IMG/VR virus record: IMGVR_UViG_3300029448_007456
Span: 32,001 to 96,000 of that record
From: a virus
DNA: 64,000 nt
Direction: 5' to 3' (one strand)
In this document: one piece after another, positions 1-64,000 of the stretch
Position numbering within the stretch: position 1 is the stretch's first letter
Layout of the letters: each line of letters starts with the position of its first letter
The notes under the pieces: generated by a model
Databases searched by the model: none
The model's input: only the letters and a program-made list of their open reading frames with translations
Told to the model about the DNA's origin: nothing
Translations under genes and position numbers: made by a program

Positions 1-9
1 CAATTTTAA

Positions 10-1152
10 TCATTTTTTTGAAGAGTGATTGTATCCTGGCATCATAATTCCAATTTGTTTTTGTTTAAAATCTGGTTGTGACCAAACATAATCAAACGTG
101 TTTTCTACATCATCTATTGTAATTTTATACACATCTAAGTGTTGTGAAAGTGTTGACCAGATTTTATATTGATCATCAGTGCCAAAAGATTTCTGCAAAT
201 TGCAATGGCCAATTTTAATATATCCAAGAGCAAGTTTAGGATCGGCAGGATCGAAACCATTTTGTTTCAGCCATGCATTAAACTGTTGTTGTTCTTCTTT
301 GTGCCAAGGCGCAGTTGCTTCGGTTACATCTTTGCCCCACTCAATGTCAAATTCTCCAGTATAATATTTCAATGCATTAATTGTTGAACATACCACATCA
401 TCCACAGGTGCACCATCTTCATCTCTAAACACTTCGATATGTGTTTTTCCAATTTGTGCCCAATGCAAATACACACCACCTATTTGTCGATCAAAACTAT
501 TTTTTTCGAACATTGCAAAATCCTGTGATACAAGATTCTGTCTTGGTGCTTGAAGCCAAGTCATTATTTGACTAGGTCTTTGCCATTGTGGTTCAACAAC
601 AGATTTGCGTAAACTCAACACATATGATTCAAGTTCATGACACAAATCATTAAGTTGCCTAATGGCGTATTTTGTATCGTAATCAGCAATTTTGTAATAT
701 TTGCTTAGTCCCCAGGCTTCTCCTTGTAGATCCTCAAAGTATCTGTGTAAACGATTCATTGCATCATGTTTTAGCCTTAGACCTAGTGTGCCTGATTCGT
801 CGCCATTGTCTGCTTTGCCTACAGGAAGATTACCAGGCCACATCACTGTGTCCTCGTTGAAGTGGTCATCTATGTGATAAGCATCCAGTCCTGCAACTTG
901 CCATTTGTTAAATGTGTTGAACCTATTGATTTGCCATATTGCTTGATTTATTTCATTGCATAAAAATTTTACGTCTCTAGGATTGTTTTCTACAAATCCC
1001 ATAAAGCAGTAATTTTTTTCTAAATGATAGTCTTGCTTCAGTAGATTTTTGAGTTGTTGTTTCCAACGTGCAGTAAACTCATTGCTATCGATGTCAAAGT
1101 GAACATCAATGGTCTGATCTGGTGTTAACGGATTTCTATAGGTAATGATCAT
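10..1152 (-). CDS. Hypothetical phage protein (380 aa)
   Basis: Long ORF overlapping the queD stop; no motif recognised. Confidence 0.6.
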   Translation of the reverse strand: MIITYRNPLTPDQTIDVHFDIDSNEFTARWKQQLKNLLKQDYHLEKNYCFMGFVENNPRDVKFLCNEINQAIWQINRFNTFNKWQVAGLDAYHIDDHFNEDTVMWPGNLPVGKADNGDESGTLGLRLKHDAMNRLHRYFEDLQGEAWGLSKYYKIADYDTKYAIRQLNDLCHELESYVLSLRKSVVEPQWQRPSQIMTWLQAPRQNLVSQDFAMFEKNSFDRQIGGVYLHWAQIGKTHIEVFRDEDGAPVDDVVCSTINALKYYTGEFDIEWGKDVTEATAPWHKEEQQQFNAWLKQNGFDPADPKLALGYIKIGHCNLQKSFGTDDQYKIWSTLSQHLDVYKITIDDVENTFDYVWSQPDFKQKQIGIMMPGYNHSSKK

Positions 1153-1598
1153 TCAACTGTATATACAGCAGAATTACGTTCATGTTCCCATATTTCGACC
1201 TTGGTTAGTTTAACACGGCCATCTGTTTTTTTATCAATCATAGGCGCCACATGATCATGCACAAATTTACAAGATGCTTCTATGCCAGGACCCCAGCCTT
1301 TGTCTACATCCATAATATTGATGCTCATGGTGCCTAGTGAATGCATGTTTTTAAACTGTCCAAGATGTGGATCATCTGATGCAAGAAGCAGTCTGTGATC
1401 CCACTGTTCTTCAAGCCATTGTTTTACATCTCTTAGATCACCAAAATCCATGACCCACTGACGTTCATCTAGTTCGCCTTCAAATGTAAATTGAATGTAT
1501 CTACCATAGCCATGCACCCATGCACAGTGTCCTTTGTCACGCCATTGTCTGTGTCCTACAGATATTGGCCCTAGTTTTTTTGTTGATTGAAACTTCAT
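1149..1598 (-). CDS. queD: 6-carboxytetrahydropterin synthase (QueD/PTPS family)
   Basis: GHRQ..C..VHGY metal/catalytic motif, VMDFGDL, WDH, C-terminal VEIWEHERNSA. Confidence 0.85.
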   Translation of the reverse strand: MKFQSTKKLGPISVGHRQWRDKGHCAWVHGYGRYIQFTFEGELDERQWVMDFGDLRDVKQWLEEQWDHRLLLASDDPHLGQFKNMHSLGTMSINIMDVDKGWGPGIEASCKFVHDHVAPMIDKKTDGRVKLTKVEIWEHERNSAVYTVE

Positions 1599-2338
1599 TG
1601 TATGGTTATGTTATATATTCTAATTCTGTATCCATCCTGTTTCATTTGCATCATGGTGTCAGCAAAATCTTTGATGTTATACACTGTGTTCATTTCAAAA
1701 GGCCTTTTGTGTGAAACAATCATGACCAATTCATTTGGATTTTCTTCTTTCACAGTTCTAATGATATAGTCTGAAGAAGGCACAGTCAAGTCTTTATATG
1801 CACGATCTTGTTCATAATCGTTAGGATACACTTTCACTGCTCTGTCATTCAACACAAAAATTTTATAATACTGTTCGCTTTCACCATATATGGATATTCG
1901 CATGTGGTCATTGTTGTAGTATTCACCATTCTGGTTAAATGTAGCAGAAAAATTATGGTCAGGAGCATACATTCTTTCTATAGGAATCACTCTGCCCTGC
2001 ACTTTAGCAATACAAAATCGTCTACTATCACGTTCTTCAATGTGTGTGTCAAACTTACTGTTCTGCACAATTCCAGGAAATGCAATCCATTTAAATGAAT
2101 TAAGATTGCAATTGTCGTTGGTGCATGTTTTAATGTCGTTGACTTGTATGACTTGGCCTATTTCATTTTCAATCAATTGTTTTGTTGCCTTAAGTTTAGC
2201 AATTTCACAGGATTGATTTTCTGTGATGTTAGGTCCAAAGTCGTGTATGCCAATGGCAGTGCCAGACCATGCTGACAGTGACCAAAGGCACACAACGATT
2301 GTGGTGGTTAATTTACTCAATGATGTCTGATTGAGCAA
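1595..2338 (-). CDS. Secreted hypothetical protein
   Basis: N-terminal signal-like segment; coupled to the upstream lipoprotein gene. Confidence 0.55.
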   Translation of the reverse strand: MLNQTSLSKLTTTIVVCLWSLSAWSGTAIGIHDFGPNITENQSCEIAKLKATKQLIENEIGQVIQVNDIKTCTNDNCNLNSFKWIAFPGIVQNSKFDTHIEERDSRRFCIAKVQGRVIPIERMYAPDHNFSATFNQNGEYYNNDHMRISIYGESEQYYKIFVLNDRAVKVYPNDYEQDRAYKDLTVPSSDYIIRTVKEENPNELVMIVSHKRPFEMNTVYNIKDFADTMMQMKQDGYRIRIYNITIQ

Positions 2339-2861
2339 ATGCTTCTTCGACGTCGTCTTGATTGATAGTCACCACACGAGCGGGTGGATACCAATCCGTC
2401 CTATCGAATTTCATTAATATGAAAGATCTATAGTGTGATCCTTCATTAAGCACCACTTTGTTTACTATAACATAGCCACCCATGTCCAACTCATCAATCA
2501 CTGCTTGTGACATTTTAGTTGTCTGTTGCACTGTGTTACCTGAAACTACAGATCCAGAATCTTCAATGTATCTTTTGAAGTCACCATTGATGTAGTTCTG
2601 TAGTTTATCTGCAACCATGACCTTGGCGTCATGGATACCTTTGTCGATAGCGAACTGCATGTCTTCACTATGTCCTGTGGCAACTCCATACACCCATTCG
2701 TCATCCTTTGGATAATCAAAGAACCACTCGGGAACTTCACTGCCACCACGCAGTTTTACTGTATCAACATCTACGCCTTTGTTGATGTTCTTGTTCAATG
2801 GATTTATTGATGAACAAGCACCAAGCATCATTGTAAAGGCAATTATTACTAGTTGTTTCAT
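2313..2861 (-). CDS. LPP20-like lipoprotein
   Basis: Lipobox MLGAC; VPEWF...YGVATG.S.D.Q.A..K pattern. Confidence 0.65.
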   Translation of the reverse strand: MKQLVIIAFTMMLGACSSINPLNKNINKGVDVDTVKLRGGSEVPEWFFDYPKDDEWVYGVATGHSEDMQFAIDKGIHDAKVMVADKLQNYINGDFKRYIEDSGSVVSGNTVQQTTKMSQAVIDELDMGGYVIVNKVVLNEGSHYRSFILMKFDRTDWYPPARVVTINQDDVEEAFAQSDIIE

Positions 2862-2867
2862 ACTGTT

Positions 2868-2895
2868 ATTATACTATAGAAAGGTAATGTGTCAA
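2868..2895 (-). promoter_or_regulatory. sigma70-type promoter giving a leaderless transcript
   Basis: TTGACA-N16-TATAAT, then 6 nt to the ATG at 2861. Confidence 0.7.
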
Positions 2896-3998
2896 GCACC
2901 AAAAAAGTCTTGATAAATGGGGATTTTTTGTGTGTATCTGCGGACTGATTGCACACTTTGGCCTTTTACTTCTATTGCATATGGTAAATCTTTGTAGTCT
3001 GATATGATTTGATCCACACTACTGAAAAACGCATCTGCTATGTCTTTGCGTCCTAGTTTGATCAATTCTCTGTGGGCGACTTTGTTTTTTGGTTTCTCTA
3101 GTTCTATTGCCGTTTTACCAAGCAGGTGAAAATCAATGAAATGATGTCCTGTGCTTTCCAGTCCCATTGCGTGTAGCATATCCAATTTTTTGTGTGCAGG
3201 TTGATTGCTGTAATTTATTAGATTGCCCGACACAACGGATGTGTCAAGTAAACCATAGGTCATTGCCACAGTGAGTTCGGGATTTTCTTTGTCAAAAAAC
3301 AATGGCAATATATTTTCACATCCCATTGTTTCGCTGATGGTAGAATCCAATTGGCACCAATACAACACATCGTTTTCCCGCACCACAGAAGGTTTGTCTA
3401 TGCCAGTGATAGTTAGAGTTTCTTCTAGTGGAAGATTTGTTTTTTTATAATACAAACCTATGATGTGCCATCTTCCTGGCAAATGATTTCCTTTCACAAT
3501 GTTGGGATTCTTGTACCATCCTTCGGTCAGCACTGTTTCTAACTCATCGATTGTTGGGTGTGATCGAATCACGGTGCCAATACATGAGCCAATGTGTTGT
3601 TCTGCATATCGCAGTGCTGGTTCAAATTCTATGTTTGGCCTAAACAAATTTTTATTGATGCTGGTCATTTCGCAAAACACTTCATCAATGTAGATGTCAT
3701 GAGCCACACAATATTTTAAAATTGAAAAACTATCAGTACCTCCTCCCAGAGCAAGTCGCAGATATTTGTGTTGTTTACGCAACTGTTTCAGTCTTGCCAC
3801 TATGAGATTTTTGATGTATTGATGATTTAGGTTTTTAGGACGTCTGATATTTTTGATTGAGTCAATATATTCTTGATCAAACTGGTAACTTGGAAAATGG
3901 CCTGATTGCTTTTGATAATCAAATGCTTGCCAAATGTTATGGAAATGCTTGTCACCGCACTCATACCATTGATTGAACAATATATGAGAGCGGGACAT
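2892..3998 (-). CDS. PP-loop (adenine nucleotide alpha-hydrolase-like) protein
   Basis: LRLALGGGTDS resembles the SGGxDS PP-loop. Confidence 0.5.
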   Translation of the reverse strand: MSRSHILFNQWYECGDKHFHNIWQAFDYQKQSGHFPSYQFDQEYIDSIKNIRRPKNLNHQYIKNLIVARLKQLRKQHKYLRLALGGGTDSFSILKYCVAHDIYIDEVFCEMTSINKNLFRPNIEFEPALRYAEQHIGSCIGTVIRSHPTIDELETVLTEGWYKNPNIVKGNHLPGRWHIIGLYYKKTNLPLEETLTITGIDKPSVVRENDVLYWCQLDSTISETMGCENILPLFFDKENPELTVAMTYGLLDTSVVSGNLINYSNQPAHKKLDMLHAMGLESTGHHFIDFHLLGKTAIELEKPKNKVAHRELIKLGRKDIADAFFSSVDQIISDYKDLPYAIEVKGQSVQSVRRYTQKIPIYQDFFGA

Positions 3999-4007
3999 AA
4001 AATAATT

Positions 4008-4760
4008 TTATGCTATTTTCTTTTCTTTTGCAAGTTCATTCACATCAATAAAAGACATGGTTTCATTTTTAACTAAGTTGTCAATCCATTCATTTCTTTT
4101 CACAATCAACATGAATGCATTTCTTGGTACTTCTGTAAGATTCTGTGTCTGATGTCCAGTAAGATCTGGATTAAAGACCAAGAATTGTCCTTTTTGCAAG
4201 TTGATAGACACATCAGAATCTGATGTTTGGAATTTATACCATGCACCGCCAGGTTGATCTGTGAGTTGGACAAATATTCTTAGAGTTTCACCAAACTTCT
4301 CAACGCCTCTTTGATTGTCAAAATCTGTGTGCATTGGCATGTGAACGCCAGGCTGTTGTTGGAATATTCTGATTCTTGTCTTGTCACATTCAAACCAGTC
4401 AAGGATTGCTCTTAACTTTGGTGAATTGTAATATGATGGTGTGTATTGACAGGTTGACGGATCTTCTTCGCCCCAAAATTGACCACTAATTTCAGTTGTG
4501 GTTGATTTTCCATCAGCACTTCTAAAAGCATTGTAAAGATATGCAGATACCAGTCCTTTGTCTTCATCTGTTTGAGCTGCTTCGTCGTGCTTGATCACTC
4601 TTTTTTTATAATCTAAAGCATTAAGTTCATCTTCCCATTCGCCTTGAAAAATGTAACTTGACGCATAGATTCCTGTAGTTGGATTGTATCCATTAGGCTT
4701 GTGATTGATGATATTTTCAATCTCACCTTTTTCATTTGTTTGTGTTTCAAACTTGTACAT
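4008..4760 (-). CDS. 2OG-Fe(II)/cupin dioxygenase (Asp-beta-hydroxylase-like)
   Basis: QQPG..MPMHTD ... distal H (GHQTQN) and R; AGGAG RBS. Confidence 0.7.
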   Translation of the reverse strand: MYKFETQTNEKGEIENIINHKPNGYNPTTGIYASSYIFQGEWEDELNALDYKKRVIKHDEAAQTDEDKGLVSAYLYNAFRSADGKSTTTEISGQFWGEEDPSTCQYTPSYYNSPKLRAILDWFECDKTRIRIFQQQPGVHMPMHTDFDNQRGVEKFGETLRIFVQLTDQPGGAWYKFQTSDSDVSINLQKGQFLVFNPDLTGHQTQNLTEVPRNAFMLIVKRNEWIDNLVKNETMSFIDVNELAKEKKIA

Positions 4761-4769
4761 AGTTTGTTC

Positions 4770-4880
4770 TCCTATAGGTTTTTTCTTGCGACTAAAAGTA
4801 TTGCTACTTTATAGAAGCTGGCCCACGCATTCAAGCATTGAGGTCATTTAATGCTTCACGTCTAAAAGGCGTTGTCTTGT
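4770..4880 (-). ncRNA. Candidate structured 5' leader (motif copy A)
   Basis: TAAATA, 9 nt, ACGCC-loop-GACGTG, hairpin AAGCATT/AATGCTT, AAAGTA-GCAA-TACTTT, then GAAAAAACC before the RBS. Confidence 0.45.
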
Positions 4881-4912
4881 ATATTTACCTAACAACGCCC
4901 TGTGACATTTGA

Positions 4913-5920
4913 CTAGTTTAGAGTTGCATTGACGGCATCAATGCCATCTTGGTCTAGCCATTTAATCCATACATCAGGATATGCTTTGAGGAACGATTCC
5001 ACAGATTCTTCAGCAGTTTCTTGCTGTTCATCCATTTTTACGATCAAACTGTTGAACAAGTTGATGTCAATGGATCTTGTGCCTAGATACTGCATGACAT
5101 CGCCATTTTGTGACATGTCACTTGATACCATTGTGTACAGAGTTGGCACACTGAAATCTGTAATTTTAGGTGAATCACAATCTTCCTTTTGGATACAATT
5201 GACCCAATGATCTGTTCCTGCAAATCCTTTGCCTGTTGGGATAGGTTGTAGATCGTACTTGCTAACCATGCCTGCTGGTTCCCAATAGAATCCAAACCAG
5301 TGATCGTCACTGTTGCCTGCCTTGCCAATACTACCGTCTAGGCCAACACCTGAACCTGGATCAACTATTTCCCAACCTTTTTCTTCTGCTCCATAGGCTT
5401 CTAAGATTTTTACTGTTGTGGTTGCACAACCCCACCCCACTGGACAGACATAAACTTTGCCGCCAAATATTTGAGGATTGTCTAACACATCTTCAACAGT
5501 TTTAAGTTCTGGATATGCTTCAAGTGTCTTAGGAAGCACATACCAATTTTCGCTAGCTCCACCTGAGATTGGCTCTTCGTTGGCAATAACTCCTGTGCCT
5601 CTTGCCAACGCATCGTCAACAATGCCTTGCACAGTTGATGCCCACAGTTCGCTGGCAACATCTGGTTCGCTTTTTTCTGCAAGGCTGGTGGCCAGTCCTA
5701 CAGTTCCGCCTTGAATCATTTGAATATTACAACCATACACTGTTTCTAGTATATACTTGTCCAAGTGGCCTAAGAATGCCGCAGATGACCATGTCATTTC
5801 TGCAACAGTGATATCGCCACAAGTTGTGTCAGCAATACTTGTCTTAGATTGCAACATTAATGCACCTGAGAACAATAATGCCACCAACATTGCTAATGTT
5901 ACTCCTGTTTTAGTCTTCAT
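4913..5920 (-). CDS. Glycine betaine/proline-type ABC substrate-binding protein (OpuAC/ProX family)
   Basis: Signal peptide; ITVAEMTWSSA, YILE..YGC, DVASELW, CPVGWGC, FYWEP motifs. Confidence 0.8.
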   Translation of the reverse strand: MKTKTGVTLAMLVALLFSGALMLQSKTSIADTTCGDITVAEMTWSSAAFLGHLDKYILETVYGCNIQMIQGGTVGLATSLAEKSEPDVASELWASTVQGIVDDALARGTGVIANEEPISGGASENWYVLPKTLEAYPELKTVEDVLDNPQIFGGKVYVCPVGWGCATTTVKILEAYGAEEKGWEIVDPGSGVGLDGSIGKAGNSDDHWFGFYWEPAGMVSKYDLQPIPTGKGFAGTDHWVNCIQKEDCDSPKITDFSVPTLYTMVSSDMSQNGDVMQYLGTRSIDINLFNSLIVKMDEQQETAEESVESFLKAYPDVWIKWLDQDGIDAVNATLN

Positions 5921-5929
5921 TTTTTCTCC

Positions 5930-6442
5930 TTATTGTATGTCCCATATTCTCAATATGGTGTGTGTTTGCTGACGAACAATTTGTTCACAAGCAAGTTTAG
6001 TCATTGCATACCATTGATGATGCTCTGACAAAGATGTAATATCAACATCTTGCACAGTAGGACCAAAAGGTATATCAATGATTTGATTTTTGTAGTCTTT
6101 GGCATTGACAAAATATTTGCCTATGTCTTGTCTGGACACAGGTTTAACTTCGTTGTCAGTGATGCCATACACCACTTTGGTGCTGGTGTAGACAATGTGG
6201 GCATTTGGAAATGCACGACATATTGTGACCACACCAGCCACTTCTTTTGAAAATGTTATGTAATCTCTGCGTGGTTGTTGTTTTCTGCAGGCTCTTGCAA
6301 CCAGCCAAACAGTGTCCACTTGATCATATGAATCGGTCCAATCAACCACTTGATGTTCAAACCTGTGTCTTGCTGTGACTGGTTTGTATGCATCTTTGAG
6401 ATGTTCACCAAGATAGCCTGTTGCACCTATCAACAGATTCAT
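5930..6442 (-). CDS. Short NAD-dependent epimerase/dehydratase-like protein
   Basis: LIGATGYLG Rossmann motif, YTSTKVVYG, YxxxK (YAMTK). Confidence 0.7.
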   Translation of the reverse strand: MNLLIGATGYLGEHLKDAYKPVTARHRFEHQVVDWTDSYDQVDTVWLVARACRKQQPRRDYITFSKEVAGVVTICRAFPNAHIVYTSTKVVYGITDNEVKPVSRQDIGKYFVNAKDYKNQIIDIPFGPTVQDVDITSLSEHHQWYAMTKLACEQIVRQQTHTILRIWDIQ

Positions 6443-6549
6443 ATGTCTAAGTTACCAACATAATGTACAATCAACACAGTGGCCACGCAAGCAATTGCAA
6501 GGCCAATCCATTCAAAAATGTTTCTGTGTTTCTTGAACCAATCAAGCAT
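6439..6549 (-). CDS. Small membrane protein (36 aa, not in ORF track)
   Basis: MLDWFKKHRNIFEWIGLAIACVATVLIVHYVGNLDI; overlaps both neighbours. Confidence 0.55.
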   Translation of the reverse strand: MLDWFKKHRNIFEWIGLAIACVATVLIVHYVGNLDI

Positions 6550-7345
6550 ATTTGGCTCCAGTAATGCTCATTGAAAGTTTGAGACTCATGCCAGCATTTG
6601 TACTGAGATGATACACTTCCATTGGTATCTCCCACACGTCACCTGATTTCCATTTTGGCCAAAATGTATTGGCCATCTGCAACATGTGTCCCCAATGCCA
6701 GTCAGTGATCATCACAAGATATCTTTTCATGTCACCTATGTCACATTTTCTTGTGTCTGGATTAGGATTGAGATGCTTGTTGATTCTACACCATCCACCC
6801 AAATAGTCAAAGTGCCACGGCAAGGTTTGACCTGGCATGTAAGCCAATAGTCTCATCAGTGCTGTGTCGTAATCGATCTTGATGCTTTCGAAATATTCTT
6901 TGCCTAACAATTCCTTTAGTTTGTCATTGGAATCGCCATAAAGTCCCCAGTTGTATTCACAGCAGTTGCCTTTGTTGTATCCAACTTTGGTAGGCAATTC
7001 CAACGTGAACTCATTTCTTCCTGTATGATAAGGTCTTGCTTCATAATATTTTTTTTGACAAGTGTCTTTGTTGTCTTTGATGAATTGTATGAATTTGTTT
7101 TGATCAATAGGCACATTACTAATATAGTGTGGTTCTGGGTCACACTCGTCTGTTAGGTTTGCTCCTGTTTCTTCTGCAAATGCAATCCATTCTTTGTCAG
7201 GTCTGTGTTCTAAAAAAGTCCAAAGGTCAAGTTCTTGGCCTGGTCCTGGCATTTTAGAATTTTTAACATAATATTCAGGATCTGTTGGCACCCAGCCATC
7301 AGCCGCAACTATGTCTTTCATCTTGTAGTCTTTATTCTTTTCCAT
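6542..7345 (-). CDS. 2OG-Fe(II)/cupin dioxygenase paralog
   Basis: PGQTLPWHFD...DWHWGH...W..GD.W....YHLSTNAG. Confidence 0.7.
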   Translation of the reverse strand: MEKNKDYKMKDIVAADGWVPTDPEYYVKNSKMPGPGQELDLWTFLEHRPDKEWIAFAEETGANLTDECDPEPHYISNVPIDQNKFIQFIKDNKDTCQKKYYEARPYHTGRNEFTLELPTKVGYNKGNCCEYNWGLYGDSNDKLKELLGKEYFESIKIDYDTALMRLLAYMPGQTLPWHFDYLGGWCRINKHLNPNPDTRKCDIGDMKRYLVMITDWHWGHMLQMANTFWPKWKSGDVWEIPMEVYHLSTNAGMSLKLSMSITGAKYA

Positions 7346-7967
7346 TGATTTCTCCTGTGATGGTAAGTGTTAGTTTTGGTTTGAATCCAGCATTGCCACT
7401 CAAATGCCATAGATCATTTGGAATGAACCAGGTGTCTCCAGGATTCCAACCGTATATCATTTTGTCGTGTACCTGTAGGAAATGACCCCAGTCCCATTCG
7501 CTGACAGCGACAAAAAATCTGTCTGGTGTGCGAGATGTTGCAAACATATTTTTGAAACCTTCTTTGCCATCAACATGCAGTGGCAAAATATGTCCTGGAT
7601 TGTATTCCAACAATCGTATCAAGGTTTTGTTGGGGTCCAGTTGCAACTGTTCTAAATTTTTACTGCCAACAATATCAACCAGCATGCGATTGTGCTTGGG
7701 ATCCAACCCCCAATTGGATTCTATTGTGTTGTGTTTGTTGTATCCCACCCAATTGGCACACGTGGCAATATGGTTAGAGTAATGATCTAGAAAAGGTCTA
7801 GGACGGAAGGACTTGACTGTGGCTTCTGATCTATATTTTTCTGTAAAAGATTCGAATGCCTTTGGATCAATATCCAGAGTTGTGTTTTTTTCGATTTGGA
7901 TTGGTTGTTTTAGATCAACTCCAGCATCGTCAAGCAGTGTTTGATAGTAGTGGCCTTCTATTGCCAT
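7332..7967 (-). CDS. 2OG-Fe(II)/cupin dioxygenase paralog
   Basis: PGHILPLHVD...EWDWGH...WNPGDTW...WHLSGNAG. Confidence 0.7.
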   Translation of the reverse strand: MAIEGHYYQTLLDDAGVDLKQPIQIEKNTTLDIDPKAFESFTEKYRSEATVKSFRPRPFLDHYSNHIATCANWVGYNKHNTIESNWGLDPKHNRMLVDIVGSKNLEQLQLDPNKTLIRLLEYNPGHILPLHVDGKEGFKNMFATSRTPDRFFVAVSEWDWGHFLQVHDKMIYGWNPGDTWFIPNDLWHLSGNAGFKPKLTLTITGEINGKE

Positions 7968-8719
7968 TTATCCCAACCTTCCCAATCGTCTACAAGTTCT
8001 CCACTCCAGTGAATAGTAATTTTAGGAGTAGGTCCTGAGTTGGCTGATCCATGATACACACCTGGTGTTAGATCCCACAGATCTCCTGCCTTCCATTGAT
8101 TCATACAATGATTGCCATAATGGAAAAAATGTCCAAAGTCCCAATCTCTAGGAAATATCATGAAACGTCTTAGTCTTGTATAGTTTGCCTTGGTATCGCC
8201 TGTGCGTCTTATGAATGACGAATATGTGTCAACATGACTCCAATGCATACTGCCTGGGATCTGTACAAACAAACTTATACCTAGTTTATCTTGTTTGAGC
8301 ATAGGAAACATATCTCTCAAAGGTTGTTCCCAATGTTCAAAATCTTGATTTGCAATTTTAAAATACTGTGTGTTGCCTGTTGTGAATGTGTTGTTTTTGA
8401 ACATCAACAATGCCTGTTCACGTATTGGAGTATGGGTTGCGTCATCTCCACCATGTGAAATAAAACCTGTTTCGTAATTGTAGTCCCACCATTTGTTAGG
8501 TAGTCTCATTTTGTTTACTTTTTCAATACACCATTTGGACAAACCTTCCCAATCCAATTTGTTTGACCAATTGCCTATTAATCCTTTGCCGTCATCATGA
8601 TCTTGTTTCATAGGATCCCAATGCCAAGGATACTGTTCCCTGATTTCGGGTAAAACTGTTTCTTTGGGATCATGGCGACCTGTGGTTAGATCAAAACTAA
8701 GGGGCTCTACTTTAGACAT
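7958..8719 (-). CDS. 2OG-Fe(II)/cupin dioxygenase paralog
   Basis: PGSMHWSHVD...DWDFGH...WKAGDLW...YHGSANSG; start placed after the AGGAG RBS. Confidence 0.7.
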   Translation of the reverse strand: MSKVEPLSFDLTTGRHDPKETVLPEIREQYPWHWDPMKQDHDDGKGLIGNWSNKLDWEGLSKWCIEKVNKMRLPNKWWDYNYETGFISHGGDDATHTPIREQALLMFKNNTFTTGNTQYFKIANQDFEHWEQPLRDMFPMLKQDKLGISLFVQIPGSMHWSHVDTYSSFIRRTGDTKANYTRLRRFMIFPRDWDFGHFFHYGNHCMNQWKAGDLWDLTPGVYHGSANSGPTPKITIHWSGELVDDWEGWDKWQ

Positions 8720-8789
8720 TATATCTCCTTTTTTTAATTGTAACACTTTAATTACAATTATGTCAATTAAAAGGTTAGATATACATCAT

Positions 8790-8888
8790 AGGAGCCGGCG
8801 GTTTTTTCGATTTGCATCGCCATTCGCTTGTGCTACTAGGCCGTCGGTGTGTGCTCTCCACGTCACTTGAAAGTGGCGTCACCAAAGG
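8790..8888 (-). ncRNA. Candidate structured RNA (motif copy B)
   Basis: GC-rich island after TATAAATA; ACGCC-ACTT/AAGT-GACGTG stem, CGAT-GCAA-ATCG tetraloop, GAAAAAACC. Confidence 0.5.
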
Positions 8889-8897
8889 TATTTATAT

Positions 8898-9173
8898 TTA
8901 GAAAAGTAAAGTTTGCCAAGAACCGTCTGGTAGGCGACATTTTCTTGATGGAGACATAAGTCCATTCACATTGACTTGCCAAATTCTGTTGGCACACAGT
9001 AGGCCATCTTTAGAAACAAAAAAATCTCCATGACCTTCTGTTGTGTTAGGATCAACCCATGCTCCAGAAGGAGTATCATTCTTAGGATCCAGCACAACAC
9101 CTGCGTTGGCAATGTAAGGAATAGTTAACACAATTACAAACAGGACAATTGAAATTATAACATTTCTGATCAT
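8898..9173 (-). CDS. Secreted hypothetical protein
   Basis: Signal peptide; C-terminal CRLPDGSWQ resembles 17-kDa-antigen-type tails. Confidence 0.55.
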   Translation of the reverse strand: MIRNVIISIVLFVIVLTIPYIANAGVVLDPKNDTPSGAWVDPNTTEGHGDFFVSKDGLLCANRIWQVNVNGLMSPSRKCRLPDGSWQTLLF

Positions 9174-9553
9174 ACTTTTTTTCCTGCTGTTTTTAAATCT
9201 TCTTTTGCAATAACCATATAAGGACCTTTGTTATAAGCAGGCGCAATAGAATATTGACTGCTGACTTCAAGTCTCTCACGATCATCACGTTTGGGTTGAG
9301 CAACTCCAGGCGCCTTACTAGGTGCAGAATAATACGGATTACACACAGTTTTACGTGGATTGTTAAATGTGTTTGAATCAGCAAAAGCACCAAAATTTTG
9401 CTTGTAATTTCGCTTTTTAGGTGTCACACCAAAGGATTCAAGATACTTGGCATAGTCTGCCTGTGCTTGTTTATCTCTGGCTGTAAGACCCTTTGTTTTG
9501 CGTTTGCGTGTTGAATTCATGCTTAACGCAGGGCCTACAAGATGCATAGTCAT
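9170..9553 (-). CDS. Conserved-looking basic phage protein
   Basis: C-terminal IAPAYNKGPYMVI; own TTGACA-N16-TATAAT promoter at 9560-9587. Confidence 0.6.
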   Translation of the reverse strand: MTMHLVGPALSMNSTRKRKTKGLTARDKQAQADYAKYLESFGVTPKKRNYKQNFGAFADSNTFNNPRKTVCNPYYSAPSKAPGVAQPKRDDRERLEVSSQYSIAPAYNKGPYMVIAKEDLKTAGKKV

Positions 9554-9567
9554 AATATTATTATAAC

Positions 9568-9876
9568 TTATTCTTTGTCTTTGTCAAGTGATGCTAAAAA
9601 GCCGTTATCGCTGTAAAGATTGGATATGTCTGCGTTTTGTTCCCAATTTAATTGTTCAATATCAACGCCATTCATTTTACCAAAAAATACCAACAATGAT
9701 CTAATCACTTCGCCTAGTTCCCTGCTGTCTATGATTGGATTGATATCACAACCTGCTTCATGGGCATATTCAAGCAAAAGTTCTACAGCATCAAAAACCA
9801 TCATGTCTGATTCGCTGAAGCCTTTGTCCGACTTTTTTATTTTAGGACTATTGAACTTAATAATTTTTGCTGTCAT
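9568..9876 (-). CDS. Hypothetical protein
   Basis: Start re-placed at MTAKIIKF to avoid overlap with the upstream gene. Confidence 0.5.
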   Translation of the reverse strand: MTAKIIKFNSPKIKKSDKGFSESDMMVFDAVELLLEYAHEAGCDINPIIDSRELGEVIRSLLVFFGKMNGVDIEQLNWEQNADISNLYSDNGFLASLDKDKE

Positions 9877-10109
9877 GTTGGATTGTTGATTATGCCTCTG
9901 ATTGAATGTGCCCATCGCCATGCCGCCAGTGCCATAATTGCCCAAGCACCTGTTAAAACGCCAATGGCGAAAAAGAATGGCTGTGCCCACACCGACACCC
10001 ACATGCCAAATTTTCTTTCTTTATTAGTTTTTCCTGACACATAGTATATTGATGTCAAACTGCCTGCAAGTGCAACAGCATTAACAATGTGAAACACCAA
10101 ACTATCCAC
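9873..10109 (-). CDS. Small membrane protein
   Basis: Hydrophobic helices; coupled to infA. Confidence 0.5.
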
Positions 10110-10329
10110 GTTTTTTTCCGCGGTATGTTATGCGTCCTTTTGTAAGATCATATGGAGTCATCTCAATTGAGACTTTATCACCTACTAACATTCTAATTTT
10201 AAATTTTTTTAACTTGCCTGCGGTGTAGCACAACACCTTGTGCCCATTTTCTAGTTCTACCATACACCTTGATTCTGGCAACAGATCAATTACTGTGCCT
10301 TGAAACTCTAGATTATCTTCTTTACTCAA
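10102..10329 (-). CDS. infA: Translation initiation factor IF-1
   Basis: SKED.LE..G.V..LLP...VELENGH...GK....[24 protein letters not shown]. Confidence 0.95.
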
Positions 10330-10342
10330 TCAATCTCCTTGC

Positions 10343-10696
10343 TTACCAGATGTCTTCGTATTTGCCTTGAATGTCTTCATACTTGAGTATTTTGCCTCGA
10401 GTAAAAAATTCAGGTTTTTTTTCAGCAACTTTGAAAGTGCCCACGGTAATAAACACAGCAACTAAAAATACAAAGTGTGCCACCGCGGTGTAGCCAAACA
10501 CAGTCCAACTCCCTACCAGTAATGAAAATACAATACACCACATCCATGCCAACACTTGTGTGATCATGTGTCTTGTGTTAAAGTCTTTGATATGCCGCAA
10601 AGGGTTTTTGTCGTGTTCCATTACAGAACTGTATGCATCATAAATCATTTCTCGCATGTTGTGTTGTCCTTTCTTGTTACTCATACTTTTTACCAA
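10343..10696 (-). CDS. Membrane hypothetical protein
   Basis: NPL.HI...RH..QVLAWMWCI motif with TM helices. Confidence 0.55.
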   Translation of the reverse strand: MVKSMSNKKGQHNMREMIYDAYSSVMEHDKNPLRHIKDFNTRHMITQVLAWMWCIVFSLLVGSWTVFGYTAVAHFVFLVAVFITVGTFKVAEKKPEFFTRGKILKYEDIQGKYEDIW

Positions 10697-10859
10697 AAAA
10701 TCCTGTCACAGTCTTTATTGGACTTTTAAGTCCTTCATAGGTTTTATCAATAAAGGCAATGTGTTTTACAAGTTTAGCATCCATTTTGTCCATTGTCAAT
10801 TGAAGTTGATCAATTTTGTCTTCAAGTTGGCTGATGCGTTGTTCAAAGTCTCTAGGCAT
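10677..10859 (-). CDS. Coiled-coil hypothetical protein
   Basis: Start re-placed at MPRDFEQR; heptad pattern. Confidence 0.5.
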   Translation of the reverse strand: MPRDFEQRISQLEDKIDQLQLTMDKMDAKLVKHIAFIDKTYEGLKSPIKTVTGFFGKKYE

Positions 10860-10941
10860 TCTTGCCCCAGCCACATAGACTACAACCATCTTCTGTGATG
10901 TCTACTTCACATGAAGGACAAATTATTACTTCGCTAGCCAT
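10852..10941 (-). CDS. Tiny CxxC...CxxC zinc-ribbon peptide (29 aa, not in track)
   Basis: MASEVIICPSCEVDITEDGCSLCGWGKNA, preceded by AAAGGAG. Confidence 0.45.
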   Translation of the reverse strand: MASEVIICPSCEVDITEDGCSLCGWGKNA

Positions 10942-11093
10942 AACCATACTCCTTTCGCTGTGCTTCTATCACAACCACCGCCTATGCCGCCGTCGCAATC
11001 CATGCCATGATACAATAATCTAGCTGGTTCAAAGACTACAAATATCACAACCAACACCACACTTACTATCACTGCTGTAATAAATGGCTTCAT
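10926..11093 (-). CDS. Small membrane protein (55 aa, not in track)
   Basis: MKPFITAVIVSVVLVVIFVVFEP...CDGGIGGGC; ATGA overlap with the ligase stop. Confidence 0.5.
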   Translation of the reverse strand: MKPFITAVIVSVVLVVIFVVFEPARLLYHGMDCDGGIGGGCDRSTAKGVWLWLAK

Positions 11094-12403
11094 ATTTTTT
11101 CTCCTATCTCAAATCCCCTGAATGTTTTAAATCTAGGAAATCTAAGGCTGTATGAACCATCTTGATTTTGTGTTACAGCATCTCCCCTAACTTCTACAAG
11201 TTGGTTTACTATTTTATCCCTGTTGCTCCAAAACTGGTCTCTTTGGGCATCAGAAAAGCCAGAACCTACATTGACTTCGATTGTTTTGTCTCCGTCTGTG
11301 CCTTTGCACACAAATGCACCCAGTCTGCCTTCATTTCTGCCTGTGCCTGGTTCTATGTCCAACACATTCAGTGTTACTTCAATGAACGGTTTTGCTTTCA
11401 ACATGTGATGTGATCTCTTGCATTCATATGGAGCATCAACATCTTTAATCATTACTCCTTCGAATCCATTTGCGATGGCATCTTTGTTGAACTTTAAATA
11501 TTTTTTATAACCTTCAGGTGTGTCCAAATTTACTAAATGTTTCTCTAAAGGAAATAGATAATCAAACTGCTTGTCTTGAAACAGTGCATTCACCATGGCA
11601 TCTCTATCAGCACAGCCAAGGATACTTTTGCCTTTGATAAATTCGTGCTGTGCAATCATATCAAACACAGCAAACTTGGCATCACTGGCTTCAACGTTTT
11701 CTTTACGATGCACCTGCTTCATTAATGCTTGGAAACTTTTGCTGACCATTTCTCCGTCCAATATAGTTGGCACTTCAAAGCCAGGCATAATTTTTTCTCT
11801 AATCTCTTGTTCAACGTGACCAAAGTTGTGCAACTGTTTGCCGTTCCTAGTATACATGGCCACTGTGTCTTTGTCAGGATCAAAAAATGCAAGCACTCTG
11901 ACACCATCCAATTTGTAATCAATAAACTTTTCGCCATGCATCTTGTTGGCATGGTTGGCTGAGTCATGTGCCAGCATCACTTCAAATGTTGGAATCTTAT
12001 ATTTGTCTATGTTTAATTTTTTAGCAACATTGTTAATTGTTTTTTCTGTGACACCACATCGCAAGTCTTTAATCAATATTCTTCTATACCAATTGTTCCA
12101 TTGCTCACATGTGGCTTGTTTCATACGGTCTGCTATAAGATCTCTTGCCGCATGTCCGGTCACTGTTCTGTTATTAAGTTGGCGTTGCAGATCCCAGAAA
12201 GACTCTCTATCTAGTCCTGGACCGTCTTGCTCTAATGTGTCTACTTTTTGCACATTGAAAACATATAATTTGTTTAGTGCAATTCCTAATCCTTCAAAAA
12301 ACTGATCATTGCCTGCTTCCATTTCACGGGCAATTACTCCTTCTTTGAACAATCGTGAATTATCTGATTCCAGTTCTTGTATTATTGTGTATGGCTCATT
12401 CAT
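11090..12403 (-). CDS. ATP-dependent DNA ligase
   Basis: KLDGVR, ILDGEM, FDMI, EGVMIK, VGSGFSD, SLRFPRF motifs. Confidence 0.95.
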   Translation of the reverse strand: MNEPYTIIQELESDNSRLFKEGVIAREMEAGNDQFFEGLGIALNKLYVFNVQKVDTLEQDGPGLDRESFWDLQRQLNNRTVTGHAARDLIADRMKQATCEQWNNWYRRILIKDLRCGVTEKTINNVAKKLNIDKYKIPTFEVMLAHDSANHANKMHGEKFIDYKLDGVRVLAFFDPDKDTVAMYTRNGKQLHNFGHVEQEIREKIMPGFEVPTILDGEMVSKSFQALMKQVHRKENVEASDAKFAVFDMIAQHEFIKGKSILGCADRDAMVNALFQDKQFDYLFPLEKHLVNLDTPEGYKKYLKFNKDAIANGFEGVMIKDVDAPYECKRSHHMLKAKPFIEVTLNVLDIEPGTGRNEGRLGAFVCKGTDGDKTIEVNVGSGFSDAQRDQFWSNRDKIVNQLVEVRGDAVTQNQDGSYSLRFPRFKTFRGFEIGEKI

Positions 12404-12409
12404 ACACTT

Positions 12410-12437
12410 ATTATATGATATTTGGAAAATGTGTCAA
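12410..12437 (-). promoter_or_regulatory. sigma70-type promoter for a leaderless ligase mRNA
   Basis: TTGACA-N16-TATAAT, then 6 nt to ATG. Confidence 0.7.
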
Positions 12438-12438
12438 T

Positions 12439-12456
12439 CGGGGGCAAAAACCCCCG
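12439..12456 (-). terminator. Putative terminator hairpin after the porin gene
   Basis: CGGGGG/CCCCCG inverted repeat; no clear U-tract. Confidence 0.45.
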
Positions 12457-12470
12457 ATTGTATTAGGTTT

Positions 12471-13259
12471 TTAGAATGATAATTCAACACCCATTGCTGG
12501 AGTTGTTTCTTCTGAGTCTAAATTGTAGTTTGCTTCAACATAGTAACCTAGATCTTTCCAAGTTCCTTTGTATCCTGCACCCACGTTCTTTGACCAGTCT
12601 GCTTCATTACCATCAACATAAGCAGATAAACCGCCTATTGATAGTATTGATTCATATGCAACTTCATCAGTAAGTGATGCGTCCTGTGTTACCACAGTTG
12701 AAACATTTGCTGACTCGTTGAGTGCAAACGCAACTGAACCTGCATAGATGTTGTCATCTGATGCAATTGTGTGATCCACAGATGCACCTACAGTGAACTT
12801 GCTTACTGTTGTGCTGTATTTTGCCTGAACAGTATCAAAGTCTGAGATGTCTGTGTCTGTGTCAGAAAATTTACCTCTTACAGATAAACCACTGATGTTT
12901 AACACAATGCTCTCGCCTGCATCACTTGGGTTTGCGATTGTATTCGCTCCCACCGTTTCAAGACCTCCACCAATAAAGATGTCGCCCTGATCGCCGTATG
13001 ATACAGATGTCGTCGCAGTTATATTTGCACCTATTTGATATTCGTCTAGTACAAATTGATCCGAAGCATTTGTCTTAACGTCGATTGAACCAAAAGCAAC
13101 ACCTGAGTCGCCTGCGATTCCTAACTTGATTGATTCAGTTGAGATGTAGTCATTACTTGCGTTTTCTGTAATGTCAAGTTCCACTTTACCGGTAATTGTG
13201 GCAGCTTGTGTTACACCTGCAAAACCTAAAGCAATCAATAATGCTGTTAGTTTTTTCAT
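12471..13259 (-). CDS. Outer-membrane beta-barrel (porin-like) protein
   Basis: Signal peptide, alternating beta-strand pattern, C-terminal Phe (GVELSF). Confidence 0.7.
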   Translation of the reverse strand: MKKLTALLIALGFAGVTQAATITGKVELDITENASNDYISTESIKLGIAGDSGVAFGSIDVKTNASDQFVLDEYQIGANITATTSVSYGDQGDIFIGGGLETVGANTIANPSDAGESIVLNISGLSVRGKFSDTDTDISDFDTVQAKYSTTVSKFTVGASVDHTIASDDNIYAGSVAFALNESANVSTVVTQDASLTDEVAYESILSIGGLSAYVDGNEADWSKNVGAGYKGTWKDLGYYVEANYNLDSEETTPAMGVELSF

Positions 13260-13391
13260 GTAGTATAGTCTCCTCTATAGTTTGGTTTATTATATAATAA
13301 ACGTATACCAAATCGCAACCAAAAAATTGTGTCTGCGAAAAGGCATACCGCTTTATATAGTGTCAGCATGCCTTTGGTTTAAGTGTTATGA

Positions 13392-14408
13392 TTATTTAGA
13401 AGCCTTGGCTTTTAAATCCATTGTGGTTAAGTTTTCTACAATTGCTTTGACTTCTGCCGCCTTGTCTTCTGCAAGTGGCACCAGTCCGAGTGAACCAAGA
13501 AAACCATCAATAGATGTGGCTTCATCTGATATGAACAATTTAGCATATTCCTCAATGCCAGGAACGATGCCAACATGATCTTTTTTGATGTAGTAAAACA
13601 GAGGTCTTGCTATTGGATATTCATATGATTGAATTGTTTCCAATGAAGGCTTGACTCCGTTCACTGTAGATCCTTTGATGGCATCTTTATTTTCCAACAG
13701 ATATGAATAACCAAAGAATCCAAATCTATCAGGACTGTCTTTAAGTTTGTTCACAATGAGTGTGTCGTTCTCACCCATCTCTGTGGTTGCACCATCTTCT
13801 CTGAAGTGTTTGCACCCGTTTTTTTCTGTTTGTAGGTCTTTGGCTCCAGCTTCTTTACAGCCTTTTTTCATCACTAATGATTCCCAAGCATCTCTGGTGC
13901 CCGATGATGGTGGTGCCACCAATATATCGATTTTCATGTTTGGCAGTGATGCATCAATTTCTGACCACTTTGTGTATGGATTAGGCACTAGTTTGCCGTC
14001 CACAGGCACTTCTTTGGCCATTGCTAACCACAACTGTTTAGTGGTCACTTTCATGTCAGGACCTTCCAGTGAGTTGGCAAACACAATGCCGTCGTTGCCT
14101 ACAATAACTTCAACAACACTGTCAACGCCATTGTCTAAACACAATTTGGCTTCTTTGGACTTCATAGCCCTTGAAGCATTTGTGATGTCTGGATGTTCTA
14201 GGCCTACACCGGCACAGAACATTTTCATACCACCGCCTGATCCAGTGGATGCCACAGTGGGTGCTTTTGAACCAGCTTCGCTCAGTCTTTCTGCCACAAC
14301 AGTAGAGTATGGATACACTGTAGATGAACCTACAATGTTAATGATATCTCTTGCCTGTAGTGTGGAAGAAAGGAGAACTGAAGCTAGTAGGATTACTAAC
14401 TTGTTCAT
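13392..14408 (-). CDS. pstS: Phosphate ABC transporter substrate-binding protein
   Basis: IVGSSTVYP, STGSGGG.K.FC.G.G..HPDI.NASR, PPSSGTRD, YPIARPLFYY. Confidence 0.92.
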   Translation of the reverse strand: MNKLVILLASVLLSSTLQARDIINIVGSSTVYPYSTVVAERLSEAGSKAPTVASTGSGGGMKMFCAGVGLEHPDITNASRAMKSKEAKLCLDNGVDSVVEVIVGNDGIVFANSLEGPDMKVTTKQLWLAMAKEVPVDGKLVPNPYTKWSEIDASLPNMKIDILVAPPSSGTRDAWESLVMKKGCKEAGAKDLQTEKNGCKHFREDGATTEMGENDTLIVNKLKDSPDRFGFFGYSYLLENKDAIKGSTVNGVKPSLETIQSYEYPIARPLFYYIKKDHVGIVPGIEEYAKLFISDEATSIDGFLGSLGLVPLAEDKAAEVKAIVENLTTMDLKAKASK

Positions 14409-14471
14409 GATAAATTTCCTTTCATTGTATGGAGTATCCATAGATATATATTAAAATTATATGCTTATATA

Positions 14472-14511
14472 ATTACACAATTGTTACAATTTCTTTAAGA
14501 ATTTATTACAG
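14472..14511 (-). promoter_or_regulatory. Pho-box-like direct repeats upstream of pstS
   Basis: CTGTAAT/(TCTTAAA)/TTGTAAC/GTGTAAT at 11-bp period, similar to PhoB half-sites. Confidence 0.6.
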
Positions 14512-14559
14512 TGAACCAATGATATCTCATAGAAGAGTGTAAATGTTCTCTATGTGGGA

Positions 14560-14787
14560 TCAATGAATGGATACAGTTTTGCAATGATCACGTCGATTGA
14601 ATCCAGTGCCTTCTAGTTCTTCTTGTTTTGCAAACAGGCAAAACCATGCAGAATCTTCACAGTCTTTCTGACGATCATAAACACCATCGGATATAATTGC
14701 TTTGTGGGTATTGGGTTTACGATAATAGAATGCATGACCTTTGAGTTGGTCATCATAATACACAGTGATATGTGGTTCACGTGTCAT
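14560..14787 (-). CDS. Hypothetical protein
   Basis: ORF; start re-placed at MTREPH. Confidence 0.45.
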   Translation of the reverse strand: MTREPHITVYYDDQLKGHAFYYRKPNTHKAIISDGVYDRQKDCEDSAWFCLFAKQEELEGTGFNRRDHCKTVSIH

Positions 14788-15397
14788 GCAAATATTTATT
14801 GAAATTTTGCGTGGTATCCCTTGAAAAATTTGCATGTCTATGCCACTGTTTTGGACATTGATATTCTGCAGGTGCTATCCAAACAAAATTGACATGTGGA
14901 TAACTTTCAAACAGTTTGTCCAATTGATGATGCCAATACTTAGGATCGACTGCTTTGTTATCATATCCATTTGTATTGGCATACACATTAGTGTAGTTGT
15001 TTTGTTGTGTCATATCGAAACCGATCAGATAGCAAAGATTGGTTGTCTGCATGTTCCATTCATAGTTTTTAAATGCACAAGCAATGTTGATTGCATGTGG
15101 ACCTGAATTCCAATGCCAAGGGTTGTCTTCTCTTTCAGTTCCATTGTATGGCAGTTCTGGATAAGCACTTACCATGAACTTAGTATTCCAGTTTGGTCTA
15201 GTGTATAACTGTCCTGGGTAGTCAGATGATAATACCTCAGCAACCATTCGCTGATCAGCGGCTGACACTATGTCTGGATGAAAGTCTCTTACGATTGCGT
15301 TACAGCCGACAGTGACTCCTTGCTTTTTACAAGAGTCAAGATCTATCGGCTGTCTGCTCTCACCATTGCCTATTACAAAGGTGATGCGTTTTTTCAT
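14777..15397 (-). CDS. Maf/MptE-like (glycosyltransferase-related) domain protein
   Basis: FVIGNGESR, GCNA, PD.V..D, NSG..A, YLIGFD pattern. Confidence 0.5.
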   Translation of the reverse strand: MKKRITFVIGNGESRQPIDLDSCKKQGVTVGCNAIVRDFHPDIVSAADQRMVAEVLSSDYPGQLYTRPNWNTKFMVSAYPELPYNGTEREDNPWHWNSGPHAINIACAFKNYEWNMQTTNLCYLIGFDMTQQNNYTNVYANTNGYDNKAVDPKYWHHQLDKLFESYPHVNFVWIAPAEYQCPKQWHRHANFSRDTTQNFNKYLHDT

Positions 15398-17175
15398 TAA
15401 AATAGATATTTTAAACTGACAGCAAATTCTCTGCCAGGCTGTGTATATCCCATTGGTCTTTCATATGCCAAATCAGTCACGTTGTTGATTGTGGCAGTTA
15501 CTTCAGTGGCGTCACTCACTTTATACAAAAGTCCGATGTCTGTGTAGTGTTGTTCACTATTGGTCACAGTTGACCAATTGGTTGGGTGAATATCTTTGTG
15601 TTCACCATAGTAGTTCCAATCATACCAAACTTTCAACTTGTCTGTGACATCATGACCTAAACCAACCACAGCAGAATACTGCGGGCGTCTAGTTAATTGC
15701 ACATCATCTGAATCCTGTGCATGCACGGACGTTACACTAAAGTTGATTGTTGTGTCATCATACTGTTGTTTGTTCTGCAACTCCCAACCTTCCATAGAAC
15801 TGGTTCCAGTTGTGTTGTTATAAGTTGAGTTTGAATAAGATATCATGTTGTCAATTTTTGTGGAAAACACAACAAACTTGCTGTCCATACTGACATATTC
15901 GTTTTTGACTTTTGACACCAATCCAATTTCGTTGTTCACTGAACGTTCTTCTTCAAGACTAGCATTGCCTGAATATCCGAAGTTGTCAGCACCATACATT
16001 TCATACAGTGTAGGCGCACGGAATCCTGTGTTGTGTCCTGCAATGGCTGTCATGTGGTCATTTAATTTGTAACCAACACCAAGTCGATACGTGTTAACAT
16101 CATCATGTAAACTGTTAGTATCATGTCTAACTCCTGTGTTCAACAACACATTACCTAGTTTGTAATCTGCATTTAGAAAATATGCATTTGCTTGTGCTGA
16201 TTTGTCCACAGATGAATTGTAAGATCCTTTGTTGTCAAATTTTGCTGTGTAGGCTGATCCTTCTGTTCCAACGGTGTATTCTACTGGCCCAAATGTATTG
16301 GTATGGGATAGTTTGATATGATTAGTTGAACTGTCGTAAGTGTCTATCTCTGTGCCATTCACATATTCACGGTCATGCACGTTTCTATCAATGACAAAAT
16401 TTACAACATCTGATTCGTATCTTGCTTGTAAAAAGTAAAAATCTGAATCTGATGTGTAGTCAGTGTCGTCAGTGCCACCTGCATCAAGGTCAGCACTTGC
16501 ATCTCTATACACCACTGTGGTGCCAATTTTTGCATTTTCAGTGTAGTGCGTTGAATCAAAGTTCAATGTCTGATACTGATATCCGTCATTGTCTCCGCCT
16601 TCTACAATAGAATATCCATCGGATGATTCTTGATACATTTTAATAGAGTATATTCCTGATGGTTGTGCAGTAAAATAGTTTACTCCAAGGCCTGCGGTGT
16701 TGTTAGATCCAGTCTTAAGTTCTACACTGTCTTCTAATGTGCCTCCAGTGTTGATGTTAATAGCACCACCAATTGCACCAGGTCCCCAAAGTGTGCTCTG
16801 CGATCCTTTGTATAAATCAATTGAACCTGCATAAGTCACTGAATCTACACCTGCATCAAACAATCCGTTAGTTGTAGAATGGTCAGTTACTGGTGATCCG
16901 TTGATCATAAACAGTGTGTGGTTGGAATTAGTTCCTCTTGTAAACACAGAGGTTTGTTGTCCACGTGGTCCAGATCTTATTGCTTGAAATGAAGTATTGC
17001 TGTCCAGCACTTCACCTATGGTCACAGTGTTCTTATAGGACTGTGTTTTGACTGTGTCCACATTTGTTGTTAATAAACTTTTGTCACTTGGCACAATATA
17101 CAGTGTGACATCAAGAGCACTGGCAGTTGCTATTGATCCAAAAACAAAAGTCAAGATTATCGTTAGTATTTTCAT
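15397..17175 (-). CDS. btuB: TonB-dependent cobalamin receptor
   Basis: Plug motifs SVFTRGTNSNHTL.MING and KGSQSTLWG..AIGGAINI; GFRAPTLYEMYG; C-terminal F; downstream of a B12 riboswitch, with the start after its AGGAG. Confidence 0.88.
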   Translation of the reverse strand: MKILTIILTFVFGSIATASALDVTLYIVPSDKSLLTTNVDTVKTQSYKNTVTIGEVLDSNTSFQAIRSGPRGQQTSVFTRGTNSNHTLFMINGSPVTDHSTTNGLFDAGVDSVTYAGSIDLYKGSQSTLWGPGAIGGAININTGGTLEDSVELKTGSNNTAGLGVNYFTAQPSGIYSIKMYQESSDGYSIVEGGDNDGYQYQTLNFDSTHYTENAKIGTTVVYRDASADLDAGGTDDTDYTSDSDFYFLQARYESDVVNFVIDRNVHDREYVNGTEIDTYDSSTNHIKLSHTNTFGPVEYTVGTEGSAYTAKFDNKGSYNSSVDKSAQANAYFLNADYKLGNVLLNTGVRHDTNSLHDDVNTYRLGVGYKLNDHMTAIAGHNTGFRAPTLYEMYGADNFGYSGNASLEEERSVNNEIGLVSKVKNEYVSMDSKFVVFSTKIDNMISYSNSTYNNTTGTSSMEGWELQNKQQYDDTTINFSVTSVHAQDSDDVQLTRRPQYSAVVGLGHDVTDKLKVWYDWNYYGEHKDIHPTNWSTVTNSEQHYTDIGLLYKVSDATEVTATINNVTDLAYERPMGYTQPGREFAVSLKYLF

Positions 17176-17278
17176 AAAGTCTCCTTGCTTTGTTCTACCC
17201 CTAGGTGGCATTCGGACTATAACCGTATCAAGTAATGTGAACGAATTTCACGTCGCTTTCCCACTATGCTTTTAGGAA
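17176..17278 (-). ncRNA. Cobalamin riboswitch, class II (AdoCbl-variant/Cbl-IIa type)
   Basis: CCUAAAAGC.UAGUGGGAAAG.GACGUGAAAUUCGU...UUACUUGAUACGGUUAUA.UCCGAAUGCCACCUAGG; P13 AAAG-CAAGGAGA-CUUU carries the RBS. Confidence 0.92.
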
Positions 17279-17285
17279 CTATTGT

Positions 17286-17314
17286 ATTTTATATGTTTTA
17301 GATGTGTTTGTCAA
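17286..17314 (-). promoter_or_regulatory. sigma70 promoter of the riboswitch-btuB unit
   Basis: TTGACA-N17-TAAAAT directly ahead of the riboswitch. Confidence 0.75.
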
Positions 17315-17328
17315 GAACTTTGATTGTT

Positions 17329-17775
17329 TTATGCAAATCTAAATTTTGGTATTTCAAAAGTGTGCTTCTGCAGATATTCGAACATTTGTGCAAAGATCAA
17401 TGTGCTGATCAACATGTTCACATAGAACGGAATGGCCATCATATAACAAGTGATCAAACCTTCCAGAGTATAACCATACCATCCACCGGTCCACACAGCA
17501 AAATTAGTCACAACAAAAAACAGTGTTGCACTAAAAATTGCACCACGTTGAAAATATGCAATTGCAAATAGACTGGCGTATACCCACAGCATGTAAGAAT
17601 GAAACCCAATTATTGCATCTGAAATAATGTATGCAATTAAACATGGCAGTACACTGACAAGACCAGTCATCATAAACACAGCAATCACTGGTGTAAAGTT
17701 TGGTGGATGCGGAAGCAGTCTAGACGCCACTATGCAAAAAAGCATAAAAATTGTGGTATAAGTATTTTTTGACAT
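17329..17775 (-). CDS. DUF6580-like membrane protein (putative cobalamin transporter component)
   Basis: SRLLPHPPNFTPV, SD..IGF, FF.VTNFAVW, GL..CY.MAIPF motifs; multiple TM helices. Confidence 0.7.
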   Translation of the reverse strand: MSKNTYTTIFMLFCIVASRLLPHPPNFTPVIAVFMMTGLVSVLPCLIAYIISDAIIGFHSYMLWVYASLFAIAYFQRGAIFSATLFFVVTNFAVWTGGWYGYTLEGLITCYMMAIPFYVNMLISTLIFAQMFEYLQKHTFEIPKFRFA

Positions 17776-17823
17776 GGTTACGTTACTATATATTTATTTT
17801 ACTGTTTTGTCAAACAAATCGTA

Positions 17824-19350
17824 ATGATTGATTTCCTATTAATCACTGGCCCTGTGAGAGACTTAACTTTTGCACCAATGGCACTAGCACAGTTAAAAAG
17901 TATCAGCGAAGCGGCTGGATTCACATGTAAAACCATAGATTACAATCAAAAATACTTTCATCACCAATGCAACAAAGACAAAAACAAGTTTTATGAACAA
18001 ACCAAAATGTTTAGAAACACTTTGCCACTGACCTATGATGAAATTGCCAACAGTCATTGTGGTACTTGGTTGGCACATAAAGTAATACAAGATGTCAAAA
18101 AATACAATCCTAAGACAGTTGGGGTGAGCAGTTTTAGTAGATACAACAACATATCTTGCGTGTTGATCTGTAAAATTATCAAACAGCATTTTGCACACAT
18201 CAAAATTATTATTGGTGGATATGGTCTACACAATCCCCTAAATTATCTAGATGCCTTTGATGCAACTCTACAATCACAACCCGAAGTTGGCGAGTTACTC
18301 AAAGTCAACAACTTATGTGACACCTATATTATCGGTGATGCAGAACACAAATTGATAGAATGGTTGAAAGATCACACAGTGGATTATTCTGGATTGAACA
18401 AAAGGATTATTGATGCCAATTGGACTGATACTCCTTATGCTGACTTCGAGGATCTCGACATAGAAAATTACGACTATCACAAAGGATTAATACTACCAAT
18501 GACTGGCAGTAAAGGATGTGTAAGAAAATGCACTTTCTGTGACATCCCACATAACTTTGGTAAATTTTCGTTCAAGTCAGGAAAATCAATAGCAGATGAA
18601 GTGATGCATCTTTATGAACACTATGGAGCCAAAACAATTTATTTTACAGATTCGCTGGTGAATGGCAGCCTCAGTGCATTCATTGATTATGTAGAAACTT
18701 TAGCAGAACTAAAAGCAAAGAAAGGGTATGACGATCTAAGATGGACTGGACAATACATTGTGAGACCAGCACATCAAATTCCTGATCCGGAAAATTATTA
18801 TGCTCTGTTGAATGAAAGTGGAGCAGAAGGACTTACTATAGGTATTGAGTCTGGCAGTAACAAAGTTTTGGCTGAAATGAAAAAACACTGCACTGTGGAT
18901 GATATTCTCACTGAAATCAATTATTTTTCCTCACATGATGTGTCTTGTGGTATATTATTGTTTCCTGCATTTCCATCTGAGACTAGACAAGATTTTTTAG
19001 CCACAGTGAAAATGTTGAAAAAATTACAACCATATTGGTGCAACGGTACAATAAATCTTGTAAACTTCAACACATTTTATGGCAATGAAAATTACAGTGA
19101 ATGGGGTAAAAAGACAGAACAAGACGGCATGTATTCACATCCCAATGATCATAGTTTATGGTGGTATAAAAATAATCCAAAACTAGATTACAAAGAGATT
19201 GTGTTTAGGAGACTGGTATTGAATAAGTTGGTTGAAACTCTCAATATTCCAACCAATCACGAATATGACTACATGACCCAAATTCATAATTATTTTACAA
19301 CAAACATAGGAAAGGTAAAAAAGTTTCATGCTGACATTAAAAAACATTGA
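17824..19350 (+). CDS. B12-binding radical SAM enzyme
   Basis: N-terminal B12-binding pattern (PMALAQL, VGVSS, IIIGG, GDAE); SKGCVRKCTFC; FTDS; IGIESGS. Confidence 0.85.
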   Translation: MIDFLLITGPVRDLTFAPMALAQLKSISEAAGFTCKTIDYNQKYFHHQCNKDKNKFYEQTKMFRNTLPLTYDEIANSHCGTWLAHKVIQDVKKYNPKTVGVSSFSRYNNISCVLICKIIKQHFAHIKIIIGGYGLHNPLNYLDAFDATLQSQPEVGELLKVNNLCDTYIIGDAEHKLIEWLKDHTVDYSGLNKRIIDANWTDTPYADFEDLDIENYDYHKGLILPMTGSKGCVRKCTFCDIPHNFGKFSFKSGKSIADEVMHLYEHYGAKTIYFTDSLVNGSLSAFIDYVETLAELKAKKGYDDLRWTGQYIVRPAHQIPDPENYYALLNESGAEGLTIGIESGSNKVLAEMKKHCTVDDILTEINYFSSHDVSCGILLFPAFPSETRQDFLATVKMLKKLQPYWCNGTINLVNFNTFYGNENYSEWGKKTEQDGMYSHPNDHSLWWYKNNPKLDYKEIVFRRLVLNKLVETLNIPTNHEYDYMTQIHNYFTTNIGKVKKFHADIKKH

Positions 19351-19897
19351 ATCAGAGATTGATAAATGTGTTGCTCTAGCAGATGAGTATTCCTATAGAT
19401 TTGAAATTGAACTGCAAGGTGTATTGTGCAACGGAGATCCTAACACATTTATAAAAATTAATCAAACCACATACTATGAAGAAAAGTTTAATGGTGACAA
19501 AAGTTTTGTGATCGATTGTGTGTTGCCAAAAGATAGTGTGTGCAACATTGTGATTGGATTACAGCACAAACAAACTTCCAACACAATACTACAGAACAAT
19601 AAAATCATACAAGATCAATTTGTCAAAATACGAGACATAAGAATCAATCAAATCAGTTTAGTAAAAAATAATTTATACTTTTGGGACCATTCCAAGTTTG
19701 TGATGCAAAACAATGGTGAAGTCCTGCACAACAGAGATGGAGCATATTTTAATGGTGAATTCATATTGTCGTTGCAGACACCTATATTTCCTTATCTCAG
19801 TAAATTGTTTCAGGACAATATAAAAAATTACAATGTTGAAAACAAATTTTTGTCATCTGAACACAGACAGGAATTGATTCAAGCAGTGTATGATTAG
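19328..19897 (+). CDS. Hypothetical protein coupled to the radical SAM gene
   Basis: Overlapping ORF. Confidence 0.55.
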
Positions 19898-20490
19898 ATG
19901 TCTTCTCTGTGAGCGATAATTTTATCAACTAATCCAAACTCTAATGCTTCTTCAGGAGACATGAATTTATCACGTTCCATAGAATCATTAATAGTTTCGA
20001 TTGTTTGCCCTGTATGGTCAGCATACATTTGGTTGAGTTTTTTCTTGATCTTTGTGATTTCTTCTGCATGGATAAGGATGTCAGTGGCTTGACCTGATGC
20101 TCCTCCTGATGGTTGATGAATCATGATGCGTGAATTTTTCAGTGCATATCGTTTTCCTTTGGTACCTGCCATAGCCAGTAGGGATCCTGCTGAACAAGCT
20201 TGTCCTATGACTAGTGTTGATATGTCACACTTGATAAACTGCATTGTGTCATACATGGCTAGACCTGCTGTGACCAGTCCGCCTGGCGAATTAATATACA
20301 TAAAAATGTCTTTGTCAGGTGCCTGTGATTCCAAAAATAGTAATTGTGCTGACACAATAGAGGACACTTGTTCGTTGATGCCTCCAGTCAAAAATATAAT
20401 TCTTTCTTTTAATAAACGTGAAAATATATCATAGGACCTTTCGCCCTTTGATGTCTGTTCTATAACAACAGGTACTAAACTCATATCCAT
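19894..20490 (-). CDS. clpP: ATP-dependent Clp protease proteolytic subunit
   Basis: [59 protein letters not shown]. Confidence 0.97.
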
Positions 20491-20496
20491 GCTAAT

Positions 20497-20525
20497 ATTA
20501 TACTACTCCTCTACAGTCTCGTCAA
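20497..20525 (-). promoter_or_regulatory. sigma70-type promoter for leaderless clpP
   Basis: TTGACG-N17-TATAAT, then 6 nt to ATG. Confidence 0.7.
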
Positions 20526-20886
20526 CTGGTTGACGTTGTTCCGTTGGTTTTTCACATGCCCAACCTGTTCCATCAAACCACCTACCATCATCACACAGAT
20601 AATAGTAACCCCAAAAACCAGGCTTGTATCTTCCACATTCATCTTTGTATCTTCTATAAAATTTTTTTCTACGCACTTTGCCTTGATAGTGAGATCCATC
20701 TGGTTCAACAACATAGTTGCTTCCGCCAAAAGATTCATACATCCTTGCTACAAATGTGCCATTGATATCAATGTTGGATAGTAGTTTAGGAAATGCTAAT
20801 CGTTTCTTAAGTTCTTGCTTGGCTAGATAATCTTTATATTTTTCAGGATCGGTTACCCTTAAAAATGCGAGTTCTTTATCTTCCAT
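20503..20886 (-). CDS. Hypothetical protein
   Basis: ORF. Confidence 0.5.
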   Translation of the reverse strand: MEDKELAFLRVTDPEKYKDYLAKQELKKRLAFPKLLSNIDINGTFVARMYESFGGSNYVVEPDGSHYQGKVRRKKFYRRYKDECGRYKPGFWGYYYLCDDGRWFDGTGWACEKPTEQRQPVDETVEE

Positions 20887-20912
20887 TATCTAACCAAACT
20901 GTATATTTTCAT

Positions 20913-21098
20913 TTACTTGGACGAAGCAGCTGCCTTCTCTTCAAGTATTTCTTTTCTTCTTGTCTTGATCAACTTGCCAAGTTCTTGTAAAGCCTTTCTG
21001 GCTCTTGTTGCAGATGCTTTAACACCCTTTTCAGCAAACTTAGTATTTTCTGCCATGTAAGCTTCCATTTGATTTTGTATTTCATCCGTTGTTGACAT
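20913..21098 (-). CDS. Small basic Hc1/histone-H1-like protein
   Basis: KF.EKGVKASATRARKAL.EL.K..K..RKEI; AAGGAG RBS fixes the start. Confidence 0.7.
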   Translation of the reverse strand: MSTTDEIQNQMEAYMAENTKFAEKGVKASATRARKALQELGKLIKTRRKEILEEKAAASSK

Positions 21099-21166
21099 AT
21101 TAATATATCTCCTTATTGCATTATTATATGCTCTGTAGACTGTTTCATGCAAGAAAAAGATTATTG

Positions 21167-21844
21167 TTAATTAAAAATTAATCCAGTAAATGACACAGTG
21201 AACTGTGGACAGTAGCCAAAATTGCTTGATGCATGGCCATGCCCCCATGGGATATGATACACTTGTCCTGCTTTCCAATGTGTTAACACAGTCTTTGATA
21301 TTTGAAATGCATGACCATCACTCCACTCATTAACAGACCACCACAGTCTTTTGAGTTGGCCTTGCTCATTTGTTTTAGTGACCGGATCCAAATTGATGTG
21401 TGGAAACTTTTTTGCATATGATCCTGCATCATCTTGATGCCATGCAACACCATGTCCTGGAAATTTTACTAAAAGTCTTATTAATATTGAAGCCGGATCC
21501 ACATTAAGTTTTGCAATGTTCTCCTTACCCAAAAGATCTTTCAGTTGTTCGTTGGTGTCTCCAAGTATGCCATAGTTTAATTCAAAGGTATTGTGTTCAT
21601 TTCTGCCTAACAAATTATTAATATTGGCCCATTGTTTAGCATGTGCAGGATAATGGTCCTTTGGCATTTCCCATTCTTGTTTTGCATTATGGAAATTTTC
21701 TATGGTAAAGTCAATCCATTGTTGAGGATTAATAGATAGTTGTGTAATTGATTTAACTGTTACAGGATCTAGGGAATCAAAATGTTTTTGCATTTCTGCC
21801 CATGGCTTATTGGCAAGCAAATCAACGTATTCATCTTTGTTCAT
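21167..21844 (-). CDS. 2OG-Fe(II)/cupin dioxygenase paralog
   Basis: PGHGVAWHQD...EWSDGH..Q...WKAG...HASSNFG; N-terminal similarity to 6542-7967 paralogs. Confidence 0.7.
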   Translation of the reverse strand: MNKDEYVDLLANKPWAEMQKHFDSLDPVTVKSITQLSINPQQWIDFTIENFHNAKQEWEMPKDHYPAHAKQWANINNLLGRNEHNTFELNYGILGDTNEQLKDLLGKENIAKLNVDPASILIRLLVKFPGHGVAWHQDDAGSYAKKFPHINLDPVTKTNEQGQLKRLWWSVNEWSDGHAFQISKTVLTHWKAGQVYHIPWGHGHASSNFGYCPQFTVSFTGLIFN

Positions 21845-22017
21845 AACAATTTAAATTTCTCATAATCAACTTTTAAAACTTTTTTGCCTGTGTTTTGAAA
21901 ATTTATTGTCACAGTGCCGTTAATACAGGATTGAACCTGTCCTTGACCCCATTCTGGATAGTCTACATGTTCAACAACTGCGCCAGGCACTAGTATTGAT
22001 TCTGATTGTCCAAGCAT
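21841..22017 (-). CDS. DUF3553-like small protein (58 aa, not in track)
   Basis: LVPGAVVEH...PEWGQGQVQS.I...VTINFQNTGKKV. Confidence 0.7.
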   Translation of the reverse strand: MLGQSESILVPGAVVEHVDYPEWGQGQVQSCINGTVTINFQNTGKKVLKVDYEKFKLL

Positions 22018-22532
22018 TATACTTTTAATTTAGCATAAGATTGTTGGACTGCTTGAGTTTGTGCCACAGCATCTGTAAGTGCATTGTGTTTGCCTTCTAT
22101 CTTTACACTGACATCAGCAAGATCAAACAGTGTGCGTGTGTCTCTCACTTCCCAAAACTTCCAAGTGACTGCTTGTTGCAATGATCGACAGACATCTTCT
22201 ATGATCACAACATCAAAAATTGCGCCATGACTCCACACATTAGAAGTGCCAAGGCCAAATGTATATAATTTTTTCATTGCATCTTTAAGATCAATTCGAT
22301 CATCACCTTCACCGAATGCATCTTCTTGTATCTGTTTGTCTTGTTGGCTCCACCAACCAAGTGTGTCTTCATTGATCACTCTGCCATAACTTTCTTGTGT
22401 TTCAAGAATAATTCTTTCATAATAGGTAGACTCTATATCTGTTGCATGTGGATCAAATCTACATGCTCCAATGGTCAATATGGCCGCATTGGGCGATGTT
22501 GCCAGTGTTTCTAAATCAATCATTAAATGCAT
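22017..22532 (-). CDS. DEDDh 3'-5' exonuclease
   Basis: MIDLETL, WSHGAIFD, RDTRT, HNALTDA. Confidence 0.85.
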   Translation of the reverse strand: MHLMIDLETLATSPNAAILTIGACRFDPHATDIESTYYERIILETQESYGRVINEDTLGWWSQQDKQIQEDAFGEGDDRIDLKDAMKKLYTFGLGTSNVWSHGAIFDVVIIEDVCRSLQQAVTWKFWEVRDTRTLFDLADVSVKIEGKHNALTDAVAQTQAVQQSYAKLKV

Positions 22533-22569
22533 AATTTGAGTATATAAGGAAAAAAAGATACTGTCAACA

Positions 22570-22785
22570 CTGCTTGGAGGGCCTTGCTATGAACTCACCC
22601 CCAACGTCCGGCTAGCAGATCACATCATCTCTATGAAGTTTAAATGTGAGCCTACTTCCAACCATCCCCTTGCAAACTTAGCCATTGGGCCATCTAAAAC
22701 AAGGTCATGTGCGTTATCCCCCTGCCGAAGGATTATTCCGCCACAAGCTCTAAAAAGTTGCAACTAATTAGAATGCGTTGTTCAG
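22570..22785 (-). ncRNA. Orphan structured RNA of about 210 nt
   Basis: GC-rich non-coding island between its own TTGACG promoter (22793-22820) and the next gene's promoter (22539-22567); several hairpins. Confidence 0.6.
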
Positions 22786-22892
22786 TAATAGTATAATAGC
22801 ACTTTTATTAAATGCGTCAACCATATAAAAAATCATTGTTTTTTGCAGTTTTTTTGCCTGGAAAATCTTAATCCATAAATATTTGACTTATC

Positions 22893-24809
22893 ATGCTTAA
22901 TTTAGTGTTAGCACAACCTGGTTTCAGTTGGGGACCATCTCATCTGAATGCTCATTATCTTCCTTATTCAGTTGGTTGTTTGTGGGCGAAATGTCTAGAC
23001 AATCAAACAATTGTTGAAAATGTTGAACTTTTAGACATGATTGCTGTGCGTGAAGATATTCAACACTTTGTTGACAAATATGATAAAATTGATGTTATTG
23101 GTTTTTCTTGCTATGTTTGGAATTACAATTATGTCAATGCTTTAGCCAAAGCAATCAAACGCAAGTTTCCTGAGTGTGTTGTGGTTTTCGGAGGCCCAGA
23201 ACCAGAACACAGTGATCAAGACATATTTGTCAATAAACCTTGGCTTGACTGTGTGGTGGTGCAGGAAGGCGAAGTTAGTTTTGAAAGAATTCTTGAATGC
23301 TTGATTACTAAAAAAAGTTTGGAAACAATTCCTGGATTGGTAATCAACAAACGGGGTCAAAGACTGGTTACACCCATATCACAAAGAATAACTGATCTTG
23401 AGTCCTTGCCTTCACCCTACATCAAGGGCGTGTTTGATCATTTGTTTCACAAACACCCTGATATCACTTGGACAGCCATAATGGAAACCAACAGAGGTTG
23501 TCCTTACAAATGCACATACTGTGATTGGGGTAGCCTCACATTAAGCAAGATCAAAAAGTTTTTGCTGGACAAAGTGGAACAAGAAATCAAATGGATGAGT
23601 GATAAAAAAATAGACTTTGTTAACATAGCAGATGCCAACTATGGCATTTTCAAAGAAAGAGATTTAGCCATCACACGACTATTTGGCAAATATAGATCAA
23701 TCACTGGATGGCCAAAAGCAGTCACAACCAATTGGACAAAAAATGCCAAGAAGCATGTGTTGGACATTGCTCAAGAATTCAAGGATCAAGGCATTGCAAA
23801 CAGTGTGACAGTCAGTTTACAGAGTCTACACGATGATGTGTTGGATGCTGTTGAAAGGAAAAATTTTGAACTCAACAATATCGAAGAAATGTCCATGGCT
23901 TGTTTTGAAAAACAATTACCAGTGGCTGTTGATTTAATTTTGGGATTGCCTATGGAAACAAAAAAATCTTGGAGGCAGACATACTACAAGTTATTTGATC
24001 TAGACATTCATCAAGATTTTTACACACATCAAGCCATGCTGTTGGAAAATGCACACATGAATCAAAATCAATTGCATCAGTATGGTATGGAAAAATTTAC
24101 AAGGCCCATCAAGTTTACTGAAGACAATATGCAACACACTGAATACGCAACCTTTGTCAAAAGCACAAACACAATGACGTATGATGATATGATTGACTGT
24201 GCAATGCACACCAATTGGATTTATGCTCTGCATCACACTGGCCTAAGTTCTGAGCAGAGCAAATTTTTGCACAAACACAGCGGGATACCTTATGCAACTT
24301 TTTACAATGGTCTGATTGAATTTTTGTTGCAACATGATTTTATGCACAATTGTTATCAGCAAAGCGTTGAGCAAATCAAGATGTCCTACAGTGATATAAA
24401 CCAACCCACTTTGGAACAAATTGACCTTAGCCTAAGTGGTGAGTTTAATATACTTGAATGGAATATTATTAATAAAAAGATTGAAACTGATATACAAAAT
24501 TGCATCAAAGAGTTCATTGACACACGATTTACAATTGACAAGGATCTAGTTGATCAGTTGGACGTATATGCACAACTCAGTTACTTGACATTTGAAAATC
24601 ATACGAAGTTTGATCAACTGTCACATGAATTTGATTATAATTTTTATGAGGTCAACAATTTAAATGCTGACATGGCAAAAGGCAAACATACATATGTTTT
24701 TAAGAAAAAGTTATCACAGACTTTTGAAAACACTGTGGACTATGCAAATTACATGATTGTGCGAAAACGTAACATTCCTTCAAAGAACATCATCACACAA
24801 CAAGATTAG
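22893..24809 (+). CDS. B12-binding radical SAM enzyme
   Basis: LPYSVGCLW, IGFSCYVWN, VFGGP, EGE; ETNRGCPYKCTYCDWG; DANYG. Confidence 0.88.
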   Translation: MLNLVLAQPGFSWGPSHLNAHYLPYSVGCLWAKCLDNQTIVENVELLDMIAVREDIQHFVDKYDKIDVIGFSCYVWNYNYVNALAKAIKRKFPECVVVFGGPEPEHSDQDIFVNKPWLDCVVVQEGEVSFERILECLITKKSLETIPGLVINKRGQRLVTPISQRITDLESLPSPYIKGVFDHLFHKHPDITWTAIMETNRGCPYKCTYCDWGSLTLSKIKKFLLDKVEQEIKWMSDKKIDFVNIADANYGIFKERDLAITRLFGKYRSITGWPKAVTTNWTKNAKKHVLDIAQEFKDQGIANSVTVSLQSLHDDVLDAVERKNFELNNIEEMSMACFEKQLPVAVDLILGLPMETKKSWRQTYYKLFDLDIHQDFYTHQAMLLENAHMNQNQLHQYGMEKFTRPIKFTEDNMQHTEYATFVKSTNTMTYDDMIDCAMHTNWIYALHHTGLSSEQSKFLHKHSGIPYATFYNGLIEFLLQHDFMHNCYQQSVEQIKMSYSDINQPTLEQIDLSLSGEFNILEWNIINKKIETDIQNCIKEFIDTRFTIDKDLVDQLDVYAQLSYLTFENHTKFDQLSHEFDYNFYEVNNLNADMAKGKHTYVFKKKLSQTFENTVDYANYMIVRKRNIPSKNIITQQD

Positions 24810-25045
24810 GATTTTTTGGTATTAGATGTCCAAATTTTGTGCAACACATAGAACCAAACTGAATTAATGGCTGGTTCGACAATGGCCACAGTACCAGCTT
24901 CCCATAAACTTGCTCCAGTCATAATACTAACCACTATCATTGCAATGATAATGTGCCCAATAAAAAATATTACTGCAAGAGATATGCTTGATGTGCCTGC
25001 TACATTTTTAAATGTATTCCATATGCCATTTGTTAATTCTGTCAT
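24806..25045 (-). CDS. DUF2061-like small membrane protein
   Basis: AI.EPAIN..WFY.LHKIW pattern. Confidence 0.55.
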   Translation of the reverse strand: MTELTNGIWNTFKNVAGTSSISLAVIFFIGHIIIAMIVVSIMTGASLWEAGTVAIVEPAINSVWFYVLHKIWTSNTKKS

Positions 25046-25097
25046 TTACTCTTCCCAAAAAGTTAGCTTGGTCTAATTTTAAGATATTTATAAATGG

Positions 25098-26465
25098 CTA
25101 ATTGCCCTGGGTGGTAGAAAGAGTGCAACCTGCTTGTGTGCCACAGGTCATGTCAATGCTGTAATCTTGATCAGTGGATCCTTGCTGTGACAGATCAAAA
25201 TCAGTGGAATAGCCATCTAGATCAACACGAGCCGCATGGTTACCAGTGCCAGTTTGACTGATATCCACATCATGTGCATAACTGCCTGTACCAAGTGTTA
25301 GATCTAAATAGTGTTCACCTGTGCCTGACTGATTGATATCAACAGTGTTGTTGCCATTGTCTATGTCCACAAACAAAAACTTATCCCCATCGTTTAACTG
25401 TTGCATGGTGATCACATTAGAAGAAGAATCTAAATCCACACTCATGAAGTGCTCTGAAGATGTTGTACCATCATTGCGTTGTTGTAAAGTCAATGTGTTG
25501 GTTGATCCATCAATATCAATCAGCATTCTGTGATCTCCTACATCAGTGGCATAGTCACCTTGGGATAGATTCAGTGTGTTGGTATTGCCTGTGATGTCTA
25601 GTCCTATGCCGTTCCTACCACTGCTTCCAGATGTAGTCACATTGCCTTGATCAATATTGAGTGTGTTGTCGTTGCCTGTGATTTGTGAATCACTGGACCA
25701 ATCACTGCCAACAACAAAATTATCATTGCCTGCTTGTTCAATATTAATTGTGTTGTTGTTGCCTTGCACATTCATTTTAATCCCGCTGTCTGATGTGCCT
25801 TTGGCTGTGTTCACTGCTGTGGTTTGTGAAGATGTGATTGTAACATTAACTGTGTTTTGGTCAGTGGTTGCAAAACCAGAGTTAGGCATATCTAACCAAC
25901 CACTTGTAGAGTTTAAACTTAAATTAGATAAACTATAATGTATATCCATATTAGCAGAACCACCCCATTCATACCAGTTAATTTGTATTGGGTACCATTG
26001 ACCACCAACACCAGAAAATGAACCACTAGAGTTCCAATATGTTGGTCCTTGTTGAGCCCAGTCAGATATTACTTTAGTATTATTGATGTTTACAATAAGT
26101 CCATCATCATTACGACCAGCAAAATAAACTGTTGATGTTTGACCTGTGGTTCCTGGATGTTGCCAATAACCGGTGATAACTACCATTCTCTGATTAGCAC
26201 CATAATTATTATTATGAAGAACTATATTTCCACTATTCCAGTTGTAATTTAAACTGTCAGTAGTACCAGTTCCTTGTGATAGACCTACATAACTTGGACT
26301 AGAATTATTACAGGTAGAGAGATATGTATAGTTGTTAAAACAAGGTGACTCTACATAAGGTGCATAATGACTAATTGCAAATACTTCATAATTTAAACTT
26401 CCTGCATATGCACTTGAACAAAGCAAAAACAAGATGCTACTGATTTTGAAGAATGCTAATTTCAT
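25098..26465 (-). CDS. Secreted PA14-domain plus curlin-repeat protein
   Basis: Signal peptide; PA14 motifs NDDG.I.I...VI.DW and YPI.I.WYEWGG.A; C-terminal N.(I/L).I.Q.G repeats. Confidence 0.7.
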   Translation of the reverse strand: MKLAFFKISSILFLLCSSAYAGSLNYEVFAISHYAPYVESPCFNNYTYLSTCNNSSPSYVGLSQGTGTTDSLNYNWNSGNIVLHNNNYGANQRMVVITGYWQHPGTTGQTSTVYFAGRNDDGLIVNINNTKVISDWAQQGPTYWNSSGSFSGVGGQWYPIQINWYEWGGSANMDIHYSLSNLSLNSTSGWLDMPNSGFATTDQNTVNVTITSSQTTAVNTAKGTSDSGIKMNVQGNNNTINIEQAGNDNFVVGSDWSSDSQITGNDNTLNIDQGNVTTSGSSGRNGIGLDITGNTNTLNLSQGDYATDVGDHRMLIDIDGSTNTLTLQQRNDGTTSSEHFMSVDLDSSSNVITMQQLNDGDKFLFVDIDNGNNTVDINQSGTGEHYLDLTLGTGSYAHDVDISQTGTGNHAARVDLDGYSTDFDLSQQGSTDQDYSIDMTCGTQAGCTLSTTQGN

Positions 26466-27534
26466 TTTCCTGTCCGTTAATGGTGTAATCTATTATTTCG
26501 TAATCTTGTTGTTGCACATTTAATATATAAGTGTTTTCTTTGTCCAGCCTTAATTCAATAAAGTTGCCTGCCGCATCTTCTCTGCTCCACACAAAATGTG
26601 GATCTTCGTCTAGCAGTATAATTCCTGTTGTTGGATCTTTTCCAAACCGCTGTCCTTCGACTTTTTTGTCAAATTCACTTCTCATCTGTTTGGCCAGTTC
26701 TTCGTTGATTTGTTTTAGAATATCCACAAGAAAGTTTTGTTCTAAAAAATCAATATCCAATCCCGTTGCCCAATTTTCAATTTCTTCTTCTAAAGCATCG
26801 ACATTAAGATCATCAAATTCCAAAAAGTCAATGTCAAGTGCATTGGCCACAGCATTATAGGATGAATTGTCCTGTTGTTCTTGGATTTCTTTTGGCTTGC
26901 TAATAATTAACAAATTGTTGATCATATCTTCTTCTAAACTAAGAATCACTGGCCGCATGGGCACACTTGCAACAGTATCAACAACTGTAGCCTGGAATGC
27001 CTGGTTCATTATGACTTGACCAGCATCTGATTCAACTGATATTTCCCCCACATAACATTTTCCATCTGTGTTGCAACTTGGCAATAATATAATTGTGCTA
27101 CTTCCTATTTCGTCCACTGTCATGGCAAAATCAGTGCCTCTAACTCCTATGGTTGCTGTTGGAGTTTGTATCAATACATTCTGTTTGGAGTTTTTGGCAA
27201 TTTGTCCTGATGCATAACGCACAGTGCCAAGACCTGCTTTAAGCGACAACTTGCCTGTGCCACTGGCAGGATCATACACAAATTCATCAATAACAAGTTT
27301 TGAATGTTGGGTGATATCTACTCTGGTTTCATCAACAAATTCAATGGCAGTCTTGCCTTTGCCAGTTCGGACTGTGTCGTATGAAAACACATCAAGGTCA
27401 ATTTCAGTGACTGCTTCTTCGCCATCAGTACGCTCCACAGCACCAGTGCCTTCGTGCAGTATGACATTCCCTATACTGGCCCATGAGTTTACTGTCAGCA
27501 CAAAACTGCACAGCAAATAAAAAAGAAAGTTCAT
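26437..27534 (-). CDS. FecR-domain protein
   Basis: D.VRTG, I.F.D.T.V....S.L.IDEFVYDP, TPTATIGVRGTDF. Confidence 0.85.
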   Translation of the reverse strand: MNFLFYLLCSFVLTVNSWASIGNVILHEGTGAVERTDGEEAVTEIDLDVFSYDTVRTGKGKTAIEFVDETRVDITQHSKLVIDEFVYDPASGTGKLSLKAGLGTVRYASGQIAKNSKQNVLIQTPTATIGVRGTDFAMTVDEIGSSTIILLPSCNTDGKCYVGEISVESDAGQVIMNQAFQATVVDTVASVPMRPVILSLEEDMINNLLIISKPKEIQEQQDNSSYNAVANALDIDFLEFDDLNVDALEEEIENWATGLDIDFLEQNFLVDILKQINEELAKQMRSEFDKKVEGQRFGKDPTTGIILLDEDPHFVWSREDAAGNFIELRLDKENTYILNVQQQDYEIIDYTINGQENEISILQNQ

Positions 27535-28217
27535 TAGTCTGTTTGACTAATGTCTATATCCGCGTTATCACCTGATGTTGTTAGTGTAATCATTTGATCG
27601 TTGATGCCACTCTGTACAATGTCCACATCTGCGATGCCACCTGTATGTGTGTGTATTAAAGTGTGTCCATTTACATCACCGTTGCCATCAATGTCAACCA
27701 ACCAGTTGTTAGTGTCACCGTCAACTGTGATTGTTAATATAGCACTGGTACCGTCGATGGTTGCCGCAATAACGTTTGAGTCATCATCACCTGCAGATGT
27801 AATTGTTGCAGTTGTGTTTGATGCATCTGATGTTTCGCCAATATCTAAATCAATATCATTGCTGTTTCCTACCATGGTCACATTAGCTGTTACAGTGCCA
27901 CAAGAACTGTTATTTCCTGTGCTGTCACACATGATATCAATATCATTGCTGTTTCCTGTAACATTAAATGTACCAGTATACGAAGCACCATTGATATCAA
28001 ACTTTAATATGTTAGAGTTACCAACTTGATCAATATCAATTGTTGTGGTAGCTCCAGTGACAGTTGATGCAGTAGTCGAGTTACCCACTTGGTTGTTTTG
28101 ACCATCTTGTGTGATGTCCAAATCCAAAGTAGCACCTGATTGTGTCACATAGATATCATTGGCGTTTGCAGATGTTACAAACAAAAACGATAGTATTAAT
28201 GTTATTAGTTTTGTCAT
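27534..28217 (-). CDS. Curlin-repeat (CsgA/CsgB-like) secreted protein
   Basis: Signal peptide; repeated I.Q.G..N / G.SN.I.I units; in the csgG operon. Confidence 0.65.
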   Translation of the reverse strand: MTKLITLILSFLFVTSANANDIYVTQSGATLDLDITQDGQNNQVGNSTTASTVTGATTTIDIDQVGNSNILKFDINGASYTGTFNVTGNSNDIDIMCDSTGNNSSCGTVTANVTMVGNSNDIDLDIGETSDASNTTATITSAGDDDSNVIAATIDGTSAILTITVDGDTNNWLVDIDGNGDVNGHTLIHTHTGGIADVDIVQSGINDQMITLTTSGDNADIDISQTD

Positions 28218-28232
28218 TTATTTGTGTATCCC

Positions 28233-29030
28233 CTAAAAATATTTAATTTTCCATAACCCTTCTTTATCACCCAGTTTTAATAATTCCAGCACACAATATT
28301 CAATTGCACTGCGTACCGCATAATTTACTGGTTCATTTGTAGCAACACCGGTCTCAACTTCAAATGCTTTTGTGCTCATGTCTAAAAACCTAAACACATC
28401 AGCCGACGTCTTATGGCTTGCAATTGTTTTTGTTGCTTCTGCTGTTAGTAAAACTTCTCCAGTTTGCACAGCAACTAATCTCATGCTGACTGTGACTTGA
28501 TCTATTCTGTATTCTTCTGACAGGCCGATGCCGAAATATCTAGCACCATCACCACCAGAAGCCACATTTGCATCATATCCAATGATGCCTCCTTCAACAA
28601 GTAGTCCTGCAAACACAAGCGGTTTTAAAACATTTCCTACTTCTTGACTTCCATCATACAGTTCTCTAGTTGATCTTATCAACTGTCTTTCTTTGACCAA
28701 ACTGTCTAAACCTTTTCGTTCAACCACTCTGAACCATGTGCCTTCGCCCACTGCCTTGAGTGCTGAAATCACCCAGACATCTGCACCTTGTGAAACTGCC
28801 ATAGACAGTTGACTAAACTTTGTGCTTGGCTTACGCTGTCCTGTAAGATCAGGAAACTTATATACAGCAATGGTTATCACTGGTTGTTCAACAAGTGGAG
28901 GCAATGATTGTAAAATTTGCATTGTGGGTGTGCCTTCGATGAAAGGATCATCACCACTTTTAACTGTGTTCTGTGTGGTAGCACAAGATGTCAATATCAA
29001 AAGCATGCCTATTATAATAAAATTTTTCAT
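28233..29030 (-). CDS. csgG: Curli secretion channel
   Basis: Lipobox LTSC; AVYKFPDLTGQRKP, AVSQG, WFRVVER.GL..L.KERQLIR. Confidence 0.93.
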   Translation of the reverse strand: MKNFIIIGMLLILTSCATTQNTVKSGDDPFIEGTPTMQILQSLPPLVEQPVITIAVYKFPDLTGQRKPSTKFSQLSMAVSQGADVWVISALKAVGEGTWFRVVERKGLDSLVKERQLIRSTRELYDGSQEVGNVLKPLVFAGLLVEGGIIGYDANVASGGDGARYFGIGLSEEYRIDQVTVSMRLVAVQTGEVLLTAEATKTIASHKTSADVFRFLDMSTKAFEVETGVATNEPVNYAVRSAIEYCVLELLKLGDKEGLWKIKYF

Positions 29031-29031
29031 G

Positions 29032-29490
29032 TTAAAAATTAAAGTCTCCTAGTGGAACAGACATTGTGGTTACATTGTTGTTGGGGTCTGTAATTGTTAG
29101 TGTTATTATTTCGGTTGATGTGTCCTTGACCCAATAAATTGTTGATCCTTCAACGTTTGCTGTGCCTGAAGTCGGACATGTGCCTGTGCATGATGTTCCA
29201 AACATGTTGTCCACCAATTGTTTGGACAGGTTTGCATATATTCTTGATTCAACATTCTTAATAAATTTGTTTATGGTTGTGTTGTTTGCTAATCTTTCAG
29301 CCGCAGCTGCCGCAGATTTTCTTTCATCTTTGAGATCATTCTTTCTGCTATACTGCAATTGTTCAATTGATAACACATGAGAAGAATATCCCTGCTTGCT
29401 GAAAGAAGGATTTCCAAATTCATGATGCAACTGATCAGCATGTGCAGAAGTCATAATAATAGCCAGTGTAATAACCAAGGTTTTTAACAT
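29032..29490 (-). CDS. csgF: Curli assembly factor
   Basis: Signal peptide, then LHHEF.NPSF; ESRIYANLSKQL; start after TAAATA. Confidence 0.8.
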   Translation of the reverse strand: MLKTLVITLAIIMTSAHADQLHHEFGNPSFSKQGYSSHVLSIEQLQYSRKNDLKDERKSAAAAAERLANNTTINKFIKNVESRIYANLSKQLVDNMFGTSCTGTCPTSGTANVEGSTIYWVKDTSTEIITLTITDPNNNVTTMSVPLGDFNF

Positions 29491-29568
29491 GCTTGTATTT
29501 AATGGTTTTTGAACCCAAATGATGTGCAGACACTTATGAACAGTTGTGCAAAAGTTAAATACACACAT

Positions 29569-29847
29569 ATGGAGTTTTTAAAAATAGTAGGCGAAGTTGG
29601 ATTTCCCATAGCAGGAGCCATCGCCGCAGGATATTTTGTGTTTCTCACAATCAAGTTCATACTGGCAGGAGTTACTGGCGGTGTAAATGGACTTAAAAAT
29701 ATCATCACAGCACTAGACAATCGAGTGCAAACCATGAACAACGACTTAGTGCAGATTGATGCTAAAATGAGTCATGTGTTAGGAGTAAAACCAAACGTAG
29801 AAAGAATAGCTGCCAATGAAGGCAAGGAGGATGCAAGACGTGATTAA
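29569..29847 (+). CDS. Small membrane protein (paralog of 30174-30449)
   Basis: GFPIA.A...GYFVF TM helix plus LDNRV..M.NDL coiled coil. Confidence 0.6.
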   Translation: MEFLKIVGEVGFPIAGAIAAGYFVFLTIKFILAGVTGGVNGLKNIITALDNRVQTMNNDLVQIDAKMSHVLGVKPNVERIAANEGKEDARRD

Positions 29848-30037
29848 GAATTTGAAAGACCTAATAGTGGTAGCATTAGTGGTAGGCGTATTAACTTTGT
29901 TGGGCGTGATCATCATTGGTGACTATTACGTGGCACTACAAGAAAATAGACCAGTTGACGAGTCAGTGATCACACTGATGAAAATGGCTCTCACAGGACT
30001 AATTGGCATCATAGCAGGCTACATAGGATCGAAATGA
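29816..30037 (+). CDS. Two-TM small membrane protein
   Basis: Two hydrophobic helices. Confidence 0.5.
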   Translation: MKARRMQDVIKNLKDLIVVALVVGVLTLLGVIIIGDYYVALQENRPVDESVITLMKMALTGLIGIIAGYIGSK

Positions 30038-30177
30038 AAATAGTGCATGTAAAAGAAGAACAGTTATACTGTGATGGTGAAGATCACGATCATCCTAGAG
30101 TGTATTACAACCTAGCCAAAAAAGGTGAGGCCATCTGTGGATACTGTAATATAAAGTATGTGTTGGATAAAAAATGA
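30034..30177 (+). CDS. zf-CHCC zinc-finger protein (47 aa, not in track)
   Basis: LYCDG...HPRVYYNL.....CGYC. Confidence 0.75.
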   Translation: MKIVHVKEEQLYCDGEDHDHPRVYYNLAKKGEAICGYCNIKYVLDKK

Positions 30178-30449
30178 GTGGACCAATAGTAGAAGCAATC
30201 AATCAATATGGATTTCCAATCATTGCCGCAATGGGTCTTGGATACTTTGTGTTTTACATTTGGCAGTGGGTGACCACTGAGATAAAACCTGTGCTAGGTG
30301 CGGCCAACACCACATTAATTGCACTCATAGACAGAATTAGAATGTTGGACAATGATCTAATCAGACTCAACACCAAACTTAAAATGATCGAAGAACTGCA
30401 AAACAAATCCAACAAAGAGATTGCTGACAAAGTAAAAAATAAAAAGTGA
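30174..30449 (+). CDS. Small membrane protein (paralog of 29569-29847)
   Basis: YGFPIIAAMGLGYFVF...LIDRIRMLDNDL. Confidence 0.6.
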   Translation: MSGPIVEAINQYGFPIIAAMGLGYFVFYIWQWVTTEIKPVLGAANTTLIALIDRIRMLDNDLIRLNTKLKMIEELQNKSNKEIADKVKNKK

Positions 30450-32485
30450 CCAAACTTCTAACACATTGGCTAACTGTTTTGATAACCCTTGCTGTGTTAG
30501 TAGGGTTGAGATTTCAAGATGGTGGACTTACTGAAACTGCTAGACTAAAATCCTTTGACTATCTTCAGTCAACAGATGCTAAGGAGATGTCACAAGACAT
30601 TGTCATTGTTGAATTTGACGAAAAGGCAATAGAAGGCTTTGGACAATGGCCATGGCCAAGGGATTATCTTGCTGATGTGATCAATCATTTGCGGAGTCAA
30701 GGTGCTGGGTTAATTGTGATGCCCATACTGTTTTCAGAAGAAGACAGAGCAGGCATGGACGATGTGCTTGCACAAACACTGCAAGGCAATGGAGTCATCA
30801 TTGCACAAACAGGAACCACACAAACAAATAAAAATGCAGTGCCAAGAGGCATTGCCAAAATAGGTGATCCAATACCATATCTTTTTCAATGGCCAGGCAT
30901 GTTGGGTCCTATACCTAAATTAGGTCAATCAGCAGATGGTGTTGGTGTATTAAACATTGCTCCTGAAAGAGATGGAGTTGTAAGACGTATGCCACTCATC
31001 ATGACAGTGTCAGGAGAAACATATCCTGCATTAGCCATTGAAACAATTCGTGTGGCCACACAGGCACCATCCTATCAAGTCAAAGCAGGCCCAACAGGAG
31101 TGCAGGCAGTGAGGGTGCCAGGTTATAATGTTATCACAACTGATGCCAATGCTAGAATTTGGTTACGTTGGAACAAACAGTTTCCTTCTGTTAGTATCAT
31201 GGAAGCCACACAAGAGCATGTGCAAGGCAAAATTGTTGTGATTGGACTCACAGCAGAAGGCATTGGATCCACCATTGCCGCACCCACAGGCACAGAATAT
31301 GCCCACACACCAGTGGCTGTATCCTTGCAAACTATCATTAATGGTGACAACATTGTTAGATCCGATCTAGCAGACACATACGAACTTGCATATCTGTTTG
31401 TGATTGGACTGTTATTGATCATTGCCGCAAGATTCTTTCACTATGGTGTGGTGGCAGGACTTATTGTATTAATTGGTGTGGGCACAGTGTATGGTTCTGT
31501 TCACATATATTCAACAAGACTGTTGCTGTTTGATTTTTCATGGCCTGTAATCACAACTGTGTTAGTAGGACTTCATGCTGTGTTCAATCGTTTTGTTTCT
31601 GAATACATGCAGAAGCAAGCCATAAAAAAACAGTTTGGTGGTTATGCATCGCCCACAGTGGTTAAGATGCTACAGGAAAATCCAGCACTTATCAAAGAAG
31701 GTGTTAAAAAAGAAGTGTCAATATGTTTTTCAGATCTACGTGGTTTTACACCACTTGGTGAATCGTTCGGCGATGATGTGAAAGGTTTGACTCAAGTGAT
31801 GAATGGATACATGGACGCCATAACCAAACCAGTGCTTGATGCAGATGGCATGATTATCAAGTATATTGGAGATGCAAGTATGCACATCCACAACGCACCA
31901 ATTGATGATGCTGATCATCCACGCACTGCTGTGCAAACTGGTTTGAATATGTTGAAAGCAGTTGAACAATTTAACAACAAGATCACAGCAGAAGGTAGAC
32001 CACCTGTTGGTATGGGTGCTGGTATTAACACAGGCCTTGGTTATATTGGTGAAATGGGATCAACTGAAAGACATTCATATGATGTGTTAGGCGATGCTGT
32101 GTCCACAACTGCAAGATTAGAATCACAGTGCAAGTCATATGGGGTGTTATTGATCATTGGGCCTGAAACTGTAGCAAGGACAAAAAACGATTTCTTCTAT
32201 TTGAAACTAGACGATCTTGCTGTGAAAGGTAAAACAGTTGGACTAGATATCTACACGGTGTTGGACAAGTCATATACACAAGCCAAAGCAACGCATGATG
32301 AAATGCATGAACTGTATGGCAAACAAAAATTCAAAGATGCTATTAGATTATGCAACAGACTCAAAGGAGAGTTTGATTCACAGATGGACAAATATTATGA
32401 CATGTGGATTGAACGTTGCGAATACATGACCACACAAAAATTACCAAAAGATTGGAATGGAGTGTTTGTGGCCACAACCAAGTAG
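30446..32485 (+). CDS. CHASE2-domain class III adenylate cyclase
   Basis: IVIV..DE...GQWPWPR, DGVVRR.PL, 3 TM helices, FSDLRGFT, KYIGD, GD.V...ARLES, W.GV..AT.K tail. Confidence 0.92.
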   Translation: MTKLLTHWLTVLITLAVLVGLRFQDGGLTETARLKSFDYLQSTDAKEMSQDIVIVEFDEKAIEGFGQWPWPRDYLADVINHLRSQGAGLIVMPILFSEEDRAGMDDVLAQTLQGNGVIIAQTGTTQTNKNAVPRGIAKIGDPIPYLFQWPGMLGPIPKLGQSADGVGVLNIAPERDGVVRRMPLIMTVSGETYPALAIETIRVATQAPSYQVKAGPTGVQAVRVPGYNVITTDANARIWLRWNKQFPSVSIMEATQEHVQGKIVVIGLTAEGIGSTIAAPTGTEYAHTPVAVSLQTIINGDNIVRSDLADTYELAYLFVIGLLLIIAARFFHYGVVAGLIVLIGVGTVYGSVHIYSTRLLLFDFSWPVITTVLVGLHAVFNRFVSEYMQKQAIKKQFGGYASPTVVKMLQENPALIKEGVKKEVSICFSDLRGFTPLGESFGDDVKGLTQVMNGYMDAITKPVLDADGMIIKYIGDASMHIHNAPIDDADHPRTAVQTGLNMLKAVEQFNNKITAEGRPPVGMGAGINTGLGYIGEMGSTERHSYDVLGDAVSTTARLESQCKSYGVLLIIGPETVARTKNDFFYLKLDDLAVKGKTVGLDIYTVLDKSYTQAKATHDEMHELYGKQKFKDAIRLCNRLKGEFDSQMDKYYDMWIERCEYMTTQKLPKDWNGVFVATTK

Positions 32486-32488
32486 CCA

Positions 32489-32521
32489 TAAAAAAAGGGC
32501 GATGCCGAAACACCGCCCTTG
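32489..32521. terminator. Terminator between convergent genes
   Basis: A-tract plus AAGGGCG...CGCCCTT hairpin. Confidence 0.65.
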
Positions 32522-32534
32522 AAAGCAAATTATA

Positions 32535-32852
32535 TTAAGCTACTGCTTGATTGATAATTGTTTTACCAGCAGATGCTAATAATCCAATTGTTGCAGATCT
32601 TAATGACTTAGCACCTGCTAAATCACTCTTTGCTAATACTCTTACGTTGAAGTCATAACCTCTGTTAATGAGTTGTGTTGTAGGAGTTTTTCTTGTCATT
32701 GCAAGGTTCTTGTGTTTAATAACACCACCGTTGATGTTACCATTCTTGTCCATTGCAGTTTTAGCTTCGTCGATGAAAACACCAACTTTTGAGTTTACGT
32801 TACCTTTTGTAAACTCTCTTGTGTATACCACGTATTGCTTAGTTCTTGCCAT
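32535..32852 (-). CDS. Basic hypothetical protein
   Basis: ORF with its own TTGACT-N17-TATTAT promoter and terminator. Confidence 0.6.
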   Translation of the reverse strand: MARTKQYVVYTREFTKGNVNSKVGVFIDEAKTAMDKNGNINGGVIKHKNLAMTRKTPTTQLINRGYDFNVRVLAKSDLAGAKSLRSATIGLLASAGKTIINQAVA

Positions 32853-32929
32853 TTGTATTTGTTACCTTTCAAATGTAAGTTAATAGTTAATATTATAATA
32901 CACTCAGACTGTGTATAAGTCAACCCCTG

Positions 32930-34069
32930 CTAGAATCCAAGCATATCAACAAGTTCTGGAAACACATCTTCAAACTTTTCATTTCTGTATGCATCTTGTT
33001 TTTTGGTAATCTTGCGGAATTTTGGCAACAGATGGCTGTTGTTGTCTGATAACCATCGGCTGACATTTCTCACATCTTGCCATTCACTCTTTTCTAGTTG
33101 TTGTTGCAGTTTCTGTCTGGGTGTGGTTGGTATTACACTACATTGGTAAAAGTCAGGATTGTGTAATCTACCTAACCATGGTTTTGGTAATTTATTTGTG
33201 TGATAGTAGTCAAATATTTCTTCAAGATATCTGATGGTAAAGATAGACACCACACAGGCAATGCTCAATTGGAAATTGGGTGCGACCAGGGCGTTGTATC
33301 TTAACAAGTTTTCTTCAACCACTGACCAGTCAGCGCCTTTTCGATTGTACTCGAATCTCTTACCAATATCATCTATGCTGGGTTGTACATCAATGTGTTT
33401 AAATTTTTTCCATATTGATCTCACAGATTCACTTGGAAATGTTGTGGCATTCGTGGAATAATGTATTCTCACTTGATCAGCACCCGTGCTCACAAGTGAT
33501 TCCAGAAACTGCATGTGGATGTCATTGTCCAACAAGAATGGCTCACCTCCGTGTATGTGTATTTCTAACATATCTTTAGAATGATTCACAAGATCTTTCC
33601 AAATCTCTGGATTATTTGCCCAATCACTCTTTGCAAATTCTTTCCCGTATAAATCTTTCCACTCTTTAATCCATTTGCTTGAATTTACAGGTGAACATAT
33701 TCTGCACTTGAGATTACATAAATTTCCAATTGGTATAGACAGTAGGTTTAGTTTTTGTGAATCCAGATCATATCTTTCAAATTCTGCTTGCCATCTTTCA
33801 TTGTGCAATTGTCTTTGACTTGGATAACCAGCATCTTCATCTTTCCAACACAACACACAACCTTTTGGTTTTTGTTTTAGTTGAAATTTCATCTGTAAAT
33901 TTTTAATGTAATGGCTGTTCTGAAATCTTTCAATGGCATTTGGTTCTTTGATGTTGATGGCTTTAGCCAGGGGATCTAGTTCTGGACGATATTTGCAACA
34001 GGGTCGCAGATTGCCATCGTGGTTCACAAACAATCCGTTCCAGGGTTGATAGCAGAAAGAATCTTTCAT
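32930..34069 (-). CDS. Twitch/SPASM-type radical SAM protein
   Basis: N-terminal C..PW...G..RPCC, C..CW..E; GNLCNLKCRIC; GGEPF; YSTNAT. Confidence 0.85.
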   Translation of the reverse strand: MKDSFCYQPWNGLFVNHDGNLRPCCKYRPELDPLAKAINIKEPNAIERFQNSHYIKNLQMKFQLKQKPKGCVLCWKDEDAGYPSQRQLHNERWQAEFERYDLDSQKLNLLSIPIGNLCNLKCRICSPVNSSKWIKEWKDLYGKEFAKSDWANNPEIWKDLVNHSKDMLEIHIHGGEPFLLDNDIHMQFLESLVSTGADQVRIHYSTNATTFPSESVRSIWKKFKHIDVQPSIDDIGKRFEYNRKGADWSVVEENLLRYNALVAPNFQLSIACVVSIFTIRYLEEIFDYYHTNKLPKPWLGRLHNPDFYQCSVIPTTPRQKLQQQLEKSEWQDVRNVSRWLSDNNSHLLPKFRKITKKQDAYRNEKFEDVFPELVDMLGF

Positions 34070-34082
34070 ACTATAATTTATT

Positions 34083-34388
34083 TTAACTGGCTTCTACTTT
34101 GACTTCTAGTGGGTAACCATGCTGAACAGCATCAACTTTGACTTCTGTGGCTTTTTGTTCTGCAATTTCAAATGAGTACAATGCTACCACACCTTTGCCA
34201 TCATTGTGAATGGTGGTGGTCATCTTATTGGCTTGTTCTTGATTGTATTGAAAGTGTTTGATCAAAGTATTGACTACAAAATCCATAGGAGTTTTTTCAT
34301 CATTTATATAAATTACAGCCCATTTGCTAGGCTCTTTTAGTGTTACTTTTACTTTCTCTTCTACTTGTATATCGCTTTGTGTCATCAT
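34083..34388 (-). CDS. clpS: Clp adaptor ClpS
   Basis: P..W.V...NDEKTPMDFVV..L...F; IH..GKG.V..Y.FEIAE.K; YPL. Confidence 0.9.
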   Translation of the reverse strand: MMTQSDIQVEEKVKVTLKEPSKWAVIYINDEKTPMDFVVNTLIKHFQYNQEQANKMTTTIHNDGKGVVALYSFEIAEQKATEVKVDAVQHGYPLEVKVEAS

Positions 34389-34430
34389 TGTATTTAAATT
34401 ATAAACTCTTTCAATTGTATGTCAATATAA

Positions 34431-34452
34431 AAGGGGGTGTTGCCACCCCCTC
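34431..34452 (-). terminator. Terminator after hsp20
   Basis: AGGGGGTG/CACCCCCT inverted repeat followed by a T-tract on the minus strand. Confidence 0.7.
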
Positions 34453-34457
34453 TATCA

Positions 34458-34913
34458 TTATTTGATGTTGATCAGTCTGGCTTTCTTCTCTTCTGGAATA
34501 ATTCTTTCCAATTCAACAGATAGTAGGCCATCCTTTAATTCAGCACCTTTGACCACTGTGTCATCAGCAATGGTAAATGTTCTTTCAAAGTGTCGCTTGG
34601 CGATCCCTCTGTGAATTACACTGCCATCGTCTGTCTCAACTTCCTGGTCTGTTTTATCTTTAGAGCGGATTAAAAGTGAGTTTTCTTTTACTTCAACTTC
34701 AATGTCGTCCTTAGCAAATCCAGCCAGTGCCAATTGTATTTGATATTGATGATCATTCTTTTTAATGATATCATATGCTGGGAATGAAGATGTTACAGCA
34801 GATGTTAAATTAAAGTCATCTGTGAAAAATCTGTCCCATTGATCAAATGCATTGTCAAAGCCAATTGAGTATGGTCTTAGTTTGTTAAAAAGTGATAGAG
34901 ATGTTCTTGTCAT
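34458..34913 (-). CDS. Small heat-shock protein (Hsp20, IbpA-like)
   Basis: IGFD, FPAYDI, LALAGF, HRGIAKR.FER.F, A.L.DGLL...LER.IPEEKK. Confidence 0.92.
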   Translation of the reverse strand: MTRTSLSLFNKLRPYSIGFDNAFDQWDRFFTDDFNLTSAVTSSFPAYDIIKKNDHQYQIQLALAGFAKDDIEVEVKENSLLIRSKDKTDQEVETDDGSVIHRGIAKRHFERTFTIADDTVVKGAELKDGLLSVELERIIPEEKKARLINIK

Positions 34914-34972
34914 TGTATGTTCCTCCTTATAAAGCAAGTTCTCTTAATGTAGAACCCTAAGCATTCTACAAC
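34914..34972 (-). promoter_or_regulatory. ROSE-like RNA thermometer in the hsp20 leader
   Basis: Hairpin TGTAGAA..TTCTACA, then CTTGCT-ttata-AGGAG (U(U/C)GCU opposite the SD). Confidence 0.5.
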
Positions 34973-35005
34973 TATATTTATAATATAGTGTGTGTTTGAA
35001 AAATG

Positions 35006-35680
35006 TCAACCAACTATTTGAAGAATTTTTTGTGTCAATGTCTGGTGGCATTCATGACTAGGATGTAATTGGTCAGGCATCAAGTGTTGTTGGTGTTTGG
35101 TAATTTCCATTCTTTTTTCACGTTGTGTAATTGCATCTATGACAAAGTGTTTGTCACTGTCTGTGAGTGATTCAGTGTTGAGCATTTCTAATGAAGCTGT
35201 GTCTATGCCAGATAGTTCACCCACAGGTCCTAATATGTCACTGAGCCAACTGCCAGTGCAAATTTGTATGTTGGAAATATGATCAAACGGATATAAATTT
35301 GCGTGCCCGCCTATCAGTAAGACATCGCATTTTTGTTGTTGTGTGATTTTTTTTAAATTGGTCAACCAACGTATAAACAACAGTCTGTGTAGTTCATACA
35401 GTGATTCACCTTCACGCACCAAATATTTCATATTTTGTCCACGTAGACTGTCAGTGGCAAACACAACTAATATTTGATCTTTTATTTTGTTTACAACTAT
35501 TTGATGCAGAATGTCATCAGGTGATGCTCCACCTTCAGCAAAATTTTGCACTGAGTGATTTGCACGGCTAAGATAGTGTTGTGTGCCAGTGTGAGCAACA
35601 TACAATGATTTGAGATTGCCTTGTTTTCTGTAACGCCATTCTCCACAACCAAAACTATCTCCAACTATGGAAATGTTCAA
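35006..35680 (-). CDS. SGNH/GDSL-like hydrolase
   Basis: IVGDSF, N.A.GG.S, C-terminal DQLHP. Confidence 0.65.
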   Translation of the reverse strand: MNISIVGDSFGCGEWRYRKQGNLKSLYVAHTGTQHYLSRANHSVQNFAEGGASPDDILHQIVVNKIKDQILVVFATDSLRGQNMKYLVREGESLYELHRLLFIRWLTNLKKITQQQKCDVLLIGGHANLYPFDHISNIQICTGSWLSDILGPVGELSGIDTASLEMLNTESLTDSDKHFVIDAITQREKRMEITKHQQHLMPDQLHPSHECHQTLTQKILQIVG

Positions 35681-35929
35681 TTAGAGTAATCCGTCTCGTT
35701 CCATATCTTTTCTCTTGTTTTTAAGAGCCTGTCGCTTGAGACGTTTAGCTGTTTCTCTTTTGACTATTGATGGTTTGACATAGTATCTACGTTCTTTTAC
35801 TTCTTCTAGTATGCGAGCATTGGCTAATTTCTTTTTCATTTTGCGCCATGCTTTCATTACATCATCACCTTTGGCATCAACAGATATATTCATCTGTTTG
35901 AATTCAGATCTTGGTTTGAATGGTTTCAT
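35681..35929 (-). CDS. rpsU: 30S ribosomal protein bS21
   Basis: V.KA.R.MKKK....I..E.K.RRYYVKPS..KR. Confidence 0.85.
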   Translation of the reverse strand: MKPFKPRSEFKQMNISVDAKGDDVMKAWRKMKKKLANARILEEVKERRYYVKPSIVKRETAKRLKRQALKNKRKDMERDGLL

Positions 35930-37110
35930 TATTTAAAATTATACTTGGGCAATGCACATTTGTCAACTGTGTCTTTGGTAATTTTGATTCCTAGTAATCC
36001 TTTGTTTTTCAATTGTTTGATATCATATATAGTTTGTTTGAGAGATCTATCAAAATAGTTTTTGATGCCTCTTGCTCCTATATCCGAGTTGTAACAATTA
36101 TTTGCAATAAGTTTACTGGCAGTTTTGTCTATGTCAAGTAATATGTCTTCTGTTTCAAATACTCTTTGGTATTGTAAGAATGGCGATATTTTAGAATCAT
36201 ATATGATGCTCAACAACTCGTCAGCAGTTAGTTTTTGCAATTCGATGATGTTGCCTATTCTACCTACAAACTCTGGAATAAGTCCATACTTGATCAAATG
36301 GTCAGTTGTTATAGTCTTTTGTGGAATAGATGAATTGCCTTGATGTATAAATCCAACACCAGCATCATGTGATCTAATGGTGTCAATGCCAACAAATGCG
36401 CCTGAACAAATGAACAGTATGTTGGATGTATCAACTTCAATGGATTCACCTTGTGGATGTTTTCTATTACGTTTCATTTGCACTTTTAACTTGGTTCCTT
36501 CAATTATTTTCAAAAGTGCTTGTTGCACGCCTTCTCCTGACACATCTCTTGTGATTGAAACATTTTCAGACTTTCGGGCAACCTTATCAATCTCATCTAA
36601 AAACACAATGCCACGTTGTGCTCTTTCAATATCTCCATCCGCTGACTCAACTAGGCTTGCAATAACAGTTTCAACATCATCACCAACGTAACCTGATTCA
36701 GTGAGTGTGGTTGCATCTGCGATGTAGAAAGGCACATCTAAATATTTTGCCACTGTTTTAGCAATTAATGTTTTGCCTGAACCAGTAGGGCCTATCAAAC
36801 AAACATTTGATTTTTCAAGTATGTCTGGATTGGCCAACCTTTTGTAATGTAGATATACACTCACAGCAATCTGCTGTTTTGCATCTTCTTGGCCTACAAC
36901 ATTTACATTCAAGTATTCAGTGATTGTGTGAGGATCAATGTCTGTAACATCGTATTCTTTTTTCCCTGCATTGTCATGTAGTATATTGCCACATTTTTCA
37001 ACACATTCGTCGCATATTGAAGATTGATCAGATGCAATTAGTTTGTTTACTTCTGATTTGTCTTTTCCACAAAAAGAACATTTTTCTGTATAAGTTTTTT
37101 TACTTGGCAT
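35929..37110 (-). CDS. clpX: ClpX AAA+ unfoldase
   Basis: CSFCGK..V.KLI...ICDEC zinc domain; GPTGSGKT; GYVGDDVE; [17 protein letters not shown]; RKHP. Confidence 0.96.
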
Positions 37111-37339
37111 TCTGAATTATGTATTCAATTGACGATTGTGAACAATCAAATATTATTTTACTTTGTTTACTTACTTTTTGCAACCATTTATCTGTTGAAT
37201 CTTGTTCGATAAGATAAAATGCAATTGTATTTTCACACTGTGTTAAAATTTTTTTGATGTGTGCATTTGTATAATTTTTTAAGCCGTAGGTTGCACCTTG
37301 AATTGTATCAGGTTGTGAGACAAAAATTATTTTATTCAT
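37100..37339 (-). CDS. Hypothetical protein
   Basis: ORF in operon. Confidence 0.45.
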
Positions 37340-37781
37340 TGATCAATTTTTGAACAATTTCAGCTTCGGCATGAGTTAATGTTTGCAAGTCTAGTTTGCC
37401 TGCTCTGACTTCTTCAACTAGTCTTTGATATCTTTGTTCTATTTTTTGCTCAGCAGTTAAGTCATCAATTGATTTTTTTGATATATTTTTTGGCCTACCC
37501 CAATAATCAATGTTTGGTGATTTAAGTTGGGCAATTTGGGATTCAAGATCTGATATCTTATTTTCGTAAAACGCTTTTTGTTCAGGTGTAAGTTCTTTCA
37601 CCACTTCCACTTCAACAATTTTGGGCACCTCAACAAACTCAGTCACAGGCACTTCTACTATCTGTTCAACTGTTTTTGGACGTTGTTCCAGTCGTTCTAG
37701 TGCGTCTGCCAACTGTTCAAGTGTGTGTTGGTACTTCTTCCAAAGTGCATCAATGCCTATTTTATTCTTCTGATTCTGCAT
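37332..37781 (-). CDS. Coiled-coil protein with VEV repeats
   Basis: N-terminus paralogous to 37762-37992. Confidence 0.55.
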   Translation of the reverse strand: MQNQKNKIGIDALWKKYQHTLEQLADALERLEQRPKTVEQIVEVPVTEFVEVPKIVEVEVVKELTPEQKAFYENKISDLESQIAQLKSPNIDYWGRPKNISKKSIDDLTAEQKIEQRYQRLVEEVRAGKLDLQTLTHAEAEIVQKLINE

Positions 37782-37992
37782 TGGCAGCTACTTTTTGTTC
37801 TACCTTACGTTCTAGTTCTGCAATAGCATCTGGAGTAGCAAGATCAATATCTGCTTCTACTTCTACTATCTTTTCAACTTCGACTTCTTTTGGTTTTTCA
37901 GCAAGTTGATCTAATGCATCATCTAACAGTTGTAATGTCTTTTGATATTTTGCATACAGTTCATCTATTTGCTTTTGTTTGTCATCAGCCAT
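37762..37992 (-). CDS. Coiled-coil protein with VEV repeats
   Basis: ID.L..KYQ.TL..L.DAL..L..PK.VE shared with the downstream gene. Confidence 0.55.
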   Translation of the reverse strand: MADDKQKQIDELYAKYQKTLQLLDDALDQLAEKPKEVEVEKIVEVEADIDLATPDAIAELERKVEQKVAANAESEE

Positions 37993-37993
37993 T

Positions 37994-39409
37994 TTATTCT
38001 CCTTTTACTTTGTTGTAAACCTGTCGTTCTAATCTAGTGATATGATTGGGTTGATTTAGATTAAGTTTTTTGTAATCTTTTTCTGTCATTGCATCAAGAT
38101 CACCTTTGCCTTCAAATGACCATCCATATCTAGCCTTAAGACTCATGTTCACTGCAATCAACAGCAACACAGCCAAAGGATCAAACACAAACATGATAGT
38201 AATGATTAACCATGTCACAGCACGTTCTAGATCAACTTCGCCATCAGCATCAAAAAACTGTGCAATATATTTGATTGGTCCAACTTCTGCTTCTAGATCT
38301 CTGATCTTTGATTCTGCCACAAACTTATCTGAGTTTAGTCCATCTATTTTATCATACGCACTGTTGATTTGTATTTCATATTGTGCAATTTGGTCGTCTG
38401 CATTCTCTCCTGCTGTAATCGCCGCAGTATTAATCTCATTTATTCTTTGCTTGGCAAGTGCTACTTCGTCAGCAACAGAGGCTTGTAAGGTGCTTATTTC
38501 AGCATTAAAACCGTCAATTTTCGCCCTTAATTGGTTTATTTGGCTGTCTGCTGATGCTTGTATGTCTGTGATTTTGGTTTCAGTTTGGGAGTTTATTTGT
38601 GCAACATCGCCTGCAAGTTTCTTCTGTGTTTGATTGATTTTGACATCAATGGTGTTGCGTTCTGACTTTTGTGTTTCTTTGAGTTCAGCTGCCGCTTTTT
38701 CTTCATTGAAAAATGATTTGTTGGAGTTTAACACATCACTCACTGCTTGATCTAGTTTGTTTAGTTTGTCCTGTTCTGCTACAACAATGCTGTCTGCATC
38801 TTTCCTTAGTTGTGCAATTGAATCTTTAGCATCTATTCTTGCAATATCAATTTTTTTATCTGCATCAGTTTGTATGTCATCTATCTGTTTTTGCACATTG
38901 TCTATTTTCTTTTGTATCAGAGTAACTTCGCCTGCAATCTTCTCGTCTGCATTATCTATGATCTTTTGTTCTCTATCAATTTGATCATCCACGTTGGCTG
39001 TGGCTCCACCACCTTGCAGTCTATCAATCTTGCTTGTAAGATTAGTAATGGTGCTTTCCTGTCTTAGGATCTGTTCATTAATCCTGTCAATCTTTGCCAC
39101 AGTTTCTGCCGCTGGCGTTGACTGTTCAACATGTGCTTTACTTAAAAAGCCAAATATTCCTAAGGATGTAATGATCATTAAAATGCCCACTGCTGTGGTC
39201 AAATAAGTTTTAAGTAGGAAAGGAATGTTGTTCCAGTTTTGATATAGCCACGATGCTGTGACCAATTTGGCCACTTCCAACACACCACCCATGATGTAAA
39301 TTGGCACTTTGGCTGCCGCAAATATGGCTCCTAGTCCTATCACAGAATAGAAAATTGCAACGCCAGATATGGTCAAGGCACAAATCAATGCAAGTATTAT
39401 CAAGAACAT
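37994..39409 (-). CDS. Membrane-anchored long coiled-coil protein
   Basis: 3 N-terminal TM helices, LE.AKLV, GIFGFLSKAH, long coiled coil, EVGPIKYIA, FVFDPLAV. Confidence 0.7.
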   Translation of the reverse strand: MFLIILALICALTISGVAIFYSVIGLGAIFAAAKVPIYIMGGVLEVAKLVTASWLYQNWNNIPFLLKTYLTTAVGILMIITSLGIFGFLSKAHVEQSTPAAETVAKIDRINEQILRQESTITNLTSKIDRLQGGGATANVDDQIDREQKIIDNADEKIAGEVTLIQKKIDNVQKQIDDIQTDADKKIDIARIDAKDSIAQLRKDADSIVVAEQDKLNKLDQAVSDVLNSNKSFFNEEKAAAELKETQKSERNTIDVKINQTQKKLAGDVAQINSQTETKITDIQASADSQINQLRAKIDGFNAEISTLQASVADEVALAKQRINEINTAAITAGENADDQIAQYEIQINSAYDKIDGLNSDKFVAESKIRDLEAEVGPIKYIAQFFDADGEVDLERAVTWLIITIMFVFDPLAVLLLIAVNMSLKARYGWSFEGKGDLDAMTEKDYKKLNLNQPNHITRLERQVYNKVKGE

Positions 39410-39419
39410 AGTTTATTAT

Positions 39420-39668
39420 TTAATCTTCATCATCTACACACAATTGCCAAAGTGTTTTATACTTGTCCCATGCTTCTTGTAATGCAGGATGTTTTTTCCT
39501 TATTTGCACTGCTTCCCAGCCACACATTTTTTCATCGTCTTGTGCTTTCAACACACTTAACGCATAGTCATCTTCTGATATCTTTACTTTTTTATCAGAG
39601 CCAAACTTGTGTTGATAAACTGTGTGTCCTCCATCAGGAGAAGTATAGATGTATTTAGGTGAACCCAT
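39420..39668 (-). CDS. Hypothetical protein
   Basis: YIYTSPDGG.TVY motif. Confidence 0.55.
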   Translation of the reverse strand: MGSPKYIYTSPDGGHTVYQHKFGSDKKVKISEDDYALSVLKAQDDEKMCGWEAVQIRKKHPALQEAWDKYKTLWQLCVDDED

Positions 39669-39712
39669 ATAAATGTTTATGTGATAACGTTCTGCTAAAA
39701 GATTAATATGAA

Positions 39713-40435
39713 TTAGTTTTGGCTAGTTTTGAGGATTTGTGTTGAATCATCACCACCACTAATTGCAAGTGTGCCAGTTAGTTGGTTAACAACAATAGCC
39801 TCATATATTTCACCGTATGCTGTTGGATTACCACATTCGACTGATGCCACCACTGTGTCAGTTGTTGCGGCAAGATAACGAGTTCTTAGTTCACTATATG
39901 TGTTTGTGCTTGAAAAGTCAACATCAGTTCCGCCACCGTTAATACCGCTGGCAATTAATGCTCTGAATCTGTTTGCTTGAGTGTTTGTTCCTGCTGTATC
40001 AACATTTCCTGCAAGTGCTCTTGTAGAACCATCTGGGATACCATCAGTGGTTGTTATGTTGATATGATCAGGTGATTCAACACTGATCGTAAATTCAAGC
40101 AATGTCGCTTGTGCATCACCGTTTGCTTCTTGAATCTCAATGTCAAGTATGTCCACCAGTGTGTCAGACTGTAAGTGCTGAACCATTTTTTCAAATCTCA
40201 TCAATCCACGTTCTCTACGATCAGCAAGGGCATTAGTTGTTGCTCTTGTGACGTTTGTGGCTAGAGTTGATAAGTTTGTGATATATGGTCTATCTGAAGT
40301 AGGAAAGTTACCATTTGGTGACACAGCGCCGCCTGTTACGCCGTCTGTATTAGTGTCAAATGCAGACATGTCTATGCTCACTCTAAAGTAAGCTGGTTTT
40401 CTTGTATCACCCTTAACTGAAAAATAACTTGGCAT
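39713..40435 (-). CDS. Putative virion structural protein
   Basis: T/S/A/G-rich composition; TAAATA and AAGGA upstream. Confidence 0.45.
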   Translation of the reverse strand: MPSYFSVKGDTRKPAYFRVSIDMSAFDTNTDGVTGGAVSPNGNFPTSDRPYITNLSTLATNVTRATTNALADRRERGLMRFEKMVQHLQSDTLVDILDIEIQEANGDAQATLLEFTISVESPDHINITTTDGIPDGSTRALAGNVDTAGTNTQANRFRALIASGINGGGTDVDFSSTNTYSELRTRYLAATTDTVVASVECGNPTAYGEIYEAIVVNQLTGTLAISGGDDSTQILKTSQN

Positions 40436-40464
40436 TGTCTGTATGTTTCCTTCGTTTTATTTAT

Positions 40465-40782
40465 TTAGTGTATTCGCCAAACTTGATCTCGTCTACAGGC
40501 TATGCCATGGTAATATTTTGTTGGATCAAAATATGCAATTTCGAAGTGTCTGCAAGGACCTTTGTATTTGTATGAAGCATACACTGGTTTGATGGTGCCA
40601 CTTTTGCCTGTGTTTTTGTCGTGCCAATGTGATGCAATGCCGTCTTTGTTGTATTCTAAAGCATGCTGAAGTGTGCGTTCTATTTGTTCAGATTGACCCG
40701 AGTGTCCTGTAAGTGAGTAATAACTTGTGTTTGCACAGCCGATAAGCCAAACACTGCTGATGATTGCAATTAGTTTTCCCAT
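40465..40782 (-). CDS. 17-kDa surface-antigen-like lipoprotein
   Basis: Lipobox LIGC; ALE...G...W....G.SG.I.P; CR.F; G.ACR...W. Confidence 0.7.
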   Translation of the reverse strand: MGKLIAIISSVWLIGCANTSYYSLTGHSGQSEQIERTLQHALEYNKDGIASHWHDKNTGKSGTIKPVYASYKYKGPCRHFEIAYFDPTKYYHGIACRRDQVWRIH

Positions 40783-41324
40783 CTGTAAAACAAGTGATCG
40801 CCCACTTGCCCTATGAATGTAAGATCATGTCTCCATGCTGGACTGACCCATGTTGCATGATAGTGAGTGGCGCCTTCTAGTATGCCTCTGTATTTTCCAT
40901 CCAGTAATTGCAATCCAACAATTTGTGCCTTATACCAATTTTCTGTAGGATATATGTCATCAGACTTGCCATCACAATACCAAGAGAATTGACATCTGTT
41001 TTTTACAGGATAGTAAATTCTGTCTTCATCTGCAAGATCTGTGTCTTTGCGTGTCTTCCAAGATTCATACATTGGGCCTTGTTTGATTACTTCACATATT
41101 GTGTTGGGATAACGATTGTCGTTTACTCGATTCAACACCACTAACCCTACAGCAATTTTACCTGCCATAGGTTCCACTGACGCTTCAAACAATATGTTTT
41201 GCGCCATGCAGTATGCTTCTGGATTTTTTGTTTTGTCTATGATATTGTAGTCAAAGGCACTGCCAATTTTACACCACATCATACCTAGCCAGAATGCTAC
41301 CACCACTAATAGTATTCTCATCAT
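40770..41324 (-). CDS. SleB-like cell wall hydrolase
   Basis: C.A.NI.FEA..E...G..AV..V.LNRV..YPNTIC.V, CQFSW.CDG, GATHYHA..V.P.W, H.FY. Confidence 0.9.
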   Translation of the reverse strand: MMRILLVVVAFWLGMMWCKIGSAFDYNIIDKTKNPEAYCMAQNILFEASVEPMAGKIAVGLVVLNRVNDNRYPNTICEVIKQGPMYESWKTRKDTDLADEDRIYYPVKNRCQFSWYCDGKSDDIYPTENWYKAQIVGLQLLDGKYRGILEGATHYHATWVSPAWRHDLTFIGQVGDHLFYRWEN

Positions 41325-41358
41325 ACTGCTATTGTATGATATATTTGGTATTTGTCAA

Positions 41359-41784
41359 CTACAGTGCGACGATGCCTTTATCAACAAGGATCTTGCGATT
41401 TTTTTCATGCAATGCTTGAACTTCTTCTTTGGATCCGCCAAAATATGGAACAGCAAAACCTTCTTCACACATTATTTCAGTAGCCATTCTTGAGCCTACA
41501 ACAAAGTCTCCTAAAATACGTCCAAACTTGCCTTTCATGTCTTCACCATTTTTGTTGACTTGTGTTTTAAGAACGCCTGTCTTGCCAAGCAATGACTTTA
41601 GTTTTTCTTTGGCCGCTAGTCCAAACTTCTTTTCAACTTTATCACGTGTTCTTGATTCTGGTGTGTCTATGCCCATAACTCTCACACGTTCATCTTTCAG
41701 CCACACACCAAATCCTAGATCAATATCTACATCAACTGTGTCGCCATCAACTATTTTAACAATATTACACTTGTACTCATACAT
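41359..41784 (-). CDS. Thermonuclease (SNase-like)
   Basis: VDGDTVD.DIDLGF, RVR..GIDTPESRT, GKFGRILG. Confidence 0.88.
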   Translation of the reverse strand: MYEYKCNIVKIVDGDTVDVDIDLGFGVWLKDERVRVMGIDTPESRTRDKVEKKFGLAAKEKLKSLLGKTGVLKTQVNKNGEDMKGKFGRILGDFVVGSRMATEIMCEEGFAVPYFGGSKEEVQALHEKNRKILVDKGIVAL

Positions 41785-41975
41785 TACATTGCTCCAAACG
41801 TATGCATTAGGCCAGGACCAAATGATGACACAGCAAAGCCAAGTCCTACTAGTGCTCCTATTCCAACAATCAACCATTTCATTTTGAAATCATTCACTTC
41901 CATCTTAATTGCAATTAATTCATTTCCTAAAATTCTGATGGACAATTCAAGTTTGCCGTCTTCTTTATCTGCCAT
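41784..41975 (-). CDS. Small membrane protein
   Basis: GKLE.SIRILGNE motif plus TM helix; GAGAGG RBS. Confidence 0.5.
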   Translation of the reverse strand: MADKEDGKLELSIRILGNELIAIKMEVNDFKMKWLIVGIGALVGLGFAVSSFGPGLMHTFGAM

Positions 41976-42063
41976 TGTGGGTTCCTCTCATGTAGTGTTT
42001 GCTGGGATCATATGACAGAGGTCTGCCCAATTTTACAAATAATAATTTAATCCGCTGAAACAT
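41965..42063 (-). CDS. Small protein (32 aa, not in track)
   Basis: MFQRIKLLFVKLGRPLSYDPSKHYMRG...; TAAATA 7 nt before the ATG. Confidence 0.45.
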   Translation of the reverse strand: MFQRIKLLFVKLGRPLSYDPSKHYMRGTHNGR

Positions 42064-42077
42064 ATGTGAGTATTTAA

Positions 42078-42986
42078 TTAAGAACAGTGTTTTTTGCACA
42101 GACGCAATGGAGTTGTCAGCACCTGAGCGAAATTTTGGAACTGTGATGACTGCACAATGTGTTCCAACGTATGATGAGGTATTTTCATACGAGTTGGATC
42201 AGTCATTTTGAGCAACATTGAATAGTCTGTCTCTGTTTCAACTCCCGTGGACCATGCATGGAGTCCACCCAGATAACAACAAGGATACACAGAGCCATCA
42301 GCATACACAAATAGTTCTTTTTTGTTCACACTCATGCAAGACACACAGCCTGTAGGCACTCTAACAGTTTGATCATCTGCTGGATATAGGCTGGTTTCTA
42401 CAAAATTTCTATCTGAGTGCAAGGTTATGAAGTTTGAAAATGCAAGTTGCTGTGATAGTTGTTCACAGTCGTGCCATTGATGTTGATTGTGTTGGAATTT
42501 AATAAACTGCCAGTGTGCATTGCCACCATGGCCAATGAATGTTTTTGCATTTGCCAAAACTTTGTCATAGTCAGTTCCTATCCTATACATGCTATGTGTA
42601 TCAGCCAATCCATCTATGCCAAACACAACCTTGTCATGGGAGTTTAATATTTCAGCCAGGCGTTGCCAATATGCATCATTATGTAAGCCACCATTGGTTG
42701 CTATCCACACTTTTATCTTTGGATTGTGCTGTTTGAAATGTTGGACAATGTTCAAAAAGTCTTTAGCAATGATAGGATCACCTGTGGTCCCTTTGAATAT
42801 AACACTTCTAAGTCCTGATATGATTGTAGTATCAATAGACTGTTTGATGTCTTGTAGTGACAGTTCATCTTTGTTGAGTCCTTGTAGTAATCTACCTTTA
42901 GTGTATCTTGGACACTGTGGACATTTTGCATTACACTTGTTGGCCAGTTCAAACTCAATGGATTCTAATTGTTGTATATCAAACAT
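42078..42986 (-). CDS. Radical SAM/SPASM protein
   Basis: CNAKCPQC, GDP, TNGG, FGIDGL, DG.VYPCC, C-terminal C..HC. Confidence 0.85.
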   Translation of the reverse strand: MFDIQQLESIEFELANKCNAKCPQCPRYTKGRLLQGLNKDELSLQDIKQSIDTTIISGLRSVIFKGTTGDPIIAKDFLNIVQHFKQHNPKIKVWIATNGGLHNDAYWQRLAEILNSHDKVVFGIDGLADTHSMYRIGTDYDKVLANAKTFIGHGGNAHWQFIKFQHNQHQWHDCEQLSQQLAFSNFITLHSDRNFVETSLYPADDQTVRVPTGCVSCMSVNKKELFVYADGSVYPCCYLGGLHAWSTGVETETDYSMLLKMTDPTRMKIPHHTLEHIVQSSQFQNFAQVLTTPLRLCKKHCS

Positions 42987-42993
42987 TACTCAA

Positions 42994-43182
42994 TGGCCTG
43001 TTCTGTTGCTAGGTAGGCCAAACCCCGCCAACCTAATTAATTAGGCCGCAAGTGCTAGAGTTTCCTCAGCGATTGTAATTTGCCAACTACTCTATCTGTC
43101 AATCCACTCGCCCCCGGAAGGGAGTCTGTTGGTGGAGGCGCCGGGGTTGATCCCGGGTCCAGTATAGTATCAAACGTCAGCA
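42994..43182 (-). ncRNA. ssrA: Permuted two-piece tmRNA (alphaproteobacterial type)
   Basis: Acceptor piece ...GAC-CCGGG-loop-CCCGG-CGCCUCC-ACCA ends at 43130; 14-nt spacer; coding piece starts GGGGGCG at 43115 (G3.U70 pair); tag AEETLALAA-stop at 43070-43041; 3' GCGGGG...ACCUAGCAACAGAA element; promoter TAGACA-N17-TAAAAT at 43188-43216. Confidence 0.92.
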
Positions 43183-43213
43183 CAATTATTTTATGCTAAT
43201 TTTGAACTTTTGT

Positions 43214-43531
43214 CTACTTGGTTTGTAAGGGTGGCACTGATGAAGCAGGCTGTATACCTGTGGTGCCTTGAATGTAATTGTCAGCGGCTTGCTTGTTGGC
43301 TTTTTGCATGGTAACCACAGATGCTTTGTTGAACACAAAGTCCTTGGTCATGTCACCCATCACAAGATACTGTTGCATGCCAATGCCTTGTTGTGTCATT
43401 GCAAGTGCCAGTGGTTTTGACACTTTCACTGTCTTGTCATCTTGTGATAAAAACTTTGCAATAACTTCGTCACCGCCTTGTATTCGCATAGCGATAATGT
43501 CATTTGACTTAAATCCTGCGTCGATAAGCAT
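43214..43531 (-). CDS. Hypothetical protein (possible Sm-like fold)
   Basis: I....G.EVIA...V.KP pattern; ends Y.Q.T.GI. Confidence 0.55.
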   Translation of the reverse strand: MLIDAGFKSNDIIAMRIQGGDEVIAKFLSQDDKTVKVSKPLALAMTQQGIGMQQYLVMGDMTKDFVFNKASVVTMQKANKQAADNYIQGTTGIQPASSVPPLQTK

Positions 43532-44631
43532 TAAAGTTTGAAACCTGCCAATGTGTCTTTGTTGACGTCTTGTTTGACTCCGCCAATGATGTATGATTCA
43601 ACTTCAGTTTCTTGTGGAGCAACTTGCAGTCCTGCTGACGATAACCAATGCTGTGTCCATGGTAGTGGGTTTGCATTAAGTGGACGATCAAATATAGGAT
43701 CAAATCCTATGGACTTTATTCTCTTGTTAGCAACAAATTCAACATAGTCACCTAATAGTTTTTCGTTAAGTCCTATGATGGTGCCCTCTTTCATCAAATG
43801 CTTGGCCCATGCTTTTTCTTCTTCAACACATAATTTATACATGTTAACAACTTCATCTTTGCATTCTTCAGTGATCTTTTTCATTTCAGGATCATCGCCT
43901 TCTTGCCACTTCTTAATAATCTGTGTGGACAAGTTTAAATGTGTTGCTTCATCTCTTGCAATGAATGATATAATCTTTGCAGAACCTTCCATAAGTTTAA
44001 GTTCTCCAAATGCAAATGTGCAGGCAAATGAAACATAAAATCTTAATCCTTCTAATATGTTAACATTGACCATAGCAAGATATAATTGTTTCTTGACTTC
44101 CTTAATGTCGCCTTTGCCTTTGACAAAGTAGTCTTGTGCTAGTGCTGAGAATCTATCATAGTTTTCTGTGACAGATATAGCACGTTTAACAATCTGTTCG
44201 TCATTTAATATTGTGTCAAACACTTCTGATGGGTCAGCATACACATTCTTCATAATGTATGTGTAAGAACGTGAATGGATAGTTTCCATAAAGTCCCAAG
44301 TGATAATGCAACCTTCAAGTTCGGGTAATGAGCAGTAAGGTAAGAAACTTAAACAAGGACCTCTGCCTTGCACACTGTCAAGCAGTGTTTGATATTTTAA
44401 GTTTGAAGTGAATATGTGTTTTTGTTCAGGACGGAATGTTTGAAAGTCTGCACGATCTTTCTGCAGAGATATTTCTTCTGGTCTCCAAAAGTAACCAAGC
44501 ATTCGTTGATTAAGTTTATCCATTTCTGGATATTTGAATTGATCATATCTTTGTGTGTTTTGATCTTCACCAAAAAACATAGGCTGTTTTGTAAAGTCTA
44601 CTTCATTTCTGTTGAATACTGTTTTGCTCAT
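43531..44631 (-). CDS. nrdB: Ribonucleotide reductase class Ia beta subunit
   Basis: FWRPEE, QTLLDSVQGR, ETIHSRSY, LEGLRFYVSF, ARDEATH, VAPQETE. Confidence 0.97.
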   Translation of the reverse strand: MSKTVFNRNEVDFTKQPMFFGEDQNTQRYDQFKYPEMDKLNQRMLGYFWRPEEISLQKDRADFQTFRPEQKHIFTSNLKYQTLLDSVQGRGPCLSFLPYCSLPELEGCIITWDFMETIHSRSYTYIMKNVYADPSEVFDTILNDEQIVKRAISVTENYDRFSALAQDYFVKGKGDIKEVKKQLYLAMVNVNILEGLRFYVSFACTFAFGELKLMEGSAKIISFIARDEATHLNLSTQIIKKWQEGDDPEMKKITEECKDEVVNMYKLCVEEEKAWAKHLMKEGTIIGLNEKLLGDYVEFVANKRIKSIGFDPIFDRPLNANPLPWTQHWLSSAGLQVAPQETEVESYIIGGVKQDVNKDTLAGFKL

Positions 44632-44667
44632 TGTGTTAATTATACTTCCTTGTGAATTTTAGTCAAC

Positions 44668-47004
44668 CTATATTGCACAGGCATCGCATGTTTCATCTTC
44701 TTCTTGTTCAGTCACAGACTCATTTATCTGTTGAACATTATCTTCTTGCACAGTGTCTTGTATGCCTTGTGGTTGCACAGTGTCTTCTTCACCTTTGTAG
44801 TCATATGTGTTTTGGTAATAAGAAGTTTTCCAACCTAACTTGTATGTGGTTAATAAGTCTTTGATCATCACACTCATTGGAACTTCATTGTTTTCATAGT
44901 GTAATGGATTGTATGACCAGTTGCCAGATATGGCTTGATCAAAAAACTTTTGCATGACGCTTACTATATTAATGTAACCTTCATTGGAAGGCATGTCCCA
45001 TAACAGTGTGTAATAATTTTTTAGTGTTTGGAATTGTGGCACCACTTGTTTGAGTGGACCTTTTTTGCTTTTTTTGGTTGATAGCAATGCACGTGGTGGT
45101 TCAATGCCATTGGTTGCATTTGATACTACACTTGAAGATTCGGAAGGCATCTGTGCAGACAGAGTAGAGTGTCTAATGCCATGCTGTTTAATTTGACTTC
45201 TTAACCATTCCCAATCACAGGTATATTTGAATTTACCAAGATCATCAACATCTTTCTTGTATGTGTCAATTGGCAATAAGCCATCTGAATACTTGGTTCT
45301 TTCATAATATTCACAAGCACCACGTTCTTTGGCAAGATTCATTGATGCTTTTAGTAGATAGTATTGAAAACATTCTGTAAGTTCATGCACCAAAGGTAAT
45401 GCTTCTTTGTCTGCATATTTCACTTTGTTCTTTGCTAGAAAGTGTGCCAAACCAATATAACCAACACCAAGTGATCTTCTTGCTTTGGTTGATCGTTCTG
45501 CCGCTTTGATTGGGTAACCTTGATAATCAATGATTTGATCCAATGCTCTTACAGATAAGTCGCATAAGTTTTCTAAGTCCTCAAAGTTTTTAAGTGTGCC
45601 CACATTAATAGCAGACAAAATACACAGTGCAATTTCGCCTTCGTTGTCATCAACGTGTTGAATAGGCACAGTCGGTAGAGTAATTTCTTGACATAGGTTA
45701 GACATACGCACAGGATCTTTGAATGATGAATGTGAATTTGCATGATCAATATTCATAACATATATTCTGCCTGTCTCTGCTCTTTCTTTCAACAACGCAG
45801 AAAATAAATCCATTGCTTTTATTTTCTTTTTGGGTGTCTTGCGATCATTTTCATATTTCACATAAAGTTCATCAAACTTTTTGTTGTCATGTCCAAATGT
45901 TTCATAAAGTTCAGGCACATCATGTGGCGAGAACAATGTGATGTCTCCATCCTGTAACACACGTTCATAGAATATTTTTGATATCTGAATTGAGTAATCC
46001 AACTTACGCACACGATTGTCTTCTGTGCCTTTGTTATTCTTCAACACAAGAATGTCTTCTATCTCTTGATGCCATATTGGAAAATGCACAGTGGCTGATC
46101 CGCCACGGATGCCATTCTGTGTGCATGAACGCACAGTTGCTTCAAACACTTTTAAGAATGGAATCACTCCTGTGTGTGCAACTTCGCCACCTCTAATTTT
46201 AGAATTAATGGCTCTTATCCTTCCAAGGTTTAATCCAATGCCCGCTCTCTGTGCAATGTAGTATCCAACAGCAGAGTTGGATGAAAATATTGAAGGCAAT
46301 GTATCATCAACATCAACCAACACACAAGATGCAAACTGTTTGATAGGTGTTCTTACTCCACCCATCACAGGTGTTGGAATATTAATTTGATATGTTGATA
46401 TTGCATCATAATATTTTTTGATGTATTGCATTCTTGTTTCTTTTGGATAGTTGGCAAACAATGTAGCCGCAATCATCATATACATGTATTGTGGAGTTTC
46501 ATACACTTCGCCTGTGCTTCTATCCTGCACAAGATATTTGTCCACCACTTGTCTTAATCCTGCATATGTAAAGTCAAGATCTCTGTCATGTTTAATCCAT
46601 GTGTTGAGTTTTTTCAACTCAGTTTTTGTATAATTTTCAACGACTTGTTTGTCATACACACCGCGTTTTACATTTTGAATAATAACATTAACAAAATGTT
46701 TAGGCTGAAACTGACCAAATACTTCTTTGTAGACGTTCCATAACAACAGTCTTGCCGCCGCAAATTGATAGTTGGGATTTTCAAGTGTAATGAGATCGTT
46801 TGCAGAACGTATTAATATGTCCTGTATGTCTTTGGAGGTCATGTTGTTGGTGAATTGTATGTGAGAATTCATTTCGATTTGAGAAGCACTCACGCCTGTT
46901 AGACCCTCACAAGCTTGCTCAACAACGAAGTGCATCTTGTTTATGTCTAATGGTTCTTTGGAGCCATCTCTTTTAATAATGTTTGTTTCAATTGGTTTGT
47001 TCAT
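44668..47004 (-). CDS. nrdA: Ribonucleotide reductase class Ia alpha subunit with ATP cone
   Basis: IKRDG..E, PTPVM.G.RT, ASCVL, SNLCQEI, AQMPSE.SS, C-terminal CDAC. Confidence 0.97.
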   Translation of the reverse strand: MNKPIETNIIKRDGSKEPLDINKMHFVVEQACEGLTGVSASQIEMNSHIQFTNNMTSKDIQDILIRSANDLITLENPNYQFAAARLLLWNVYKEVFGQFQPKHFVNVIIQNVKRGVYDKQVVENYTKTELKKLNTWIKHDRDLDFTYAGLRQVVDKYLVQDRSTGEVYETPQYMYMMIAATLFANYPKETRMQYIKKYYDAISTYQINIPTPVMGGVRTPIKQFASCVLVDVDDTLPSIFSSNSAVGYYIAQRAGIGLNLGRIRAINSKIRGGEVAHTGVIPFLKVFEATVRSCTQNGIRGGSATVHFPIWHQEIEDILVLKNNKGTEDNRVRKLDYSIQISKIFYERVLQDGDITLFSPHDVPELYETFGHDNKKFDELYVKYENDRKTPKKKIKAMDLFSALLKERAETGRIYVMNIDHANSHSSFKDPVRMSNLCQEITLPTVPIQHVDDNEGEIALCILSAINVGTLKNFEDLENLCDLSVRALDQIIDYQGYPIKAAERSTKARRSLGVGYIGLAHFLAKNKVKYADKEALPLVHELTECFQYYLLKASMNLAKERGACEYYERTKYSDGLLPIDTYKKDVDDLGKFKYTCDWEWLRSQIKQHGIRHSTLSAQMPSESSSVVSNATNGIEPPRALLSTKKSKKGPLKQVVPQFQTLKNYYTLLWDMPSNEGYINIVSVMQKFFDQAISGNWSYNPLHYENNEVPMSVMIKDLLTTYKLGWKTSYYQNTYDYKGEEDTVQPQGIQDTVQEDNVQQINESVTEQEEDETCDACAI

Positions 47005-47080
47005 GTTATTTTAATTTGTGCTATGGATTAAGCGTGATACTTATTATATGATGAAAAGGCTCTTTAGTAAACGATAATTT

Positions 47081-47099
47081 TGTGAATCAGTGTGGATAA
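47081..47099 (-). promoter_or_regulatory. Tandem DnaA boxes upstream of the nrdA promoter
   Basis: TTATCCACA (47091-47099) and TGATTCACA (47081-47089) ahead of TTTACT-N17-TATAAT. Confidence 0.55.
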
Positions 47100-47106
47100 T
47101 TAAGAT

Positions 47107-48648
47107 CTAGATAAAGTTTTGAATGCGATACTTCATGCTGGCTGCCGTGCCAGTTGAAGTTGTTTTGTATTGCAGTATGCCTGCGGCATCAACCTTTAGC
47201 GTTACACCTGTGGCTGTATTCTCAACAAACTCATCCGAGAACACAACATTGGTCGGAGTGGACTCAACCCTTAATGTGCCTCTGCGTTTTGCTGTGCCTC
47301 TAGTGATTGCATAGTCAATGTCAAAATGAACTTCTCTTTGATTGTCTATTTGTATTGTTGCACTTGAAAATGGTTCAACTGCGTTCGTAAATGTTGATGC
47401 ATTATCATCCAGTGTCAGTGTGTTTCTAATAGGTGTTTCATGATAGAGCGAACCTGCAAAGTTAGATAACAAGTCAGTTCTGTGAAAGTAGTTTCCATAT
47501 GCAAAGTTATTAGCATGTTCAAAGTTGATAGAAGGTAGATCAGAAGAATCATCTGAATTTGCGCCAACGTCTCTAAAAGAATTACCAGCAATAATGTTGC
47601 CTTCAGGTCTGCCACCATTACTGTGTATAAACACACCTTCGCCATCAATACTGTTAAATCTATTTCCTTGTGCCAACACACCTGTTGGGCCTGTAACTTT
47701 GCCGCCAGTGGAGCCATCAGCACCTTCGCCCAAGTTCATGCCTCTGTGTAAATTTTGAAATTCTGAACCAGTCACTTGAATGTCTTGGCAATCAAAGTCT
47801 GAGTTGATGCCGAATTCACTTTTTTCAAATGCACAACTAACAAAAAACAATCTTGAAGATTTGTTTGCTAGGGTTCCTCTAATATCAACACAGGCCTTGC
47901 TGTTTGTTTGGCCATCTTGGTTAGTGAAGTTTCCTTTGAAATGAACATTCTGCACATGCAAGTCAACAGCACTATCAATGATAAAAATATGATTGTCAGA
48001 ACTAGTTTTTAGTTGAATGTCTTTGATTGCAACACCTTCAGGCACACTGGCTCCATCGTCGCCTATGCTAGTCGATGTGTTACCATTTGAATCACAAGTT
48101 CTCATCACACATTCTTCTGTGGCATCAGTTTGACTAATAATGGTTGACTCCATGCCGTCTCCCACTAGATTTGAAAACGGATACAACAGGATTGGACCAG
48201 TAACAATATAAGTGCCACCTGGAAAATATAATCTTCTTTTTTGTTTGCCTGTAGTTTCTACAGTTACTAAATTTGCAATGGCTCTGTTGATGGCCGCTGT
48301 GTCGTCAGTTTGTCCATCTCCTACAGCACCAAAGTCTTTGACATTGGCAAAATCGTCTAGTTTCTTTTGAAGTGTTCTAACAATAGGTGAATTGTTGTCA
48401 ACACCTGTCACCACAGGCGAATCTGTGTTGCCTCTGAATGTAAATGTGTTAGCAGTAGATAATATGTTGTCATCTTCTGTTAAAATTTTAGTGTTGCCAG
48501 TTTGTGGAGCACCCTCTGATACAGTGCCATTACCTATGAATAATTCTTGTGTGTCTATTGAAAATCCAATTTCACCTGCCGCCAATTGGGGTAGTGACTC
48601 TCTCAAGCCTCGTCTGTGCTGAATTCGTGATATTTGAGTGATTGCCAT
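47107..48648 (-). CDS. Tail/virion protein with pectate-lyase-like beta-helix
   Basis: RRG...LPQLA.GE.G...D...LFIG N-terminus; VKDFGAVGDG.TDDTAAI..A; LYFPGGTY. Confidence 0.75.
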   Translation of the reverse strand: MAITQISRIQHRRGLRESLPQLAAGEIGFSIDTQELFIGNGTVSEGAPQTGNTKILTEDDNILSTANTFTFRGNTDSPVVTGVDNNSPIVRTLQKKLDDFANVKDFGAVGDGQTDDTAAINRAIANLVTVETTGKQKRRLYFPGGTYIVTGPILLYPFSNLVGDGMESTIISQTDATEECVMRTCDSNGNTSTSIGDDGASVPEGVAIKDIQLKTSSDNHIFIIDSAVDLHVQNVHFKGNFTNQDGQTNSKACVDIRGTLANKSSRLFFVSCAFEKSEFGINSDFDCQDIQVTGSEFQNLHRGMNLGEGADGSTGGKVTGPTGVLAQGNRFNSIDGEGVFIHSNGGRPEGNIIAGNSFRDVGANSDDSSDLPSINFEHANNFAYGNYFHRTDLLSNFAGSLYHETPIRNTLTLDDNASTFTNAVEPFSSATIQIDNQREVHFDIDYAITRGTAKRRGTLRVESTPTNVVFSDEFVENTATGVTLKVDAAGILQYKTTSTGTAASMKYRIQNFI

Positions 48649-48665
48649 TTGTAGTATTTATAGAC

Positions 48666-49358
48666 TTAGAGTTTATAGTATTGTTCTACACGAGCAAGCC
48701 ATTGCTCTAGCCAATAATCGTAATGTGAAGGTTCTAAATCAAATTGTTGATAATTTAGATCTCTTGAACACATGAATATGTGTCCTTCGCGAATCTGTGT
48801 GCCATACACTTCGTTGTGTGCTTCTGCGTAAGCAACTAACTGTAAGAAGTAATCTTCTACCCATTCCTTTTTCTTTGGTTTATTGGTTTGTTTGAAGTCC
48901 ATGATTGCAGGTTGTCCTTTATACTGCCCAACTACATCAGTGGTGCCTGAGTAAAGTCCTGGAAAATATAATGCTTGTTCAATGCCCCAAACTTCATCTA
49001 CATCAACAAGTGCATTTTGTATGATTTGGTCTGCCATTTTGTTTGCTTGAACATGAACAAGGTTAGAGCCAGGCATCCTTTGTTCGCCACACAAGAATCT
49101 TTCTAAATTGTTGTGCATGGCAGAACCAATGCCTGATGCTTCTTTGACAATGCGTTGTGCTTGTTGTTCACCCACACGTTTTTTCCATTCATTGAGATGT
49201 GTCATGTCTTTGGTTTTGCCTAGTATTGTGGTCACAGATGGCACTCTATCACCATTGGGTGTTTGATACACTCTGCGTCCAGATTCGTTGATCTGTTCTA
49301 ATTTGTGGTACTCAAACTTTTCAACAAAAGGTGGTGGTGATTGATTACTTGTATTCAA
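48666..49358 (-). CDS. PD-(D/E)XK exonuclease
   Basis: PSVTTIL, G...H..LE, G..D, DFKQTNK, QL.AYA.A. Confidence 0.8.
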   Translation of the reverse strand: MNTSNQSPPPFVEKFEYHKLEQINESGRRVYQTPNGDRVPSVTTILGKTKDMTHLNEWKKRVGEQQAQRIVKEASGIGSAMHNNLERFLCGEQRMPGSNLVHVQANKMADQIIQNALVDVDEVWGIEQALYFPGLYSGTTDVVGQYKGQPAIMDFKQTNKPKKKEWVEDYFLQLVAYAEAHNEVYGTQIREGHIFMCSRDLNYQQFDLEPSHYDYWLEQWLARVEQYYKL

Positions 49359-49773
49359 AATTTTGATAGTCCTTATATTTGTTTAACAACACAGCTCCAT
49401 TTTTGAGATGAAAGCGACTCGCCATTTCTGTGCAAGGTGATAGAGTGACGAATCTATTGACCCATGGTTTAAACTTTTCAATGTGATCTTTCACTTCAAG
49501 AATTATGTTGGTTCCTGCTCCTTTAGTGTAACTCCACACTGTATAAAAAGTTGCCACAGAAGCATTAGTTGTGCAACAACCAAGTTGTAGGTCTTGTTCA
49601 TTTTGTGGAACAGCATCAAGATAAGACACACAAATCACAGCATCAACCTTGTCTTCAAATGAAAAGATATAAGTTTCGTTGGGTTCTGTTACTCTAAAAA
49701 AAGCAGGTATGTGTGGTCGGACTGGATCTTTTTCAAAGTGGTGTTCTTCTTCTGGCAGAAGTTTTCTAATCAT
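49345..49773 (-). CDS. Hypothetical protein
   Basis: DPVRPHI, FYTVWSY..GAG, VTLSP.TEMA..FH.KNGA. Confidence 0.55.
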   Translation of the reverse strand: MIRKLLPEEEHHFEKDPVRPHIPAFFRVTEPNETYIFSFEDKVDAVICVSYLDAVPQNEQDLQLGCCTTNASVATFYTVWSYTKGAGTNIILEVKDHIEKFKPWVNRFVTLSPCTEMASRFHLKNGAVLLNKYKDYQNFEYK

Positions 49774-49791
49774 TAGGATTATTATACAGTA

Positions 49792-50121
49792 TTAAGAACG
49801 TTTACGCAAGGCTCTTTTTGCCATTTTGCTGACTTCGTCTGAACCGTTGATGTCCATGGCATTGTCATCTGTGGGTTCAACCACAGTGTCAATGGTGATC
49901 TTTTCTCCGTCAAACGATTTGATAAGATTTTTTATTGTAGGATCATTCATCAATGACTTGATGATGTCTGGATTGATGTCTATACCTTGATCATCCATGA
50001 AGTCTGACAGAGCATCAATAGGAACCACAGCGCCTTGCTTGCGAGCATCTGCTTCCTGTTTGAAGTATTGTAGTATGGATGCTAGTTGATGAACGTAGTT
50101 TTCAACTTCAATTATTAGCAT
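49792..50121 (-). CDS. Hypothetical protein
   Basis: ORF coupled to 50121-51614. Confidence 0.55.
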   Translation of the reverse strand: MLIIEVENYVHQLASILQYFKQEADARKQGAVVPIDALSDFMDDQGIDINPDIIKSLMNDPTIKNLIKSFDGEKITIDTVVEPTDDNAMDINGSDEVSKMAKRALRKRS

Positions 50122-51614
50122 TATCTCTCTGCACGACCAGCTAGCTCGTCGCCACCGGCAGCAGGTTCAGATGCGCCAAAGTCGTCTCCACCTTCTATGT
50201 CTGCATCACCCATGCCATCGCCTGTGTCAATGTCCATGTCACCGCCCATGTCAAGGTCATCATCGCCTGCCATTGGAGTTGGTGCTTCACCTTTCACTAT
50301 TGCAACAGAATCCTGAGCACCTTGTCTTGCTGTGCTGAGTGCTTGTTCCAATGCTTCAAGAGCTGGATCAATTTGATTTTGATATGACTGTGCTTGTTCT
50401 TGCCCTAGTTCATTGGACATTCTGTCCACTAGTTCAAGCACTTGTGAAGATTTTATTTCTGCAATCTTCTCATACATGTCTGTGATGGTATCTACTATGT
50501 CTTGTGATGCAAGTAGAATTTCTGATGTTTCCATTTCATTCTCTAATAGAGATTTCAATGTTGATGCATAATCGTCGGACTCATTGCGTCCTACAATTTT
50601 CTGTAAGTTATTAAATCTAGTCACGGCTGACGCTCCTCCTCTGATGAATGTGTCTAGTTTATCAATGATTGGCATGAAGCCTTTCATCAATGGTGCTGGC
50701 ACAGAACGTCCTGACTTAGCAAGTTCTAATGCCCTTTTGGCTTCAGAAAAATTCTGATTGCCTACTAACAGTCTTAGAGCTGCCATTTCTTTGGCTCCTA
50801 GTCTAACCTGTTGCTCAGCCACTTGTCCTGTGATTGTTTGTCTTATTGCTTCAACCACAGCGGCTAAATCTTTTGATAATTGTTCAATTGAATCTTTTTG
50901 TTTAGGATATTTTTTTTCAAGTTCTTGTTTGCTCATACCCTGTTGCATGTCATGAACAAGTTTTTTGAATTCAGGTGCAACCACATCTTCAAGGTCGCCT
51001 GCACCTTCTTTGTCTGCTTCAGTGACTCCGCCTGTTTTAAATTCAACTGTGTGTGCTTTGCCTTCACGGTCTTGATACTCAATGGATATGCCTTTTGGAC
51101 CACCGCCTTGACTGGTGACTGTATATCCTTGGCTATCAAGATATTTCATAAAATTTTTTACATCATCATTGATGTCTTCGCCCATGTTTACCTTGGCACC
51201 TACTTTTAATTGTGGTGCTTTATCTTGTTTGTTTGGGTCTTTGGCTTTTACTTCTACATTGCCTTGTGCATCTGTGTCTACATCAACTTCTTTGGTGTTT
51301 ACTTTTGTTGTAACACCTGGCTTGGCAGGATCTTCTATTTCAATTTCATCGCCTTGAACTTTTTTGATACGCATTTCTTGTTCTTTGATAATAGCATCTA
51401 ACAATAATTTGTTCTCTACATATTTTGGATTGGATGCACCTGTATTGAAAGCCATAGCAGATTCAAAATTTTTCACTGAATTTTGAACCGACCCTTTAAA
51501 GGTTTCAAGTGTGGTATCTTCTAGTTCATTAAGATTAATGGATTGCCCAAATCTTTCTTCGATAATCTTACTCAATTTAGAGCTTGAAAAATAATCTATG
51601 TTGTCTATTATCAT
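50121..51614 (-). CDS. Acidic putative head/scaffold-like protein
   Basis: Late TAAATA promoter; acidic low-complexity C-terminus; function is inference. Confidence 0.45.
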   Translation of the reverse strand: MIIDNIDYFSSSKLSKIIEERFGQSINLNELEDTTLETFKGSVQNSVKNFESAMAFNTGASNPKYVENKLLLDAIIKEQEMRIKKVQGDEIEIEDPAKPGVTTKVNTKEVDVDTDAQGNVEVKAKDPNKQDKAPQLKVGAKVNMGEDINDDVKNFMKYLDSQGYTVTSQGGGPKGISIEYQDREGKAHTVEFKTGGVTEADKEGAGDLEDVVAPEFKKLVHDMQQGMSKQELEKKYPKQKDSIEQLSKDLAAVVEAIRQTITGQVAEQQVRLGAKEMAALRLLVGNQNFSEAKRALELAKSGRSVPAPLMKGFMPIIDKLDTFIRGGASAVTRFNNLQKIVGRNESDDYASTLKSLLENEMETSEILLASQDIVDTITDMYEKIAEIKSSQVLELVDRMSNELGQEQAQSYQNQIDPALEALEQALSTARQGAQDSVAIVKGEAPTPMAGDDDLDMGGDMDIDTGDGMGDADIEGGDDFGASEPAAGGDELAGRAER

Positions 51615-51649
51615 GGTATGCGATTATTTATTAAGATGTCTATGCGATT

Positions 51650-52081
51650 TCATAGTGTCATGGCTTTATATAAATCATCAATTTTGCCTACAATGATTTC
51701 AAGTCTATCTTGTAGATACTCTAATGCATCTTGATTTGATATAGGTTTGTGCTTATGCCGTAAGCACTCTGCATAATTTACTGCATATTCTTTGTCTAGA
51801 TGTAATAGCTTGTCTAATGTATCACGATGTGGTTCTGTGAACTGATTCATTAGGGTAGCAATACAAATAGCAACTTTCCTATTTGCAATGTCTCTTTTGA
51901 TTGGTTGTCTTTGTTTGGAAAAAACATCATAGGTTTGTTGCTTGTTTAATAACACAGCACAATCGCCTATCACCACACCGTTCTTAATGCTTTTTGGAAT
52001 GTATTTTACTGTGTTTCCAGAACGAGTTAGTTTGTGGACTGCTCGCTTGATAAAGCTCTCAATACGTTTGACCTGCACCAT
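51650..52081 (-). CDS. Hypothetical protein
   Basis: ORF. Confidence 0.5.
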   Translation of the reverse strand: MVQVKRIESFIKRAVHKLTRSGNTVKYIPKSIKNGVVIGDCAVLLNKQQTYDVFSKQRQPIKRDIANRKVAICIATLMNQFTEPHRDTLDKLLHLDKEYAVNYAECLRHKHKPISNQDALEYLQDRLEIIVGKIDDLYKAMTL

Positions 52082-52272
52082 GGTTGTATCTCAGGTTTCC
52101 TTTCCCTTAGTTTATCGTATATTACTATATGTTTTCGCCAAAGTAAATCAATAATGTGCCAGTCGTCTAGAGCAATCATGTCAAGAGTAAAATTTTCATC
52201 CACAATGTTTTCTAACATTTTTACTTCAAGACTATCAAGTCCGATGGAATAGTATTTGAACTTTATATTCAC
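52027..52272 (-). CDS. Hypothetical protein
   Basis: ORF. Confidence 0.4.
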   Translation of the reverse strand: MNIKFKYYSIGLDSLEVKMLENIVDENFTLDMIALDDWHIIDLLWRKHIVIYDKLRERKPEIQPWCRSNVLRALSSEQSTN

Positions 52273-52273
52273 T

Positions 52274-52558
52274 TTATCTTTTTCTGTTGAGGATTCTTAA
52301 TCTGCGTGATGCTGGATTTGTTCTTTTGGTGCGTTTGGCTCTTCTTACCATGACAGCACCTTTTTGTGATCTTAGACGTCTCATTCTTATTCTGGCTTTG
52401 ATGTTGATTGGTTTAAAACATTGATCAGGTTTAGCAACTATCCTGCCTTTTCTTTGTCCAGATGTGCAACGATACTTCCTTACCACTGAAGTGCCTTTGC
52501 GTCCCCAGATTTGTTTTTCGTCTAGGACTTCTTCTGCAAAAATTTCAAAGATTTTCAT
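52274..52558 (-). CDS. Highly basic protein with acidic leader (paralog of 59151-59492)
   Basis: MKIFEIFAEE...RKYRCTSG.RKGRIVA.P..C.KPI. Confidence 0.65.
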   Translation of the reverse strand: MKIFEIFAEEVLDEKQIWGRKGTSVVRKYRCTSGQRKGRIVAKPDQCFKPINIKARIRMRRLRSQKGAVMVRRAKRTKRTNPASRRLRILNRKR

Positions 52559-52559
52559 A

Positions 52560-52802
52560 CTATAACATCATGACAATAGCAACCACTGTGGACAATAATC
52601 CACCTGTCACTGTTGCGGCTGACCCAATGATGATTTTTGATGTGCGTTTGGATTCTTCCAACATGGTGTCTTTCAATCCATGCACTGCTGCTTCAACACC
52701 TTCTATTCTTGTCTCCAAACGGTAGTAGCGTTCAGAACAAAGGTCAACGTGTGCTTCTAAACTTTTCTTTTCACTTGCATATTGAACTGCTGTTCGTTCC
52801 AT
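52560..52802 (-). CDS. Coiled-coil protein with C-terminal TM helix
   Basis: SLEAHVDLC.ERY; C-terminal hydrophobic helix. Confidence 0.55.
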   Translation of the reverse strand: MERTAVQYASEKKSLEAHVDLCSERYYRLETRIEGVEAAVHGLKDTMLEESKRTSKIIIGSAATVTGGLLSTVVAIVMML

Positions 52803-52877
52803 TATATCATAGCGTCCTTTCCACGCTCAGTGGTGCCTATGATGCCTATGTTGTGCCTATACATGTGTATTTAGTGG

Positions 52878-53267
52878 TCATAGGTCCTGAATATTAAAAT
52901 ATATGTTTTTGGTCTTTGGATTCTTTGTGTCAAACACAGAAGGCTTGATGACCACAGACTCCATCAAATTGCAAATGACAGGCACCTGATGACAGTCTTC
53001 AATCAACCCTCCGAGACTACTGAATTTATTTGCAAACACATCTATCTGTTCACACACAAACGACACCACCCATATGTTTTGATTACCACCAAATTCTTCA
53101 CCAAAATCATATTCAGACATAGGCTGATTGCCTGCCGCATTCACATGCAGACTGAGAGGATTACCACGCAGGGCAATAGTTTGGATCAGTGAATTGTAGT
53201 TTTGTATTTGTAGGGCAGACGTCTGTGAAATATCCACAAGACTGTAACCCACAATGTGCTGATGCAT
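52878..53267 (-). CDS. Hypothetical protein
   Basis: ORF in the late block. Confidence 0.55.
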   Translation of the reverse strand: MHQHIVGYSLVDISQTSALQIQNYNSLIQTIALRGNPLSLHVNAAGNQPMSEYDFGEEFGGNQNIWVVSFVCEQIDVFANKFSSLGGLIEDCHQVPVICNLMESVVIKPSVFDTKNPKTKNIYFNIQDL

Positions 53268-53298
53268 GTTAGTATTTTATATGATGTTGTTGGAAGAG

Positions 53299-53326
53299 TA
53301 AAGCGGTCCTGAATAAAGAACCGCTT
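53299..53326 (-). terminator. Terminator hairpin
   Basis: AAAGCGGT/ACCGCTTT inverted repeat. Confidence 0.6.
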
Positions 53327-53345
53327 TGAAGTATAATGTATCTTA

Positions 53346-53720
53346 TTATACAGCTGCCGCTGTTAAGATACCTAGATCTGTTGCTGTCACAGTTGCACTT
53401 GAAATAGTTGCTGTAATTGAACCATTTCCGTTGAGTGCTCTGATTGCAGTTTGTAGAGCCGCCGCAGTTGGGGCTGTGTCTGATCTCATAATGTAAGTCT
53501 TTTGAGTGTTTGTGTCTGTTAAAGGACCTTCAGCAAGAATGTTGCCGAATTGCTCAATTGTTCTTCTTACTATTTCAAGACCAGCCACTGCTGATGATGT
53601 GTCTGGATCACCTGTTTCTGCGTTCATGGCGCTGATAAAATCAACGATGAAAATGCTATACTCAGGATAGCCATGTTCTACGTTAGTAGTATGACTAAAG
53701 TTGTTTCTTGTAATTGCCAT
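53346..53720 (-). CDS. Putative virion structural protein
   Basis: A/T-rich; TAAATA plus AAGGAG; own terminator. Confidence 0.5.
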   Translation of the reverse strand: MAITRNNFSHTTNVEHGYPEYSIFIVDFISAMNAETGDPDTSSAVAGLEIVRRTIEQFGNILAEGPLTDTNTQKTYIMRSDTAPTAAALQTAIRALNGNGSITATISSATVTATDLGILTAAAV

Positions 53721-53818
53721 TTTGTTTATCTCCTTATGCCCACGCTCCGTGGACTTTGCAAGTATTTATGTGGAATTTTGGTAAAAGTTAGGGGCAATGG
53801 TGCCACTGCCCCCATAGA

Positions 53819-53935
53819 TTATTCAGCCACTGCTTCGACCGGTACGTCGGCAGGAGTGAATATGCCGGACATGTAGCCAACAACAACAATAACTGCCACT
53901 GCCGCCCATACCCATTTGTTTTTTAGATGTTTCAT
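53819..53935 (-). CDS. Small membrane protein (38 aa, not in track)
   Basis: MKHLKNKWVWAAVAVIVVVGY...; AAGGAG RBS; followed by a GGGGCA/TGCCCC hairpin. Confidence 0.5.
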   Translation of the reverse strand: MKHLKNKWVWAAVAVIVVVGYMSGIFTPADVPVEAVAE

Positions 53936-53944
53936 TAAGTCTCC

Positions 53945-54178
53945 TTACTTAGATTTGTAAATGTTATACAAAACCCAAACTGCCACCAAGCCTAATAAGC
54001 CTTGTGCTGATAGTCCAGCCAATACTCCTGTGATATTATCAATCACAGATATATTTGGCCAAAACGGAATACCTTGTCCGTTGAACAATATCTCTAGGAC
54101 AATGCCCAGAGCAACTAATGATACACCAACATCTGCTAGTGCTGATGCCCATCCTTTGATAGATTTTACAATCTCCAT
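53945..54178 (-). CDS. Small membrane protein
   Basis: Two TM helices, IPF, GL.GL.A.WVL; AAGGAG RBS. Confidence 0.6.
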   Translation of the reverse strand: MEIVKSIKGWASALADVGVSLVALGIVLEILFNGQGIPFWPNISVIDNITGVLAGLSAQGLLGLVAVWVLYNIYKSK

Positions 54179-54301
54179 CTTGTCTCCTTTGTGGTTGACC
54201 TCCAGTCAACTTGTATATTTGCCGCAGGTAAGATCAGTTAATAAACTACCATATTTGGTTGTAGATGTCTGTGCAGTGGTGAAAAATCTTTATGTAGTCA
54301 T

Positions 54302-54327
54302 AAAAAAAGGGGGATATACCCCCTTTT
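54302..54327 (-). terminator. Terminator hairpin
   Basis: AAAAGGGGG/CCCCCTTTT inverted repeat with U-tract. Confidence 0.7.
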
Positions 54328-54347
54328 AATTTGTTTATCAAATGTTA

Positions 54348-54887
54348 TTAGGCGTCGCCTCTTCCGTCGAACATACCAATAATTTCTGAGTTAGCGCCAG
54401 CTAATGGAGCTGAACCATCTGCAGGAAGTTTTGCTATCTTCACACCAACTGTGCCTGATGAGTCATCGGAGCCGGAAATTGCAGCTAAGATTGCTGTTTC
54501 GATGTCTGCTTCTGATCCTGATTTAACAGTTGAGTCATCACCTGTGCTTGCACCTGCTGATGCTGGAGCATCAAACAAAGCTTCACCTTCAACAATGTAT
54601 TGATACACATCAATGTCTACGCCTGCTGTGACGTTTGTGTTGATTAAAGCATCTTCTGAAGTTGCTGTTCTAGCTAGGTAGTAGTTTATTGCCAATAGTG
54701 TGCCACCATTACCAGCTGCTGAGTTGATAACATTGGTCACTGTTTGAAATGTTGAACCATCTGATTCAGGTGTTGTTGCTGAAGAGGCAAAGTCAGCGTT
54801 GAATATTACTTCAATAAAAGTTAAAGTCTTACCTGTGAAAGACTGTCTTCTGATCACGTTAGTTGATCTTGATTTAGTTGCGGGCAT
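54348..54887 (-). CDS. Putative virion structural protein
   Basis: S/A/T/D-rich; TAAATA plus AAGGAG; own terminator. Confidence 0.5.
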   Translation of the reverse strand: MPATKSRSTNVIRRQSFTGKTLTFIEVIFNADFASSATTPESDGSTFQTVTNVINSAAGNGGTLLAINYYLARTATSEDALINTNVTAGVDIDVYQYIVEGEALFDAPASAGASTGDDSTVKSGSEADIETAILAAISGSDDSSGTVGVKIAKLPADGSAPLAGANSEIIGMFDGRGDA

Positions 54888-54996
54888 TTGAGATCTCCTT
54901 TTCTATTTTTCAATTGTCCTAAGGGGGGTCAGTAAACTGGATATCTAGAATTGTTTACTCAACTAGATGTATTTAGTTGCATTTTAATCTTAGATC

Positions 54997-55710
54997 ATGT
55001 ATAATTGGCAAGTGGACACTGTCTTAGTAATACCTGCTAGAATGCAGTCAACCAGACTGCCTCAAAAACCCTTACTGAAACGCAATGGCATCACACTGAT
55101 TGAAACAGTGTGGCGCCAGTGTGTCCAAACAGGTTTTGATGTTATTGTTGCCACTGACCATGAAGACATTGCTCGTGAAGTAGATGCCTTCAGAGGACAA
55201 GTAGTGATGACAAAATCAGACACACCCACAGGCACAGATCGTTGTGCAGAAGCAGTGTATCAAACCAATTACAACTATGTGATCAATGTGCAAGGTGACA
55301 TGCCCTACATCACACCAGAACAAATTGTTGAGTGCCATTCATTGGTCAAACAATTTGATGTAGGCACACTCATCTATGACATGGCTGATCAAGAACAAAC
55401 CAATCCCAACTCTGTGAAATGCATAGGAGTTGAACATCATAAAGTGAAACATGATGTGTATGAATGCAAATGGTTTGGCAGAATGGCTGTGCCCTATGGG
55501 TTTCACCATGCAGGCATCTATGCCTACAGAATGAATGCACTGCGTCAATACAAAAGATTGCCTCAAGGCAAGTTTGAACAGATAGAACGGTTGGAACAAC
55601 TGCGTTGGCTAGAACGTGGCTTTAGAGTATTTGCAAAAGAAACCACTCCTATTCAAGGAGAAATAAACACTAGGCAAGACTATGATGATTGGTGTTTAAC
55701 AGATGCTTGA
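54997..55710 (+). CDS. kdsB: CMP-Kdo synthetase (3-deoxy-manno-octulosonate cytidylyltransferase)
   Basis: IPAR..STRLP.KPL, VATD, TGTDR.AE, INVQGD.P, H.GIYAY, E..E.LEQLR.LE.G. Confidence 0.88.
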   Translation: MYNWQVDTVLVIPARMQSTRLPQKPLLKRNGITLIETVWRQCVQTGFDVIVATDHEDIAREVDAFRGQVVMTKSDTPTGTDRCAEAVYQTNYNYVINVQGDMPYITPEQIVECHSLVKQFDVGTLIYDMADQEQTNPNSVKCIGVEHHKVKHDVYECKWFGRMAVPYGFHHAGIYAYRMNALRQYKRLPQGKFEQIERLEQLRWLERGFRVFAKETTPIQGEINTRQDYDDWCLTDA

Positions 55711-56626
55711 TGCCTCCACACATCTGCACATTGTTGTTAGATAAAAAATTTAATTCATTCAATAACTTTTGATCAACTGCCACTTGATTATTATTCCACC
55801 ATTGCTCTGTGTGATGGCCCCATCTATCAAGTAGTTGCATCGAAATAGTTTTGAATCCTAGCCTGTGTCCTAGTTCGTAATATTTTACAATCTCATTTTG
55901 ATTGTTGCGTTGCAACACAAACTGTCCGTGTGTGACTATATCATTTTGTCGTAGCCATTCACAGTTGTCTATCACTTGATCAAAGTTGCTGTTTCTAATC
56001 ACTTGATAGGTGTTGGCTGTGCCAGCATCCAAACTGATCACCATGGAATGGATGTTTGCTTTGATTTTATTGATGAGGTTGTGATACTGATGTATGGTTG
56101 TACCATTGGTGGTGATGGTCAATTGCACATTGGTGGGCAGTGCAGTTTCTTGAAAAAAATCAAGATAGGACCTACTGGCAAAGATATCCCCATATCCATC
56201 ACAAAATATTTCCACAGGCAGATCGTGTTTTACATAGAATCCAAACACATGATTCAATATGCGTCTTGCATCAGCACCCTGTTTGTCAATGACGGGTTGC
56301 AGTCTACAGGATGGACAGGCAAGATTACAACTTTGGTCAATGGTCAACATTATTCTGTTGGGCAAAGGTTGGGCAATCAAATCCTGTGTTTTGTCGGGCA
56401 GGTTGTGTAGATTGGGACACTCTTCAGCTGAGCAACGAGAAAAGTCTCCTTGATTAATCCCTTGCCTAATGTCCTTAACTTTGTTGCTATGCCATACCTT
56501 AAAAAAGTCTTTGTCAAAAATATTTCCAATGCACACAGGCATCCATCTGTGGCACAGACATGAATATACCTCCCCACTTACATGTATGTTGCAGGTATCG
56601 AATGGTTGATTACAAATCTTAGACAC
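55670..56626 (-). CDS. Radical SAM protein with N-terminal SPASM-like domain
   Basis: C..PF...G.VY.C, IGN, C...CP; SCNLACPSC; GDIFAS; TTNG. Confidence 0.82.
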   Translation of the reverse strand: MSKICNQPFDTCNIHVSGEVYSCLCHRWMPVCIGNIFDKDFFKVWHSNKVKDIRQGINQGDFSRCSAEECPNLHNLPDKTQDLIAQPLPNRIMLTIDQSCNLACPSCRLQPVIDKQGADARRILNHVFGFYVKHDLPVEIFCDGYGDIFASRSYLDFFQETALPTNVQLTITTNGTTIHQYHNLINKIKANIHSMVISLDAGTANTYQVIRNSNFDQVIDNCEWLRQNDIVTHGQFVLQRNNQNEIVKYYELGHRLGFKTISMQLLDRWGHHTEQWWNNNQVAVDQKLLNELNFLSNNNVQMCGGIKHLLNTNHHSLA

Positions 56627-56641
56627 AATGTAGTTTAATGG

Positions 56642-57862
56642 TTATTTCTCTTGTGCCCACAGTTTTTGGGCAGAGAAGTTGGCTTTGGAAAATGTTAGTC
56701 TGTCTACAATCTTGACTGCTTGCCCATCATTATCAATGGCCACATAGCCTTCTGGGTTGGTCACTTGATAGCCTTGATCTGTTTTGAGAAATTGTTTGGT
56801 AGACTGCACATCATTGATTTGTTTGATAATTTTGTTTTTGATCTGCATGGTTGCATTATGAATACGAATGATAGCAGAAACTCCGCGTTCATTCTCAGCA
56901 AACAATTTGCCCATCACTGCCACTGCTTGGTCACGTTTCAGTTTGGCTGTGTCTGTCTTGAGTTTATCCTTGGCTTGTGCTTGTATGTCACGATAGTAGT
57001 TGATGTATTGTTGCATCATTTGTTTTGGATCTTGTGTAACTCCACCTTTTTTGATTTGTGAATTGATGAACTGCAACATGTATTGAACAAAATCTTTGCT
57101 GGTGGATAATTTCATCCACAGAGGCATGGGCACTTCGTCTACCAATTGATCAATTTTTTGAATTGCAGTTTTCAGTGACAAACTTTCACTCTGTTTGAAA
57201 GTTGCTGTGCCAGTGAAGTCTTTGAAGTAGGCATCGTCATACCATACATTACTGTCTTGACCAAATTCACTAACGTCAACTCCAAAGGATGCTGACAGTG
57301 TGTCCATTGTATCACCATCATACTTGGTGTGAAACACAATGCCAATTTTAGACTTGGTGATTTGATCATACAATTTACTTCCTTTTTGCACAGCATATGT
57401 AATTGTGTTAGGAGTAAATGTTAAAAACGCTTCGTCGTCTATTCTCTCAGGCTTTAACATGCCAGGAATATACATAAGGTCGCCTTGCACCACACCTTGA
57501 ATGTTTAGGCCGCTAAGATACCTATGAGCATACTTGAGAACTTTTGCAAGTCCACCTTGATGATTCTTATCAATGTCATCAAATGTGTAATTTATTTTTG
57601 GTGTGCGAGCATTGAACACTGATTTAGTGCCCACAAAAAACTTTCCGTTAAGCGGATCTTTGCCACACACAATGGCAGGTGCACCATCCCACTTCACTGT
57701 GGCTCTCACATCAGCATCTGCATTGCCTCCTAGCATGTCCACCAGCCCCATAAGATATCTTACTGCTGATTTGGCGCCTACTAATCCGTTGCGAATTATT
57801 TCTTCTTCAATGTGATAGAGATGTGTGTTGACGTCTTCTGTTAAAAATTGCTTAATTCTCAT
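56642..57862 (-). CDS. DUF6267-like protein with predicted ligase/nucleotidyltransferase fold
   Basis: TVKWDGAPA (KxDG), QGDLMY, PEGYV, VKIVDR..FS..NF. Confidence 0.6.
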   Translation of the reverse strand: MRIKQFLTEDVNTHLYHIEEEIIRNGLVGAKSAVRYLMGLVDMLGGNADADVRATVKWDGAPAIVCGKDPLNGKFFVGTKSVFNARTPKINYTFDDIDKNHQGGLAKVLKYAHRYLSGLNIQGVVQGDLMYIPGMLKPERIDDEAFLTFTPNTITYAVQKGSKLYDQITKSKIGIVFHTKYDGDTMDTLSASFGVDVSEFGQDSNVWYDDAYFKDFTGTATFKQSESLSLKTAIQKIDQLVDEVPMPLWMKLSTSKDFVQYMLQFINSQIKKGGVTQDPKQMMQQYINYYRDIQAQAKDKLKTDTAKLKRDQAVAVMGKLFAENERGVSAIIRIHNATMQIKNKIIKQINDVQSTKQFLKTDQGYQVTNPEGYVAIDNDGQAVKIVDRLTFSKANFSAQKLWAQEK

Positions 57863-58100
57863 CTTTGCGAGCGAGACTGCGATAAAACTTTTTTGAATCT
57901 AGTGATTTAATGGAGTTGATGAATTTTTTATGTAGATCCATTGCCTCGTCCTTGTCATATACACTGTAAAATTCGTTGACGATATTGATTGCTGACTCTA
58001 ATACATGTTGACTTTTGTTCTCTACAATGTTCTTACGAGTTGATCCAGGAGATGACATGCTTATTTCTTCAAGAATTGAACGAGTGGTGCGTTTCATCAT
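57852..58100 (-). CDS. Hypothetical protein
   Basis: TRSILEE..., TAAATA immediately upstream. Confidence 0.55.
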   Translation of the reverse strand: MMKRTTRSILEEISMSSPGSTRKNIVENKSQHVLESAINIVNEFYSVYDKDEAMDLHKKFINSIKSLDSKKFYRSLARKDEN

Positions 58101-58125
58101 AGTATTTACTTCCTAATAAATATTT

Positions 58126-58875
58126 GTGATGTTACATGATTATACACTTCATTGCAAGCTGAGTGAACTGGTGTATCTTCCAGCAGAAGAATTCATGGGC
58201 AAAGTCAAGCGAGAGTATGGTTTATTCAGCGAATTTTCGTCAGTAGAAGGTTCAGATGTCGCTGTATGTTGGAACACAAGCAGAGTGATCATTGTGTGCA
58301 GAGGCACACAGCCTACATCGATGAATGATATCAAAGCAGATCTCAAAGCATATAAAACCAAATTCAAAGACATATGCTGGTGTCATGATGGTTTCAAAGA
58401 CGAAGTGGAAAAAAATTTAGATTGGGCAATCAAAGTTGCCACCAAAAACAAAATGAACAACAAACAGATTTCTGTGTGTGGACATTCATTAGGTGGAGCC
58501 ATGGCACATCTGTTTGCACTGTACATATCACATGAACTCAGCAATAATGTTAAATTGTACACATATGGTTCACCTAGAGTGGGTGGATGGTCATTCCACA
58601 AAGCATGGAAAAACTGCGACATTGAAGCACACAGATTTAGAAACAACAATGATGTTGTGCCTGGTGTACCGTTTGCCATCATGGGATTCAAACACGTGGG
58701 CGAACTGCATTACATCAATCATTATGGTAATGTGCGTAAGATGTCATACTGGCAGAGAATGAAAGACAAACTTCGTGGACGTTGGCGAGCACTGCAAAAA
58801 GGTCAACCCTTTGATGGTGTGTTTGATCACTCGATGGGTTTGTACGCCAACAAAATTTCCAAACAATTTAATTAA
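58126..58875 (+). CDS. Class 3 lipase-like alpha/beta hydrolase
   Basis: CRGT, H.GF, GHSLGGAMA, YTYGSPRVG, NNNDVVP.VP, DH. Confidence 0.88.
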   Translation: MMLHDYTLHCKLSELVYLPAEEFMGKVKREYGLFSEFSSVEGSDVAVCWNTSRVIIVCRGTQPTSMNDIKADLKAYKTKFKDICWCHDGFKDEVEKNLDWAIKVATKNKMNNKQISVCGHSLGGAMAHLFALYISHELSNNVKLYTYGSPRVGGWSFHKAWKNCDIEAHRFRNNNDVVPGVPFAIMGFKHVGELHYINHYGNVRKMSYWQRMKDKLRGRWRALQKGQPFDGVFDHSMGLYANKISKQFN

Positions 58876-59093
58876 GAATAGTCTTTGAGAGGGCCACCAT
58901 ACTTCTTGCCTTTAATTTTTTTGCCGCCCACTTTGACTCGTTTAGATCCAATCTTCTGTGACTTTTCGCCTGTGCGTGATCTTAGTCCTTGACTCTTGCA
59001 TGATGACAACCAGGATTTAGGCAGTGCTGAATCCGGTTTGGATGATCTACACACCTTGGCTGGTGCTGGACCTATTACTTCTGACAAACGCAT
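58872..59093 (-). CDS. Small basic protein
   Basis: MRLSEVI leader; K/R-rich; SCKSQGLR. Confidence 0.55.
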   Translation of the reverse strand: MRLSEVIGPAPAKVCRSSKPDSALPKSWLSSCKSQGLRSRTGEKSQKIGSKRVKVGGKKIKGKKYGGPLKDYS

Positions 59094-59150
59094 ATGTGTA
59101 TTTAACAGACCCCGCTATTGTGATTATTGTTTTTGCTTGTGGCCCCGCTA

Positions 59151-59489
59151 TTAGGTTCGTTTGATGCCTTTGATTTTTCTTGCTTTGGCTCTTCTCAGCG
59201 GATTAACTTTCTTCAGAATTTTTGTGACAGGTGATGTTCTCATTGTTCTTGCTCGTTTGAATGATGCCTGACCTGCTTTTCTCTTTCTGGTCATCTTCGC
59301 CGCAATTCTTTTAGCAACATCAATGGGTTTGTTGCAGGTGGCAGGGTCTGCCACAATACGGCCTTTGCGTGGTCCTGATGTGCAACGAAACTTTCTTTTG
59401 ATCTTGGGGGCAGAAGTGCCCTGTCTATCACGGGCAAACACACCTCTGGATGCTTCTTCAACACCTTCGAACAGTTCATAGACTTTCAT
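59151..59489 (-). CDS. Highly basic protein with acidic leader (paralog of 52274-52558)
   Basis: MKVYELFEGVEE...RKFRCTSGPRKGRIVADP..C.KPI. Confidence 0.65.
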   Translation of the reverse strand: MKVYELFEGVEEASRGVFARDRQGTSAPKIKRKFRCTSGPRKGRIVADPATCNKPIDVAKRIAAKMTRKRKAGQASFKRARTMRTSPVTKILKKVNPLRRAKARKIKGIKRT

Positions 59490-59531
59490 CAATATATTTA
59501 TTGGCTTCAGGACACACGTCAGTATTACTTG

Positions 59532-59590
59532 TCAGTATGGCTTCAGTATGGCTTCAGTATGGCTTCAGTATGGCTTCAGTATGGCTTCAG
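59532..59590. repeat. 11-bp tandem repeat (TCAGTATGGCT) x5 plus a partial unit
   Basis: Five exact units at 59532-59586. Confidence 0.95.
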
Positions 59591-59727
59591 GACATATGCC
59601 ATACACTGATCACACACATGATTGATAGGGATATGAAAATTGCTATGGCCAGATAGAGGTCCCAATATATTTTCAAATCTGGCAGTAATATTTTATTACT
59701 CCATCGTCGTAATATTTTATTACTCAT
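59587..59727 (-). CDS. Small membrane protein (46 aa, not in track)
   Basis: GGAGG RBS; MSNKILRRWSNKILL... internal duplication; TM helix. Confidence 0.45.
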   Translation of the reverse strand: MSNKILRRWSNKILLPDLKIYWDLYLAIAIFISLSIMCVISVWHMS

Positions 59728-59799
59728 TTTTAGTCCTCCTGTCTATTGGCAAGGCGTGAGGTGCCCTGTGAATATGCTTCACATCGACCTCCATGGTAT

Positions 59800-60996
59800 C
59801 TACAGTTTAAATTCATGTTTGAATCTGTCAACCACGTGATAGGTCCAAAAGATTGTGGGTCTGTTGGTGGTCAGTGTCAAGGCCTCTGATAAGATTTTCA
59901 ATTGAGGTTTGAACAGTTCCAACCAATGATTGATGTCCATGGCCAGGTGATGATTGTGTTGTATGGCAGATACATTTTCACGCCAAAGAGTTTCAATTGC
60001 CTCATGGTCTGTGATTAATTCTTTGTTCAGTTCACAACCACCTATGGTTTGATAATATCTATCAAGTGAATCCAGATGATCAGTGTGAAAACAATTGGCA
60101 AAGGTTTCTAATCCCAATTGGTGATATAGATCAAAAACTTTATAATTGCCAAACTGTAGAACCAAAGTCCCACCTGCAAATGATTCCCAAGTTTTTTCTC
60201 CAACATCTGTGTTGAGAGTGATGTCTTGCGGTTCAGTTTGCAGAGATAGATAGGATGTCAATTTATACTGTGGTATCAATAAATTTATGCCAGTATCAAA
60301 TCTCCTATAAGGAAATTCCTCTGGTTGTGATATGATGACGTCATCTTCTTGCAGTCGTCTCTCAACAGAATCTCTCTCAATGTAATTGCAACCACCATTG
60401 TCACTTGCAACAATGCGCCAAGATCTTGGCTTGTTGGTGATGGGTTTGCGGATTAGATCATTCCATTGCACGGGAAGATTCTTGCGAGGTGACACGTGAC
60501 TTCTATTGGCATACGAAGAATAATCAATCACTGGTTTAATCATAGATAGATCACTTTCTTCAGGTTTGGTGTAAGTCAACTGGTCCAGCGGATAATTTTT
60601 TGCCAACCAATGCTCCAACAAGATGCGATTGATTCTATTCCTACCACCAAGATGATTAACAGTGAATCGTCTCGAGGATTGCCAATCAACAGGCACATCC
60701 TGGCGGTCTTTTATCATGGTTGCAGGCCACATAAATGTCAGCGGAATCCAGATCACATTGTCACAGTCATCAAGAGATGTCCTGTAGTGATCAAGAAAGA
60801 ACACACAATTAGGATATTGTTTGACCAACTGATCCAGCAGATGAGGCTGACCTTGGAGATACTGTTTGGCACGGGGACCTCCTGTGGTTTCAGTGTTGGT
60901 ATGATCAATCACTACCACATATTTGGTGGTGGATGTAATGCCCTGCAGAATCTCATCATCCGTCATAGTAGGCCATAATATAAAAGTCTCTGCCAT
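59800..60996 (-). CDS. Hypothetical protein (possibly glycan-modifying)
   Basis: Long ORF; TE...EKTW..F..G pattern is only suggestive. Confidence 0.5.
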   Translation of the reverse strand: MAETFILWPTMTDDEILQGITSTTKYVVVIDHTNTETTGGPRAKQYLQGQPHLLDQLVKQYPNCVFFLDHYRTSLDDCDNVIWIPLTFMWPATMIKDRQDVPVDWQSSRRFTVNHLGGRNRINRILLEHWLAKNYPLDQLTYTKPEESDLSMIKPVIDYSSYANRSHVSPRKNLPVQWNDLIRKPITNKPRSWRIVASDNGGCNYIERDSVERRLQEDDVIISQPEEFPYRRFDTGINLLIPQYKLTSYLSLQTEPQDITLNTDVGEKTWESFAGGTLVLQFGNYKVFDLYHQLGLETFANCFHTDHLDSLDRYYQTIGGCELNKELITDHEAIETLWRENVSAIQHNHHLAMDINHWLELFKPQLKILSEALTLTTNRPTIFWTYHVVDRFKHEFKL

Positions 60997-61158
60997 ACTT
61001 TAATTATTGATCAACTGATCACAGTGAATCCCCATTCTGAAAGGATTCTGATGCCTGTGACTGTGATGGATACTGCCTCAATTAATATTAATGTTCCTAT
61101 AAATGCTATTGTTTCCATATCTGTATTATGAAGTCTTATAATAATATGTCAACAGGGG

Positions 61159-61189
61159 TTGACGAATTTGAACATGGACTTATTATAAT
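61159..61189 (+). promoter_or_regulatory. sigma70-type early promoter, back-to-back with a minus-strand promoter
   Basis: TTGACG...TATTATAAT; divergent TTGACA-N16-CATAAT on the minus strand. Confidence 0.6.
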
Positions 61190-61206
61190 ATGTATAAACC
61201 AGGAGG

Positions 61207-61644
61207 TTGAACATGACAATGAGTTATAAGACTAAACAAACAGACACTTTCACACAATTTGTGAAGGGTGACGACAATCCAGTATTTGCTGATAGATTGG
61301 CAAAACTACAAGAAGGCATTGTGATCATCATGAATGAACACAAATTAAGATATAAACACCTTGCAGAAAGAAACGCCAGAATAGAATACAACACAGGCAA
61401 GAGATACATCAAAATGATCTACTTGGATGGTGGATCCTACTCACGCAGAGTGCATGGCTTCATCGACAGGACCAATGGTGATGTGTTGATGCCCGCTGGC
61501 TGGAATGCTCCTGCCAAGTCAGGTGCTAGAGGTAATATATGGAATGATGACTATGGATTGAATGCCATGAATGAATATGGTGTGAACTACAAAGGTCATG
61601 TTTCCAACAATGATTGGATCGTGGAGATTGTAAATGAAGGATAA
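61207..61644 (+). CDS. Conserved-looking early phage protein
   Basis: AGGAGG RBS; G.RYIK...VH.FID...GD.L.PA.W.APAK..RGNI. Confidence 0.65.
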   Translation: MNMTMSYKTKQTDTFTQFVKGDDNPVFADRLAKLQEGIVIIMNEHKLRYKHLAERNARIEYNTGKRYIKMIYLDGGSYSRRVHGFIDRTNGDVLMPAGWNAPAKSGARGNIWNDDYGLNAMNEYGVNYKGHVSNNDWIVEIVNEG

Positions 61645-61999
61645 TAAGAAAACTTTTTTTTATCAAACAGTGAAATGGGCCACTTGGTTCTGGGCCTTGT
61701 TTGGTATGGCCACGATAATATATGCCTACACCTTGTTATGGGACTTCAAACAACACGCCGAAACCTACAACGACTTTAATGCAGTTCAATTGTCATGGGA
61801 AAAACCATACATCAGTGAATTAGAGTCATGGCACGTGGTGGTCGACTACTGTATGGATGAGGCCTGTGGCCGAATGCAAGGCGCAGACATTTATCACAGT
61901 AAGGACATCTGTGATGTCAACAGACAAGAAATTGTGGCAGATACCATAGATGTAGGAGGAGTTTGGGCCTACAGATGTGTTGAAAAACAAGACATTTAA
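61634..61999 (+). CDS. Membrane-anchored hypothetical protein
   Basis: N-terminal TM helix; GGAG RBS. Confidence 0.55.
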   Translation: MKDNKKTFFYQTVKWATWFWALFGMATIIYAYTLLWDFKQHAETYNDFNAVQLSWEKPYISELESWHVVVDYCMDEACGRMQGADIYHSKDICDVNRQEIVADTIDVGGVWAYRCVEKQDI

Positions 62000-62065
62000 C
62001 ATGGTTGACAGATTACCAACAGGAAATATAATAGTATTATCAAACAAAGACAAAGGAGGTCGTGT

Positions 62066-62359
62066 ATGATACAAAAATACAACTTTAAAAGAGGCGAACT
62101 TATCACAGCCATTCACGAGATGAGCAGAGATGACTTAGACTTAGTCGTTGAAGCCGTGAAGTTGAGAAGAACTTATCTTCACAAACAGAATGCCAGAGAA
62201 ATGCAGATAGGTGACTATGTGGAGTTTGATGGCAAACATGGCATGTCCATGAAAGGCAAAGTCGTCAAGAAGGCAATCAAATATCTCAACGTCGATTGCA
62301 CCATGCATGGTGGATCTATTTGGAGAGTGCCAGCAGGTGCATTAAGGAAAGTGGCATAA
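62066..62359 (+). CDS. Early hypothetical protein (SH3-like C-terminus)
   Basis: TTGACA-N16-TATAAT promoter and AGGAGG RBS; IGD.V.F...G.V.K...WRVP. Confidence 0.6.
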   Translation: MIQKYNFKRGELITAIHEMSRDDLDLVVEAVKLRRTYLHKQNAREMQIGDYVEFDGKHGMSMKGKVVKKAIKYLNVDCTMHGGSIWRVPAGALRKVA

Positions 62360-62574
62360 TGCTGATTAAAATCAACGACGACATCAAGGTGGGGCCCCTA
62401 GAGGGCACCATCACTTCTATCTCAATCGGAGTCACACAAGGCGATCCAGCAGGTGAACTTGGCCCCAAGGCAGTTGAATATGACACTGAACTAGGTTATC
62501 AAGGTGCAGTCACTTACATCACAAGAGCAGGCGACAGCAAGTGGGCCTACTTTAGACAGATTGAAGAAGCATGA
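62359..62574 (+). CDS. Hypothetical protein
   Basis: TAATG coupling with the previous gene. Confidence 0.5.
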   Translation: MLIKINDDIKVGPLEGTITSISIGVTQGDPAGELGPKAVEYDTELGYQGAVTYITRAGDSKWAYFRQIEEA

Positions 62575-62693
62575 GTCATCCTGGCAACGATGAATTGATG
62601 GAAAGATATTATGATGAAGGCCTTGACCTTGGTCTATCAGAAGAGGAAGCAGAAAAATATGCCCAAGAAAAATTCGAACAAGAATCCTACTAA
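62571..62693 (+). CDS. Small acidic protein (40 aa, not in track)
   Basis: MSHPGNDELMERYYDEGLDLGLSEEEAEKYAQEKFEQESY; ATGA overlap. Confidence 0.5.
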   Translation: MSHPGNDELMERYYDEGLDLGLSEEEAEKYAQEKFEQESY

Positions 62694-63012
62694 GGACGAA
62701 GGTGTTTATACTGTGGACTCAGACAAACTGTCTTATGGCTATGTTTCAGGCACATATCGAGATCAAGGTTGCATCACAGTGACATTCAATGATAGAGTGC
62801 AACAAGCATGGCATCCTCATCACAATCACAAAGGCGGTGACTTCAAAATCAAGCCAGAATTGATTGTGGACTTCTTGCAGAAGATAGGAGTCACTTTACA
62901 TTTTCACACAGACCGAAAACATTCATACTGTAATAAAATTGAATTGAAGCCATGGTCTGAATTTGAACAAACTTTGAGACAATCAATTGACAAAAACAAA
63001 GAATACAATTAA
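62659..63012 (+). CDS. Hypothetical protein
   Basis: Start re-placed at MPKKNS. Confidence 0.5.
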   Translation: MPKKNSNKNPTKDEGVYTVDSDKLSYGYVSGTYRDQGCITVTFNDRVQQAWHPHHNHKGGDFKIKPELIVDFLQKIGVTLHFHTDRKHSYCNKIELKPWSEFEQTLRQSIDKNKEYN

Positions 63013-63021
63013 AATATAATC

Positions 63022-63249
63022 ATGGCTATCATTATACAAAAAAATCAAAAGTTTTTTGATGAAGTGTCCAAGTTCAATCCTAAACTTGCAAGACTTTTGG
63101 AGCATGAACATGGATGGACAGATAAATTAGTGCATAGGAGTGACGATGGAAGTATACCACAACCCAGAAGACGACAAGAAGGAACTAAAGCGATTGCAGA
63201 TGATGATCCGATTAAAAACTTGGTTCCAGACAAGATGGGAAGAAATTAA
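63022..63249 (+). CDS. Hypothetical protein
   Basis: ORF. Confidence 0.5.
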   Translation: MAIIIQKNQKFFDEVSKFNPKLARLLEHEHGWTDKLVHRSDDGSIPQPRRRQEGTKAIADDDPIKNLVPDKMGRN

Positions 63250-63410
63250 ATCCTTATGTGGTGGCTTGAAGCCATAGGAGCCACACTACTCTTAGGAGCC
63301 ATTATTGTATTAAACTGTTTGGTTTTATTCGATGATGGCAAACGCAATGGGTCGAAGTCCCGCAAGGACTAAGCAACAAATTTCATTCGACCTCCAATCA
63401 ATGAAAGCAA

Positions 63411-63438
63411 GGCTCGGAACTAATCTTCCGGGCCTTTG
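63411..63438 (+). terminator. Terminator-like hairpin
   Basis: GGCTCGGAA/TTCCGGGCC followed by TTTG. Confidence 0.55.
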
Positions 63439-63457
63439 TCATCTATAAGTATTTTTT

Positions 63458-64000
63458 ATGAACCTAGACAGCATAGATCTTATCAAATTGACTGACGTGC
63501 AAAGACTTAAACTCAATTTAAGATTGCCAAAACCAGATCAAGAAATCATAGGCGATATGTCAGTTTTGCCTATGACCTTGCTAATGGGATGTCAAATAAA
63601 AATTTTGCCTGAAAATGATCTCAGGCAATGGTTGAAAAAAGAAAATTGTTTTTTATTGGATGGTAAAAAAATATCATATCCTAGTTTTTCAAATGACGCC
63701 AGTGATGCCACACAAGATTTTATTGACATAGGTGGAGATCACTTTTGTATAGGTGACTCAAGTTTGGGTGGGAGATATAAAAATCACGTTGACAGTTTTT
63801 ATCCTTCAACATTTTTTGGATTTAGTGAAAAAAATTTATTAGATATACCAATTGAGCAAAGACAAGGCTGGTGTTGCACGGTGTCAAAAAGACGTCCCAC
63901 GAGAGATTGTATAATTGATATTATAAAATCCAAACATATGAACAAATTCCAAGGTAATGAATGGCTATGCTATGATGGTATCGATGAAAGTCAAAAAGAG
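63458..64000 (+). CDS. Hypothetical protein, runs off the window end
   Basis: Open frame from ATG 63458 to the end; TATAAGTA 6 nt upstream. Confidence 0.5.
   Translation, partial: MNLDSIDLIKLTDVQRLKLNLRLPKPDQEIIGDMSVLPMTLLMGCQIKILPENDLRQWLKKENCFLLDGKKISYPSFSNDASDATQDFIDIGGDHFCIGDSSLGGRYKNHVDSFYPSTFFGFSEKNLLDIPIEQRQGWCCTVSKRRPTRDCIIDIIKSKHMNKFQGNEWLCYDGIDESQKE

Follow-up and report, generated by a model that had tools for sequence, protein, structure and literature searches.

The window analysed here is a 64-kb fragment of a 115-kb contig, itself about 34% of a viral genome, and contains matches to only one Rfam family. This is a full-length AdoCbl-II aptamer (RF01689, i.e. Cbl-IIa of the env8 type; positions 17278..17198, minus strand; model 1-81 of 81), scoring 78.4 bits (gathering score 36.5; E 6e-18). 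It is preceded by a sigma-70-like promoter for a riboswitch-btuB transcript (TTGACA-17-TAAAAT, 17314..17286, minus strand, 11/12 match) and followed on the same strand by an expression platform (17197..17176), consisting of the 6-nt linker J1/13 and the hairpin P13 (17191..17176; stem AAAG/CUUU, loop L13 CAAGGAGA), the btuB ATG lying at 17175. L13 contains the ribosome-binding site (RBS), and its CAAG can base-pair with CUUG in L5. The promoter, the intact switch, the loop complementarity and the AAAG/CUUU stem described in the initial annotation were all recovered. Across 39 distinct relatives, P1 covaries, both P1 and P13 are retained via compensatory changes (P13 pair 91-104 is GC in 32 leaders and AU in seven), and the kissing-loop columns are unchanged in all 39. 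Equivalent promoters also stand in front of the switches of loci L017, L031 and L023.

The gene after the switch (15397..17175, minus strand) codes for a btuB-like TonB-dependent receptor of 592 aa with a signal peptide, a TonB-box-like DVTLYIV, and Plug and TonB-dependent barrel domains. The start at 17211 given by the ORF finder was rejected, as it falls inside the aptamer; the real start at 17175 is followed by the signal peptide. The best-matching families are B12 receptors, in agreement with the btuB assignment made initially, and the top NCBIfam match is TIGR01779 (TonB-B12, E 9e-49). Since its 167 bits are far under the equivalog cut-off of 600, the ligand of the receptor is deduced mainly from the riboswitch. 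The start of a gene for a 206-aa cytosolic protein (phrog_30607; 14777..15397, minus strand) overlaps the btuB stop, and this gene comes after btuB in both window-like and L017-like phages. It has no signal peptide and is neither a TonB nor a BtuF.

Upstream of the switch lies a gene for a 148-aa DUF6580 membrane protein (17329..17775, minus strand), an earlier assignment borne out by Pfam (PF20221, E 6e-26). It has its own sigma-70-like promoter (TTGACA-17-TATAGT, 17813..17785, minus strand, 11/12), whose -10 element ends 9 nt before the ATG; this site and the one before the aptamer are the two best promoter-like sites between positions 14500 and 20000. Because DUF6580 is located upstream of the riboswitch and has a promoter of its own, the switch controls btuB only, and the description of the locus as a riboswitch-controlled import module holds for btuB and not for DUF6580. 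The AlphaFold2 model of DUF6580 (pLDDT 82) has an ECF S-component/BtuM-like fold: each of the 15 best-matching PDB representatives is an S-component, among them BioY (Z 12.4) and BtuM (Z 12.0). At the sequence level, no similarity to BtuM or CbrT was detectable. DUF6580 adjoins btuB in 13 of 16 IMG/VR loci (13 of 14 if only loci with sequence upstream of btuB are counted), and in L023 and L027 the riboswitch is placed before DUF6580 itself; it was not found in the available parts of the env8-group contigs. As for cellular genomes, SAR116, SAR11 and others have DUF6580 in loci with cobalamin riboswitches. Of 30 classical cobalamin riboswitches in DUF6580-bearing genomes, 25 lie within the locus of this gene, in most cases 2.1-2.4 kb upstream. 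The protein is thus most likely a solitary, BtuM-like S-component acting as an inner-membrane corrinoid carrier.

Seven radical SAM genes were found on the contig, including those for a twitch-domain protein (32930..34069, minus strand; NF033640, 312 bits, above cut-off) and a SPASM/twitch-like protein (42078..42986, minus strand). The initial annotation had pointed to two B12-binding ones, both of which possess a CxxxCxxC motif: rSAM1 (17824..19350, plus strand; 508 aa, class-B radical SAM architecture, CVRKCTFC at 232), divergent from DUF6580 and separated from it by 48 bp (17775 to 17824), and rSAM2 (22893..24809, plus strand; 638 aa, CPYKCTYC at 203). For rSAM2, cobalamin binding is well supported by homology. 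Its PF02310 domain scores 50.8 bits, over the cut-off, and it matches TokK (7kdx) with an E of 8e-76 over residues 22-479. Together with a paralogue beyond the window (contig 25909-27768), it is a full-length homologue of TokK (E 1e-75) and CysS, N-terminal cobalamin domain included; with the KedN5 family (NF033712, cut-off 700), the two genes score 231 and 208 bits, respectively. Both are confidently assigned, from sequence, as TokK/CysS-type cobalamin-dependent radical SAM C-methyltransferases.

The assignment is less firm for rSAM1, whose PF02310 domain stays below the Pfam cut-off (20.5 vs. 32.1 bits). Among protein families, it best matches the PhpK cobalamin P-methyltransferase, in an alignment that extends into the N-terminal domain, and its structural model matches TsrM, MgmA, TokK and OxsB, making cobalamin binding plausible. 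Alternatively, rSAM1 may work without cobalamin, its N-terminus being an AprD4-like Rossmann-like or a MiaB-like domain and its adjacency to btuB mere co-residence in a gene-cassette hot spot. Besides the low PF02310 score, this would fit with PDB sequence matches confined to the radical SAM core and with Foldseek, which places the cobalamin-free AprD4 (E 1e-15) about as close as TsrM, with MiaB near. It would also fit with the joint presence or absence, among near-identical relatives, of rSAM1 and the gene for a 189-aa protein that follows it (19328..19897, plus strand): both are present in L168, L176 and L196, and the close relatives of the L199, L206 and L163 group have no rSAM1 beside the module. 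Yet rSAM1-like genes flank riboswitch-btuB in four arrangements (divergent, convergent, same-strand downstream and upstream), which, with the PhpK alignment, makes a cobalamin-free rSAM1 unlikely, though still worth serious consideration.

The proposed co-occurrence of btuB with B12-type radical SAM genes was also observed among related loci. Class-B-like radical SAM genes accompany btuB in 17 of the 22 loci with at least 3 kb on both sides, and in seven of the eight with at least 4 kb, mostly directly beside btuB or DUF6580. The ribonucleotide reductase of the phage is, as initially stated, of class Ia and no B12 sink (nrdB and nrdA, 43531..47004, minus strand), NrdA being the sole large subunit in the 115-kb contig. 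No further B12 enzymes were seen in this contig, i.e. in about 34% of the genome; another B12 user, such as nrdJ or metH, may be encoded in the remainder.

Taken as a whole, we lean towards a cassette through which the infected cell would import cobalamin to supply cobalamin-dependent radical SAM enzymes encoded by the phage itself. From the sigma-70-type promoter, a leader would be made that folds into the env8-type aptamer. By analogy with env8, whose loops are identical, bound hydroxo- or methyl-cobalamin (small upper ligands) would cause L5 to dock on the RBS-containing L13 and switch off translation of the BtuB-like receptor, so that uptake would be self-limiting. This kissing-loop/RBS mechanism has been demonstrated for env8 (PMC5028336), whose preference for small upper ligands has also been described (PMC5028336, PMC6158498). 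DUF6580, made separately from its own promoter, would act like BtuM and transport the corrinoid through the inner membrane. The users would be rSAM2 and its paralogue and, probably, rSAM1, a step suggested by gene linkage. Concerning the product, the genes found nearby in relatives code for tail fibres, glycosyltransferases, a hydroxylase and a sugar aminotransferase of the DegT type, which suggests that a sugar, or else a fibre or surface component, is methylated in the host-recognition region.

The imported cobalamin could instead serve B12 steps of the host (methionine synthase or a class II reductase, for example) and thereby raise phage yield. Melnitz, a related phage, infects an OM43 host that possesses a btuB and a cobalamin riboswitch (PMC9004378) and so uses B12, and some relatives have riboswitch and btuB with no radical SAM gene in the available sequence. 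Against this stand the B12-independent class Ia reductase supplied by the phage, the four arrangements in which class-B-like radical SAM genes adjoin btuB or DUF6580, the presence of at least two confident cobalamin methylases on the contig, and the type SAR11 genomes, which are without TonB-dependent transporter (PMC3400609) and would explain a need for import. A role confined to host metabolism appears quite unlikely.

No TonB or ExbB was found on the 115-kb contig. The module is consequently not self-contained, contrary to the initial annotation, and the receptor would rely on the TonB system of the host. The lack of an encoded TonB is also compatible with a BtuB-like protein that is no nutrient importer and remodels the outer membrane (e.g. 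superinfection exclusion, receptor decoy or lysis timing) or imports another compound, the riboswitch only reporting the state of the host. The score well under the BtuB equivalog cut-offs, the tail-fibre and surface-glycan genes around the cassette and the env8-group receptors, trimmed to 535 aa, go in the same direction. However, 83 env8-type leaders were identified in contigs from viruses and metagenomes, and btuB follows all 74 of them that have at least 400 nt of downstream sequence; the cobalamin-specific switch is maintained with compensatory changes, the receptor-DUF6580 pair of bacteria is likewise found in cobalamin-riboswitch loci, and nothing would account for the association with cobalamin enzymes. 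A function other than cobalamin import is given little probability.

The import cassette appears to be a flexible accessory unit, carried, judging from gene content, by a T4-like marine phage that belongs to the pelagimyophage/Melnitz lineage and probably infects SAR11 or another streamlined heterotroph of that kind. Its cyclase shares 62% identity with that of Melnitz and 46% with that of HTVC008M, and the contig has baseplate and tail-fibre PHROG matches besides NrdAB. That the stretch is misclassified or misassembled cellular (SAR11-type) DNA is hardly credible: Gp23 was not found in the available sequence (about 34% of the genome) and SAR11-labelled genomes do have a comparable island, but phage genes on both flanks (clpP, ligase, exoribonuclease, NrdAB, baseplate, tail fibre) are syntenic in many contigs, with clpP and DNA ligase flanking the same cassette, T4 Gp23 is present on contigs carrying the module, one of them a 328-kb genome that is complete and has terminal repeats, and the riboswitch subtype and gene order differ from the cellular form.

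This SAR11 (Pelagibacteraceae) island combines the same four kinds of parts as the window: an AdoCbl-II riboswitch, btuB, DUF6580 and, often, KedN5-like radical SAM genes, in a surface-glycan region. Its order is riboswitch-btuB-DUF6580, whereas that of the phage is DUF6580-riboswitch-btuB; its switch is of another subtype (L5 CCUG, long platform with CCAGG), and its BtuB is at most 33% identical to that of the window. In phages, the receptor gene was already known: in a supplementary table of their survey, Zaragoza-Solas et al. 2020 (PMC7029224) include a 'TonB-dependent vitamin B12 receptor' with the transport genes of pelagimyophages, and their text refers to cassettes of radical SAM genes within the host-recognition cluster. 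The survey reports no riboswitches found in pelagimyophages, and does not mention DUF6580, B12 dependence of radical SAM enzymes, or env8. The env8-type leaders before btuB elsewhere, their radical SAM neighbours, the phage context of env8 and the S-component fold and loci of DUF6580 are new.

Regarding the individual parts, BtuM of Thiobacillus denitrificans (Rempel et al. 2018, PMC6072759) is a solitary S-component-like B12 transporter that adjoins btuB in organisms without an ECF module, where inner-membrane B12 transport was predicted from context. DUF6580 and BtuM are both small membrane proteins with an S-component fold (Z 12.0, rmsd 3.2 Å, 137 residues), although DUF6580 is shorter (148 aa vs. 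about 22 kDa) and none of its residues can be aligned with the cobalt-ligating Cys80. TokK, CysS and KedN5 are cobalamin-dependent radical SAM C-methyltransferases; TokK aligns with rSAM2 and its paralogue over the cobalamin and radical SAM domains, and both share the CxxxCxxC motif, although they score under the KedN5 cut-off and are set in a phage. The classical E. coli btuB AdoCbl riboswitch (Cobalamin, RF00174) also represses translation of a TonB-dependent cobalamin receptor. Compared with it, the window aptamer is a small class II element without peripheral extension and with a predicted preference for small upper ligands, and the unit is virus-encoded, with a receptor distant from E. 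coli BtuB (167 bits vs. the TIGR01779 cut-off of 600).

The closest counterpart is env8 (env8HyCbl or env8Cbl-IIa; row 8 of the AdoCbl-variant alignment of Weinberg et al. 2010; PDB 4FRG, cited in PMC6158498), of the same class and subtype. The resemblance suggested in the initial annotation proved close, with 72 of 81 aptamer positions identical; row 5 of the same alignment is identical at 79 of 81. L5 and L13 are the same in both, and with them the kissing loop by which the RBS is masked; both linkers are short (6 nt in the window, 7 in env8), and a BtuB-like receptor gene follows. The differences lie in P1 (UUCC/GGGG in the window vs. GGCC/GGCC in env8), P13 (AAAG/CUUU vs. GAG/CUC) and positions 42/62 (C-G vs. 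G-C); at position 12 of J1/3, the window has A, like the env8 variant that was crystallised and unlike the wild type, which has G. Finally, env8 matches, at 116 of 116 positions, a contig with phage tail-fibre genes, a sister contig of which has the T4 capsid gene. From its sequence context, env8 is the same kind of phage element as the switch of the window, which supports the suggestion that some environmental Cbl-II switches are of phage origin.

The BtuB-like gene (minus strand, ATG at 17175, end at 15397) is preceded by an 81-nt AdoCbl-II aptamer (RF01689; 17278..17198, minus strand), matched by the covariance model over its full length (1-81 of 81) with 78.4 bits vs. a gathering score of 36.5, and representing the sole Rfam family match within the 64-kb window. 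The initial annotation had described an intact Cbl-II riboswitch in front of btuB, very close to env8, the textbook Cbl-IIa riboswitch, and both points are borne out by this match and by a 72/81 identity to env8. Read along the minus strand, the module starts with a promoter-like TTGACA-17-TATAGT (17813..17785), followed by a gene for a small membrane protein (17775..17329; Pfam DUF6580), a second promoter-like sequence, TTGACA-17-TAAAAT (17314..17286), the aptamer, and then a 6-nt linker and a hairpin (17191..17176) with an AAAG/CUUU stem and a CAAGGAGA loop. With 11 of 12 positions matching, the two promoter-like sites are the top two of a 5.5-kb scan. Although the ORF caller places the btuB start at 17211, within the aptamer, the real start is at 17175, where the signal peptide begins and which is preceded by GGAG. 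Since btuB starts there and the DUF6580 gene has its own promoter, the riboswitch controls btuB and not DUF6580.

Several features of the surroundings were also recorded. The ATG of DUF6580 follows 9 nt after the end of its promoter's -10 hexamer (17775-17813, minus strand), with no recognisable Shine-Dalgarno sequence, meaning that this mRNA would be nearly leaderless. Downstream, the start of a 206-aa gene (minus strand) overlaps the btuB stop; it was rejected as a substitute for TonB or BtuF, as its product has no signal peptide. About 340 bp further lies a PstS-family phosphate-binding gene (13392-14441, minus strand); its matches to two phosphate-binding families, PBP_like_2 and PstS, led to its rejection as a B12-binding protein. 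In two related loci (L031 and L201), a PstS gene (54% identical) is found ca. 6 kb downstream of the riboswitch, past btuB and an rSAM1-like gene. A weak, sub-threshold but full-length match to the manA RNA motif (22567-22770, minus strand; 16.7 bits vs. a gathering score of 55.2, E 0.061) sits in an ORF-free gap directly upstream of an Rv2179c-like exoribonuclease gene, and a faint tmRNA-like fragment was seen at 22796-22855.

The env8 sequence was taken from the AdoCbl-variant Stockholm alignment in the supplement of Weinberg et al. (2010). Row 8 of this alignment (JCVI_SCAF_1096627830159/1185-1300; GenBank AACY021350931.1) is taken to be env8, since the G at position 12, the 7-nt J1/13 linker and the P13/L13 nucleotides 89-102 all fit the published env8 numbering (PMC6158498, PMC5028336). 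The window's aptamer is identical to row 8 at 72 of 81 positions and to row 5 at 79 of 81. L5 (UACUUG) and L13 are the same as in env8, with the two unpaired purines placed alike; J6/3 is also as in env8, and J1/3 differs at position 12. Because both loops are identical, the kissing loop over the ribosome-binding site, demonstrated experimentally in env8 (PMC5028336), can form in the window's leader as well. From the 72/81 identity and the common J6/3, the aptamer is predicted to bind cobalamin and to prefer small upper ligands. Folding of the leader by minimum free energy was uninformative (z +1.6), as expected for a fold that depends on ligand and tertiary contacts.

A degenerate DNA pattern, built on three phage copies and leaving P1 unconstrained, matched 23 IMG/VR and 60 metagenome contigs; an earlier, stricter pattern had matched one contig only. 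Among the 39 distinct env8-type leaders, P1 is paired in all, with compensatory double changes at three pairs, and a P13 pair is GC in 32 and AU in 7. The kissing-loop columns are invariant and hence carry no covariation signal. As for the whole structure, its covariation score exceeded those of all 500 shuffles and all slid controls. Judging from this score and from the compensatory changes in P1 and P13, env8-type switches are under selection in phage genomes.

In the same 39 leaders, aptamer positions 42 and 62 (window 17237 and 17217; J4/5 and L6 in the Rfam layout) covary (C-G in 28, G-C in 10, U-G in one), which suggests a long-range pair; the change follows two clades, i.e. few independent events. 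Concerning other arrangements, the SAR11 cellular switches and one viral switch (L023) belong to another subtype, with L5 CCUG and a longer platform carrying CCAGG. In three IMG/VR loci (L015, L016 and L019) the DUF6580 frame runs into the btuB start with zero intergenic space. No riboswitch was found at the gathering score in these three, so regulation appears to differ among phages.

Row 8 of the alignment matches a metagenome contig (L205) over 116 of 116 positions. This contig encodes three collagen-like tail-fibre proteins, one of which contains a baseplate-wedge connector domain (phrog_677, E 2e-40), besides glycosyltransferases and a protein for tail-fibre assembly; these are followed by the switch, by a BtuB-like gene of 535 aa and by a class-B-like radical SAM gene in convergent orientation. 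Its sister contig has the same layout, together with an Asp/Asn hydroxylase, a second radical SAM gene and a DegT-type sugar aminotransferase, and another contig of the env8 group carries T4 Gp23. The suggestion of the initial annotation that phages may be the source of some 'environmental' Cbl-II switches is thus well supported by the complete L205 match next to tail-fibre genes and by Gp23 within the group, and env8 itself appears, on its genomic context, to be of phage origin. Formerly placed just as 'marine', env8 can now be located in front of a phage btuB, within a cluster of tail-fibre and glycan genes. This setting also suggests a reason for its preference for hydroxo- or methyl-cobalamin, since these forms matter for class-B radical SAM methylases and for hosts that perhaps do not make adenosylcobalamin.

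The BtuB-like protein of the window has both the plug (PF07715, 48.8 bits) and the barrel (PF00593, 100.2 bits) domains. It does not reach the equivalog cut-offs of TIGR01779 (166.6 vs. 599.7 bits) and NF007926 (121.4 vs. 836 bits), yet these two families of B12 receptors are still its two best NCBIfam matches. Behind the signal peptide lies DVTLYIV, a sequence similar to a TonB box. Neither TonB_C nor ExbB had a match on the 114,778-bp parent contig, a fragment that is 34% complete according to CheckV, and energy coupling would therefore be needed from the host. A BtuB-like gene lies downstream in all 74 env8-type leaders followed by at least 400 nt of sequence, the encoded proteins being 25-97% identical to that of the window. 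In a quick, midpoint-rooted tree, where the cellular rows come solely from DUF6580-bearing loci, the BtuB-like proteins of phages form two large clades, one of them with the env8 group and with the SAR11-labelled proteins as its sister, the other with the window. Among GenBank phages, tblastn with BtuB and rSAM2 returned nothing relevant and megablast with the region gave no match. The IMG/VR relatives came from an alignment-based scan; a single-protein scan had no match.

For DUF6580, the predicted model (pLDDT 82) was compared with 48,161 PDB representatives using an exhaustive aligner: the first 15 are all ECF S-components, among them BioY (Z 12.4) and BtuM (Z 12.0), a solitary S-component B12 transporter, and the next unrelated chain follows at Z 6.8. 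Foldseek E-values are weak (ca. 1-2), and the fold assignment is that of the exhaustive aligner, not of Foldseek. Searches of the PDB with phmmer and with a 14-sequence DUF6580 profile returned no BtuM chain at E values up to 10; the profile gave marginal matches to FliQ (E 0.17) and to an ECF-CbrT chain (E 0.66). DUF6580 thus has the S-component fold in common with BtuM, but no sequence link to BtuM or CbrT was found. Twelve of the 14 aligned DUF6580 proteins (all except L029 and L030) have a cysteine in an LxxCY motif; this cysteine is at most a candidate counterpart of Cys80, the cobalt ligand of BtuM. The best reading of the fold and of the gene context given below is that DUF6580 is an inner-membrane corrinoid carrier, probably BtuM-like in its working and outside the BtuM family.

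The genomic distribution of DUF6580 was also analysed. In 13 of 16 IMG/VR loci it is the gene directly before btuB, two of the other three loci beginning at btuB, and in two loci (L023 and L027) the riboswitch comes before DUF6580. The order in the SAR11-labelled genomes is AdoCbl-II switch, btuB, DUF6580. Of 40 other genomes with DUF6580, mainly from SAR116 and in part from Ignavibacteria, 28 have a classical cobalamin riboswitch, with 25 of the 30 matches located within the DUF6580 locus, typically 2.1-2.4 kb upstream. DUF6580 is not obligatory, since it was not found in the sequenced parts of the env8-group contigs. No mention of this family was found in the literature search, and we put it forward as a candidate component of B12 transport that is widespread in SAR116, SAR11, Ignavibacteria and phages. 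Beside PrmC, in a region of surface-glycan genes (NeuB, methyltransferases), four SAR11-labelled loci (L062, from a 340-kb single-cell contig, L052, L073 and L080) carry DUF6580 together with a TonB-dependent receptor and an AdoCbl-II switch. The flanking PrmC and glycan genes indicate that the L062 module is chromosomal; TonB-dependent transporters are absent from SAR11 type strains (PMC3400609).

As a whole, the 114,778-bp contig, of which the window covers bases 32001-96000, possesses seven radical SAM genes, four with a class-B build and three of the twitch/SPASM type. Two of them are on the plus strand of the window: rSAM1 (17824..19350), 48 bp from DUF6580 and followed by a 189-aa gene, and rSAM2 (22893..24809). 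The others lie at contig positions 6868-7731, 25909-27768 and 98724-100196 and at window positions 32930-34069 and 42078-42986. Both rSAM2 and its paralogue (contig 25909-27768) score above the PF02310 cut-off and align with TokK (E 1e-75) and CysS from residue ca. 20, i.e. from the N-terminal cobalamin domain onward; they are predicted class B (cobalamin-dependent) radical SAM methyltransferases. At 20.5 bits, rSAM1 is under the PF02310 cut-off, and its model matches TsrM (E 8e-17), MgmA, TokK, CysS and OxsB, with the cobalamin-free AprD4 and MiaB matching nearly as well. The gene at contig 98724-100196 and rSAM1 have the same overall build as rSAM2 and its paralogue, and CxxxCxxC is present in all four genes.

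Concerning the co-occurrence of btuB with B12-related radical SAM genes, on which the initial annotation had made its reading depend, a class-B-like gene is found in 17 of the 22 loci with at least 3 kb on each side of the switch and in 7 of the 8 with at least 4 kb, usually 1.7-3.1 kb away and in four different arrangements; the link is not obligatory. The proposal that the ribonucleotide reductase is not the B12 sink also stands, the sole reductase of the contig being a class Ia NrdA and NrdB. A further B12-binding domain, CobS (CobS_N) and CobT were not found on this 34% complete contig. In two loci (L199 and L206) rSAM1 and the 189-aa gene are missing, although these relatives have 97% identical BtuB proteins, which argues that the region exchanges gene cassettes. 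Between clpP and DUF6580, these two genes are either both present (L168, L176 and L196) or both absent (L199 and L206). Otherwise these phages are nearly identical, and BtuB identity is not coupled to that of DUF6580 (97% and 69%, respectively, in L199; 86% and 96% in L168), a pattern that indicates cassette exchange through recombination.

A cellular origin of the stretch, which the SAR11-labelled modules could bring to mind, is very unlikely. The contig encodes NrdA, NrdB, baseplate-wedge and tail-fibre PHROG matches, ClpP, ClpA, an ATP-dependent ligase, PstS, CsgG and FecR, and its adenylate cyclase shares 62% identity with the enzyme of Melnitz, a Methylophilales phage, and 46% with the one of Pelagibacter phage HTVC008M. 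The cassette is flanked by clpP and the ligase, as in many independent contigs. Gp23 was not found on this fragment and is present on a 52.6-kb contig carrying the same riboswitch-btuB unit. By its gene content, the source is assigned to the T4-like marine myophages of the pelagimyophage/Melnitz group. Window positions 25098-32485 hold a FecR-domain protein, CsgG and a divergent adenylate cyclase (phrog_35576), a curli-pore locus as described for Melnitz (PMC9004378) and pelagimyophages (PMC7029224). A complete, terminally redundant T4-like jumbo phage with Gp23 (L022; IMGVR_UViG_3300020477_000990, 328,149 bp) has DUF6580, a BtuB-like gene and, ca. 4 kb downstream, a KedN5-like radical SAM gene; a scan of 21.6 kb around its btuB gave no AdoCbl-II match.

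Sequence and comparison thus provide a switch, its platform, a receptor gene, an S-component fold, TokK-type enzymes and the linkage of their genes. If env8 experiments carry over, docking of L5 on L13 in the presence of cobalamin would block translation, and small upper ligands would be preferred by the switch. The receptor would take up corrinoid with the help of host TonB, DUF6580 would carry it over the inner membrane, the phage methylases would use it, and the switch would limit receptor synthesis once the vitamin is present. The neighbouring genes suggest that a sugar or fibre may be modified in a host-recognition cluster, which fits the cassettes of LPS and radical SAM genes known from pelagimyophages (PMC7029224). 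We tentatively propose, giving the whole a little less than even weight, that phages of B12-poor, streamlined ocean bacteria carry a feedback-regulated vitamin supply line, made of a receptor under an env8-type switch and of DUF6580 as a previously unrecognised family of inner-membrane B12 carriers, for phage methylases decorating tail fibres or surface glycans, env8 itself being a phage element. If so, the RNA that serves as a model in the structural biology of cobalamin riboswitches and for the Riboglow tag would be a phage regulatory element, and the ocean B12 economy would count viruses among its consumers, which would carry both the enzyme set and the means of its cofactor supply.

Riboswitches are rarely reported in phages, and the cobalamin switch described here is common and, from its covariation, under selection in marine T4-like phages. 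No report of a phage-borne cobalamin riboswitch or of btuB as an auxiliary metabolic gene was found in a literature search that covered few subscription journals. In the pelagimyophage survey of Zaragoza-Solas et al. (2020), no riboswitches were reported, and a 'TonB-dependent vitamin B12 receptor' is listed among the genes of its supplementary table (PMC7029224); glutamine switches only were described for Melnitz (PMC9004378). The gene set of the contig matches published features of the pelagimyophages (PMC7029224) and of Melnitz (PMC9004378).

Follow-up and report, generated by a model that had tools for sequence, protein, structure and literature searches.

A miniature two-piece tmRNA gene without pseudoknot 1 in a marine T4-like phage

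Results

The sequence evidence indicates that a marine, T4-like phage carries a genuine, miniaturised ssrA gene of the two-piece kind known from alphaproteobacteria, and the gene most likely encodes a functional two-piece tmRNA (probability about 0.7). It lies in a 64,000-nt stretch of viral DNA (the window; positions 32,001 to 96,000 of IMG/VR record IMGVR_UViG_3300029448_007456). The RNA totals about 174 nt, counting both pieces with the spacer removed. Pseudoknot 1 (pk1), a feature of nearly all tmRNAs although not a strictly defining one, is missing here. Two-piece tmRNAs of phages have already been published; what is new is the form that lacks pk1 and half of helix 2. No description of a pk1-less miniature two-piece tmRNA was found in the searchable literature.

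Anatomy of the gene

A 227-nt gap on the minus strand (42987-43213) houses a circularly permuted alpha-type tmRNA gene that can be read directly from the strand. The two pieces were delimited from the strand, the Rfam alignment and the homologues. The 5' end of the acceptor piece is a predicted one, placed from the position of the promoter, and the 3' end of the coding piece is presumed to coincide with the end of the pseudoknot. The features are as follows.

43188..43216, minus strand: sigma-70-like promoter, with -35 TAGACA (43216-43211), a 17-nt spacer and -10 TAAAAT (43193-43188)
43130..43181, minus strand: acceptor piece, about 52 nt
43182-43176 and 43167-43160, minus strand: 5' strands of helix 2, acceptor piece
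43156-43141, minus strand: T arm, stem CCGGG/CCCGG, 6-nt loop AUCAAC at 43151-43146
43140-43134, minus strand: 3' strand of the acceptor stem, CGCCUCC, pairing with GGGGGCG
43133-43130, minus strand: ACCA end, discriminator A plus encoded CCA
43116..43129, minus strand: intervening spacer ACAGACUCCCUUCC, 14 nt, between the acceptor and coding pieces
42994..43115, minus strand: coding piece, about 122 nt
43115-43109, minus strand: 5' strand of the acceptor stem, GGGGGCG, forming a 7-bp stem with CGCCUCC
within 42994..43115, minus strand: D-loop analogue AGUGGAUUGA, coding piece
43098-43092 and 43087-43081, minus strand: 3' strands of helix 2, coding piece
43071..43081, minus strand: single-stranded linker AAAUUACAAUC, 11 nt, from helix 2 to the resume codon, the site of pk1 elsewhere
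43041..43070, minus strand: tag frame GCU GAG GAA ACU CUA GCA CUU GCG GCC UAA, (A)AEETLALAA-stop
43031..43046, minus strand: helix 5 hairpin GCCUAA-UUAA-UUAGGU, containing the stop codon
42994..43028, minus strand: 3' H-type pseudoknot of the alpha type, stem 1 GGGU/ACCU, stem 2 UGGCCU/AGGCCA, loop AGCAACAGAAC

This layout agrees in all its particulars with the initial annotation, made from the letters alone. That annotation had described a TAGACA-N17-TAAAAT promoter on the minus strand, an acceptor piece of about 52 nt ending in CGCCUCC-ACCA and, beyond a spacer of 14 nt, a coding piece of about 120 nt that starts with GGGGGCG and gives a G3.U70 pair. The promoter lies at 43216-43188, matches at 10 of 12 positions, and is the top-ranking promoter-like site in a 1.2-kb scan. 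The acceptor piece reads at about 43181-43130, the spacer at 43129-43116, and the coding piece of about 122 nt starts at 43115. The acceptor stem has 7 bp with G3.U70, a discriminator A and a CCA end. The T stem has 5 bp, and its loop is the non-canonical 6-nt AUCAAC that had been proposed. This loop occurs as AUCAAC, GUCAUG or AUCGAC; it is 1 nt shorter than in the model and retains U-C-R-A. Relative to the alpha consensus, the D-loop analogue AGUGGAUUGAC lacks 2 nt; the general tmRNA feature is GGAUUCGAC-like.

The two pieces pair through helix 2 (GCUGAC/GUUGGC, and UAU(A)CUG/CAGAUA plus a C-G pair), whose strands measure 6/9/3+1+3 nt in the acceptor piece and 6/4/6 nt in the coding piece. 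These pairings had also been noted; they are read in the strand and are kept in 16 homologues. The tag AEETLALAA-stop is present in the frame at 43070-43041, with the resume codon GCU at 43070-43068, preceded by UUACAAUC, and the stop UAA at 43043-43041. The 3' element reads GGCGGGGUU..ACCUAGCAACAGAA..AGGCCA, with its last base at 42994, and fits the 3' consensus of RF01849. The permuted layout and alpha-type 3' element on which the initial annotation had drawn are thus seen both in the strand and in the RF01849 alignment. The 3' pseudoknot has an additional covarying pair, 43026-43008.

Genomic context

The tmRNA stretch exactly fills the space between two open reading frames. The upstream frame (43214-43531) encodes a 105-aa protein of phrog_527, and the downstream frame (42078-42986) is a radical-SAM/SPASM gene. 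The TAG stop of the upstream frame overlaps the -35 box of the promoter. The genes nrdB and nrdA are found close upstream of the phrog_527 frame, and the phage nrdB shows much the same distance (64-65%) to cyanomyophages as to the Pelagibacter phage HTVC008M. The virus record is 114.8 kb long and is estimated to be 34% complete; no match to an SmpB gene was found within it. In gathering mode, the Rfam scan gave an AdoCbl-II riboswitch as the sole match in the window, and it gave no glutamine riboswitch at the site of the tmRNA.

Detection by standard tools

The gene escapes the tools that are commonly used to find tmRNAs. At curated Rfam thresholds no tmRNA is reported in the window, and ARAGORN found none in the window or in the loci of the three short families described below (A, B and C; the window's gene belongs to family A). 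The initial annotation had suggested the Rfam alpha_tmRNA model, ARAGORN, and a search for covariation among homologues as checks. RF01849 (alpha_tmRNA) matched with 39.7 bits and an E value of 8.5e-10 on an 801-nt stretch, under its gathering cut-off of 50. Covariation was found in the 3' pseudoknot among 16 relatives, while ARAGORN made no call. On the full 114.8-kb record the RF01849 match has an E value of 3.0e-11 and is the only one; it runs end to end over 42992-43220 (229 nt). The permuted tmRNA model RF04321 gave 38.1 bits for the window, also below its cut-off (47). With both models the tRNA-like domain and helix 2 (2a) are aligned, as are the resume region, the end of the tag and the 3' element. 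Three parts of the model are deleted in the RF01849 alignment: its 5' hairpin, the central section of helix 2, and the pk1 block ahead of the resume codon.

The same holds for the rest of family A, which scores 39.4-48.7 bits with RF01849 and 37.7-40.9 bits with RF04321, all below the cut-offs. The cut-off of RF04321 is exceeded by family B, with 59-65 bits, and by family C, with 80-96 bits. Because family A lies under ARAGORN and under both Rfam cut-offs, routine virome annotation overlooks it. It also falls under the cut-off of the permuted model used by the 2025 tmRNA database, which holds only 79 phage sequences and whose permuted model is said to retrieve all of its permuted genes (PMC11915505). 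The tag strings occur in no searchable paper, nor in the available supplements of the paper on that database. The silence of ARAGORN is a blind spot of the tool and not counter-evidence. The minimum-energy fold of the precursor is not better than that of shuffled sequence (z -0.62), a score that says little about a tRNA-like two-piece RNA.

Loss of pk1 and size comparison

Sizes were compared by counting nucleotides from G1, the base that opens the coding piece, up to the resume codon, using segments measured by script. A MAFFT alignment of short with long forms misplaced the spacer and the G1 region, and it was not used for segment lengths. The distances are as follows.

Family A (window, L121, L123, L125, L131, L156): 43-45 nt (window 45)
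Family B (L126, L133): 45 nt
Family C (L089): 47 nt
Mostly hairpin type (L004, L012, L031, L075, L084, HTVC008M, and L008, placed by length): 74-78 nt
Long-form phage genes (L108, L085, L117, L103 and others): 81-89 nt, rarely up to 114 nt
Bacterial alpha genes (L150, L151, L174): 84-86 nt
E. coli tmRNA: 89 nt

The initial annotation had pointed to an 11-nt linker that leaves no room for pk1, and the deleted pk1 block in the RF01849 alignment and the 45 nt to the resume codon, compared with 84-87 nt in long alpha tmRNAs of phages and bacteria, bear this out. The linker is too short and too rich in A and U for a knot, and its length varies; pk1 is thus absent, and no hairpin stands in its place. 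The pk1 sequence CGGCAUGGUACCGCCGUUAUCGGG or a near variant is kept in all 12 alphaproteobacterial matches to a long-form control pattern, and nothing resembling it is found in family A. Compared with its long relatives, the gene is missing pk1, the central section of helix 2 and the 5' hairpin; its D-loop is two bases shorter and its T-loop one, and half of the spacer is gone.

Conservation in family A

Pattern scans of viral and metagenome contigs identified family A, which consists of 16 distinct sequences from 30 loci; some of the 30 are the same contig present in both collections. Wherever enough upstream sequence is available, the gene follows nrdB (at least 95% identical) and phrog_527 (74-100%), while the genes 3' of the tmRNA vary among the loci. 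The promoter is kept in most of them, and L154 and L159 have TTGACA-type boxes. The spacer is 14 nt throughout, compared with 23-33 nt in most long forms and 5 nt in the bacterial gene L150. No true match to families A, B or C was found by blastn among GenBank phages, and therefore no cultured phage carries them.

The predicted structure is strongly conserved. In the family A alignment, 97.7% of the pair cells are paired, compared with 32-49% when the partners are slid. The T stem and the acceptor stem are invariant in the 16 distinct homologues. Helix 2 shows only one-sided changes that keep the pair (A-U to G.U; U-A, U.G and C-G). As the tRNA-like domain and helix 2 are nearly invariant, they offer no compensatory proof of their own. 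In the 3' pseudoknot, four of the six pairs of stem 2 show two-sided changes, and the lone pair occurs as G-C (11 sequences), A-U (3) and C-G (2). Helix 5 has 99% of its cells paired, and its loop differs in length among homologues.

The remaining sites of variation are the T-loop, the spacer, the linker and the tag. The linker consists only of A and U and varies from 9 to 11 nt; a length change of 2 nt disrupts any frame entering from upstream. The initial annotation had staked its reading on conservation of the tag frame among homologues, and the frame is indeed kept. The tag peptides are AEETLALAA and ADENLALAA, and in A1 third codon positions account for five of the six variable sites, with four synonymous. 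The neighbouring phrog_527 protein goes down to 74% identity while the stems of the tRNA-like domain are unchanged at the same loci. This constancy beside a diverging protein points to purifying selection, and the overall pattern of variation is that expected of a working tmRNA gene rather than of a remnant.

Families B and C and the origin of the short form

Family C numbers 19 distinct sequences, which come from 29 viral contigs. Its segments are arranged as in family A, its linker (AAAUCACAAAU) is nearly identical, and its spacers range from 23 to about 220 nt. Compensatory changes are plentiful in this family, with four acceptor-stem types, compensatory T stems, and a switch between A-U and G-C at the last pair of helix 2 in all 14 sequences compared. 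Families A and C together define the pk1-less phage mini-tmRNA, with 43-47 nt from G1 to the resume codon, shared helix 2 strand lengths and an 11-nt linker, and the window's gene has these properties. Relative to family C, family A is two bases shorter in the D-loop and one base shorter in the T-loop, and its spacer is down to 14 nt and its tag to 9 codons. Judging from the common layout, the near-identical linker and the greater diversity of family C, family A seems to have branched from a C-like short form and to have been reduced further. Family B is equally short. Its layout is different and its T-loop is canonical, suggesting that it is probably of separate origin.

The reduction seems to have taken place within phages, because related phages have long or hairpin-type genes, some of them at the same locus. 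Hairpin-type phage genes have AGUC-GRAA-GACU at the site of pk1. Long-form tmRNA genes are found downstream of phrog_527 at distances of about 370 nt (L108), about 1.6 kb (L117) and about 5 kb (L085); the synteny of L085 with nrdB and phrog_527 is loose, given that its gene is some 5 kb away. The 3' pseudoknot stem and loop GGGGUUGGCAACUUACCUGGCAACAGAAAAGUUG of these three long forms are identical in L156 and L163 of family A. The suggestion in the initial annotation that the RNA was streamlined in a virus gains support from these long forms near nrdB and phrog_527 and from the shared letters of the pseudoknot. Overall the phage genes appear to form a reduction series in which pk1 was replaced by a hairpin and then by nothing.

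Bacterial genomes

The short form was not seen in the bacterial genomes that were searched. A short-form pattern run on 185,579 species representatives gave five matches, none from alphaproteobacteria and none called as a tmRNA by ARAGORN. The five were taken as probable chance matches. This pattern permitted spacers of 8-25 nt only, and short forms with long spacers are therefore missed by it. A second short-form pattern matched none of 401 alphaproteobacterial genomes; the long-form control matched 12 of 121, so that sensitivity is about 10%. In a sample of Pseudomonadota, 37 strong alpha_tmRNA matches span 305-479 nt, compared with 229 nt here. The initial annotation had recognised that equally short host tmRNAs would remove the novelty, and among the genomes searched the bacterial alpha genes are not equally short. 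Weak alpha_tmRNA matches in other Pseudomonadota (35-60 bits) were first read as short two-piece genes and then set aside. ARAGORN found nothing in six of these stretches as cut (L143-L148), and the weak matches are probably partial matches to one-piece tmRNAs.

Discussion

Comparison with known tmRNAs

The closest published counterparts are the two-piece tmRNAs of the Methylophilales phage Melnitz and of pelagimyophage contigs (Buchholz et al. 2022, PMC9004378), for which ARAGORN gave a count of 17 among 47 related contigs. Like the window's gene, they are phage-borne, permuted and of the alpha type, have their own promoter, and belong to T4-like marine phages. Their detection with ARAGORN implies that they are of ordinary size. 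Curli pore genes have been reported in Melnitz and in SAR11 myophages (PMC9004378). The cultured Pelagibacter phage HTVC008M also has a two-piece tmRNA (NC_020484.1, 145161-145370; RF04321, 90.6 bits), a gene that is absent from its RefSeq annotation. HTVC008M has 75 nt before the resume codon and a CACU-GGCG-AGUG hairpin at the pk1 site, whereas the window's gene has 45 nt and no hairpin, together with a 14-nt spacer and a 6-nt T-loop.

Among bacterial genes, the Caulobacter-type two-piece tmRNA (Keiler, Shapiro and Williams 2000; RF01849) has the same gene order and the same CGCCUCC-ACCA/GGGGGCG. RF01849 and the window's gene also have in common a GAC linker, a bulge in helix 2a, AuAAuU-GCa as resume context, the AA-stop tag end, and the 3' pseudoknot GGCGGGGUU..ACCURGCAACAGAA. 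Unlike alphaproteobacterial tmRNA, the window's gene has no pk1, no 5' hairpin and no central section of helix 2, and the T-loop of the bacterial alpha genes L150, L151 and L174 has 7 nt in place of 6.

The loss of pk1 has precedents in the laboratory. As a point against activity of the phage RNA, an E. coli construct in which a single strand replaces pk1 is reportedly inactive. Work on engineered E. coli tmRNAs (Wower, Zwieb and Wower 2009; Tanner et al. 2006) shows that tagging does not require pk1 to be a knot, and PMC4236655 cites Wower 2009 for the trimming of the E. coli pk1 to a hairpin with tagging retained. Those constructs are one-piece molecules in which a hairpin and the whole of helix 2 are left in place, whereas in the phage gene the loss is natural and complete and goes with a shorter helix 2. 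Natural size reductions are also known. Burks et al. 2005 found pk1 in nearly all tmRNAs, and the shortest ORF-bearing tmRNA in that work has 250 nt (PMC1168896). The two-piece tmRNA of Synechococcus PCC7009 is a reduced form of 250 nt. The tmRNAs of jakobid mitochondria and of mycobacteriophage DS6A are extremely reduced and have no tag frame, while the RNA of about 174 nt described here keeps a conserved tag.

Proposed function

The anatomy suggests how the RNA would be made and used. The sigma-70-type promoter would start transcription at about 43181, at helix 2 or one to two bases earlier. By analogy with the Caulobacter two-piece tmRNA, the spacer would be removed by host RNase P, cutting 5' of G43115, and by trimming at the CCA end, with host 3' processing laying bare the encoded CCA. 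Cleavage would yield the 52-nt acceptor piece and the coding piece of about 122 nt, held together by the 7-bp acceptor stem and the two segments of helix 2. Host alanyl-tRNA synthetase could charge the RNA through G3.U70 and the discriminator A, and host SmpB and EF-Tu would carry it to stalled ribosomes. Translation would resume at GCU, 11 nt past helix 2, adding AAEETLALAA before the UAA stop; this peptide ends in LAA, which is typical of ssrA degrons. The likely gain for the phage would be additional capacity for ribosome rescue during infection. Roles previously suggested for phage tmRNAs are the upkeep of the hijacked host machinery or the selective tagging of host proteins (PMC9004378).

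Alternative explanations

The alternative that survives best, itself unlikely, is that the RNA serves as a decoy for SmpB and EF-Tu. Perhaps charged, it would be incapable of tagging without pk1, would titrate host SmpB, and would block trans-translation. Such an action has been proposed for the tmRNA of DS6A, which has little beyond the tRNA-like domain, and a similar molecule strongly inhibits tmRNA (PMC4131195). In the present gene too the tRNA-like domain is the best-conserved part, and pk1 and part of helix 2 are gone. However, the gene retains the tag frame with its AA-stop end and the resume-codon context UUAYAAxY-GCN as well as the stop-codon hairpin and the 3' pseudoknot; the tag varies mostly at third codon positions; and a tag frame has been retained in three separate short families. 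The decoy is disfavoured because the conserved tag frame, resume context, helix 5 and 3' pseudoknot would be superfluous for it.

A second alternative, more doubtful than the decoy, is that trans-translation by this RNA needs a phage-encoded helper beyond the sequenced fragment, either a phage SmpB or a protein that substitutes for pk1. Most of the genome is outside the record, which is about 34% complete. Against this, the 114.8 kb that were searched gave no SmpB match, and the tRNA-like domain retains the alpha-type features that fit host SmpB. That the gene is a decaying remnant, an internally deleted phage tmRNA drifting without function, might be thought from its length below what all detectors expect, its scores under the Rfam cut-offs and its odd 6-nt T-loop, but this is very improbable. 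The 16 variants keep their stems and promoter and are free of disrupting indels, even though the adjacent protein falls to 74% identity and the genes beyond the tmRNA are not the same, and the sister family C has compensatory acceptor- and T-stem changes.

Implications

A functional two-piece tmRNA remains the preferred reading of the window's gene. The odds are about even that families A and C, and separately family B, represent a natural class of fully active mini tmRNAs in marine myophages. If this is true, pk1 and about half of helix 2 would be dispensable for trans-translation in vivo, and family A, at about 174 nt, would be the smallest tag-encoding tmRNA known. It would also provide a ready minimal substrate for structural and mechanistic work, since a small two-chain RNA would be available for cryo-EM and in vitro studies. 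Surveys based on ARAGORN (e.g. PMC9004378) would then undercount the tmRNA genes of phages. Marine myophages hold more such genes than ARAGORN-based counts suggest. Pseudoknot 1 is the most conserved tmRNA pseudoknot and its role is debated; a functional, tag-bearing form that lacks it, any substitute hairpin and half the length of helix 2 would greatly lower the minimum requirement for trans-translation.

Further phage tmRNAs without pseudoknot 1

Two further families of short phage tmRNA lack pseudoknot 1 (pk1), and a tmRNA gene is also found in a cultured Pelagibacter phage, HTVC008M. The distance from G1, the first base of the coding piece, to the resume codon is the measure of size used here.

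L126:4903-5171, minus strand: family B, two-piece phage tmRNA without pk1
L089:9084-9304, plus strand: family C, alpha-type mini-tmRNA without pk1
NC_020484.1 145161-145370 (within L204:1500-1750): permuted tmRNA gene of HTVC008M

In family B, which is also found in L122, L127, L128, L130, L133, L135, L136, and L173, this distance is 45 nt. The T-loop is canonical (UUCGAUU), the promoter is TTGACA-N17-TATAAT, and a tRNA-Ala gene lies directly 5' of the tmRNA. ACA (Thr) is the apparent resume codon, in which case the tag is TNDNYDYQMAA. Family B scores 59-65 bits with RF04321, the Rfam permuted tmRNA model, and is over the cut-off of 47 bits, but it is not detected by ARAGORN.

Family C comprises 19 distinct sequences in 29 viral contigs (L089 and L176-L203), and its resume codon lies 47 nt from G1. 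Between the two pieces is a spacer of 23 to about 220 nt, which a long stem (AAACACA.../...UGUGUUU) closes. One example of the tag is ANDNFAPSGFALAA. Family C genes are detected by Rfam, while ARAGORN finds none of them.

The HTVC008M gene scores 90.6 bits with RF04321 and is not annotated in the phage's RefSeq record. Its tag is ANFNEYALAA. A hairpin (CACU-GGCG-AGUG) occupies the position of pk1, and the resume codon is 75 nt from G1.

Structure and surroundings of the family A tmRNA, and a riboswitch elsewhere in the window

Within the 3' pseudoknot of the window's own tmRNA (family A), a lone pair at 43026/43008 (minus strand) has no stackable neighbors. In the alignment of 16 distinct family A sequences (columns 160 and 181) it covaries, being G-C in 11, A-U in three, and C-G in two. 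This pair possibly forms a tertiary contact within the alpha-type 3' pseudoknot.

In the related contig L121, the radical-SAM gene 3' of the tmRNA (5245-6149, plus strand) aligns with the window's protein as two segments, residues 1-71 and 72-302. The segments lie in different frames, which points to a frameshift or to misassembly of that contig.

Only one Rfam family exceeds its curated threshold in a scan of the window:

17198-17278, minus strand: full-length AdoCbl-II (cobalamin) riboswitch aptamer, 78.4 bits versus a cut-off of 36.5

Size of the viral genome

The whole virus record is linear and 114778 bp long, and CheckV estimates its completeness at only 34%. Known pelagimyophage genomes are 140-180 kb. 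If the CheckV estimate is correct, the genome of this virus would be far above that range.
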